NCBI GenBank assembly: GCA_021654395.1
Contig: AP024486.1
Span: 330,001-362,000 of the forward strand
Direction of reading: 5' to 3'
DNA length: 32,000 nucleotides
Origin: Candidatus Saccharimonadota bacterium
Lineage (GTDB): Archaea; Micrarchaeota; Micrarchaeia; Micrarchaeales; Micrarchaeaceae
Numbering within the stretch: position 1 is the first letter of the stretch; every line of letters starts with the position of its first letter. A program made the translations under genes and the position numbers. Shown one piece after another: positions 1 to 32,000 of the stretch. The notes under the pieces were generated by a model. It made no database searches and was not told the DNA's origin. It worked only from the letters and a program-made list of their open reading frames with translations.

Positions 1-309
1 TGTTAAACTCATAGGCTCTGTATACATCCTGAACTCTATTCTCTTTTTCAGCTTTATCAATCTCCTAATTTCCTTCTTGTTACTCTCTAGTTGCTCTGGT
101 GTTATATTCAGCTTTATCAATCTGTCGATAGCTTCTAACTCCTCCTTCTTATACATCTGCTTTCTTCTTAATCCTCTTAGGTCGCCTATAAGCTTATTCA
201 GCTCTGCTTTCTTATTCTTTATCTCTTTTACTATGTTGATAGCCTCCGCATTTCCAGACTTCTCAGCTATCTGGAAGATGCCTTCTGCAGCTTTACTCTC
301 TTGATTCAT
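1..309 (-). CDS. Coiled-coil protein, N-terminal 103 codons (gene continues past the left edge)
   Basis: Absent from the ORF track because no stop lies in the window. The reverse complement of 309..1 reads ATG AAT CAA GAG... = MNQESKAAEGIFQIAEKSGNAEAINIVKEIKNKKAELNKLIGDLRGLRRKQMYKKEELEAIDRLIKLNITPEQLESNKKEIRRLIKLKKRIEFRMYTEPMSLT with no stop. K/E/L-rich heptad-like composition. A TAAGGTA SD-like motif lies a few nt upstream on the minus strand. The 77..304 + ORF is its antisense shadow. Confidence 0.5.
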   Translation of the reverse strand, partial: MNQESKAAEGIFQIAEKSGNAEAINIVKEIKNKKAELNKLIGDLRGLRRKQMYKKEELEAIDRLIKLNITPEQLESNKKEIRRLIKLKKRIEFRMYTEPMSLT

Positions 310-353
310 GGAAATACCTTACTTTACAAATAGAGCATTCTAGATATATATAA

Positions 354-1508
354 TTATTTTAAATAAGCATATAAATTTATTAATCTATCTATTAAAGCCT
401 CTATATCGTACTTATTAGCGGTAGAAAGCATTCCTTTATACGTATCTCTATTCTCTATTACTTTTATTATACTATTAGCGCAGCTTATTGGATCCTTGCT
501 TCTGAATATCTCTCCGTTATAGCCATTCCTTATAATATCTTTTATAGCGTACTTATCTGCACCGACTACTGGCTTATTCATTGCCATTGCTTCTAATACA
601 GTTAATCCCTGTGTCTCGAATGTCGACGGTATACAGTACAGATCTAGTGCAGCATAATACTTTGGCAGAAGCCTATCATCTATAAATCCTGTAAATACTG
701 TTTTGCTCCCTATACCTGCCTTTAAGACTTCTCTTTTATATCTATTCTCTGCTGGGCCAGTACCTCCAATCAACAGCTTTATATTATATCCTTTGTCTAT
801 AAGTATCTTAGCTGCCTTTATAAGCGTTTCAACATGCTTCTCTAAGCTTAATCTTCCTATATAGCCTATAACTATCTCATTATCTCTAGCGATCTGCGCT
901 CTTATACTGTCTGCCTTTATCTTATAGTTAAATCTCTTTAGATCTATCCCATTTGGTATAACCTCAATATTCTCGATCTTATGCTTCTCTAGAAGAGCCT
1001 TTATCGACTCTGAAGGCGCTATAACGCGATCTACCTTATTATAAAAGAACCTCGAGTACTTCCACAGAAATGAAGCCTTACTTAATCCTTTAATCATTCC
1101 ATACTGCTTTAGTACCTCTCTACTCATAAATAATGTATGAAATGTTGCTACAGTGGGTACCTTAATAAGTCTTGCAAGAGTTAAGCCGGAGAAGCCTAAG
1201 ATAAATGGCGTATGTAAATGTATTACAGAGAAGTCATACTTAACGATCTTTGGTATTATATATATGGGAAAGATGCTTATATTGTACTGTGGGTATCTCT
1301 TAAACTTTATTCCAGGTATATATATTACATCCTTCTGCCTTTTATGTTCATTCTTTATAAAATCTTTATAGTGTAATGGTGCAAATATATATACTTTATG
1401 CCCTTTTCTCTCTAGAGCTGCTTTTGTATTTCTTATAGAGGTTACAACACCATCTACTGAAGGCAGATAAGAATCAGTAAAGAAAGCAATTCTTAAAGGT
1501 TCAGACAT
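354..1508 (-). CDS. Glycosyltransferase, family 4 (GT-B fold)
   Basis: 384 aa. The N-terminus RIAFFTDSYLPSVDGVV is typical of the GT4 N-domain. The C-domain has the E-x7-E-like region PSTFETQGLTVLEAMAMNKPVVG. The start lies 3 nt after the rpl15 stop. Confidence 0.8.
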   Translation of the reverse strand: MSEPLRIAFFTDSYLPSVDGVVTSIRNTKAALERKGHKVYIFAPLHYKDFIKNEHKRQKDVIYIPGIKFKRYPQYNISIFPIYIIPKIVKYDFSVIHLHTPFILGFSGLTLARLIKVPTVATFHTLFMSREVLKQYGMIKGLSKASFLWKYSRFFYNKVDRVIAPSESIKALLEKHKIENIEVIPNGIDLKRFNYKIKADSIRAQIARDNEIVIGYIGRLSLEKHVETLIKAAKILIDKGYNIKLLIGGTGPAENRYKREVLKAGIGSKTVFTGFIDDRLLPKYYAALDLYCIPSTFETQGLTVLEAMAMNKPVVGADKYAIKDIIRNGYNGEIFRSKDPISCANSIIKVIENRDTYKGMLSTANKYDIEALIDRLINLYAYLK

Positions 1509-1511
1509 AAA

Positions 1512-1901
1512 TCAGATCTCTACTGCCTTGCCATTAGCTTTCTCTATCTTCTCTATAGCCTTTTTAGAGAAAGCAGATGCTCTTATCTCTGCAGGAAGCT
1601 CTAGCTCACCATTACTTAACACCTTATAGTAAGGAAGCTCTATAATCTTACTATTACTGTCTTTTAATAGCTTGCTTATCTCTCTAAGGTCGATCTCTCT
1701 ATACTTTACTTTTATGCTTGTAAATCCTTTCCTTCTAATAAGCCATGGCGTCTTAGCTGTAACTCTTGTAAACTTATGCTTCTTACCTCCTTTTCCGACA
1801 CCTCCTCTATCTCCAGCCCCTCTACCATTCTTTATATTTCCTCTTCCCCATCTTCTGTTTCCTAGATACTTTCTTGATCTCTTCTTAATTCTTCTTACCA
1901 T
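1512..1901 (-). CDS. rpl15: 50S ribosomal protein uL15
   Basis: 129 aa, basic Gly-rich N-terminus RKYLGNRRWGRGNIKNGRGAGDRGGVGKGGKKHKF characteristic of L15. GTGAT SD 5 nt upstream. Directly downstream of rpl30. Confidence 0.9.
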   Translation of the reverse strand: MVRRIKKRSRKYLGNRRWGRGNIKNGRGAGDRGGVGKGGKKHKFTRVTAKTPWLIRRKGFTSIKVKYREIDLREISKLLKDSNSKIIELPYYKVLSNGELELPAEIRASAFSKKAIEKIEKANGKAVEI

Positions 1902-1910
1902 ATATAATCA

Positions 1911-2306
1911 CTATAGCATCCTTGAGAGTAGCTCGTTTACCTTTTCATCAGAGTAGCCAAGTATGCTGTCTGCCCTGCCTGGTCTCTTTGAGCCAGGAAG
2001 ACCCTTGCTAGGTGGTCTACATCTAAATGTCACTTTAGCTCTATCAGATAAGAGCTTATCTATATCTTCTTTGTCAGAGATCTCAAACTTCTTAAGAAGC
2101 TTCTTTAGCAGTCTTTCATCTATTCTCCCATATACAATATAGTCTTTACATTTCTTTAACATGCCTTCATAAGACTTATCTGGCTTAATAAGAGTAACTG
2201 TATATAAGCGCTTAAGTCTCAACCTATTAAGAGTCTCTTTTACATCACTTCTAACTCCTACTCTGCCTCTTATTCTTATAGCTACTATTATCTCATTATT
2301 ACTCAT
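1911..2306 (-). CDS. rpl30: 50S ribosomal protein uL30
   Basis: 131 aa. VAIRIRGRVGVRSDVKETLNRLRLKRLYTVTLI is the classic L30/L7e core. Canonical L30-L15 order. Confidence 0.9.
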   Translation of the reverse strand: MSNNEIIVAIRIRGRVGVRSDVKETLNRLRLKRLYTVTLIKPDKSYEGMLKKCKDYIVYGRIDERLLKKLLKKFEISDKEDIDKLLSDRAKVTFRCRPPSKGLPGSKRPGRADSILGYSDEKVNELLSRML

Positions 2307-2375
2307 TACTGCTCACTTATATAATTCCTACTTTTAAAATAAAAAGAATTTAAAAAGGTTATATGCTTGTTAATA

Positions 2376-2963
2376 TTATAGCTTTCCTATATCCTTAACT
2401 GTATCTATCTTTAATACCTCTTTTCCTGGTCTCCAGTTTGCAGGTATTACGCATACATGCCCCTGCTCATCTGTTGGATGCTCATGTATATACTTTAATG
2501 CCTTGAAAGCTACGTATATATGTTCAACATCCTTTCCTAAGCTATCATTAAAGATCGATATATACTGCAATCTGCCCTCTGGATCGACTATAGCCACAGA
2601 TCTTCTTGCTGCTCCTGTCTTTCTATTTAATACTCCTAATGCCTCACTTATCTCCTTCTTAAAGTCCTCTACCAATGGAATTGTTGATTTACTTACTCTT
2701 GGTGATGAATTTGCCCATGCTTTGTGCGAGTATATGCTATCTGTGCTTATAGCGAATATCTCTGCACCTTCCTTCTTGAACTCCTCATACTTCTTCTGCA
2801 GCTCTTCTATATCTGTAGCGCATACAAAGGTAAAGTCTCCTGGATAGAATGTTAATATATTCCAAACTCCTCTCTGCGGTATCTCTATCTCTTCTATCTT
2901 ATCTTGCTTTGGATAGTAAACCTTTGCTTTAAATCTAGGAGATAGCTCCTCAATCTCTATCAT
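2376..2963 (-). CDS. Peroxiredoxin (typical 2-Cys AhpC/Prx1-like)
   Basis: YPGDFTFVCATD carries the peroxidatic Cys motif (canonical FTFVCPTE). RRSVAIVDPEG carries the conserved Arg. The C-terminal GHVCVIPANWRPG resembles the resolving-Cys GEVCPANWxPG motif. The track starts at GTG 2972; ATG 2963, preceded by a GTGAT SD-like motif, is the more likely start. Confidence 0.85.
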   Translation of the reverse strand: MIEIEELSPRFKAKVYYPKQDKIEEIEIPQRGVWNILTFYPGDFTFVCATDIEELQKKYEEFKKEGAEIFAISTDSIYSHKAWANSSPRVSKSTIPLVEDFKKEISEALGVLNRKTGAARRSVAIVDPEGRLQYISIFNDSLGKDVEHIYVAFKALKYIHEHPTDEQGHVCVIPANWRPGKEVLKIDTVKDIGKL

Positions 2964-3095
2964 TAAGATCACACTATTTTAAGATTAAGTAGCATCTTAT
3001 TATAAAACTTTCTTTAATAAATTTTTATTAGATATCAAATATACAGAAGTTATAAGCTCAGATTATTAATGTATAAAAAGAACTGAGTGATCTAT

Positions 3096-3623
3096 ATGCT
3101 ACTAACAGACTACGATATAGAGAATCTAATAAAGAATGGAAGACTTAAGATAGAGCCGTTCGATATAGAGATAGTAAGAGAGAATGGAATAGATGCTAGA
3201 CTAGCAGATGAGGTAGCTAGACATAAAGAGGATAAGGATCTTATCTTTGATCCTTATAATGATGATATAAGTAAGGTATTTATTATAGAGAAAGGTCTAA
3301 AGGAGATAATACTGAAGCCAAAAGAGCAGGTGCTCCTTTCTACTATAGAGAGAATAGAGATGCCAGACGATGTTGCAGCTCTAGTAGAGCTAAGAAGCAC
3401 TTGGGCTAGACATGGCCTATCAATGCCACCTACAGTTATAGACGCAGGCTTTAAAGGGACAGTAACTTTAGAGGTTGTAAATAATGCACCTTATGCAATA
3501 AAGCTACTCCCAGGAAGTAGATTCGCTCATATAATATTCATAAAGGCAAGCAATAGAGTTATTAAGACATATAATGGAAGATATCAGGATCAGAAAGGAG
3601 TGCAGCTTCCAAAGAAGCCATAG
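3096..3623 (+). CDS. dcd: dCTP deaminase / dUTPase-family protein
   Basis: MLLTDYDIENLIKNGRLKIEPF... is a typical dCTP deaminase N-terminus. The beta-rich core (GIDARLADE, RSTWARHGL, IDAGFKGTVTLEVVN) matches the dUTPase fold. Track start is GTG 3087; ATG 3096 is preferred. Confidence 0.8.
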   Translation: MLLTDYDIENLIKNGRLKIEPFDIEIVRENGIDARLADEVARHKEDKDLIFDPYNDDISKVFIIEKGLKEIILKPKEQVLLSTIERIEMPDDVAALVELRSTWARHGLSMPPTVIDAGFKGTVTLEVVNNAPYAIKLLPGSRFAHIIFIKASNRVIKTYNGRYQDQKGVQLPKKP

Positions 3624-3669
3624 GCATTTTAAAAGTATCTACTATTAACTTATTTTACTGATTTGTTTA

Positions 3670-3701
3670 TCAAATATTGTAATACTCAAATATTGTAATA
3701 C
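3670..3701. repeat. Perfect tandem duplication of a 16-nt unit (tcaaatattgtaatac x2, then partial tcatatac) upstream of dnaG
   Basis: Read directly: 3670-3685 and 3686-3701 are identical. It lies in the 96-nt gap between dcd and dnaG, about 28 nt before the dnaG ATG. Confidence 0.85.
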
Positions 3702-3728
3702 TCATATACTAAAGTTAAGGTGTTTGGT

Positions 3729-4982
3729 ATGGCAAAGACATATATTGATATAGTAAAATACTTAGTTACTGCTAAGTTTGAGGTTAAGGGATTAGTAGAG
3801 AAGCCAGACATAATAGGAGCCATATTTGGTCAGACAGAAGGCCTATTAGGTAATGATCTAGATCTAAAAGAGCTACAGAAGAATGGTAAGATAGGTAGAA
3901 TAGAGGTAGAGATGCAGACCTCTAATAATAAGACATATGGAAGACTGCTACTACCATCATCTTTAAGTCTTGTAGAGACTGCTATATTAGCAGCAGCAAT
4001 AGAGACTGTTGATAGAGTTGGCCCATTCGAGACAACATTTACTATAGAATCTATACAAGATATAAGAAATGAGAAGAGAAAGAGAGTAGTAGAGAGAGCA
4101 AAAGAGCTATTAAAGGAGATAATAAATAATCAGCTACCTAACAGCAAGGAGCTAAGTGAGCTTGTAGAGAACGAAGTTAAGTCTGAAGGCATAATATATT
4201 ATGGAGAGGAGAAGCTACCTGCTGGATTTAATGTTGACAATTCAGATGAGCTTATAATAGTAGAGGGTAGAGCAGATATAATAAATCTATTAAAGGCAGA
4301 TGTAGGAAACTGTATATCTATAGGTGGAGCTTCTAGTAACATACCAAAGTCCATAATAGAGCTATCTAAAAAGAAGGATACTACACTATTTATAGATGGA
4401 GATAGAGGTGGAGATATAATACTAAAGAGTTTACTTAATAATGGAGTAGATATAGACTATGTCGCAAGAGCACCGGATGGAAAGGAGGTAGAAGAGCTAA
4501 CAAGAAAGGAGATAATTAAGGCCTTAAGGTCAAAAGTTCCTATAGATACATATCTAAGCCAGAGGGGAGAGCTTAATAATACGAGAAAGGAGCAGAAGCA
4601 AGAAGAGAAGCAAGAGCATAAAGAGGCAAATGAGCGTAAGGCAGATACTGAACATCACGAGCAGAGCAGCAGTGAAAAGCCAGACAGTATGGATGTGGAG
4701 AAGCTAAAGGAGATACTAAATACATCACTAAAGAATACATTAAGAGCGCAGCTTATAGATCCTAAAGGTAATGTTATAGAAGAGGTTCCAATAAGAGATC
4801 TTATTCAGAGAATACAGAGCAAACCTGATAAGAACGAGATTGCAGCTATAGTTATGGATGGTGTGATAACACAAAGAGTTGTAGATATAGCGGCAAGTAA
4901 GGGAATAAGATATATAGTAGGAATAAAGAGAAGTCAGATAAATAGAGTACCAAATACTCTCAATATAGTTTCAATAGAGTAA
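3729..4982 (+). CDS. dnaG: Archaeal DnaG primase-like protein (Toprim domain)
   Basis: The N-terminus AKTYIDIVKYLVTAKFEVKGLVEKPDIIGAIFGQTEGLLG is the conserved archaeal DnaG N-domain. Toprim motifs are LIIVEGRADIINL and LFIDGDRGGD. An AAGGTG SD lies 7 nt before ATG 3729 (track start GTG 3720). A K/E/Q-rich low-complexity insert spans about 4566-4694. Confidence 0.85.
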   Translation: MAKTYIDIVKYLVTAKFEVKGLVEKPDIIGAIFGQTEGLLGNDLDLKELQKNGKIGRIEVEMQTSNNKTYGRLLLPSSLSLVETAILAAAIETVDRVGPFETTFTIESIQDIRNEKRKRVVERAKELLKEIINNQLPNSKELSELVENEVKSEGIIYYGEEKLPAGFNVDNSDELIIVEGRADIINLLKADVGNCISIGGASSNIPKSIIELSKKKDTTLFIDGDRGGDIILKSLLNNGVDIDYVARAPDGKEVEELTRKEIIKALRSKVPIDTYLSQRGELNNTRKEQKQEEKQEHKEANERKADTEHHEQSSSEKPDSMDVEKLKEILNTSLKNTLRAQLIDPKGNVIEEVPIRDLIQRIQSKPDKNEIAAIVMDGVITQRVVDIAASKGIRYIVGIKRSQINRVPNTLNIVSIE

Positions 4983-5036
4983 TAAGTTTATTTATTATAT
5001 TAGCTTTTATAGCTAAACCTTAGAGAAGGTGATTAT

Positions 5037-5930
5037 CTGAGTTTTAAAAAGACATTCGCAGTATATCTGTTAATAGGTGTACTTATAGCAATTGGTTTAA
5101 ATCTTATAGATAAGCTCTTAGCTAGCTACCCTAGCTACTATAACCTTAATAAGTTAATTAATATAGCAATAACTGCCATAGTATGGCTATACTTTACATT
5201 TGCAATATACAAAGCATTAATAAACGCATATAAAGGAGTAGATATAGATATAAAGAGTATAGCTGAGCTTATAGTGGCTATCTCAATTATAGCGCTGATG
5301 CTAGATATAGCATCATATCTTGGTATAAATATAGATGGAATAATTGTAAGTGCAGGATTTGCTGGTATAGTATTAGGTTTGGCCGCACAAACGGTTCTAG
5401 GTAATGTATTTGCTGGTATACTGATAAATGTACTAAGACCATTTAGAATAGGCGACGAAGTAACGTTCTTAACATGGCAGTACGGATTAATAGCACCTTC
5501 TTACTATCATGGTCCAATGGTTCCTGGTTATAGGGGTAAGATAGTAAGGATGGGCTTAAACTATTCAGAGATAAGATTAGATAACGGAGATAATATACTT
5601 GTGCCTAATGGCGTATTGATTCAGGCAGGAATAATAGAGCACAATAGAGATAGAGTTAAGAGCACTATTAGAGTAGAAGTAGATAAAAGGATAAGCTTTA
5701 AGAAGCTCTCAGAGCTTGTAAACTCGAAGATAGCAAAGAATACATCTATAATGATAGATATAAAGAAGGGCTTGATCTCTATAGGTATGAGCATAACAGA
5801 TATTCAAGCTAATATCTATGGTGTAGAGCTATCAATAGTTGCTGATAGGAAGCATATATCTCAGATGAAGAACGAGATCTCTGATATTATTAGAGAAGCT
5901 ATAGTAGAGTTATCTAAATCTAGCTCTTGA
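5037..5930 (+). CDS. Small-conductance mechanosensitive channel (MscS family); start codon uncertain
   Basis: GIIVSAGFAGIVLGLAAQTVLGNVFAGILINVLRPFRIGDEV is the MscS pore helix TM3 plus the beta-domain entry. The track ORF (GTG 5274) would lack TM1 and TM2. The frame is open from 5013 and encodes two further hydrophobic helices (FAVYLLIGVLIAIGLNLI, INIAITAIVWLYFTFAIY). An AAGGTGAT SD at 5026-5033 is followed by in-frame CTG 5037, and there is no in-frame ATG/GTG/TTG before 5274. Confidence 0.7.
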   Translation: MSFKKTFAVYLLIGVLIAIGLNLIDKLLASYPSYYNLNKLINIAITAIVWLYFTFAIYKALINAYKGVDIDIKSIAELIVAISIIALMLDIASYLGINIDGIIVSAGFAGIVLGLAAQTVLGNVFAGILINVLRPFRIGDEVTFLTWQYGLIAPSYYHGPMVPGYRGKIVRMGLNYSEIRLDNGDNILVPNGVLIQAGIIEHNRDRVKSTIRVEVDKRISFKKLSELVNSKIAKNTSIMIDIKKGLISIGMSITDIQANIYGVELSIVADRKHISQMKNEISDIIREAIVELSKSSS

Positions 5931-6905
5931 TCTAGCTGATTTTCTTACAAGATATGTAAGTAGTATTAATCCAAGTACTACACCAAACCATAATGAGGCT
6001 ATTCTGGATATTATAGTAGCTGCAGCGGCTGTATTATATGATAGACTAAGCAGAGACTGACTCAACTTTACTAGAGATATGTCTGTAAATCCAAGGTTTC
6101 CGGGAACTCCAGTAACCATTCCTATAAGCTGTGCAAATGTAAATACAAATGATGACTTAAATATGCTGCTATTAATACCTAATGCTCTAAATGCAAAATA
6201 TAAGCTAAAGCTATTAAGTAGATATGCTGGCACCGTGAATATTATTGAAGTTATATAGGTATCTATAGTATTAAGCTTCTCTTGATGTATTATATATCTT
6301 ATTATAATGCTTCTAAAACGCTTTACATAGCGTATCCTTCCTATATACTTCCTTATCTTTGAGAATGTATAGTTATTTATTAATATAAAGTAAGGGCTAA
6401 TCAGAGCTATATCTATTAAAGCAACTGTTATTATATAATAGTAACCTGGAGCTAAGACAATAGCTAGTACTATACCAAGCACTGCAGCCCCCATAAAGTC
6501 TGTGTATATATCCATTATTATAGCACTTGCTGCTTCTGTAGATGAAGCATTAGATAATCTTTTAACAATAAATGCGTTAAGTAATCTGCCCAACTTTCCT
6601 GGCGTTAGATTCATTGCATATAGCGAGAGATATGTAGCCAGATTATCTAGCAGCTTAATCTTAATATTAAGCTTTCTTAGATAGTAGCTCCATTTGAAGA
6701 ATCTTAAGATATATCCAAAGAATACGGATAGTATAGCTAAAAGTATAAAGAAAAGATTTGCACTCCTTATATAGCCAATAATCTTAGAGTAGTTGCCAAG
6801 TAGCGCAATTAAGACAAATATTGCTAAGCTAACTATTAGAAGTATAACAACAAGATTTACTGCCTTCTCAAGCTTATGATCTTCATTACCAATATTATAA
6901 TGCAT
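5910..6905 (-). CDS. Flippase-like / lysylphosphatidylglycerol-synthase TM-region family membrane protein (UPF0104)
   Basis: 331 aa, polytopic. The early pattern ...FFGYILRFFKWSYYLRKLNIKI...SLYAMNLTPGKLGRLLNAFIVKR resembles the conserved R-W and PGxxGE/R region of the UPF0104 family. The 3' end overlaps the MscS 3' end by 21 nt (convergent). Confidence 0.6.
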   Translation of the reverse strand: MHYNIGNEDHKLEKAVNLVVILLIVSLAIFVLIALLGNYSKIIGYIRSANLFFILLAILSVFFGYILRFFKWSYYLRKLNIKIKLLDNLATYLSLYAMNLTPGKLGRLLNAFIVKRLSNASSTEAASAIIMDIYTDFMGAAVLGIVLAIVLAPGYYYIITVALIDIALISPYFILINNYTFSKIRKYIGRIRYVKRFRSIIIRYIIHQEKLNTIDTYITSIIFTVPAYLLNSFSLYFAFRALGINSSIFKSSFVFTFAQLIGMVTGVPGNLGFTDISLVKLSQSLLSLSYNTAAAATIISRIASLWFGVVLGLILLTYLVRKSARSRARFR

Positions 6906-6990
6906 ATAGCTGCACTATCTTATATTAATATAGATTCTTAGCTTAGCTTTATATAGATATCATTATAATATTATTCTTAAGGCGACCTTC

Positions 6991-7920
6991 TTGACAAGGA
7001 GCTTGATCTCTATAGACGGAAGTACAGACATATACAGCATCATGTTTGTATCTCATGCTCATGCAGATCACATACGCTATATAGAATCAAGAGCTAAGAT
7101 TATAAGCAGTGAGAGGACATATGATCTAGCTTCTGCAAGAAGAAGGCTAAAAGCAGAGAGATTTATACCAAGAAACATAGAGCTTTTGCCAGCAGGCCAT
7201 ATACTGGGATCTACTCAGCTTCTCTTACATAACTATGCAATGGGCTTGGATATAATCTACTCAGGAGACTTTAATCTTGCTAGTAATCCTGTAGCGGAGA
7301 AGATTATTATAAAGGAAGCAGATGTTTTAATAATAGACTCTACATACTATGATCCATCTATAAGATTTGAAGATAGAGAAGATGTCTATGAAAGAATAAT
7401 AGAGTTTGTAGAGAGCAAGAGAGACTCCTTTATAGTATTTAGATCATACTCTTTGGGAAAGGCGCAAGAGCTCATATATATAATGAATAAGGCAGGTATA
7501 GTACCTTACGTAGATAGCAACATAGCTAAGATAAACGAGGTATATAATAAAAATGGCTTCTGTCTTAGATATCAGCATATTGATCTTAAAGATCTAGAGC
7601 CAAATGTTATAATATACAGTAAGCTTAATGTAGACATACTAAAAAGCTATATAAAGATAAGATACAATAAGGATGTTTATACAGCAGTAGCAACTGGTAT
7701 GATATATAGATATGGATTAATGAGAAATGACTATGGGTTTGGTCTAAGTGATCATGCAGATTTCTATCAAGCTATAGATTATATAAACTCAGTTAATCCA
7801 AGGCTAATACTTACATATGGAAATGATAAAGTAAAGTTTGCAAGATATCTTAAAGCATATGGTTATAACGCGATACCTTTTAGCGAGATATATTATAGCT
7901 ATCTAGTTGCAGATGATTAA
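6991..7920 (+). CDS. Metallo-beta-lactamase-fold nuclease (beta-CASP / ligase-associated exonuclease-like)
   Basis: HxHxDH motif in FVSHAHADHIRYI. Asp motif in IIYSGDFN. The C-terminal GLSDHADFYQAIDYINSVNPRLILTYGN resembles beta-CASP motif C and the final His region. TTG start. The region before the HxHxDH motif is unusually short (about 20 aa). Confidence 0.6.
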   Translation: MTRSLISIDGSTDIYSIMFVSHAHADHIRYIESRAKIISSERTYDLASARRRLKAERFIPRNIELLPAGHILGSTQLLLHNYAMGLDIIYSGDFNLASNPVAEKIIIKEADVLIIDSTYYDPSIRFEDREDVYERIIEFVESKRDSFIVFRSYSLGKAQELIYIMNKAGIVPYVDSNIAKINEVYNKNGFCLRYQHIDLKDLEPNVIIYSKLNVDILKSYIKIRYNKDVYTAVATGMIYRYGLMRNDYGFGLSDHADFYQAIDYINSVNPRLILTYGNDKVKFARYLKAYGYNAIPFSEIYYSYLVADD

Positions 7921-8815
7921 TTTGAGTATTGTTGATATAAAAGAGCTGACTAAGATAATTAACAATAAGATAATACTTGAAGATATAACGCTGCGCATAG
8001 ATGGCAATACCGTAATACTTGGAAGAAATGGCGCAGGCAAATCAACTCTACTTAAATGTATAGCAGGCATATATAAAGCAGAAAGTGGATCAGTAAGAGT
8101 CTTTGATAAGGATCCATATACAAGCAAAGAGGTTAGAGAGCATATAGGATACATGCCAGATTACTACTCATTATACGATGATCTAAGTGTTACCGATAAT
8201 CTTAACTTCTTTAGATCTTTATATAAAGAGAGCTTGGAAGATAAGCAGATCAGATCGATAATAGAGAAGCTAGAGCTTAATAAGTATCTTAATCTTAAGG
8301 TAGGTCAGCTAAGTAGAGGTACTAAGCAGAAAGCCTCTTTTATAAGGGCTATACAGATTAAGCCAAAGCTTATGCTCTTAGATGAGCCGACAGCCTTCCT
8401 AGATCCTATATCTGCAAATACTCTTAGAGATATAATAGATAGCTACTGCAGAGCAAATAGATCTACTTACATATATGTTACGCAGAGAGTAGAAGAGGTA
8501 TCTCTAATGGATGCAGATATTGTGGTTATAGAGAATGGAAGAGTAAAAAGAAGAGTTAAAAGAGAAGATCTATCAAGGAGCTTAGAGGACTCATTCGATA
8601 TACGCCTAGCTAAGCCAATAAGCGATAATTTAATAGTTACTCTTAAAAAAGCTGACTATATAGAGCATATAAAGAAGATATCCGATAGAGTAATAAGAGT
8701 AAAGCTAAGCAGCTATAAGAGTATCAAAAGGCTAATTGGATTAATAGTGGATAATAACTATGTAATAAGCAGTATATCTAGCATATACGATCTATTAGAT
8801 GATAGCGATGAATAG
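7913..8815 (+). CDS. ABC transporter ATP-binding protein
   Basis: Walker A GRNGAGKST, signature LSRGTKQKA, Walker B LMLLDEPTAFLD. ATG 7913 overlaps the upstream stop (ATGATTAA). Track start is TTG 7907. Confidence 0.85.
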   Translation: MINLSIVDIKELTKIINNKIILEDITLRIDGNTVILGRNGAGKSTLLKCIAGIYKAESGSVRVFDKDPYTSKEVREHIGYMPDYYSLYDDLSVTDNLNFFRSLYKESLEDKQIRSIIEKLELNKYLNLKVGQLSRGTKQKASFIRAIQIKPKLMLLDEPTAFLDPISANTLRDIIDSYCRANRSTYIYVTQRVEEVSLMDADIVVIENGRVKRRVKREDLSRSLEDSFDIRLAKPISDNLIVTLKKADYIEHIKKISDRVIRVKLSSYKSIKRLIGLIVDNNYVISSISSIYDLLDDSDE

Positions 8816-9584
8816 TAGAGCGATTAAAGTATTTATAAAGGATATAAAGGAAGTATTCTCTAGTATAGCCATATGGCTCCCTATGTTTGCTATACCTCTG
8901 GGCTTATCATTCTTACTTCCATATCTTACAGTCTATATAGCAGTATATGAAGCCCCTTCAATCGCTAGCAGAATAGCAAACCTAGTATCAGCTAACATAT
9001 CGCTGCCTCTAGAAGTCAGATTTATACAGTACTTCTCAATAAATGTATTAGCACCTGTATTTTTAACAATACCTGTATTTACTGCATCAGTAATAGCTGC
9101 GGATAGCTTTGCTGGAGAGAAGGAGCGTAAGACCGCAGAGCTATTAGTAAGTACTCCATTATCTAATAAAGAGCTAATATTAGGCAAGATACTAGCATCA
9201 TTTATACCATCAGTATGCCTTTCATTCTTAGTTTTCTTGATATCTTACTATGTATTGCAGTATGCATCTATAAAAAGCTTCTCTTATGCAGCATTAAATC
9301 CTTTTAACTGGTTTATTATACTACTGGCTGCCCCTTTGATAAGCCTATTAACTATAAGTATAGTTGTTATAGTCTCTGCCCATGTCAAGGGCGTAAAGGA
9401 AGCTCAGCAGATCACATCTCTTTTGGTTCTTCCGTTTATCTCATTGCCTTTTGCATCTATACTTAATATAATAAGCTTTAATCTATCCTTCTTTATCTAT
9501 CTACTTATCGGATTAGCGATACTTAACATACTGGTTATAAGCTTTGGTATTGTAACATTTGATAAGGAAGGCTTGGTTAGATGA
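8799..9584 (+). CDS. ABC-2 type exporter permease (NatB-like)
   Basis: 261 aa, about 6 hydrophobic segments. SFAGEKERKTAELLVSTPLS matches the GEKE(R/Q)GT.E.LL..P motif of ABC-2/NatB permeases. Overlaps the ATPase gene by 17 nt. Confidence 0.7.
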   Translation: MIAMNSRAIKVFIKDIKEVFSSIAIWLPMFAIPLGLSFLLPYLTVYIAVYEAPSIASRIANLVSANISLPLEVRFIQYFSINVLAPVFLTIPVFTASVIAADSFAGEKERKTAELLVSTPLSNKELILGKILASFIPSVCLSFLVFLISYYVLQYASIKSFSYAALNPFNWFIILLAAPLISLLTISIVVIVSAHVKGVKEAQQITSLLVLPFISLPFASILNIISFNLSFFIYLLIGLAILNILVISFGIVTFDKEGLVR

Positions 9585-10834
9585 ACGAAGATTCAATAAC
9601 ATCCAAGGCAAGAGAGATTATAGATAAAAGGATACCATTCCATAAGATAGAGGATTACTTTAATGTTGATTCAAATGAAGCCACTTTAATAAGAATAAGA
9701 GCATTGGAGCTTATGAGAGGCAAGGAGTTAAACAGCTTAAGGAGATTTAATATTGATATGAATTATGCAAATAATAGAAATATAGAGAATCCTGTAGGCA
9801 CTATAGAGCTTCCAATAGGATATGCTGGGGATATATTAGTAAATAACGAGAGCTATTCTGTATTCTTAGCTACTACAGAGGGTAGATTAACAGCTGGAGT
9901 TAGTAGAGGAATAAAAGCAATTAACGCATCAGGAGGAGTAAGAGCAGCCATAGTAGATGATGGAATGACAAGAGATATACTAATCGAATTTGATTCTGTT
10001 CTAGACTCTTTAAAAGCAAGAGAGCTTCTAGAAAGAGATAATGTAAAAAGTAAGCTAATAGATGCATTCAATAGTACAACATCTCATGGTGGTCTTATAG
10101 ATATACATGGCTTTTTAATAGCAAGGCAGATGCATCTAAGATTCAAAGCCTTTACTGGAGCGGCTATGGGAATGAATATGGTAACTATAGGCGCAAAGGA
10201 GGCAGCTGAGCGATTTATAGAGATATTACAAAGCAATGGTATAGAGGCAAGAATACTATCAGAATCTGGTAATATGGATACAGATAAGAAGCCAGCAGCA
10301 ATAGACTACATTCTAGGCAGGGGCGTATCAGTTATAGCAGAGAGTTTAGTTAGCTATGAAGCATTAAGAGATATACTAAAAGTAAGTGAGCCTAAAAACA
10401 TTGAGAAGCTAAATATCGCAAAGAATTATCTAGGATCGGCTTATGCTGGATCACATGGATTTAATGCACACGTTGCAAATATATTAGCTGCTATGTTTAT
10501 AGCTCATGGTCAGGATGCTGCACAGATAGTTGAAGGCTCGCAAGCATTCACTTATATTGAAAACATTGATGATAAGAATCTTTTATATATATCAGTAACT
10601 ATAAACTCATTAGAAGTTGGTACTATAGGTGGAGGTACTGGCTTACCTAAGCAGAAAGAGCTATTAAGCTACAATAATCTTTATGGTATAGAAGATAAAG
10701 AGGGAGTAACAAGGAAGAGATTCGCCATGCTTGTTGCTGCAGTTGCGTTGGCTGGAGAGCTTAATCTATTAGCTATACAAGAGGAGCTTAAGCTTTCACA
10801 TAGTCACAAGACTATAAAAAGGGATGTTAAATAA
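9581..10834 (+). CDS. hmgA: 3-hydroxy-3-methylglutaryl-CoA reductase (class I, archaeal type)
   Basis: ENPVGTIELPIGYAGDILVN...VFLATTEGRLTAGVSRGIKAI, GAAMGMNMVT, DAAQIVEGS and GTIGGGTGLP are the conserved HMGR catalytic blocks. ATGA overlap with the permease stop. Confidence 0.9.
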   Translation: MNEDSITSKAREIIDKRIPFHKIEDYFNVDSNEATLIRIRALELMRGKELNSLRRFNIDMNYANNRNIENPVGTIELPIGYAGDILVNNESYSVFLATTEGRLTAGVSRGIKAINASGGVRAAIVDDGMTRDILIEFDSVLDSLKARELLERDNVKSKLIDAFNSTTSHGGLIDIHGFLIARQMHLRFKAFTGAAMGMNMVTIGAKEAAERFIEILQSNGIEARILSESGNMDTDKKPAAIDYILGRGVSVIAESLVSYEALRDILKVSEPKNIEKLNIAKNYLGSAYAGSHGFNAHVANILAAMFIAHGQDAAQIVEGSQAFTYIENIDDKNLLYISVTINSLEVGTIGGGTGLPKQKELLSYNNLYGIEDKEGVTRKRFAMLVAAVALAGELNLLAIQEELKLSHSHKTIKRDVK

Positions 10835-10892
10835 TTTATATAATGCATAATAATCATTTTATAACTTAAAAGACATTATTCAATTCGTATAT

Positions 10893-10964
10893 GGGCCTAT
10901 AGCTCAGGAGTAGAGCGCTCGCTTCGCATGCGAGAGGTCGCGGGTGCGAATCCCGCTAGGTCCA
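10893..10964 (+). tRNA. tRNA-Ala (anticodon CGC)
   Basis: Cloverleaf folded by hand: acceptor GGGCCTA/TAGGTCC with the G3:U70 alanine identity pair, D arm GCTC-AGGAGTA-GAGC, anticodon arm CTCGC-TTCGCAT-GCGAG, T arm GCGGG-TGCGAAT-CCCGC, discriminator A. No intron. CCA is not cleanly encoded. Confidence 0.9.
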
Positions 10965-10980
10965 TCCATCTATTAATTGA

Positions 10981-10990
10981 TTTATATAAA
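10981..10990 (+). promoter_or_regulatory. Candidate TATA box (TTTATATAAA) for the 11026-20516 operon
   Basis: The only strong TATA-like element in the 61-nt gap between tRNA-Ala and ATG 11026. It lies 36-45 nt upstream of the ATG. Position only, no experimental support. Confidence 0.3.
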
Positions 10991-11025
10991 GAAAAGCTTA
11001 TTAATCATAAAAGTTCTATTTATAA

Positions 11026-12675
11026 ATGATGGAGATGATTATTTATTTATTCATAGCAACATACATACTTTCATTTAACTTCGTGCTAGCTCTTATACCT
11101 ATAATAATCATACTTATACTTCTCTTTGCAGCTGGTGGTTCAAGATCCGGGATAAGCATTCTTGGGCTTATAGGATTCTCAGCTATAGTTGGAGCAGTAA
11201 GTGGGGGCAACCCTACAAAGGCTGTTAAGCGTGCTGGCAAGAATTTAAAGAAGACTTATGAAGGAATATATAAAAACCCTGCTTTGATGGAGTCTTTTAA
11301 TCAACTTGGTTACTCTTTAGCAGAAGGCGTAGAGAACGCTCGTCTTTATGCTAAAGCTAGATCTTATGGTCTTGACAGTAAAGTATCAAACGATGTAGCC
11401 AATAGTATAAAAGCAGGCTTTGAAAGTATAAATAATGCGATTGAAAATGATCTTAAACCTGCTTACAGATCAGGCCAAGCACTAAATCAATCACAGCAGG
11501 CTAATCTAAATCAAGACATAGATTATATAAACGATGCCTATGATCTTTATGCTGCATCTAATGCGGATGAGGAGGTATTCTATAACAAGTTCTTTGAATT
11601 GTTAAGAAAAAACCCGGAGTTGGCTAAGAGTCTTAATAATCATTTAATGAAAGTAATAGAAAATGATAAGCTTCTACCAAAAGCATTTAATAAAGCACCT
11701 TCAAATGCGACTGATGCAGAAAAACTTAGGGCTATTTTAGAGTCAGGAACGCCAGAAGCAGCCGTACTGAGAAATATAATTAAAAATTCTGTAGCTAAAG
11801 GCTTAGAATCAGCGTTTGCAGATAGGTATAATATAAAAAGAGTAACAAATAATCTGGCTTGGTATGCTACACAAGTAAGTTCTAATACACCTAAGTTTAG
11901 ATTAAAAAGTGCTAATGAAGCAAATATTGCGTATGAGAACCTGGCTAGAGCAAAGATGCTTTTTAACATAGACCCTGATGCAAATATAACTGCTGAAGCA
12001 TACAGAAGGGTTATAGATCAGGCAGCCGATAGGCATTTAGCAGGATACTGGAAAGCATTAGACAAGATGTATAAAGGTAATGCAGAATTACCTAGTTATA
12101 TGAGTTTGGGCTTCTACTCTGAAGAGGAATTCTTAAATAAGTATGTAAATGTGACTTCGCGCACAGGGCTTAAAGAAACATTATCTGGTCTATATGGTAG
12201 GAAAGAAAATGCAATGCGTGCACATATAAAAGTTCTTAAGAGACTTGCATCTATAGAGGCAGAGAGAAATTACTACTATAGAACTCTGGGCATGCACATA
12301 AAGCCAACTAATCCATTGGTATTTAATATTAAGGAGGCTTACTATGGAGGTCTCAGGAGATTAGAAAAGGCAACTCCACATAGAGTTAGTCCAGTATTTA
12401 GAAAGCTATTAGAGGATGAAAAAGGTAAAGTTCACTCAGGAAAGATTGAACTTAAGAGCTGGTTTATTCTACCAACTACATTCGAAGCTATGAGATTAGC
12501 GAGACATCCTAAAGATATAAAAGAAGCAGTTAGAAAAGCATTAACTAGACAGAACTTAAGAAAAACATTAGGCATTGCAAAGAGGTCACGTAGGGAAAGG
12601 AATGACTTAATTGAGGAATATCTAAAGGAACTTAAAGAGAAGAGAAGGTTTGAAAAAGAAAAGTTTATTAATTAA
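11026..12675 (+). CDS. Membrane-anchored helical protein of unknown function (operon gene 1)
   Basis: 549 aa. Two N-terminal hydrophobic segments (IIYLFIATYILSFNFVLALIPIIIILILLFAA; ISILGLIGFSAIVGAV) are followed by a K/R-rich stretch (KAVKRAGKNLKK, positive-inside). About 470 aa of hydrophilic Ala/Asn/Lys-rich sequence then ends in a basic tail KRSRRERNDLIEEYLKELKEKRRFEKEKFIN. No Walker A/B or other catalytic motif seen by eye. Confidence 0.75.
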   Translation: MMEMIIYLFIATYILSFNFVLALIPIIIILILLFAAGGSRSGISILGLIGFSAIVGAVSGGNPTKAVKRAGKNLKKTYEGIYKNPALMESFNQLGYSLAEGVENARLYAKARSYGLDSKVSNDVANSIKAGFESINNAIENDLKPAYRSGQALNQSQQANLNQDIDYINDAYDLYAASNADEEVFYNKFFELLRKNPELAKSLNNHLMKVIENDKLLPKAFNKAPSNATDAEKLRAILESGTPEAAVLRNIIKNSVAKGLESAFADRYNIKRVTNNLAWYATQVSSNTPKFRLKSANEANIAYENLARAKMLFNIDPDANITAEAYRRVIDQAADRHLAGYWKALDKMYKGNAELPSYMSLGFYSEEEFLNKYVNVTSRTGLKETLSGLYGRKENAMRAHIKVLKRLASIEAERNYYYRTLGMHIKPTNPLVFNIKEAYYGGLRRLEKATPHRVSPVFRKLLEDEKGKVHSGKIELKSWFILPTTFEAMRLARHPKDIKEAVRKALTRQNLRKTLGIAKRSRRERNDLIEEYLKELKEKRRFEKEKFIN

Positions 12676-12701
12676 TAATTAAAGATTAGTGGTAGTTACT
12701 T

Positions 12702-14255
12702 ATGCAAGTTAGCAGAGTAGCAGTATTTACAATCATAGCTTTAGCTATACTTTTAAGCTTAACGCTATCTCCAGTAATTAATAAGAGTATAATAAAGGAA
12801 ACAAATGTATTTATAGAAAAGAGCGCTGCTTCTTTTCAATTGAGTCTTTTCAATAAGATTCCTAGAGTAGCATATATATTACCAAGGCCCACTCCTATTC
12901 CAGGACCTGGCTCAGGTCAATCCGGTTCTGGTCAATCAAGCTCTAGCTCTACTCAATCGAGCTCTTCAAGTAGTACAACTCTTGTATCGTGTACATCTAC
13001 ACCTGGAAATAATCTAAACAGTACAATAATAGGATATATATATAATCTGTCATTTTATGTTTGGATTGGTGTATTAATCTCTTTCTTAATATTGGGAGTA
13101 GCATATATGATAAAAAAGATATATCCTTCAAAAAGCTTTAATGAGTTTTTTGAGGAGGAGCTCAGAAGTGCAGTCGAATCTTTAATTATTATAGGTATGG
13201 TTGTTGGTTTGATACTTTTTATAGGAGATGCTGCAGGCTCTATAAGCGCGAATATAGTACAGTCTACACAGACTAGTGGATTATCATTATCTGGTAAGGG
13301 TGTTGGCCTTCTATATTCGTCTACCTGCTACGATATAGGCTATATATTAGCTCAGACATATAATATATATAGCTATATAATAGGCGCTTCGGAGGGCGCA
13401 GCTACTGCATCTTCTGGTAGTTTAACTTTTGATCCTATATACCCTTTGCCATTTACACTTGGCTTAGTCTCTGTAGAAGCAGGTGGATCTGAGCCTTTAG
13501 GGCAGAATACAGCGTACTTTTATCTTTTCTCCTCAAGCTTAAGTACGGTTGGCTTCTTAAATTTAATAACATATATATTTGAGTATTATGCCTTCTATCT
13601 AATAGTCGGCTTTGGATTTGGTGTTGCTTTACCACTTGGGATAATCTTCAGATCTTTCACATTCTTAAGAGATATAGGCAATAGTCTTATAGGCATAGCG
13701 ATAGGCATAATGCTAGTATATCCTGCATTAGTCTCGCTCTTCATATATCCTATATTCAATTTTATGTTTAATAATCTGGTTCTGCCTGCAGAGCAGAGCA
13801 TAAACGCTATTAGTCAAGCAAACTTTCTAAGCTTTATAGGCAATGCTGTAGGCTTTATAGGCGATCTGCTTACAAGAGGAAACTCTTTCACTACTGGTGC
13901 ATTAAGCTGCAGCAACGCGCTTACAGCTAATCCACAGAATATATTTTCATATGGATTATCCATACCATTTGCAATCTTAAATTATTATATAACAGACATA
14001 TACTATGGTTTTGACACAACCTTTGGTTTAAACTATAATTGCTTTGTATTGGGCTATACAGAAGGCTTTTATTATGCTTTAAGCTATGGTATAAGTAATC
14101 TATTAACAATCTTCATAATTGGAGGCATACCACTTGTAATATTGTTAATATTAGATGTATTTGCAATAATAATGGGCGTGATAATAGTAGATAATATTAC
14201 TAGGGCATTGGGCGGAGAGCTAAAGAAGAGGGTTGGAAGTATAAGACTTGTGTGA
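12702..14255 (+). CDS. Polytopic membrane protein, paralog 1 of 6 (unknown family)
   Basis: 517 aa. N-terminal signal/anchor (VAVFTIIALAILLSLTL), then the linker PGPGSGQSGSGQSSSSSTQSSSSSSTT followed by a Cys. Many long hydrophobic segments. Shares blocks A, B and C with the next five genes (block B GIIFRSFTFLRDIGNSLIGIAIGIMLVYP at 13638-13724). Confidence 0.8.
   Translation: MQVSRVAVFTIIALAILLSLTLSPVINKSIIKETNVFIEKSAASFQLSLFNKIPRVAYILPRPTPIPGPGSGQSGSGQSSSSSTQSSSSSSTTLVSCTSTPGNNLNSTIIGYIYNLSFYVWIGVLISFLILGVAYMIKKIYPSKSFNEFFEEELRSAVESLIIIGMVVGLILFIGDAAGSISANIVQSTQTSGLSLSGKGVGLLYSSTCYDIGYILAQTYNIYSYIIGASEGAATASSGSLTFDPIYPLPFTLGLVSVEAGGSEPLGQNTAYFYLFSSSLSTVGFLNLITYIFEYYAFYLIVGFGFGVALPLGIIFRSFTFLRDIGNSLIGIAIGIMLVYPALVSLFIYPIFNFMFNNLVLPAEQSINAISQANFLSFIGNAVGFIGDLLTRGNSFTTGALSCSNALTANPQNIFSYGLSIPFAILNYYITDIYYGFDTTFGLNYNCFVLGYTEGFYYALSYGISNLLTIFIIGGIPLVILLILDVFAIIMGVIIVDNITRALGGELKKRVGSIRLV
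12900..12980 (+). repeat. Coding low-complexity tract (PGPG-SGQSGSGQ-poly-Ser/Thr) in paralog 1
   Basis: Direct reading of codons 67-93 of the 12702 ORF: cca gga cct ggc tca ggt caa tcc ggt tct ggt caa tca agc tct agc tct act caa tcg agc tct tca agt agt aca act. Confidence 0.9.
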
Positions 14256-14261
14256 TAGTTA

Positions 14262-15620
14262 ATGCAAATAAGGATAAGATATTATATATTGCTTATAATT
14301 ACATTAGCTTTATTATTTACTAGTATCTCTAGCGCTAGTATAACTGGAAATACAAATGCATGTAATGGAAACTTTGGTGTTAATGGTCAGAATAGCTATG
14401 TCAGCGGATGGGTTGGTATAGCCTTTTTAGCAGTAGCAGTAGTATTTATGATAGCGGCTTTTATGTACGCCATAGGTAATGCTGTGGCCTCTGTATCTCT
14501 AAGGAATAAGCTAATTAGCTACAGCAAGGCAGAGCTTATGCAAGGTGTCTTCTCAATTATACTCATATTTATACTACTATGGGTAGCGCAAGGAGTAAGT
14601 TCAGTCTCATGTATTATATTTTCTGATATATTTAGTAATACTGTAGCAGGTACAAACTTAAACTATCTTGCATACGCTGATCCGTTTACTGCTTCAGAGA
14701 TATTTTTCAACTATGTACTATATAATATAGGCTTCAATGTATACTTTAATGTAGTAGAGAAGGAAGGCCTGGGTCTGCTAACAAGCGCCAACTATCTAAC
14801 GGCAGGATATAACTATGTCTCTAGAATAATAAACGGAATTACTAGTGGTCTAGTTAAAGATGTTGGAGCTGAGATAGTACCGGAGCTTAATATCGAGGCC
14901 ATACAAAGTCTTGGTTATACATTCGCAGATTTCTTACTTGATATAGCAAATCCATTAGTTTTTATAGGAATAGCTATGATACTTATAGTTGTAATAGTCT
15001 TACCAGTTATACCATTAATTGCATTTACGGTTATACTACCAGTTGCGATAGTTATTAGATCTTTAAGCTTTATATCTAGCGGTAATCTTAGAAAAGTTGC
15101 TGATACATTCCTAAGTCTCGCTATAGGTCTATATTTTGTATTTCCTTTAACAGTGGCTATGGATATATACATATTAAATTATGTTTACTGCGGTAATGAG
15201 TTTAATCTAGGATCAGCAACTATAAACACTGCAAGCTGTAATCCTGGTTATTATAAGATGTTTTTAGACTCTGCATTGCCAAGCAATGCACTTAACATAG
15301 TTACATCTGGATATATATCATCTTCATCAAGCAGTTTAGGCTCTGTAACATCAGTTCCACCATCAACTACAATAAGCCAACTAGAATCAAGCACGCCTCT
15401 AGTCTATGGAGCAAATCTGCTATCTGGCTTTGGTGATGCGATATCTTACTACATAGACTTTCCAAGCTATCTGCTATCTTTTATAGCAACGGTCTCAGAG
15501 CTTTATTTCATAGCAGTGTTTTTACTAGGCCTAGATGTTGGCATAGTAATCGCATTTGTACAGAGCTTAGCAGATTCGATTTCAGGTTTTATAACGAGCA
15601 GTAGCATATTCGGTGAATAA
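14262..15620 (+). CDS. Polytopic membrane protein, paralog 2 of 6 (unknown family)
   Basis: 452 aa. Signal-like N-terminus (YYILLIITLALLFTSISSASI), Cys-containing segment NACNGNFG, Ser-rich tract YISSSSSSLGSVTSVPPSTT. Block B VAIVIRSLSFISSGNLRKVADTFLSLAIGLYFVFP at 15042-15146. A GTGAT SD-like motif lies 5 nt upstream. 6-nt gap to the previous gene. Confidence 0.8.
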   Translation: MQIRIRYYILLIITLALLFTSISSASITGNTNACNGNFGVNGQNSYVSGWVGIAFLAVAVVFMIAAFMYAIGNAVASVSLRNKLISYSKAELMQGVFSIILIFILLWVAQGVSSVSCIIFSDIFSNTVAGTNLNYLAYADPFTASEIFFNYVLYNIGFNVYFNVVEKEGLGLLTSANYLTAGYNYVSRIINGITSGLVKDVGAEIVPELNIEAIQSLGYTFADFLLDIANPLVFIGIAMILIVVIVLPVIPLIAFTVILPVAIVIRSLSFISSGNLRKVADTFLSLAIGLYFVFPLTVAMDIYILNYVYCGNEFNLGSATINTASCNPGYYKMFLDSALPSNALNIVTSGYISSSSSSLGSVTSVPPSTTISQLESSTPLVYGANLLSGFGDAISYYIDFPSYLLSFIATVSELYFIAVFLLGLDVGIVIAFVQSLADSISGFITSSSIFGE

Positions 15621-15622
15621 AG

Positions 15623-16993
15623 ATGAGTAGTATATTTACGCAAGTTAGCTCTGCTATAGGCTTCTTTGATATATCTGTTGTGGCAATATTAATATCATTC
15701 TTAATAGTAGCAATAATGTATGCCTTTGGTGCAGTTATAGATAATAATGAGATAAAAGAGAGGGCTGTTTCAGAGTTTGCAAACTCTGTTTATTCAATAG
15801 TATTGTTAGTTGCTATATTTGCTTTTCTTCTATTCTTTGCTAATGTATACATCTCAGCTATATCTACGACATCTTATAATAACTATGTGGCTTACTCATG
15901 TAACTCTCTAGAAGGCTCCCAGCTACCAATAATACAGAATAAACAATCGCAAGCTAGTCTTATATACCAACTATGCAACTTATATCTAAACTTAGGTCAG
16001 TTAAAAGGAAGAGCCTACCAGATAGATTATCCCATATCAACTGCAGCAATAACTCTAGCTAATATGTCAAATCAGACATTCTCTAATACAGTAGATATAT
16101 ACAGCATACAATCATATATCTACTACCTATCCGGATTAAAGGCAATATTTGGAATATGTACCCCAACAGCTGGATGCTTCGCGTATATATTTCAGCCTAA
16201 GGGCTCATTTCAAACCCCATCAGCTTTTGGAGTTAGAATATCTTACGCTCCTTATCTAGGATTAAGGATAGCATATAGCTCTATATCTCCAATAGCTGAT
16301 GGCATATCATTTGCAATGAACTTTATGCTGGGCCTATTGCTTATAATAACAATATTCATATATGCATGGCCTTATCTTTTAGCGTTTGGCATCATACTAA
16401 GAACCTTATCAATAACAAGAATGGTAGGTGGATTACTAATAGCAGCTATTCCTATAATTCTATTAGTACTTCCAACTCTGTTTGCAATAGAGTACATAGC
16501 ATTCAATAACGCCCAGAGTAATAATATATATACAAATATACTTGGTACAGATGCTGCAAATGTACTTGGTTATAATATACCTCAAGAGAAGCCGAATGGG
16601 CAGCTATACTACTATCAATTAAATCTTTTCGATGAACCAAATATAGCATATCTAGCAAATGCCTTAAATTGCAGTACTGGTAGTAATCTGCTATCAATGA
16701 CATCCGAGGACTTTGGATATCTTCTGATTCCATTCTCATCTTTATTCTCTTCTATCTCTAGTATAATAAATCAGCAGACTAAAGGAGTGCCGACATTCTA
16801 TCTTCCAAACTACTGCTCACCTAAGTACGCTCCATATCTTGTCTTCTATATGGCAAGGGCTTATGGCATAATAGCATCTGAAGCCTTTATATTAATTCTA
16901 TTTAATTTAATTATAATAGTAAGTGGAACATCAGCTTTATCTGGATTATTCGGTGGTGATGTTGGTATCGCAGGACTATCAAAACTACTATAA
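15623..16993 (+). CDS. Polytopic membrane protein, paralog 3 of 6 (unknown family)
   Basis: 456 aa with no N-terminal anchor or linker; it starts directly with the block A hairpin. Eight Cys lie in apparently loop regions. Block B FGIILRTLSITRMVGGLLIAAIPIILLVLP at 16385-16474. GGTGA SD at 15612-15616. 2-nt gap to the previous gene. Confidence 0.8.
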   Translation: MSSIFTQVSSAIGFFDISVVAILISFLIVAIMYAFGAVIDNNEIKERAVSEFANSVYSIVLLVAIFAFLLFFANVYISAISTTSYNNYVAYSCNSLEGSQLPIIQNKQSQASLIYQLCNLYLNLGQLKGRAYQIDYPISTAAITLANMSNQTFSNTVDIYSIQSYIYYLSGLKAIFGICTPTAGCFAYIFQPKGSFQTPSAFGVRISYAPYLGLRIAYSSISPIADGISFAMNFMLGLLLIITIFIYAWPYLLAFGIILRTLSITRMVGGLLIAAIPIILLVLPTLFAIEYIAFNNAQSNNIYTNILGTDAANVLGYNIPQEKPNGQLYYYQLNLFDEPNIAYLANALNCSTGSNLLSMTSEDFGYLLIPFSSLFSSISSIINQQTKGVPTFYLPNYCSPKYAPYLVFYMARAYGIIASEAFILILFNLIIIVSGTSALSGLFGGDVGIAGLSKLL

Positions 16994-18338
16994 AGGCAAG
17001 AGCAGAAAAGTGGTAATAGCATTGATACTTATAGCTTTAGCTTTATCATATACCTTTAGCTATTCATTTAGTAAATTACCACAAAGATCTAACAATGTAA
17101 TAGACTTCCAATCAAGCTCGTCTAGCAGCTCACAGATAGACTACTGTCCAATCATATATCCGACTTCTATAAATACAGCATCATCTCTTAATATTAGCTC
17201 ATTGTTTTCAATACTATTCATAGAAGTATTAGCAATGGCATTGATATATGCATTTTTGTATGCAATCTCTATAGCATTTAAGCTCGATAAGCTAAGATCG
17301 TATATTGTAGATAATTTGCCTTCGGTATATCTCGTAGTTATACTAGGATTTATAGTTCTTTTCCTTGTAGATATTGTATATGGTGTATCAAATCCAATAC
17401 AGTCTTTTAATAATGGTCAGTATAGTAATAATATATTTACATATGATGAAGCAACTCTATCAACCGCAATGGGATTCAGTGCAGTCTCATATGGTATATC
17501 ATCAACTATAGGTGGATTTATAGCAGATATTATAGAAAATGCAAATGAACTAGTTGGAGAAGAATCAGTAAATGTTGGCGGCGTATTTGCTCAATTAGGT
17601 TTAAGAGTCTTTAATATAGCAATAAATCCCCTGGTTGGATCTGGTATATTTGTAGAACGACCAGAAGAGTCTGGGGGATTAACCTTGGCGCTTCCTAGCT
17701 CTCCAGTAATATTTAATGATATAATATTGGTATACTTCTTACTATATGGAGCAGGATTGCTTCTGCTTTATATAATATCTGGAGCATTTCCTATCCTGTT
17801 CTTTATAGGATTACCTATGCTAATAATACCCCCATTAAAGCATCTTGGATCCTCTCTTATAGCTATATTTATAGCATTTTATATCGGCTTTCCAGCCCTG
17901 TTCTATCTTTTTACTAATATGCTAGGTACAGTAGCAGCAGGCTCAAGCGCAGCCTTAACTCTAGATTTCACAAACAACATAGCTACTCTATGCAATGCTC
18001 TTAATAGTCTAACTTCATCATCTACAACGTCATCTAGTTTATCCATTCCATTATTATCGCAGCTAGCACAGTTAATAGGCATATTTGGAGATACATTAAA
18101 TACAATATATGCGTTCATACAGGCGCTTTATGGTATAACATTATCTACAGTGTATAATGGAATAACTCCAACGGGCCTAATGAGTATAGACTTTTTAATA
18201 ACTATTCTACCTGGAGCTTACATAATGACCTCACTAGTGTTTTCTATATATATAACATTATATCTAGTAGAAAGCTTAGGAGAAGTATTAGGATCAAGCA
18301 ATATATCCGTAGAATCTGTATTCAAAGAGGTGCTGTAA
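16959..18338 (+). CDS. Polytopic membrane protein, paralog 4 of 6 (unknown family); start uncertain
   Basis: The track ORF starts at GTG 16923 (71-nt overlap). In-frame ATG 16959 gives MLVSQDYQNYYKGKSRKVVIALILIALALSY (basic n-region plus hydrophobic anchor). GTG 17010 is also possible. Poly-Ser linker FQSSSSSSSQIDYC. Block B IGLPMLIIPPLKHLGSSLIAIFIAFYIGFP at 17805-17894. Confidence 0.75.
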   Translation: MLVSQDYQNYYKGKSRKVVIALILIALALSYTFSYSFSKLPQRSNNVIDFQSSSSSSSQIDYCPIIYPTSINTASSLNISSLFSILFIEVLAMALIYAFLYAISIAFKLDKLRSYIVDNLPSVYLVVILGFIVLFLVDIVYGVSNPIQSFNNGQYSNNIFTYDEATLSTAMGFSAVSYGISSTIGGFIADIIENANELVGEESVNVGGVFAQLGLRVFNIAINPLVGSGIFVERPEESGGLTLALPSSPVIFNDIILVYFLLYGAGLLLLYIISGAFPILFFIGLPMLIIPPLKHLGSSLIAIFIAFYIGFPALFYLFTNMLGTVAAGSSAALTLDFTNNIATLCNALNSLTSSSTTSSSLSIPLLSQLAQLIGIFGDTLNTIYAFIQALYGITLSTVYNGITPTGLMSIDFLITILPGAYIMTSLVFSIYITLYLVESLGEVLGSSNISVESVFKEVL

Positions 18339-18339
18339 T

Positions 18340-19386
18340 ATGATAACGCTAACCGGAATACTCGGAAGCATACAAGCAGAATTTCTTGCGTTTGGCAGCA
18401 TAGCGATACTTACAGTAATAGTTGTAGCAGCATTTATATACATGCTAGCATCATTTATAAACAATGGGGGTCTTAAAGAAAAGATGAAGGATGCTGTATT
18501 TAATGCATTTGCATCTCTAATAATGTTAAATCTATTTGTATTCTTCTTTAATCTAGTTAACTTACCTATATACAACGCATACTCAGCAATAGGATTACTT
18601 CCCACAGGAGTTAATCCTAATCTAGAACCAATTCTATCTAATTGTATTATCGGTGCTTATTCTTTTAGTACTAAAACAATAACAATATATAACGCATCGG
18701 TATGCGATGTGGCTCAGCTTTACAACTTTGGCGTAACATCATTCTATGGGATATATTATATAACTTTAGCGACAGTACTATTCCCTCAGATAGAGGTTGC
18801 AGCAGATGTTTTTGGTATTGGTACAGTATCATCAGCCTTTGGTTTCTTTAATAATATAACAGAAAGTGGATTGGACTTTCTACTAGAGATAATATTCTTC
18901 CTACTTCTATTCGATGCTCTCCAGTTCATTATACTGAATGCATCATACATAATATTTCTTTTGTTTATAGCAATAGGTCTAATAGCAAGAATATTTCCAT
19001 TTGCAAGAAAGTTTGGTGGTGGTCTTATAGCACTTGGATTAACTTTAGGTCTAATATATCCTCTTATCGCTTCTGTGTTATATGGATATGTGAACACTGC
19101 TATATATCAAACAGAGCTTAGTTATATTATAAACACCGCTACATCGTCAACTTCAAGCAGCGCTATTATTGCTACTACAAGCAATCCATCACTTAGTATA
19201 TTCTATTCAATTCCTACTATAATAAAAATACTAGAAGGTCTTTTCTATATAGCAGGACTAGTTATAGCGGGATCTTCAATACTTCCTTTAATAATATTAG
19301 CAATACTGGATGGCTTTGTAAAAGATCTATCCGGTTTATTCGGTTTGCAGTTAGAGATAGGATCTTTATTTAGTGGTTTACTATGA
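18340..19386 (+). CDS. Polytopic membrane protein, paralog 5 of 6 (unknown family)
   Basis: 348 aa, short type (no N-terminal anchor or linker). GAGGTG SD at 18327-18332. 1-nt gap to the previous stop. Block B IGLIARIFPFARKFGGGLIALGLTLGLIYP at 18973-19062. Ser/Thr tract TATSSTSSSAIIATTSNPS. Confidence 0.8.
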   Translation: MITLTGILGSIQAEFLAFGSIAILTVIVVAAFIYMLASFINNGGLKEKMKDAVFNAFASLIMLNLFVFFFNLVNLPIYNAYSAIGLLPTGVNPNLEPILSNCIIGAYSFSTKTITIYNASVCDVAQLYNFGVTSFYGIYYITLATVLFPQIEVAADVFGIGTVSSAFGFFNNITESGLDFLLEIIFFLLLFDALQFIILNASYIIFLLFIAIGLIARIFPFARKFGGGLIALGLTLGLIYPLIASVLYGYVNTAIYQTELSYIINTATSSTSSSAIIATTSNPSLSIFYSIPTIIKILEGLFYIAGLVIAGSSILPLIILAILDGFVKDLSGLFGLQLEIGSLFSGLL

Positions 19387-20516
19387 TGGCGTACATCTAC
19401 ATATCATTAGTATTATTAATTGCATCACATCTCATACTGCTAATACCTGGAAGTGGGGGCCCACCACCAACAGGCTCGCAGCAGCTAATATGTAGCTCAC
19501 CAGGCTTTAATGGCTTGCCTGCTAGTCTATTACCTTCCTATATAGCAGAATGGTACTGTCCAATAAACTCATTTATAGTCGCTGAACTCAATAGCTATAT
19601 CTACTTAATAAGCCTTGTTCTTATTATACCGTACTTAGTATCTTCAGTACTAATATCAATAGGAATAGCTTTTAAATTAGATAAAGTAAGAAGATATGGC
19701 GTTGCAGAGCTCTATGATGCTGTTGCCTCATCAATAATGCTTATACTATTTATCTACATATCTGCGATACTCTTTGGGGACATACCCGGAATATACGTCG
19801 GTCCTGTAGATCCTTACACATACGTTATATTTAACATTAATAATATACTGCAAGAGCTAGAAAGCTTATATACTAACTTATACTATAGCGCCTATGGGCC
19901 TTATACTATTACATCTCTAACTATATCTTTAATACCAAATCTGTTTAATCTGTTGAATCCTGTAGCAAATGCAATACTAAGCACCTTCTATCTTGGATAT
20001 CTGAACTCTTATGTTATTCCAGCGTTAGCACTGAGCAGCATAATTATATCTGCAACAGATCTATTAACATTAGAGCTATACTTAATAGAGTTCTTTGGTA
20101 TAATAGCAATACCTGCATTTATTATACCTGGCTTATTAATTAGAGTATTTCTTCCATTAAGAGGAGTCGGAGCTTCGATGGTTGCTATAGGCTTTACATT
20201 ATTCTTAATTGTTCCTACTCTATTTTCTATAGCTGTCTATCTGACTTCTAATACTGTATCTGGTTCATTAGAGAATGCAATAGGGTTAGCACAATCTCTA
20301 AGTGGAGTTAATGCAGTAAAGTATACTGGTAGCTCTCTTGCTTTGGGCGTTAGCGTTACATTTGGTATAGAGAATGCTCTAGACCAGATATTTCTATTAG
20401 CACTCTTCTATCCTGCATTAATAGTCGTTGTAGCATTCTCTGCTATACAGCAGCTTACATCGATATTAGGGGGAAGTGCACAGGTAGGGCAGAGATTTAG
20501 AGCAGCATTCATATGA
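19383..20516 (+). CDS. Polytopic membrane protein, paralog 6 of 6 (unknown family)
   Basis: 377 aa. ATGA overlap with the previous gene. N-terminal anchor YIYISLVLLIASHLILLI, then linker PGSGGPPPTGSQQLIC. Block B PGLLIRVFLPLRGVGASMVAIGFTLFLIVP at 20127-20216. Confidence 0.8.
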   Translation: MMAYIYISLVLLIASHLILLIPGSGGPPPTGSQQLICSSPGFNGLPASLLPSYIAEWYCPINSFIVAELNSYIYLISLVLIIPYLVSSVLISIGIAFKLDKVRRYGVAELYDAVASSIMLILFIYISAILFGDIPGIYVGPVDPYTYVIFNINNILQELESLYTNLYYSAYGPYTITSLTISLIPNLFNLLNPVANAILSTFYLGYLNSYVIPALALSSIIISATDLLTLELYLIEFFGIIAIPAFIIPGLLIRVFLPLRGVGASMVAIGFTLFLIVPTLFSIAVYLTSNTVSGSLENAIGLAQSLSGVNAVKYTGSSLALGVSVTFGIENALDQIFLLALFYPALIVVVAFSAIQQLTSILGGSAQVGQRFRAAFI

Positions 20517-20761
20517 GAGCAGTGACCACTGTAGCCACACTTCTGTTTTAGATAGCATTAAAGCCTAAGCGGCATAACGCCTTGCATAATCATAGCCAGT
20601 ATGCGGCAGGTCTCACTCTGCTATATAAGGCTCGTAGAGTCATCGCTTTCTCTTATATAGCAGATCTCCTTTCTGTTCCGCATACAAAGACTTATCTGTT
20701 GGCTCATATGGTGGAGCTTCCTCCGCTCTACAGAGCGGTAGCTATCCATGGATCACTACTC
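20517..20761 (-). ncRNA. rnpB: RNase P RNA (compact archaeal form, about 245 nt)
   Basis: The minus-strand reading begins GAGUAGUGAUC CAUGGAUAGC UA CCGCUC-UGUA-GAGCGG AGGAAGCUCCACCAUAUGAGCC and ends GCUAUCUAAAACAGAAGUGUGGCUACAGUGGUCACUGCUC. P1 is GAGUAGUGAUC paired with GGUCACUGCUC (11 bp including G-U pairs). P2 is GGAUAGC paired with GCUAUCU. P3 is the hairpin CCGCUC/GAGCGG. A CR-I-like GAGGAAGCUCC (consensus GAGGAAAGUCC) and a CR-V-like ACAGAAGUGUGGCUA (consensus ACAGAAnnnGGCUUA) can form P4. An internal perfect 13-bp helix is UCUGCUAUAUAAG/CUUAUAUAGCAGA. Local GC is visibly higher than the surroundings. Confidence 0.72.
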
Positions 20762-20968
20762 TCATTTTATTGCCAATCTTATATCGGATTTCTTAACAGT
20801 CCTTCTTTTAGCATGCTTAGCCAATAGGACTGCTTTTTTAGCTATAGCTATAGCATAGGCTTCGAGATATCTCTCTAACTCCTCAATGGCAGCAGGGCTA
20901 ATACGCTTAGCGCCATTATCCTTTAATAGCTTCTTTAAAGCGCTCCTCTTAATGTACATAATTATCAT
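20762..20968 (-). CDS. Archaeal histone (HMf family, histone fold)
   Basis: 68 aa. The pattern RISPAAIEELERYLEAYAIAIAKKAVLLAKHAKRRTVKKSDIRLAIK is a canonical archaeal histone (...A...L......A...A.HAGRKTV...DI.LA). Confidence 0.85.
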   Translation of the reverse strand: MIIMYIKRSALKKLLKDNGAKRISPAAIEELERYLEAYAIAIAKKAVLLAKHAKRRTVKKSDIRLAIK

Positions 20969-21019
20969 TAAGATTATTAGAAGAAATCTATTTAAAATAA
21001 AGAGTTTTAATTTAATAGA

Positions 21020-22558
21020 ATGGATAGAAAGCGTATATTAGCTATAGTAATCATAATCTCTGGGCTGCTATTTATCTATGTAGATTACTTCTACCTTAGA
21101 TTGCTAGGAGTTGGTAATCAGATAGTTTTAGCTTTAGCATATATGATAGCATCTGGCCTATATATTAAGAAGTTAATCAATACAGAAGGCTACTACGGAA
21201 TGTATCTAGTAAAGACAGAGCGCGGTATAAGAGCAATATACAGGATAGCTAAAAGATATAAGAAGATATGGATAATCTTAAGCATATGGGGCTTATCGCT
21301 GTCATTTGGACTACTGTCTTTAATATTAGTAAGAAAGATAAAGGATCTGAAGCTATCGAAGTATATAGTAGCTTTTATAGGAATAATAATGATACCAATA
21401 GTATTCATACTATTTGAAGCATTCGGTCCATACCCCTTAGAGTTCATAAAGCTATTCTCAGTAAACACAAACCTTAATCTACCAAACTTCCCAGATCTGC
21501 AGCTATATATCTCTAGTTTAACTCTTACTGGATATATACTAATAGCGATAGATACTATAACTGGCTTCTCAGGATTTATATTAAGCCTATTGTTCTATAA
21601 CGCTTATACTATACTAAGTAGCCTTTTTAATCTAGGGATCTCTTTCATAACAGAGCAGCTTCTAATAGTATTTGCTTCATATGCAAAGATATCCATTATT
21701 CAAGCATCATCAATAATAGCTCCTAGCGTATCTGTAGTCAAGAATCAGATACCAGGAGTATCTCCGATAATACCCGGCTTGAATCTTCCTCTAATTGCAG
21801 GTATAATAGCATTAGCTATAATACTATATGTGCATGAGCTATCTCATGGTATACTCTCTGCTGGATATAAGGCAAAGATAAAGAGTGTTGGAGTAGTTAT
21901 GTTTGGTGCCTTGCCTGTTGGAGCATTTGTTGAGCCAGAAGACAAACAGCTAAAGGAGCTAGATGACTATAAGAAGACAAATGTATTTGTTGCTGGTGTC
22001 TCATTCAATTTCTTAACTGCTTTAATCGCATTGATACTATTTATACCATTGCTTTATTATGCAAATAGCTCTATCTTTGAATCTGGCTTTGTAATAGTCT
22101 CAACAGTAAAGGGATATCCTGCTTATGGAGTAATACCTAATGGATCAGTAATAGAAAGATGGAATGGAATAAATATAACTAACATATCTACCTTAAACGA
22201 GGCAGCGAGGTTAGACTCCATAAGTAATATAAGTGTTATAAATACAAGCAACGGAAACTTTACATTGCATCTAAATGAGTATAATAAGAGCAACCATCTA
22301 TTGGGTATACGTGTAGAGCTAATGTATATAGTGAAACCGGGCCTTAGTCATAGCATACTTTATTTTCTATATAGGCTTACTGGACTAATCTTTCTACTTA
22401 GCTTCTTGGTCGCTACAACAAATCTGTTACCTATACCTGGATTTGATGGATGGCAGATCTATAAGACAAATATAAAGAGCAGATTAATAATGAATCTAAT
22501 AGTTGCAATAATGCTTATAGGCATAATGCTAAATATAGTGCCTTATCTATTTAAGTAA
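21020..22558 (+). CDS. Site-2 protease (peptidase M50) with PDZ-like insert
   Basis: HExxH in LYVHELSHGILSAGY. The second metal-ligand motif is TNLLPIPGFDGWQI (NxxPxxxLDG type). A soluble segment between them (VSTVKGYPAYGVIPNGSVIERWNGINI) looks PDZ-like. A long N-terminal multi-TM extension precedes the HExxH. Confidence 0.8.
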   Translation: MDRKRILAIVIIISGLLFIYVDYFYLRLLGVGNQIVLALAYMIASGLYIKKLINTEGYYGMYLVKTERGIRAIYRIAKRYKKIWIILSIWGLSLSFGLLSLILVRKIKDLKLSKYIVAFIGIIMIPIVFILFEAFGPYPLEFIKLFSVNTNLNLPNFPDLQLYISSLTLTGYILIAIDTITGFSGFILSLLFYNAYTILSSLFNLGISFITEQLLIVFASYAKISIIQASSIIAPSVSVVKNQIPGVSPIIPGLNLPLIAGIIALAIILYVHELSHGILSAGYKAKIKSVGVVMFGALPVGAFVEPEDKQLKELDDYKKTNVFVAGVSFNFLTALIALILFIPLLYYANSSIFESGFVIVSTVKGYPAYGVIPNGSVIERWNGINITNISTLNEAARLDSISNISVINTSNGNFTLHLNEYNKSNHLLGIRVELMYIVKPGLSHSILYFLYRLTGLIFLLSFLVATTNLLPIPGFDGWQIYKTNIKSRLIMNLIVAIMLIGIMLNIVPYLFK

Positions 22559-22570
22559 TCTATTAAGCGC

Positions 22571-23305
22571 TTATATATATCTTAATCTGCCCAGCTCGCC
22601 AAAGTCTAGGCTCTCATTACCATCTATAAGTATAGCATGTAGCTTATCTATATTACATCTTCTTAACAATGGAGAGAGTATCTGACTCTTTGGTATTATA
22701 TTAAGATCTGTACCAGTAGAGTAATACCCCAAAGCAGGTAGTACTAGAATTCTATGCTTATTACACCTTCCATACAAGAAGCACTTATACTTTCTTTTTG
22801 CTCCTACTTTAGTATATATAGTAACTGCAGGATGCTCGTGGCCCATTATTATAGTATCTATATCACTAATATCTAGATCCACATCTCCATGAGTAAACAG
22901 ATATCTGTCTATCTTAACATACTGATCATAGCTCTTAAATTTAAATGCATCCTTATATCTGTCTATAAAGTTATCATGATTTCCCTTTATAAAGATCATA
23001 TCTAAAGATAGATCTTTAAGGAATCTGATAAACTCGTATAGCTCATTAAACTCCCCTAAAGAGACTTCGCTGAACTCGTTTTTTATATCGCCTGTTACTA
23101 TTATGCCCTTTGGCTTAAATCTATCATAAGCCCTCTGGATCTTATCTTTTATCATCTTTAAGCTTGCTTTTGGTATTAGTATTCCAGAGCTTCCCATAAC
23201 ATCTTCGTAGCCCAGATGCAGATCTGTAGCTACTATATAGTCTAATGTTCTTATATAAGCTATCTCTAATCCATCAAGAATCTCAATATCATTATCTAGT
23301 ATCAT
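22571..23305 (-). CDS. Calcineurin-like metallophosphoesterase (PdeM/MPE-like, Lhr-associated)
   Basis: Motifs ATDLHLG (DxH), TGDIKNEF (GD), IKGNHDN (GNHD/E), GHEHP (GH..H). The start overlaps the Lhr 3' end by 14 nt. Confidence 0.75.
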   Translation of the reverse strand: MILDNDIEILDGLEIAYIRTLDYIVATDLHLGYEDVMGSSGILIPKASLKMIKDKIQRAYDRFKPKGIIVTGDIKNEFSEVSLGEFNELYEFIRFLKDLSLDMIFIKGNHDNFIDRYKDAFKFKSYDQYVKIDRYLFTHGDVDLDISDIDTIIMGHEHPAVTIYTKVGAKRKYKCFLYGRCNKHRILVLPALGYYSTGTDLNIIPKSQILSPLLRRCNIDKLHAILIDGNESLDFGELGRLRYI

Positions 23306-26009
23306 CTTCCTTTATACTTTTTATAACAAGATTATATAGCTTCCTAAGCTGCATTCTCTTCTCTTCAATCATTGTTACATCTGCATGTCCAAATGTTATT
23401 ATGTTATGTGAGAATGGCGATGGATATCTAGTCTTTATAAAGACAACCTTTATATCACCCTTCTTTATAAGATCCAAGATCTTTTCAGTATTCCTTATAT
23501 CCATAGTATCCTCAAAGATCTCTCTATATGTCTCTTTAAGTATTGGAAAGTCCGGATACTCCTCCTTTATAACCTTTAGAACGCTCATAGCATTAAGTTG
23601 CTGCTTTCTTACAGTTATATTTCTCTCTATATACCTTCTTAGTATCATGAAGCCTCTTGCTGCAACATGCCTGAACTTCCTCTTCATAAGCTCAGTGTTT
23701 ATTATATTCCTTCTAAGTAATGCAAGCCTATCCTTATTTATTATCTCATTAAATAGTTCTTCTATTGTATCCTTATCTATAGCATCTTTAAAGTAGCTAT
23801 CTATCTCAAATAGGAAGCCATTATCATTTACAAGTATTCTTATATCAGTATCCAGCTTCTCAGCAAGTATAGTACTAAGCATTCTTGATAGAGTATCATT
23901 AACTCTTCTACCAAAAAGTGAATGAAATATTATGTAGAATGTGTCTTTATTGTCTATATTATCTGTTAGCTCAGCAAGTATCTCTTTATCACTTCCTATC
24001 TCCTTGCAGTACTTATACTGCTCCACGAAGTATCTCAATATCGCTTCTTTGCCTTCATCGTTTGTAGGTAGATTGTCTAAAACCTTCTTAATTCTTTGAT
24101 TAGCTGATCTATAATTAGCGTATATACTTAGCTCTTTAATATTATCCTTAACAAGATCAAACATCAGTCTTCTGAACTCACCTATCTTTAGAGCCAGATC
24201 AAAGCTTAAAGGTAGCTCTTCAGAGAACCATGGCGGTATAGTTGGCTGCTTAGAGTCGGATCTCACAACATAGCAGTTATTCAATCTGCTATACTGAAAC
24301 TTATATAGCTTCCCGCCAAGAGTAAATATATCCCCTGGCTTCAGCTTCTCTAGAAACTCCTCTTCAATAGTTCCTATCCATTTCTTGTTCTCTAGAGATA
24401 TAACATTTATAGATACCTCATCCGGTATGGTTCCCGTATTCTGAAAGTATATCACTCTAACAGTCTTACCTCTCTTACCAAATCTGTTATCCTCTAGCCA
24501 TATCTTTGCATATACCTTTCTACTTTCTAAGCTTACGTACTCCCCAGCAAGATACTTCAATACAGATAGATAGTCTTCCTTACTTAGATCTTTATATGGA
24601 TATGCAGATCTTATTAGCATAAATGCATCATCTACATCCCACACATCCTCTATAGCCATTCCAACTATATGCTGCGCTAATACATCTAAGCAGTTTCTTG
24701 GCATCTGGAAAGAATCTAGATACCTATTTACTCCATAGTATGACATTATGGAGCATTCTATTAAATCGTCTCTATTCATTACTATAAACTGGCCTCTGGC
24801 TGTAGCTTTATAAGAGTGACCAGATCTTCCTATTCTTTGTATGGCCCTTGTTATACTCTTTGGTGATCCTACCTGTATAACATCATCTATGCTTCCTATA
24901 TCTATTCCAAGCTCTAAGCTTGTAGATGTTACAACGCATTTGAACTTACCTTTCTTTAGGTTCTCTTCTACCTCTAGCCTTACATTTCTAGATAATGAGC
25001 TATGATGTGCAGCTATCTCTTCATCCTTAAATCCGAATCTTCTCTTAAGATTAAATACAACTCTTTCTGTTCCGCTTCTTGTATTTGTAAAGATCAATGT
25101 AGTCCTATGCTGTTGTACTATATCATTGATAAGCTTATAAGCCTTATCTTCTATCTCTGTTTCATTTATATTTATTAGATCTCTTGCTGGACTTAATGTC
25201 TTTATATCAAACTTCTTACTCCAGCCAGCATTTACAACTAGACACTCTCTAGGCTCACCATTAGATAGCCCAACAAGGAACTTTGCAGCCTCATCTAATG
25301 GATATATTGTTGCGCTTAGACCTATTCTTATAAGCTCGTTCTCTGCTAATCTCTGCAGCCTCTCTAGAGATAATGATAGATGAACTCCTCTCTTACTACT
25401 TACAAGCTCGTGAAGCTCATCCACTATAACATATCTGACTGTCTTAAAGGCTTCCTTAAACTTTGTTGTAGATAATGCTATTGATAGAGTCTCAGGTGTT
25501 GTTATAAGTATATTTGGTGGCTTTCTAAGCTGCTTCTGTCTATCACTTGCAGTTGTGTCTCCTGTTCTTATACCGATGCTTATCTTCTTTAGCTCCACTC
25601 CATATCTATCTTTTATCATATTATAGATCTCTTCTATTGGCTCTGTTAGATTTCTATATATATCATTATTTAATGACCTTAATGGCGATACATAAACACA
25701 GTATATCTTATCATCTAGCTGATTCCTTTCAGCAAGGTCTATAAGCTTGCTTATTATAGCTAAGAAGCCAGCTAGAGTCTTACCAGAGCCTGTAGGTGCA
25801 GTAACAAGTATATTATGCCCTTCACTTATTATCTTGAATGTATATAGCTGTGGCGGTGTCAGCTCCTTGAACTTAGATCTAAACCACTCTCTGACATAAT
25901 GATTTAATACGCTTAAGCTTTCCTCTTCAGTAAATGGCTTATCAACTAGCTTTATCATATTCTTTAAATTAACTAAGTATATTAATAATATCTTACGCTT
26001 AGGTATCAT
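23292..26009 (-). CDS. lhr: Lhr-type ATP-dependent DExH helicase
   Basis: Motif I APTGSGKTLAGF, motif II VIVDELHEL, motif III GLSATI, motif VI QRIGRSGH. The long C-terminal region is typical of Lhr (DEAD-associated domain). The track start 26009 shares a CATG with the divergent gene. The internal ATG at 25958 (MIKLVDKPFTEEESLSVLNHYVREWF...) is the more likely start. Confidence 0.85.
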   Translation of the reverse strand: MIPKRKILLIYLVNLKNMIKLVDKPFTEEESLSVLNHYVREWFRSKFKELTPPQLYTFKIISEGHNILVTAPTGSGKTLAGFLAIISKLIDLAERNQLDDKIYCVYVSPLRSLNNDIYRNLTEPIEEIYNMIKDRYGVELKKISIGIRTGDTTASDRQKQLRKPPNILITTPETLSIALSTTKFKEAFKTVRYVIVDELHELVSSKRGVHLSLSLERLQRLAENELIRIGLSATIYPLDEAAKFLVGLSNGEPRECLVVNAGWSKKFDIKTLSPARDLININETEIEDKAYKLINDIVQQHRTTLIFTNTRSGTERVVFNLKRRFGFKDEEIAAHHSSLSRNVRLEVEENLKKGKFKCVVTSTSLELGIDIGSIDDVIQVGSPKSITRAIQRIGRSGHSYKATARGQFIVMNRDDLIECSIMSYYGVNRYLDSFQMPRNCLDVLAQHIVGMAIEDVWDVDDAFMLIRSAYPYKDLSKEDYLSVLKYLAGEYVSLESRKVYAKIWLEDNRFGKRGKTVRVIYFQNTGTIPDEVSINVISLENKKWIGTIEEEFLEKLKPGDIFTLGGKLYKFQYSRLNNCYVVRSDSKQPTIPPWFSEELPLSFDLALKIGEFRRLMFDLVKDNIKELSIYANYRSANQRIKKVLDNLPTNDEGKEAILRYFVEQYKYCKEIGSDKEILAELTDNIDNKDTFYIIFHSLFGRRVNDTLSRMLSTILAEKLDTDIRILVNDNGFLFEIDSYFKDAIDKDTIEELFNEIINKDRLALLRRNIINTELMKRKFRHVAARGFMILRRYIERNITVRKQQLNAMSVLKVIKEEYPDFPILKETYREIFEDTMDIRNTEKILDLIKKGDIKVVFIKTRYPSPFSHNIITFGHADVTMIEEKRMQLRKLYNLVIKSIKEDDTR
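25977..25990. promoter_or_regulatory. Candidate shared bidirectional TATA region (GTATATTAATAATA) between lhr and the 26008 gene
   Basis: AT-only TATA-like element about 20-30 nt from both the minus-strand ATG 25958 and the plus-strand ATG 26008/26017, consistent with leaderless transcripts. Positional inference only. Confidence 0.3.
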
Positions 26010-26757
26010 GTTAGATATGGAAGAAGGGCTTAATTACTTATACAGAAATCTTATAAGAGCAGTTACAGAGTACTATATAGATAATAATGAGCAGAAGCTA
26101 CACGATGCAGTAGAAAGTATATATAGTGCAATAGAGAGCATAACAGAAGCAAGTAGTAGGAGCGAGAGCTTGAATCTCCTTATATCTACTTTAATACCTA
26201 TAGAGGCCTCTACTATAGACAGCTTTATAGATAGTAAGCTATATGGAGCAGCATTAGCTCTTTATACCTCTACAAAGACTAAAAAGAGTATGTCGCTAAT
26301 AGATCTAAAGTATATTACTAATATTCTAGTTGCCTTCTCTCTATTAAGATCCAAAGATCAGAACCTTAACGATATAAACAGCTCTATAATAATAGAGCTC
26401 TTAGATGTATACTGTAATATAAGAGATATTGATATTAAAATAGTTAATAAAGAGCTAATTGAAAGCTTAATAAAAGCAGGTCTCATTATAAGCATTATAG
26501 ACTATATAGTAACTCAGCTAAAGTGCTCTGATATAAAGAAGATAAGCGAAGCAGTATTACTAAGATATAATGATCAGCTAGATAAACTTAGCTCAATCGG
26601 AGAGATAATAAGAGAGTCAGTCAGGGGCTTAGTAAGCATGGTTATGCAAAGCAAAGATGCTATAGAGAGCTTCATCTATAAGAATAGAGAGCAGATATAT
26701 CTAACTAATAGCTATATTAATAGTATAATATCTAATATGAATAATGTAGATCAATGA
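26008..26757 (+). CDS. Hypothetical all-helical protein
   Basis: 249 aa with no motif recognised. Ile/Ser/Leu-rich, helical-looking sequence. The stop overlaps the gatE start (ATGA). Confidence 0.5.
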   Translation: MLDMEEGLNYLYRNLIRAVTEYYIDNNEQKLHDAVESIYSAIESITEASSRSESLNLLISTLIPIEASTIDSFIDSKLYGAALALYTSTKTKKSMSLIDLKYITNILVAFSLLRSKDQNLNDINSSIIIELLDVYCNIRDIDIKIVNKELIESLIKAGLIISIIDYIVTQLKCSDIKKISEAVLLRYNDQLDKLSSIGEIIRESVRGLVSMVMQSKDAIESFIYKNREQIYLTNSYINSIISNMNNVDQ

Positions 26758-28595
26758 TATATATGTATAATTATGAAGAGCTCGGCTTTAAGTGCGGTCT
26801 AGAGATACATCAAAGGCTAAAATCTAAAGGTAAGCTATTCTGCTCTTGCGATAGTAGTATATCAAACGATATGGAGATAGGAGAGGTATTTAGATATCAG
26901 AGAGCAGTAGCTGGCGAGCTCGGCTCAGTAGATATAGCTGCAGAGGTAGAATCAGAGAAGAGAAGCAGATATATATACAAGATATATGATAGATCAACAT
27001 GCTTAGTAGATATAGATGAGGAGCCACCGCATCAGATAAACCAAGAGGCTTTAATGACAGCATTAATAATAGCTAAATCTCTGAATATGCATATTGTAGA
27101 CGAGATTCAAGTAATGCGCAAGATGGTCTTAGATGGTAGTGATCCCACATCATTCCAGAGGAGTGCATTAATAGGCTTAGATGGATATATAAAGCTTAAT
27201 AGTAAAGAGATGGGAATCTCTTCTGCCTTTCTAGAGGAAGAGTCAGCAGGTATATTAGAAAAGAAGGAGAATGCTGTTATCTACTCAACTCAAAGGCTGG
27301 GCGTTCCATTAATAGAGATAGATACAGATCCTACTATAGCAAACCCTACAGAAGCTAGAGATCTTGCGATGAGGATAGGCATACTACTAAGACTTACAAA
27401 CAGAGTTCAAAGAGGAATAGGTAGTATAAGGCAAGATGTAAATGTCTCTATTAAAGATGGCAATAGAGTAGAGATAAAGGGCTTTCAGCAGATAGAGGAT
27501 ATAGATAAGTTTATAGAGAATGAGGTCACTAGACAGAAGAGATTAATAGAGATTAGAGATGAGTTAAGCTCTAGAAGAGCATCCGTTAAGGAGATAATAG
27601 ATGTAACTAGTGTCTTTAAGGATACAAAGTCTAAGATAATAAGGAGCGCGATAGATAATAATGGCTTAGTTTTAGCATTCGGTCTAGAAGGATTCAAGGG
27701 CTTACTCGGAAGAGAGGTAAATCCAGATAGAAGATTGGGAAGCGAGATAAGCGATTATGCTAAGTTAGCTGGATTAAATGGCATAATACATAGCGATGAA
27801 GATCTTAATAGATATATGATATCTGAATCAGAGATTAAAGAGCTTATAAGTAGATTGGGTATCAGTAAGGATGATTCATTTATAATAGTAGCTGGAGATC
27901 CCGGCAAGGTTAAAAATGCAGCCAAGCTCGCTAAGATGAGAGCAGAGCTTGCAATTAAGCAGGTACCAAAAGAGACAAGAGCAGTACTAGATCAGAAGAG
28001 ATTCACAACTAAAGTTTTAAGACCTCTACCAGGTAGCTCAAGGATGTATCCAGAGACAGATATTAAACCAATAAGAACAGTGTATATACTAAAGGAGATA
28101 GAGGATCAGAGAGTAGATATAGATAAGGTAGAGTCTGATCTATATAAAGAGCTCGGTAATAAAGAGCTAATTAATAACCTAATAAGGTCTAGATACTTTT
28201 ATATATATCAAGAGATAAGTAGCGCTCTTGATATAAGAGCGAAGCAAGCATTAGCAATAATACTAACACAAGTATTTAATGAGCTAAGATTATCTGAAGA
28301 TATAGATGAAGAAGGTATAAATAGAATTAAGTCCTCTATTGAGCTATATCAACAGAATAAGATAACTAGAAAAGCCTTATTCGAGCTAGTAAAGTATGCA
28401 ATTAGCTCTAGTGAACCTCTAGAGCTAATAATTAAAGATAAGCGGCTTTATAAGCTCAGTATAGAGGATCTGAGAAGAGAGATAGCATCATTAAATGCTT
28501 CAAGCCCAGATATATTAAAAAGAGGGCTATTGAAAAGGTATCCTTTAAACATAGATATAGAAGAGTTAGACAAGGTAATAAAAGAGATAAGCTAA
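26754..28595 (+). CDS. gatE: Glutamyl-tRNA(Gln) amidotransferase subunit E
   Basis: YEELGFKCGLEIHQRL...KLFC is the conserved GatE/GatB N-terminus. It has the archaeal GatE-specific insertion and a YqeY-like tail. 613 aa. Confidence 0.9.
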   Translation: MIYMYNYEELGFKCGLEIHQRLKSKGKLFCSCDSSISNDMEIGEVFRYQRAVAGELGSVDIAAEVESEKRSRYIYKIYDRSTCLVDIDEEPPHQINQEALMTALIIAKSLNMHIVDEIQVMRKMVLDGSDPTSFQRSALIGLDGYIKLNSKEMGISSAFLEEESAGILEKKENAVIYSTQRLGVPLIEIDTDPTIANPTEARDLAMRIGILLRLTNRVQRGIGSIRQDVNVSIKDGNRVEIKGFQQIEDIDKFIENEVTRQKRLIEIRDELSSRRASVKEIIDVTSVFKDTKSKIIRSAIDNNGLVLAFGLEGFKGLLGREVNPDRRLGSEISDYAKLAGLNGIIHSDEDLNRYMISESEIKELISRLGISKDDSFIIVAGDPGKVKNAAKLAKMRAELAIKQVPKETRAVLDQKRFTTKVLRPLPGSSRMYPETDIKPIRTVYILKEIEDQRVDIDKVESDLYKELGNKELINNLIRSRYFYIYQEISSALDIRAKQALAIILTQVFNELRLSEDIDEEGINRIKSSIELYQQNKITRKALFELVKYAISSSEPLELIIKDKRLYKLSIEDLRREIASLNASSPDILKRGLLKRYPLNIDIEELDKVIKEIS

Positions 28596-29165
28596 CTATC
28601 TTATCTCGAGCTTTCTGAGCTCTTGATATACTAATACAGCTATATTCTTTGTTATGTTCTTTATCTCGCTCTGATACTTACCTTCAACGACATCTGTTAT
28701 TATCTCATCAGTATTCATCTTGCTGAATCTATTAACCGTCATATCTCTTACAATCTTTCTAATATCTTTCTTCTTAGGCTCTGGCAGTCTATTATCAGAG
28801 ACTAGAAATGTCTTTACTCTTACCTTTCTATTATCCTTTGTCTCAACGTCAAATACATCCTCTATTAAGCTTCTTCCCTTTCTTATTAGAGATTGTAGGT
28901 ATGGTAATGGCTCCTCTATCGCTTCTACATCAGTATAAGCTTTATCTCCTTCTATCTTTCTTATTCTTAGCTTTATAAACTTGAAGTAGTGCTCTGGATT
29001 GCCTGTTAAGTTATTTATACTATAATATAGTGTTCTATTTATAGCCTTCTCTGGCTCATTCGCAGGTATCTCTGCGATAACTTTATTATCAAATAGCTTG
29101 GGTGCAACAACCTTAAGCCATACCTTATCCTTTAACTTTGATTGCGGCCTTTTCTGCTCTGCCAT
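28596..29165 (-). CDS. rps3ae: 30S ribosomal protein eS1 (S3Ae)
   Basis: KDKVWLKVVAPKLFDNKVIAEIPANEPEKAINRTL is the typical S3Ae N-terminus. A perfect TAAGGTGAT SD lies 5 nt upstream. Its stop abuts the gatE stop with 0 nt between. Confidence 0.9.
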   Translation of the reverse strand: MAEQKRPQSKLKDKVWLKVVAPKLFDNKVIAEIPANEPEKAINRTLYYSINNLTGNPEHYFKFIKLRIRKIEGDKAYTDVEAIEEPLPYLQSLIRKGRSLIEDVFDVETKDNRKVRVKTFLVSDNRLPEPKKKDIRKIVRDMTVNRFSKMNTDEIITDVVEGKYQSEIKNITKNIAVLVYQELRKLEIR

Positions 29166-29176
29166 ATTGTATCACC

Positions 29177-29641
29177 TTATGCGTTGCCCTTAATTAATAG
29201 CTCTGCTGTCTCTGGATCATACTTCCAAGAAGCAGGCAGCTTATTATTATCTCTATAGTATCTTACAAGTCTCCATATCTTACTCTCTATTAAAGCAAGA
29301 TTCCTCTTGTTGTGTATATCCTTATGATTCTGCTCAAGATGCTTTCTAACATTAACTGCTTTCTTTATTAGATCTAACAGATCAGAGGGTATAACTGGCT
29401 TCATTGCATGCTCTTCTAGAATCTTTACTACTCTCTTACCTGTTGCATGCCTTACAGATTTAATACCATGCTTATCTTTAAGTATCTGTCCTATCTGGGC
29501 AGGGCTATAACCCTTTCTAGCATAATCAACAATAAGCCTCTCTATCTCTTCTTTAGCTACACCAAAATCCTCAAGCTCTCCAGTAAAGTGAGGCTTTCTT
29601 GATTTTGATCTTCCTCTAGCATACTTATGAAGCCTAGACAT
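29177..29641 (-). CDS. rps15: 30S ribosomal protein uS15 (S15P/S13e)
   Basis: MSRLHKYARGRSKSRKP... N-terminus and the C-terminal HLEQNHKDIHNKRNLALIESKIWRLVRYY are typical of archaeal S15. Confidence 0.9.
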   Translation of the reverse strand: MSRLHKYARGRSKSRKPHFTGELEDFGVAKEEIERLIVDYARKGYSPAQIGQILKDKHGIKSVRHATGKRVVKILEEHAMKPVIPSDLLDLIKKAVNVRKHLEQNHKDIHNKRNLALIESKIWRLVRYYRDNNKLPASWKYDPETAELLIKGNA

Positions 29642-29762
29642 CTAATCACGTATAATAGGTATTAATTCTAGTAATTTTTAAAAATTTATATTAAGGCTAG
29701 AATAAATATATTTAACAAATGAATAATTATATTAATATATAAGCCTTATTAAGCTTAACCAT

Positions 29763-29849
29763 GCCAGGGTGGCGGAATCCGGTAACGCGCCAGACTCGAG
29801 ATCTGGTTTCCCTTCACGGGAAGTCTGGGTTCAAATCCCAGCCCTGGCG
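29763..29849 (+). tRNA. tRNA-Ser (anticodon CGA), class II with long variable arm
   Basis: Acceptor GCCAGGG/CCCTGGC plus discriminator G, anticodon arm CCAGA-CTCGAGA-TCTGG, variable arm TTTCCCTTCACGGGAAGT (stem CCC/GGG), T arm CTGGG-TTCAAAT-CCCAG. No intron. Confidence 0.9.
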
Positions 29850-29924
29850 TTTTGGATAATTTTTATTGCAAAAGTACTTAAATTAATATATAATAATCTA
29901 CATTTAGAAATTAAGTGGCTCGAT

Positions 29925-30275
29925 ATGATTATAGATAAAGATAAAGAGCAAGATGCCATAATTAAGATACTAGAGGATCAAAGCAACAATGCTATAAATA
30001 GATCTATAGCTGGCATAATATACGTAGTTGCATCACAGCGTTATATTGGCGCAACATGGGAGGAGATAGAAAGCTTCTTAGAGCATATTCTTAATGTAAG
30101 ATTAGATGCAGAGATAATCTCTCGGCAGTTAAATCTGCTAATTGATAATAACATAATAACATATGATAAAGAAAGAGATCTCTACTTCCTAAGTAAGAAA
30201 TATAAGAATATGCAATTAAAAGAGATCTTTGAAGATACTGAAATTAAAATATTATTAAAGGCTAATGTTATATAA
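29925..30275 (+). CDS. Small hypothetical protein, possibly winged-helix DNA-binding
   Basis: The track ORF (29769) begins inside tRNA-Ser, so internal ATG 29925 (MIIDKDKEQDAIIKILED...) is used. ATWEEIESFL...IISRQLNLLIDNNIITYDKERDLYFLS has a helix-turn-helix plus beta-wing appearance. No family recognised. Confidence 0.4.
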   Translation: MIIDKDKEQDAIIKILEDQSNNAINRSIAGIIYVVASQRYIGATWEEIESFLEHILNVRLDAEIISRQLNLLIDNNIITYDKERDLYFLSKKYKNMQLKEIFEDTEIKILLKANVI

Positions 30276-30284
30276 ACAATAGAT

Positions 30285-30938
30285 CTAATGCATTATGCCT
30301 TTTAATAGCTCTTCTGCTTTATCTATAGCTTCGTTTATATCATTAACAAGGAAGACATTATCATTACTACTTATACTGCTATAACTTATATCATTCCATC
30401 TTTTTATTAATATCAATCTTTGATTGCTATCTTTTAATCTCTTTAATGCATAATCTTTAAGAAAGCTTGGAGAGTCATCTATTATTATCTTATGCCCTAA
30501 CATGAGCTTAGCATATCCATGCATATCAAGAGAAAGTCTGTCTAAGATTATTACTTTTGAACGTTCTATTATATTAGGAAAGTTTGATCTAAACCAGCTT
30601 TCTAGTGGCTTTGAAAAGCTTGAATCCCTTGCAGTTACAAAGTCTATACTACCAGCTATCTCTATAAGCTGAATTAGACGTTTCTCCTCAATCAACGGCT
30701 TTAACTCATCAGTATGTTCGAACCATAGCTCCCTATAACACTCCAGATACTGCGAGTTTGTTATTCCTTTTTCATTGAAGTATCTACTATCTCCTTTTAT
30801 TCCAAATTTTATCTCAGCAAGTTTAATAACAGAATGTGTAATTCCTACTATTGTATCATCTATATCTAAAGCCAACTTGCTTTTTATATCTCGTCTTTTA
30901 GCTGCATCTTCTGGGTCTCTTAAGATGAGTAGGTTCAT
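30285..30938 (-). CDS. HAD-superfamily hydrolase (5'-nucleotidase-like)
   Basis: DxDxT motif I in LALDIDDTIVG. A later FVTARD (motif II-like Thr) and IIIDDSP (motif IV-like acidic pair). 217 aa. Confidence 0.5.
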   Translation of the reverse strand: MNLLILRDPEDAAKRRDIKSKLALDIDDTIVGITHSVIKLAEIKFGIKGDSRYFNEKGITNSQYLECYRELWFEHTDELKPLIEEKRLIQLIEIAGSIDFVTARDSSFSKPLESWFRSNFPNIIERSKVIILDRLSLDMHGYAKLMLGHKIIIDDSPSFLKDYALKRLKDSNQRLILIKRWNDISYSSISSNDNVFLVNDINEAIDKAEELLKGIMH

Positions 30939-31305
30939 ATACTATCAGTATAATTTAATTTAATAAAGCTTTTTATTAAATTTTTATTAGCAGTTTTACA
31001 GGAAATTCTTTATTTACTTTCATTAAGTTACAAGGCAGCTTTGATAATTGTTAAGTTGCGTTACCTTTGAGGCAGATATCTTAATTATACTAACTTAATA
31101 CACAAGACGAATATTTAAAATAGAGTTAGCGTTTCGATGTAAATGATTTTATATGGCTTCCTCTATGGTATCGCCTACGAATTTTAATAATTAAGCACGG
31201 CTTATTTTATTAAAAAAATTTACTTAAAGTAATAAAAAAGCTCAAGAGTAAGAAAAAGGTAATAACTTTTTATTAAAAAGATACTTTATTACAAAAGTAT
31301 ATACT

Positions 31306-32000
31306 ATGAATTATATGAATCCAAAAGATATCAATAGAATATTTGATTATATAAAAAATAAAGATAATTTTGATGCAACTAATGAAGGAAATGCATTAAC
31401 TCAGATGCAAAAGCTTATATCTCATATAAATATAAAACTTGAGTATTTTAAAGATTTTAAGAAGCTTGAAGATGAGATTGTTCATTTTAAACATATACAT
31501 GCTATATTAAGCAGTAATGAATTAGAAGATCTTAAAAAGAAGATAAGAGATGTAGAGCTTGCTTCTAATGCAGATGAGAAGAAAAAAGAGCTTGCTGAAA
31601 AATTTAAGAATAATGAGATATCTGAAGATGATTTTATTAAACAATTAGATGAAATAAATAAAAAGCCCGAAGAAGAGTTTTCAAAAGATAATATTCGTGT
31701 AAAGATTAAAAATATAATAAATCATTATTATGTTCCTGTTATTATATCAGAAAATGAAAAGATTAGCTATCTGACTCATATAATTAAGGTAGAAAGTGAA
31801 GTTAAGTTTTTAGAGAAGCTTGAAGAGTATGTTAAATCTAATGAGATAGAATGCGATTACTGGTTCTTCTCTAAGATAGATGAAGATTTAGACAAGGTCT
31901 ATATACCTTATTACAACAAAGAAGAGAACAGAGAATCAAGATTCTATCCAGATTTTATATTTTGGATTAAGAAAGGAAATGATTATTATATAGTTTTTGT
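31306..32000 (+). CDS. Hypothetical protein, 5' part (runs off the right edge); coiled-coil N-region plus restriction-endonuclease-like (PD-(D/E)xK) C-region
   Basis: Not in the ORF track (no stop in window). ATG 31306 opens MNYMNPKDINRIFDYIKNKDNF... with no stop to 32000. The distal part ...IIKVESEVKFLEKLEEYVKSNEIECDYWFFSKIDEDLDKVYIPYYNKEENRESRFYPDFIFWIKKGNDYYIVF follows the E-x-E...Y.PDF...hhh(E.K) layout of nuclease domains at the C-termini of type III Res-like proteins. The expected E-x-K would lie just beyond the window. Markedly lower GC than neighbouring genes. Confidence 0.45.
   Translation, partial: MNYMNPKDINRIFDYIKNKDNFDATNEGNALTQMQKLISHINIKLEYFKDFKKLEDEIVHFKHIHAILSSNELEDLKKKIRDVELASNADEKKKELAEKFKNNEISEDDFIKQLDEINKKPEEEFSKDNIRVKIKNIINHYYVPVIISENEKISYLTHIIKVESEVKFLEKLEEYVKSNEIECDYWFFSKIDEDLDKVYIPYYNKEENRESRFYPDFIFWIKKGNDYYIVF

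Follow-up and report, generated by a model that had tools for sequence, protein, structure and literature searches.

Seven tightly packed ORFs, all on the (+) strand, occupy positions 11026-20516 of a 32-kb stretch of DNA (the window, meaning the whole stretch that was analysed) from Ca. Micrarchaeota ARM-1, a DPANN archaeon. They take up 9.5 kb of a streamlined 0.81-Mb (814-kb) genome and are flanked by tRNA-Ala on one side and a reduced RNase P RNA gene on the other. An earlier note on this DNA had described the products as unassignable membrane proteins, possibly of an envelope or cell-contact system.

Operon layout and the paralog family

The coordinates of the seven ORFs were found to be exactly those given in the earlier note, and the junctions (+26, +6 and +2 nt, an overlap, +1 and -4 nt) and SD-like motifs were reproduced (Table 1). 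The observation itself was thus confirmed, while the interpretation put on it was partly supported. Tight packing on one strand supports a single compact operon, and a TATA-like box read from the sequence, lying between tRNA-Ala and g1, is its putative promoter. The extent of the g4/g5 overlap depends on which g5 start is used. GTG 16923, ATG 16959 and TTG 16962 are all candidates; GGTGGTG lies immediately 5' of the ATG, and the 458-aa g5 in the database agrees with the TTG start.

Table 1. Features of the ARM-1 operon and its flanks (window coordinates)
Feature	Position	Strand	Remarks
tRNA-Ala	10892-10968		directly upstream of operon
TATA-like box tttatataa	10981..10989	+	~40 nt 5' of g1 ATG
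g1 (ARM1_0369)	11026..12675	+	two N-terminal TM helices
g2 (ARM1_0370)	12702..14255	+	P1 ortholog; P1 group HMM 8.9e-48
g3	14262..15620	+	P2 ortholog; P2 group HMM 2.3e-58; SD-like GTGAT 14252-14256
g4	15623..16993	+	P3 ortholog; P3 group HMM 4.5e-95; SD-like GGTGA 15612-15616
g5	16959..18338	+	P4 ortholog; P4 group HMM 2e-26
g6	18340..19386	+	P5 ortholog; P5 group HMM 1.1e-57; SD-like GAGGTG 18327-18332
g7	19383..20516	+	P6 ortholog; P6 group HMM 2.7e-74; ATGA start/stop overlap with g6
Reduced RNase P RNA	20520-20758	-	downstream of operon; not readable as protein family

In g1 the TM helices lead into a K/R/E-rich domain of ~480 aa, whose C-terminal tail is very basic. The composition of g1 (86 K/R, 60 D/E and no Cys) fits the cytoplasm-facing domain proposed before, and we read the domain as cytoplasmic on these grounds. 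A word-index search of 5.8 billion proteins returned only g1 itself, and no relation of g1 to components of the Micrarchaeaceae clusters described below was found by HMM, jackhmmer or hhalign. On sequence comparison, g1 is a lineage-specific orphan gene.

The other six proteins (g2-g7) are all built on a core of ~5 TM helices, with cysteines in the outer loops and an R-x5-R-x2-GG loop on the cytoplasmic side. Each scored 22-39 bits against an HMM of the other five (38.5 bits, z = 10 for g2; 25.4 bits, z = 7.8 for g3). As a control we used 300 local shuffles preserving the hydrophobic layout, which gave a mean of about -25 bits and a maximum of -3 (z = 8-10 for the real proteins). Since the real scores lie far above these shuffles, the homology exceeds a composition effect, and by this measure g2-g7 are true paralogs, as the earlier note had held. 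The layout of one cytoplasmic anchored protein plus six diverged polytopic copies is therefore supported.

The paralogs differ in extent. In g2 a signal/TM segment and a Ser-rich linker precede the 5-TM core, with the R-loop RSFTFLRDIGN at residue 317. The 348-aa g6 is the minimal core, with the R-loop RIFPFARKFGGG at residue 217. The loop motifs are degenerate in g3 and g5. Cysteine counts in g2-g7 are even (4, 4, 6, 2, 2, 2). The 'numerous' N-x-S/T sequons did not stand up: we counted 12 in total, with none in g3 or g7, against ~23 expected from shuffles, so the N-glycosylation argument fails.

No Walker A, HExxH, WWDYG or class III signal peptide was found by motif scan in the seven proteins, as had been stated, and none of them gave a significant match in Pfam, NCBIfam or PHROGs. 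A GT-C/AglB glycosyltransferase, an FtsX-like permease and a type IV (class III) pilin were considered and rejected, with no Pfam/NCBIfam match and no WWDYG, DxD-type or class III motif. AF2 models of g1 (single sequence, pLDDT 42.8) and g6 (6-sequence alignment, pLDDT 42.6) were both unusable; at pLDDT ~43 they are too poor for fold comparison.

Orthologs and gene order in Micrarchaeaceae

Searching with the profile of the polytopic family returned 2,246 representatives at E <= 1e-3 (812 at E <= 1e-10). All named members sampled were from Micrarchaeota, or from bins with near-identical proteins. In ~60 Micrarchaeaceae loci we found one-to-one orthologs of g2-g7, designated P1-P6, with the order kept. 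Ortholog-group HMMs (for P1, built from 34 Micrarchaeaceae sequences) matched g2-g7 one to one, at 2e-26 to 4.5e-95. Among the six, g4 (P3) is conserved best: C118, C179, C350 and C398 are invariant in its ortholog alignment, which also shows the motif WP...G..LR....TR..GG. The most diverged is g5 (P4), whose loop motif lacks the first Arg in the alignment. For g7, Micr_00871 of Ca. Micrarchaeum A_DKE is an ortholog, and phmmer matched a further locus (L002, 10001-11617) at 6e-55. The cysteines and most motif residues of the paralogs are kept across orders. 'Unassignable' thus holds insofar as the ARM-1 proteins themselves have no direct family, but they can be assigned as positional orthologs through their relatives.

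The recurring order is p244-P1-P2-P3-P4-P5-P6-p277-p276-ATPase-p101-p127-p242-p784, where p244 is a polytopic protein of 244 aa. It recurs at 52 loci from species-representative genomes and at others from metagenomes, with one or more pilin genes immediately 5' of p244 wherever the locus extends far enough. Deviations are mostly contig truncations, and a few loci miss one member or carry a split ORF. In the relatives, P1-P6 are linked to genes of type IV secretion system (T4SS) type. Smaller arrangements also occur. One locus (L057) is a mini-module of a pilin, a single family member and a p277-like gene, and another (L079) has the array with no adjacent ATPase, so unlinked arrangements of array and ATPase do occur. 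L079 also encodes, at 5107-7182, a possible but doubtful positional and architectural counterpart of g1; the two share 33% identity over a 69-aa TM hairpin, which is not significant. The '1+6' arrangement is consequently not the conserved layout: the conserved unit is P1-P6, and g1 is specific to its lineage with at most this one doubtful counterpart.

Mobile elements typically carry T4SS genes, and tRNA-Ala lies directly 5' of the operon, which could point to an integrated plasmid or virus inserted at that tRNA. We find this scarcely credible, as there is no integrase, the G+C of the operon (0.33-0.36) is similar to that of its flanks, in Micrarchaeaceae the array has been conserved vertically and keeps a fixed place in the chromosome, and no match was found in plasmid, phage or viral-contig collections. 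A conjugative T4SS of a mobile element was likewise rejected, with no relaxase, coupling protein or integrase in the window or among the scanned Micrarchaeaceae cluster genes.

The ARM-1 locus holds the array without these neighbours. No homologs of the ATPase, pilin, p244, p277 or p276 were found in the 32-kb window, ~10 kb upstream or 8 kb downstream, no pilin-type ORF lies next to the operon, and the locus lacks the other ~ten genes of the cluster; the ATPase gene may be elsewhere in the genome. These missing genes, together with the degenerate g3 and g5 loop motifs, could mean that the operon is a decaying, functionless remnant of a Micrarchaeota T4SS-like locus. This appears quite improbable to us: none of the seven ORFs is broken, their coupling is tight and SD-like motifs are present, the genome has retained 9.5 kb for them despite its streamlining, and the cysteines and most motif residues have persisted across orders.

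Secretion-type partners and the comparison with VirB6

The ATPase of the relatives (~505 aa) lies 3' of P6-p277-p276 in ~60 loci. Its Pfam matches are DUF87, AAA_10 and the TraG P-loop, and its PDB matches include HerA and VirB4 (4ag5, 2.2e-7 over residues 58-327). Against the pNOB8 TrbE-like ATPase, hhalign gave 94.5% probability. The NCBIfam scores (CedD 1.7e-18, VirB4-like CD1110 1e-17, CedB 2.9e-16) are all under the equivalog cutoffs, so this protein ranks as a relative at family level, not as a named ortholog. An ATPase of the VirB4/CedB/HerA class is thus encoded with the array in these clusters. Of 36 p276/p277 proteins, four matched CedB (best 3.1e-4); a VirB4 model of 894 positions was matched over its residues 24-276. 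We read p276/p277 as CedB/VirB4-N-terminal-like; a VirB4-type ATPase would thus be split over three proteins.

VirB2/TrbC-type pilins were defined by a signal peptide and two hydrophobic helices. Ten of the 16 small upstream proteins of the relatives matched Pfam TrbC/VirB2 (best 6.3e-6, under the curated cutoffs), and two scored 26.2 bits with T4SS_pilin, whose cutoff is 26.6.

Polytopic proteins with a conserved charged cytoplasmic loop and, in relatives, an adjacent P-loop ATPase might instead make up a multi-subunit small-molecule permease or transporter, in effect a novel ATP-driven importer. We hold this to be highly improbable, given that no transporter family was matched in Pfam or NCBIfam, the ATPase is of the FtsK/HerA/VirB4 and not the ABC class, and VirB2-like pilins are co-encoded in relatives.

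VirB6 has its N-terminus outside, five TM helices, its C-terminus inside and a big loop after TM2. The ARM-1 paralogs fit N-out, 5 TM, C-in and a large loop after TM2, as judged by hydropathy, the positive-inside rule and Cys placement. No match to TrbL/VirB6 in Pfam was found when 113 family members were scanned at E <= 1. The family profile retrieved nothing from PDB chains at E <= 10 except a chance match to MCM8 (E 1.2), and P1-P6 showed no similarity to the polytopic protein that the conjugative archaeal plasmid pNOB8 encodes. CedE is a paralog of CedA with five TM helices and a structural homolog of VirB6 (PMC11868833); its NCBIfam model was matched at 4.2e-5 by two of the 113. With hhalign, the pilin profile aligned to the N-terminus of P2 at 70% (E 4e-5) and to three other paralogs at 5-19%, while P3, P6, reversed sequences and other TM families stayed at <=1%. 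This similarity between the pilin and the first hairpin of the paralogs mirrors the reported relation of CedA to CedA1 and of VirB6 to VirB2 (PMC9905601).

The earlier note had offered tandem VirB6-like arrays as a loose analogy only. The comparison has since become more than that and is now the best lead, because the array sits between VirB2-like pilins and a split VirB4/CedB-like ATPase; the weak CedE matches back it further. We infer VirB6 homology of P1-P6 from these features, though p244 could be the true VirB6 equivalent instead, P1-P6 then being another type of component.

Proposed function and known systems

P1-P6 are probably the VirB6-like channel or platform module in a Ced/Ted-like system that derives from type IV secretion and is encoded in the chromosome. 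As the array adjoins pilin and motor ATPase genes in relatives, it probably forms the membrane channel or docking part of a previously undescribed apparatus for cell-to-cell transfer. Each paralog would have its N-terminus outside, ~five TM helices and its C-terminus inside. The first hairpin would be pilin-like, with a short basic cytoplasmic loop, followed after TM2 by the large Cys-containing outer loop; the second would bear the R-x5-R-x2-GG loop on the cytoplasmic side. Together the six may build a hetero-oligomeric channel or platform within the cytoplasmic membrane. This would be the VirB6/CedA-like core of a T4SS derivative that is fixed in the chromosome and lacks a relaxase; across Micrarchaeota, its further parts would be VirB2-like pilins and an ATPase of VirB4/CedB type, divided into one catalytic and two N-domain proteins. 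The machine would likely serve the contact-dependent movement of macromolecules, be it DNA, other cargo or both, between the symbiont and its host or kin. The earlier proposal of a hetero-oligomeric membrane or surface assembly with a likely role in cell contact is a reasonable reading. Hetero-oligomer formation, the cargo and the function in ARM-1 are inferred. In ARM-1, P1-P6 form a separate operon headed by g1, and the energising and pilus parts would be encoded elsewhere or lost.

It is also conceivable, if rather unlikely, that P1-P6 with g1 form an envelope complex which in ARM-1 has ceased to be a secretion machine in its own right and now receives host-made nanotubes, acting as a passive port or a platform for docking. 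One candidate structure would be a 21-nm barrel beneath the six-fold S-layer; cryo-ET of the ARM-1 envelope revealed a barrel-like docking structure and such an S-layer (PMC11329633). The intact six paralogs, which have no linked pilin or ATPase in the window and its ~10- and 8-kb flanks, would fit this role, as would L079, which also has no adjacent ATPase, and the large Cys-containing outer loops. Against it, the outer loops, at 80-130 aa in each subunit, look small for a 21-nm structure, and the ATPase and pilin genes may sit elsewhere in the 814-kb genome.

The secretion-derivative reading invites comparison with Ced of Sulfolobales (CedA/CedE, CedA1, CedB/CedD) and Ted of Thermoproteales (PMC9905601, PMC11868833). 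Both are, as the Micrarchaeota system would be, chromosomal, relaxase-less archaeal type IV secretion derivatives with a VirB2-like pilin, one or more VirB6-like polytopic proteins and a VirB4/HerA-class ATPase. Ced also shares the duplication of the polytopic component (CedA/CedE) and the distribution of VirB4 N-domain functions among separate proteins (CedB/CedD); the best scores of the relatives' ATPase are those with CedD and CedB, and two family members match CedE. Membership of Ced/Ted is nevertheless below curated thresholds, and there are clear differences. In the Micrarchaeota system the paralogs number six, not one or two, and keep a fixed order; their outer loops are larger and bear Cys; the catalytic ATPase is separate from two N-domain-like proteins; and there are the extra conserved genes p244, p101, p127, p242 and p784. 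Its hosts are DPANN symbionts and not Thermoproteota, and in ARM-1 the array stands alone with g1.

Among bacterial systems, the rvh T4SS of Rickettsiales likewise has tandem diverged polytopic paralogs, some with long extensions, in obligate symbionts with reduced genomes, and its genes are dispersed over several loci (PMC2653234, PMC7648143). Rickettsiales, however, are diderm bacteria, and a TrbL/VirB6 domain can be recognised in their paralogs; the Micrarchaeota family gives no match to this model. In Patescibacteria/CPR, also ultra-small episymbionts, the T4SS is chromosomal and VirB4-centred, with VirB2-like pilins and VirB6-like proteins and mostly no relaxase (PMC12102498). These belong to the bacterial MPF-FATA lineage and have a single detectable VirB6 and no six-paralog array. 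According to transposon data cited in the same source, one strain cannot grow as an epibiont without its virB6 and PrgI genes.

The SPEARE-type proteins of nanohaloarchaea are a DPANN surface apparatus built around a VirB4-class ATPase, with a proposed role in host interaction (PMC10266531). SPEARE differs in being one giant protein, in which Ig repeats are fused to a VirB4/TraG-like ATPase, and no similarity to P1-P6 was found. Some members of the P1-P6 family are, like SPEARE, giant, and carry CARDB/PKD/Ig repeats.

Organisation and surroundings of the ARM-1 operon

The earlier note had read seven closely spaced same-strand ORFs (g1-g7) as a putative operon of membrane proteins, and our ORF calls agreed exactly with its coordinates and junctions. 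The SD-like motifs that it described are present in the sequence, and a motif scan of the seven proteins upheld its list of absent signatures, Walker A/B and HExxH among them. The claim of numerous N-x-S/T sequons did not hold, as g2-g7 carry 12 in total against ~23 expected from shuffles. The first two proteins are identical in sequence to ARM1_0369 (g1) and ARM1_0370 (g2) of ARM-1. This DPANN symbiont, a thermoacidophile in cultivation, is named Ca. Microcaldus variisymbioticus (PMC8784108, PMC11329633). The operon has the same G+C as its flanks (0.33-0.36). None of g1-g7 gave a significant match in Pfam, NCBIfam or PHROGs, and neither an integrase nor an ATPase was found within the 32-kb window. 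In Logan contig DRR248898_1400 (L001/L081), from an independent assembly of short reads of the ARM-1 co-culture, the paralog array is cut off within g4.

The downstream RNase P RNA is of a reduced archaeal type: all 288 model positions of RF00373 are covered by only 239 nt, and the candidate has a folding z of -4.6. It was missed by a default gathering-threshold scan.

Features of the operon region (window coordinates)
Feature	Position	Strand	Remarks
HMG-CoA reductase gene			upstream of operon
tRNA-Ala(CGC)	10892-10968		upstream of operon
g1-g7	11026-20516	+	seven ORFs
Reduced archaeal RNase P RNA	20520-20758	-	downstream; Rfam RF00373 56.1 bits (gathering score 84), E 4.9e-15
Short archaeal histone gene	20762-20968	-	CBFD_NFYB_HMF 1e-10; between RNase P RNA and M50 protease gene
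M50 protease gene			downstream, beyond histone gene
Metallophosphoesterase gene	22571-23305	-	start overlapped by Lhr-type helicase gene
Lhr-type large helicase gene	23292-26009	-	DEAD, Helicase_C, WH_Lhr, DEAD_assoc; unrelated to the finding

Six paralogs and their family

Pairwise BLAST similarity among g2-g7 is weak and collinear. Their mutual homology, proposed in the earlier note, was clear in a leave-one-out HMM test, where each protein scored 22-39 bits against the model of the other five (z = 8-10), while locally shuffled sequences with an unchanged hydrophobic pattern averaged -25 bits and reached at most -3. Alignment and hydropathy gave a common plan. An optional signal or TM segment comes first, then an outer stretch that is rich in Ser and contains Cys. 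TM-A and TM-B follow, joined by a short basic loop, and an outer loop of ~100-130 aa leads to TM-C. The R-x5-R-x2-G-G loop links TM-C to TM-D, a further outer loop links TM-D to TM-E, and the protein closes with a short tail ending in LGG...G. Cysteine counts are even in all six proteins (4, 4, 6, 2, 2 and 2 in g2-g7). AlphaFold2 gave no usable structure model for g1 (single sequence) or g6 (6-sequence alignment), with pLDDT ~43 for both.

Word-index homology searches with g2, the six-paralog alignment and g1 returned essentially just the queries. A profile search of 1.84 billion representatives recovered 2,246 proteins at E <= 1e-3, 812 of them at E <= 1e-10. No Pfam model matches the family core; a few giant members bear CARDB, PKD, Ig or SprB repeats. 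In 20 sampled clusters, all named members were from Micrarchaeota (Micrarchaeum ARMAN-1, Micrarchaeum A_DKE and Anstonellaceae) or from otherwise-labelled bins with near-identical proteins. Readings as glycosyltransferases, FtsX-type permeases or type IV pilins were rejected, as the family-profile match or signature motif was absent. Giant members of 640-1,460 aa occur in Anstonellaceae-type arrays (L058, 7786-24374; L061, 1-14595), where they adjoin proteins of 1,300-2,900 aa that match no Pfam domain; neither locus shows an ATPase.

A conserved cluster with secretion-type genes in relatives

In Ca. Micrarchaeum harzensis A_DKE, a relative of g7 (Micr_00871) lies inside a 16-gene same-strand cluster, and phmmer matched g2 to g7 one-to-one, in the same order, with six consecutive genes of this cluster. 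Counted from Micr_00871, the cluster would span roughly Micr_00864 to Micr_00879. HMMs of the six ortholog positions (P1-P6; 34-44 sequences each) matched g2-g7 at 8.9e-48, 2.3e-58, 4.5e-95, 2e-26, 1.1e-57 and 2.7e-74. The order p244-P1-P2-P3-P4-P5-P6-p277-p276-ATPase-p101-p127-p242-p784, where p244 is a 244-aa polytopic protein, recurs in 52 loci of species-representative genomes and in additional metagenome loci, and one or more pilin genes stand immediately 5' of p244 in every locus extending that far. Exceptions are chiefly contig truncations; a few loci are without one member or have an ORF split. The site in relatives is chromosomal and fixed, with carbamoyltransferase and topoisomerase VI-B on either side. 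A mobile-element reading was rejected on this fixed site and the missing integrase; tblastn of the family consensus against plasmid and phage collections gave no match, nor did a viral-contig scan. In L059, a 901-aa ORF at 10001-12706 matches the P2 (1e-84) as well as the P3 (1e-136) HMM. Either neighbouring paralogs have fused naturally, or the assembly is error-prone and contains a frameshift, a possibility raised by the fragmented state of P1 on that contig.

The cluster ATPase carries the Pfam domains DUF87, AAA_10 and TraG P-loop and matches HerA and VirB4 structures. Its best NCBIfam models were CedD (1.7e-18), VirB4-like conjugal ATPase (1e-17) and CedB (2.9e-16), and hhalign aligned it with the pNOB8 TrbE-like ATPase at 94.5% probability. 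A scan of the genome collection for this ATPase with over-specific N-terminal patterns returned Micrarchaeaceae only, at identities of at least 64%. Proteins p276 and p277 consist of two TM helices and a cytoplasmic domain of ~200 aa. They match CedB weakly (4 of 36 members, best 3.1e-4) and, also weakly, the 894-position VirB4 model over residues 24-276, which suggests that VirB4 in these clusters is split into N-domain and catalytic proteins. The VirB4 N-domain is likewise divided between CedB and CedD (PMC11868833). The small proteins upstream of p244 combine a signal peptide with two hydrophobic helices; TrbC/VirB2 is matched by 10 of 16 (best 6.3e-6) and T4SS_pilin by two, one of these 0.4 bits under the cutoff. 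Taken together, the ATPase, p276/p277 and the small pilin-like proteins point to the Micrarchaeaceae cluster as a relaxase-less relative of type IV secretion systems, of the Ced/Ted kind (PMC9905601). Upstream of p244 in L074 (89-6416), five genes in a run match the pilin-like profile; four encode much larger proteins of 283-677 aa, candidates for pilin-anchored adhesins or for minor pilins.

We found no account of this gene cluster in the searchable literature and no data on g1-g7 in the published ARM-1 supplements. What appears new is a DPANN version of Ced/Ted-like machinery, derived from type IV secretion, whose core consists of six paralogs. Compared with Ced and Ted, it would be domesticated conjugation machinery in a third archaeal lineage, and it parallels the Patescibacteria T4SS, which is needed for epibiotic growth in one strain.

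Probable VirB6 likeness and possible roles in ARM-1

By position, P1-P6 are the membrane proteins between pilin and motor. Two of 113 family members matched the NCBIfam model of CedE (4.2e-5), a five-TM CedA paralog and structural homolog of VirB6 (PMC11868833). When the pilin profile was aligned by hhalign with the N-terminal Cys and TM-A region of the paralogs, P2 reached 70% and three others 5-19%, while P3, P6, reversed sequences and other TM families stayed at <= 1%; this likeness echoes the relation of CedA to CedA1 and of VirB6 to VirB2 (PMC9905601). Family members gave no TrbL/VirB6 match in Pfam, nor did the family profile in PDB, and no similarity was found between the pNOB8 polytopic and pilin-like proteins and their Micrarchaeota counterparts. 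VirB6-type homology of P1-P6 is likely but unproven; p244 of the relatives is an alternative candidate for VirB6. Beside the main cluster in L057 (1-2044, minus strand) lies a minimal module of a T4SS_pilin-like gene (121 aa), a family member (348 aa) that is its sole polytopic protein, and a p277/p276-like gene truncated where the locus ends. Such a module may reflect the ancestral single-copy state.

That the six paralogs are individually conserved, and that relatives encode them beside T4SS-type genes, is established. A fixed six-paralog array is an unusual design, from which a hetero-oligomeric VirB6-type channel is predicted. P1-P6 would assemble into this channel or a platform, with the Cys-containing loops pointing to the region under the S-layer. 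The R-x5-R-x2-GG loops would point to the cytoplasm, where in relatives they might touch the split VirB4. Such a machine would serve contact-dependent transfer between the cell and its host or kin. The operon and the relatives' pilin and VirB4-like genes are candidate genes for such a machine, a set conserved across Micrarchaeota that bears on how DPANN archaea physically tap their hosts.

In ARM-1, an HMM search of the window found none of the non-paralog cluster components, and no DUF87 ATPase was found in the adjoining ~10 kb on its upstream side and ~8 kb on its downstream side. The partner genes may be encoded elsewhere in the genome, or the P1-P6 core may have been re-used as a port. A candidate for such a port is the barrel-shaped envelope complex, 21 nm in size, that cryo-ET of ARM-1 has revealed where host tubes enter; a six-fold S-layer was seen as well (PMC11329633). 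A decaying operon is less likely, because its seven genes are intact and coupled in a 0.81-Mb genome. The fullest form of the port reading, in which the hetero-hexamer core of six ancient VirB6-like paralogs, belonging to a Micrarchaeota-wide T4SS derivative, became uncoupled from pilus and motor in ARM-1 and forms the 21-nm docking port for host nanotubes beneath the six-fold S-layer, strikes us as improbable; if true, the hetero-hexamer would be the symbiont-side gateway for uptake of host material.

The first gene, g1, was an orphan in every test (word-index search, all fetched loci and all cluster families). In L079, a 691-aa protein (5107-7182) lies directly 5' of P1, the position of g1. 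Its TM hairpin is 33% identical to that of g1 over 69 aa, a match that is not significant; a Gly-rich stretch, a long region that is charged and hydrophilic, and a basic tail are further features of the protein. L079 has neither p244 nor pilin nor an adjacent ATPase and in this resembles ARM-1; with no ATPase alongside, it indicates that unlinked arrangements exist outside ARM-1.

Follow-up and report, generated by a model that had tools for sequence, protein, structure and literature searches.

What is the function of six adjacent membrane-protein genes, none of them belonging to a named family, in a symbiotic archaeon? The ORFs in question, ARM1_0370-0375 of Candidatus Micrarchaeota archaeon ARM-1, occupy positions 12,702–20,516 on the plus strand of a 32,000-nt stretch of DNA (AP024486.1:330001-362000, hereafter the window). 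ARM-1 is one of the few cultivated Micrarchaeota, and cryo-ET data are available for it. For the supply that DPANN archaea draw from their hosts, no symbiont-side machinery has, to our knowledge, been assigned. We identified a large unnamed protein family, to which all six products belong, and a conserved gene cluster in which this family is embedded; all the named loci are from Micrarchaeota.

The genes, referred to here as P1-P6, are separated by gaps of 1–6 nt or overlap, and this close packing fits co-translation in equal amounts. P1 (ARM1_0370, 517 aa, 12,702–14,255) consists of a signal peptide or TM0, a Ser-rich linker, and a five-TM core, with the conserved Block B (see below) at 13,638–13,724. 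Block B of P2 (ARM1_0371, 452 aa, 14,262–15,620; block at 15,042–15,146) carries a 5-residue insert specific to its subfamily. P3 (ARM1_0372, 456 aa, 15,623–16,993; Block B at 16,385–16,474) is without a signal peptide and has a large first extracellular region. The start of P4 is uncertain: the longest ORF begins at GTG 16,923, while GenBank places ARM1_0373 (458 aa, 16,962–18,338; Block B at 17,805–17,894) at TTG 16,962. P5 (ARM1_0374, 348 aa, 18,340–19,386; Block B at 18,973–19,062), also devoid of a signal peptide, represents the minimal family core. P6 (ARM1_0375-like, 377 aa, 19,383–20,516; Block B at 20,127–20,216) is composed of a signal peptide, a Cys-containing N-terminal extracellular segment with a WYCP motif, and the five-TM core. 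A 4-nt overlap (ATGA) between its start and the stop of P5 is suggestive of translational coupling. A further plus-strand ORF, P0 (ARM1_0369-like, 549 aa, 11,026–12,675), ends 26 nt upstream of P1.

The initial annotation of this DNA described the six ORFs as tandem paralogs with three shared blocks (A, B, and C). Pairwise BLASTP matches among the proteins are colinear yet weak (25–37 bits), and would by themselves leave room for the view that the genes are unrelated and that the blocks are a chance product of hydrophobic composition. We count this view as refuted and give it practically no credence. Colinear profile-profile alignments in hhalign, based on subfamily profiles of 4–19 sequences, returned probabilities of 95.8–98.7% (E 7e-9 to 2.5e-16) for all 15 pairs, many across 200–350 columns, compared to ≤4.6% for the control TM245, a polytopic but unrelated protein of these clusters, and ≤3.2% for P0. 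The likeness is therefore due to homology rather than composition, and the proposed paralogy stands. Translation of the annotated Block B coordinates gives exactly the peptides quoted, and 6/6 proteins contain the strings of Blocks A and C at colinear positions.

An exhaustive HMM search with the family profile retrieved 2,489 cluster representatives (50% identity clusters), 1,265 of them at E ≤ 1e-10, again at odds with unrelated genes. No matches to Pfam-A or NCBIfam models were found for the six proteins, no Pfam family was matched by more than three of 132 relatives (T4SS_pilin by two), and the family profile found no counterpart among PDB sequences. The annotators' failure to recognise the family is thus borne out: no named domain family is matched by sequence, and a likeness to VirB6/TrbL, discussed below, is a sub-significant one of fold only. 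Judged by sequence comparison, P1-P6 belong to a single uncharacterised and unnamed membrane-protein family, as six paralogs of ancient divergence.

Hydropathy, AlphaFold helices, and the distribution of K/R and Cys agree on an N-out topology with five TM helices, a cytoplasmic C-terminus, and two extracellular regions; in P1, P2, P4, and P6 a signal peptide precedes the outside N-terminus. In Block A, two TM helices form a hairpin joined by a charged loop in the cytoplasm; a variable, Cys-containing extracellular region and a second TM hairpin follow, and the cytoplasmic turn of the latter harbours the R-x5-R-x2-G-G motif of Block B. The protein is completed by a second variable extracellular region, TM helix 5, and Block C, a short amphipathic tail in the cytoplasm. 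K/R residues reach ~19 per 100 aa in loops A and B versus 1.4–3.1 in the long regions, where 20/20 Cys are located, so that the topology obeys the positive-inside rule. Very large inserts in some relatives (P0157, P0158, P0091, and P0153) fall exactly at the regions predicted to be extracellular, and the huge inserts in these ectodomains are Ig-like or Cys-rich. Conservation within the family is highest in Block B (G-[ILV]-[ILV]-x-R-x5-R-x2-G-G ... P), with both Arg retained in nearly all orthologs of each subfamily (30–62 orthologs per subfamily). P4 of ARM-1, in which loss of the Arg positions had already been noticed, indeed has L...K in place of the R...R found in 49/49 P4 orthologs, and several further near-invariant Block B positions are substituted in P1, P5, and P6.

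Across 66 related loci, every named one of which is from Micrarchaeota, the P1-P6 subfamilies correspond one-to-one and follow a fixed order, with 29 complete sets and no order violations. P1-type orthologs open the array in every locus, and HMM scores are cleanly diagonal in the control locus L017. In locus L001, orthologs of P1 (4,774–5,979; E 8e-17), P2 (5,985–7,190; E 1.5e-21), P3 (7,192–8,832; E 1.4e-28), P4 (8,841–10,004; E 1e-9), P5 (P0013; 10,001–11,131), and P6 (11,140–12,210; E 3e-42) succeed one another, P6 being the best conserved of the six. The existence of a separate ortholog for each copy elsewhere in Micrarchaeota, with the order kept, agrees with the earlier suggestion of old duplications and non-redundant copies. 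Exactly six tandem members are also present in another lineage of Micrarchaeota, the highly divergent L007; no one-to-one match of these to P1-P6 is possible.

In the relatives, the array is part of a conserved cluster of 13–15 genes, which includes TrbC/VirB2-like pilin(s), a 245-aa membrane protein (TM245), P1-P6, a pair of 2-TM proteins that are paralogs of each other, an ATPase of HerA/VirB4 type, and two small proteins. K280 and K274 are located downstream of P6 in 26/28 evaluable loci, mostly accompanied, on contigs of sufficient length, by the ATPase, K98, and K116, and TM245 and pilin genes are located upstream of the array in 19/20. Gene order is kept across divergent lineages, with mostly short gaps. 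Pfam TrbC/VirB2 is matched by 10/19 of the cluster pilins (best E 2.6e-6) and T4SS_pilin by 4/19. The ATPase matches AAA_10, DUF87, and the TraG P-loop in Pfam, as well as HerA (E 1.8e-13) and the VirB4 entry 4ag5 (E 4.8e-9) in the PDB. It is equally close to HerA and VirB4, and TM245, a polytopic protein lacking a structure model, could be the true CedA analogue; both observations count against a VirB6 role for P1-P6. Relaxase and coupling protein are absent from the conserved core of the cluster.

ARM-1 is atypical in this respect, having an isolated array and a P4 with neither conserved Arg. Neither the window nor the 10 kb on each side of it contains genes for a pilin, the ATPase, K280/K274, or TM245; the array stands alone among housekeeping genes, and ATPase and pilin are absent within about 52 kb. 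Arrays in L007, L025, and L070 are likewise without an ATPase module within reach. The isolation and the Arg loss imply that the array in ARM-1 may work differently or be decaying. Taken to the extreme, it could be an orphaned, slowly decaying remnant of the ancestral cluster that nowadays does little or nothing, as its detachment from all partner genes, the Arg loss confined to the ARM-1 P4, and the substitutions in P1, P5, and P6 might suggest. We regard this as very unlikely. Useless DNA is usually lost quickly from such small genomes (0.81 Mb in ARM-1), whereas the six ORFs and P0 are intact over 9.5 kb with their tight spacing and overlaps still preserved, and the partner genes may lie elsewhere in the ARM-1 genome. 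The six genes together with P0 probably constitute a tightly packed operon, detached from the remaining cluster.

Given that other Micrarchaeota have these six genes, identically ordered, within a cluster resembling a reduced type IV secretion machine of the conjugation type, P1-P6 are probably its membrane platform. We favour, with a confidence only slightly exceeding our doubt, their identification as VirB6/CedA-like subunits of a hetero-oligomeric membrane platform in a Ced/Ted-like type IV apparatus. One copy of each protein would assemble into a hetero-oligomeric platform or channel, taking the role of VirB6/CedA/TedA in a minimal machine of the type IV secretion kind in archaea, the other components being the TrbC/VirB2-like pilins and the hexameric ATPase of HerA/VirB4 type. 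On the cytoplasmic side, the conserved loops and the tail would be turned towards this ATPase and its partners, the two 2-TM proteins; outside, the divergent ectodomains would point to the base of the pilus or to the surface of the cell. Paralogy, topology, fixed order, one-to-one orthology, and the gene neighbourhood in relatives are shown by the data, whereas a role like that of VirB6, a hetero-oligomer of 1:1 composition, and the nature of the substrate (DNA, protein, or the pilus only) are all inferred.

Like P1-P6, proteins of the VirB6/TrbL family (TrwI of plasmid R388) are polytopic and almost all-helical, with long hydrophobic helices, N-terminus out, a large extracytoplasmic middle, and C-terminus in. 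In A. tumefaciens, VirB6 reportedly has its N-terminus outside, around five TM helices with a large loop on the extracytoplasmic side, and its C-terminus in the cytoplasm (attributed to Jakubowski et al., 2004), and the topology derived here for P1-P6 agrees with this type. Genes of both kinds adjoin those for a VirB2-type pilin and a VirB4-type ATPase, although for P1-P6 this applies to the loci of relatives and not to the ARM-1 window or its 10 kb flanks. VirB6, which has seven long helices, five of them hydrophobic, is encoded by a single gene and forms a homo-pentamer (PMC9259494), whereas P1-P6 are six distinct paralogs in fixed order; that the R388 protein is not a hetero-hexamer goes against a VirB6 role. 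The lack of any sequence-level link does so too: hhalign of a 132-sequence family profile against TrwI and against a 9-sequence MPF_T VirB6 profile gave 0.1–0.2%, Pfam TrbL had no match among the six proteins or 132 relatives, and neither the R-x5-R-x2-G-G turn nor the Gly-rich tail at the C-terminus was seen in the alignment of MPF_T VirB6 proteins.

AlphaFold models of P5 (pLDDT 84.2, pTM 0.82) and P3 (pLDDT 80.3, pTM 0.78) have the same helix order, and both contain a beta-hairpin. In a Foldseek search of 350,542 PDB chains with the P5 model, the top four matches were TrwI/VirB6 chains of the R388 stalk (E 0.018–0.069, probability 0.66–0.95, TM 0.22–0.36; reference structures 7o3v, 8rt9, and 8rtd), and a TrbL protein came top in a separate viral library (BFVD; E 0.37). 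In both libraries, the P5 model is thus structurally closest to VirB6/TrbL, with individually non-significant scores (E 0.018–0.37, TM 0.27–0.36, rmsd 10–13 Å). With the P3 model, TrwI ranked 3 and 7 (E 1.4–1.7), within noise. At the level of predicted models, a remote and sub-significant fold likeness to VirB6/TrbL is only weakly supported.

Archaeal DNA-import systems of the Ced/Ted type combine CedA/CedE or TedA with a CedA1/TedC pilin and a CedB/TedB ATPase; the N-terminus of CedA resembles a pilin hairpin (PMC9905601, PMC11868833), and its paralog CedE has five TM helices (PMC11868833). These systems and the Micrarchaeota cluster are chromosomal minimal type IV-like sets in which a polytopic membrane protein is combined with a VirB2-like pilin and an ATPase resembling HerA/VirB4, devoid of outer-membrane parts, relaxase, and coupling protein. 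This trio is present in the cluster of relatives, not in the ARM-1 window. However, Ced/Ted systems have one or two polytopic proteins rather than six, occur in Sulfolobales and Thermoproteales and not in DPANN, and are without TM245, the K280/K274 pair, K98, and K116, which are conserved additions of the Micrarchaeota cluster. The likeness is inferred from cluster composition, without comparison to CedA/TedA sequences.

Tandem VirB6 paralogs, some with very large extensions, occur in the rvh T4SS of Rickettsiales (VirB6-1 to -4 in Anaplasma and Ehrlichia). As with P1-P6, several diverged copies of a polytopic component lie in tandem in the reduced genomes of obligately host-associated organisms. 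Unlike P1-P6, the copies are bacterial, variable in number, and recognisable as VirB6/TrbL by sequence, and we know of no evidence that they form a defined hetero-oligomer. A chromosomal T4SS has been reported as essential for the epibiotic growth of Patescibacteria (CPR) (PMC12102498). The Micrarchaeota cluster, joining VirB2-like pilins, a HerA/VirB4-type ATPase, and six fixed-order paralogs, parallels it as a conserved chromosomal type IV system of ultra-small episymbionts, with VirB2-like pilins in both. The CPR system, in turn, is bacterial and of the MPF_FATA type, with recognisable VirB4, VirB6/PrgH, VirB3, and VirB8 homologs, and no six-paralog array has been described for it.

P1-P6 could also belong to the same type IV-like apparatus without being VirB6 equivalents, as membrane-anchored surface or stalk subunits nearer to VirB5-type tip/adhesin proteins or minor pilins, each with a pilin-like N-terminal hairpin and a specialised ectodomain touching the host cell or S-layer. 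Such an arrangement would suit host-attached symbionts, which Micrarchaeota are (PMC8784108, PMC11329633), and the variability of the ectodomains with their huge inserts, the two family members matching T4SS_pilin, and a weak in-register alignment between Block A and the hairpin that the VirB2-like pilins of the cluster possess (probability 8%, E 0.004) are in its favour. We consider it unlikely, if still a serious contender: conservation is strongest in the cytoplasmic Block B and tail and not in the exposed parts, five TM helices exceed the needs of an anchor, and the fold matches are to VirB6/TrbL chains, not to VirB5. More doubtful is an autonomous complex of the six proteins in the membrane, for instance a transporter or one for envelope/S-layer biogenesis or anchoring, in which case the adjacency of pilin and ATPase would reflect co-regulation and not one machine. 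The four arrays without an ATPase module within reach and the absence of detectable sequence similarity to any T4SS component can be read this way; at the same time, the neighbourhood is retained in nearly all evaluable loci of divergent lineages in the same order, no transporter family is matched either, and the top structural matches are VirB6/TrbL in two libraries.

If the VirB6/CedA-like platform is the true role, the Ced/Ted type of archaeal type IV machine is extended to DPANN, and a platform of six different subunits bears on symmetry matching of pilus, platform, and ATPase in type IV systems. A bolder version, for which we see little likelihood, has P1-P6 forming a pseudo-sixfold heteromeric ring, one of each, matched to the hexameric HerA/VirB4-type ATPase, in a Micrarchaeota-wide machine acting as the symbiont-side conduit that takes DNA, lipids, or proteins from the host; such a ring would be a new architecture for a type IV membrane core. 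By cryo-ET, a barrel-like docking structure, so far unexplained, is seen where host nanotubes enter the ARM-1 envelope (PMC11329633), and the ARM-1 machine could correspond to part of it. With ARM-1 in culture and cryo-ET data at hand, the idea is directly testable.

P0, which the hhalign values rule out as a seventh paralog, begins with two TM helices, after which it is hydrophilic and rich in K/R/E over a long stretch. Across the N-terminal 68 aa, it shares 37% identity with a 684-aa protein located after P6 in L001, an HMM of which matches P0 with E 2.3e-5 (small search space). P0 is probably an accessory gene of the system; similar genes in relatives are located either directly before P1 (L041, L042, and L063) or after P6 (L001, L047, L060, and L065).

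The cultivated thermoacidophilic DPANN symbiont Candidatus Micrarchaeota archaeon ARM-1 (Microcaldus variisymbioticus) carries six tandem membrane-protein genes (ARM1_0370-0375, hereafter P1-P6), all on the forward strand: P1 at 12702-14255, P2 at 14262-15620, P3 at 15623-16993, P4 from an ambiguous start (16923 or 16962) to 18338, P5 at 18340-19386 and P6 at 19383-20516. Neighbouring genes are separated by gaps of 1-6 nt or overlap, and P1 is preceded, at a distance of 26 nt, by a seventh gene (P0, ARM1_0369-like, 11026-12675). The initial annotation had proposed that the six products form one family sharing three conserved blocks, namely a transmembrane (TM) hairpin with a charged loop (Block A), a mid-protein motif (Block B) and a C-terminal tail (Block C). 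Translation at the coordinates it gave for Block B yields exactly the peptides quoted there, and the colinear placement of Blocks A and C was verified in all six proteins. BLASTP between pairs gave only 25-37 bits, yet the matches were colinear. With two-sequence ortholog profiles, hhalign probabilities ranged from 18 to 97% (mostly 86-97%), while with 4-19 sequences per subfamily profile all 15 pairs scored 95.8-98.7% (E 7e-9 to 2.5e-16), in alignments often 200-350 columns long. As controls, an unrelated polytopic protein encoded by the gene clusters described below (TM245) did not exceed 4.6% and P0 did not exceed 3.2%. We therefore conclude that the six genes are true paralogs, as had been claimed, and have next to no doubt that their orthology in fixed order is ancient.

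Housekeeping genes flank P0-P6 on both sides: an ABC transporter, HMG-CoA reductase and tRNA-Ala on the left, a histone, an M50 protease, an Lhr-type helicase and GatE on the right. The tRNA-Ala gene (CGC anticodon, 10892-10968, forward strand) separates HMG-CoA reductase from P0, bordering the detached P0-P6 block on its left, and integration of a mobile element at this site was considered. We rejected it, as there is no att-like direct repeat at the right edge, no integrase in the region and no flank other than housekeeping genes, and hence no sign of an integrated element. Directly downstream of P6, a gene for an archaeal histone-fold protein of 68 aa (…AKRISPAAIEELERYLEAYAIAIAKKAVLLAKHAKRRTVKKSDIRLAIK; 20762-20968, reverse strand) was identified by eye only; an 81-aa ORF overlapping it (20582-20827, forward strand) is probably spurious.

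A search with P5 alone returned one useful homolog, located on a Micrarchaeota MAG contig (L001) on which each of P1-P6 has a single ortholog, with the gene order of ARM-1 preserved (E 1e-9 to 3e-42). Locus scans added four loci from GTDB genomes and 63 from JGI metagenomes. Subfamily HMMs classified every ORF cleanly, with the scores at one locus (L017) falling on the diagonal, and in 66 loci, 29 of them with complete P1-P6 sets, no violation of gene order was found. The array forms part of a conserved cluster, which runs from one to three small genes (small132) through TM245, coding for a polytopic protein of 245 aa, to P1-P6, an optional P0-like gene (placed before P1 in other loci), K280 and K274 (2-TM proteins of ~275 aa each), an ATPase of ~500 aa and two small proteins, K98 and K116. 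Of the loci that could be evaluated, 26 of 28 have K280 and K274 downstream of P6, and 19 of 20 have TM245 and small132 upstream of the array. Every organism named for these proteins falls in Micrarchaeota, Micrarchaeales or Micrarchaeaceae, bar a few labels which are probably binning errors. A far more divergent Micrarchaeota contig (L007:8682-16686) has exactly six tandem family members in housekeeping surroundings and without the ATPase module; their sequences have diverged too far to be paired one-to-one with P1-P6. We are confident, short of certainty, that P1-P6 belong to a type IV-like cluster in Micrarchaeota.

The small132 proteins combine a signal peptide with a hairpin of two helices and carry a conserved Cys at either end; 10 of 19 matched the Pfam TrbC/VirB2 pilin family (best E 2.6e-6) and 4 of 19 T4SS_pilin. 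Across the 19 aligned pilin genes (L001:3506-3904 and 18 more) an invariant Cys occupies the extreme C-terminus and a second, well conserved Cys stands directly ahead of the first helix. A disulfide might link both ends, mimicking the head-to-tail cyclisation of TrbC/VirB2. Many loci have two or three such genes in tandem. The cluster ATPase matched AAA_10, DUF87 and the TraG P-loop in Pfam and, among solved structures, HerA (E 1.8e-13) and the VirB4 protein 4ag5 (E 4.8e-9). K280 and K274 are mutually paralogous (hhalign 97.5%), adjacent in L001 (14392-16062), and without relatives in Pfam or the PDB; each has two TM helices and a soluble domain. Their position, always between P6 and the ATPase, is the place of VirB3 and VirB8 in bacterial systems. 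TM245, considered as a VirB6 analogue, showed no similarity at the sequence level to either a VirB6 profile or PDB sequences. The P0-like protein of L001 (12256-14310, 684 aa) is extremely rich in Arg, Ala and Gly, and a weak helix-hairpin-helix match (HHH_5, E 0.0012), absent from ARM-1 P0, hints at DNA binding. Divergently upstream of the cluster, L001 (554-3270, reverse strand) and L065 encode an ATPase of the T2SSE (PilB/FlaI/VirB11) type together with a coiled-coil protein of 400 aa. The two proteins occur in these two loci only and are outside the conserved core.

AlphaFold2 models of P5 (pLDDT 84.2, pTM 0.82) and P3 (pLDDT 80.3, pTM 0.78) were confident and agree in their succession of elements. 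A pair of long helices comes first, followed by an extracellular region that contains a long helix and a beta-hairpin, and then by two helices of great length. A variable, poorly ordered stretch separates these from a fifth helix, long and hydrophobic, and a short helix ends the chain. Hydropathy is consistent with this order. Lys and Arg number ~19 per 100 residues in the Block A and B loops, 8 in the tail and 1.4-3.1 in the three long regions, which hold all 20 of the 20 cysteines. Taken together, these data indicate a topology with the N-terminus outside (preceded by a signal peptide in P1, P2, P4 and P6), five TM helices and the C-terminus inside. In this topology Blocks A and B correspond to the two turns on the cytoplasmic side plus the helices next to them, and Block C to an amphipathic tail, likewise cytoplasmic.

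Crenarchaeota import DNA with the Ced and Ted systems, which descend from type IV secretion systems and consist of polytopic membrane proteins, a VirB2-like pilin and a HerA/VirB4-like ATPase, without a relaxase or coupling protein. The polytopic component of these systems (CedA/CedE or TedA) is remotely homologous to VirB6, with five TM helices in CedE (PMC9905601; PMC11868833). The conserved core of the Micrarchaeota cluster contains these three kinds of component and likewise lacks a relaxase and coupling protein. Against 350,542 PDB chains, the four best matches of the P5 model were TrwI/VirB6 chains of the plasmid R388 stalk (E 0.018-0.069, probability 0.66-0.95, TM 0.22-0.36), and the best match in an independent viral-protein library was annotated as TrbL, the Pfam name of the VirB6 family (E 0.37). 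With the P3 model, TrwI chains ranked third and seventh (E 1.4-1.7). None of these scores is significant by itself. No sequence link to VirB6 emerged from Pfam searches of 132 family members, in which no family was matched by more than three, from hmmsearch of the PDB with the family profile, which found no sequence, or from hhalign of that profile against TrwI and a purpose-built nine-sequence VirB6 profile (0.1-0.2%). For this reason the family is not placed within TrbL/VirB6 and is likened to it only in its working; the likeness rests on the recurrence of the structural matches, the shared topology and the gene context. P1-P6 thus probably work like TrbL/VirB6 without being members of that family. 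Block A also aligns in register, weakly (probability 8%), with the hairpin of the cluster pilins, which echoes the reported resemblance of the N-terminus of VirB6 or CedA to VirB2 (PMC9905601).

One-to-one retention, fixed order and packing tight enough for co-translation suggest a hetero-oligomer which would contain one copy each of P1-P6. A VirB6-like hetero-oligomeric platform is the reading we lean towards, with modest confidence. The Block B turn (R-x5-R-x2-G-G), whose two Arg are kept in nearly all of the 30-62 orthologs per subfamily, would then face the ATPase and the K280/K274 pair together with the tail, and the divergent ectodomains would form a pilus base or an exposed surface. R388 VirB6 is a homo-pentamer, matching a five-start pilus (PMC9259494); a set of six distinct subunits would, by inference alone, fit the symmetry of a hexameric ATPase instead.

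The ARM-1 array is atypical among its relatives. Six-frame HMM scans of the window and 10 kb on each side (~52 kb) found no pilin, TM245, K280/K274, ATPase, K98 or K116. Block B of P4 (17805-17894) has L and K in place of both Arg, which 49 of 49 other orthologs keep, making this the only P4 among 50 without the pair; it also has P instead of an almost invariant Trp, and near-invariant Block B positions are substituted in P1, P5 and P6 as well. Its partner genes may be located in another part of the 0.81-Mb (814,439 bp) genome, beyond the region scanned; otherwise the array may function by itself or be in decay. The downstream module is likewise missing from two other loci (L025 and L070).

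The initial annotation did not recognise the family, and indeed neither Pfam-A nor NCBIfam gave a match for any of the six proteins. The ARM-1 papers and their searchable supplement text do not mention these genes, and the literature on T4SS, Ced/Ted and DPANN/Micrarchaeota, as far as searchable, describes neither family nor cluster. The novelty lies in a DPANN type IV/Ced-Ted-like machine whose polytopic component is expanded to six fixed paralogs, whose family cannot be recognised from sequence. The family is large all the same: of 1.84 billion cluster representatives searched exhaustively by HMM, 2,489 matched at E <= 1e-3, of which 1,265 reached E <= 1e-10 and 68 E <= 1e-30. Some members have very large additions exactly at predicted extracellular positions, such as a Cys-rich insert of ~1,000 aa between Blocks B and C in one, and Ig-like or Thr-rich N-terminal extensions in others. 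Among relatives with large predicted-extracellular additions are P0157 (1457 aa), P0158 (975 aa), P0091 (887 aa) and P0153 (999 aa), where they comprise, among others, Cys-rich or Ig-like insertions that separate Block B from Block C, as well as extended repeat regions at the N-terminus. One further protein from the exhaustive search (P0052, 901 aa) appears to join two family members in a single chain: the first half is P2-like and has Blocks A, B and C of its own, and the second is P3-like. It is possibly a natural fusion of neighbouring paralogs, or else a missed stop; a fusion, if real, would argue for physical contact between neighbouring paralogs.
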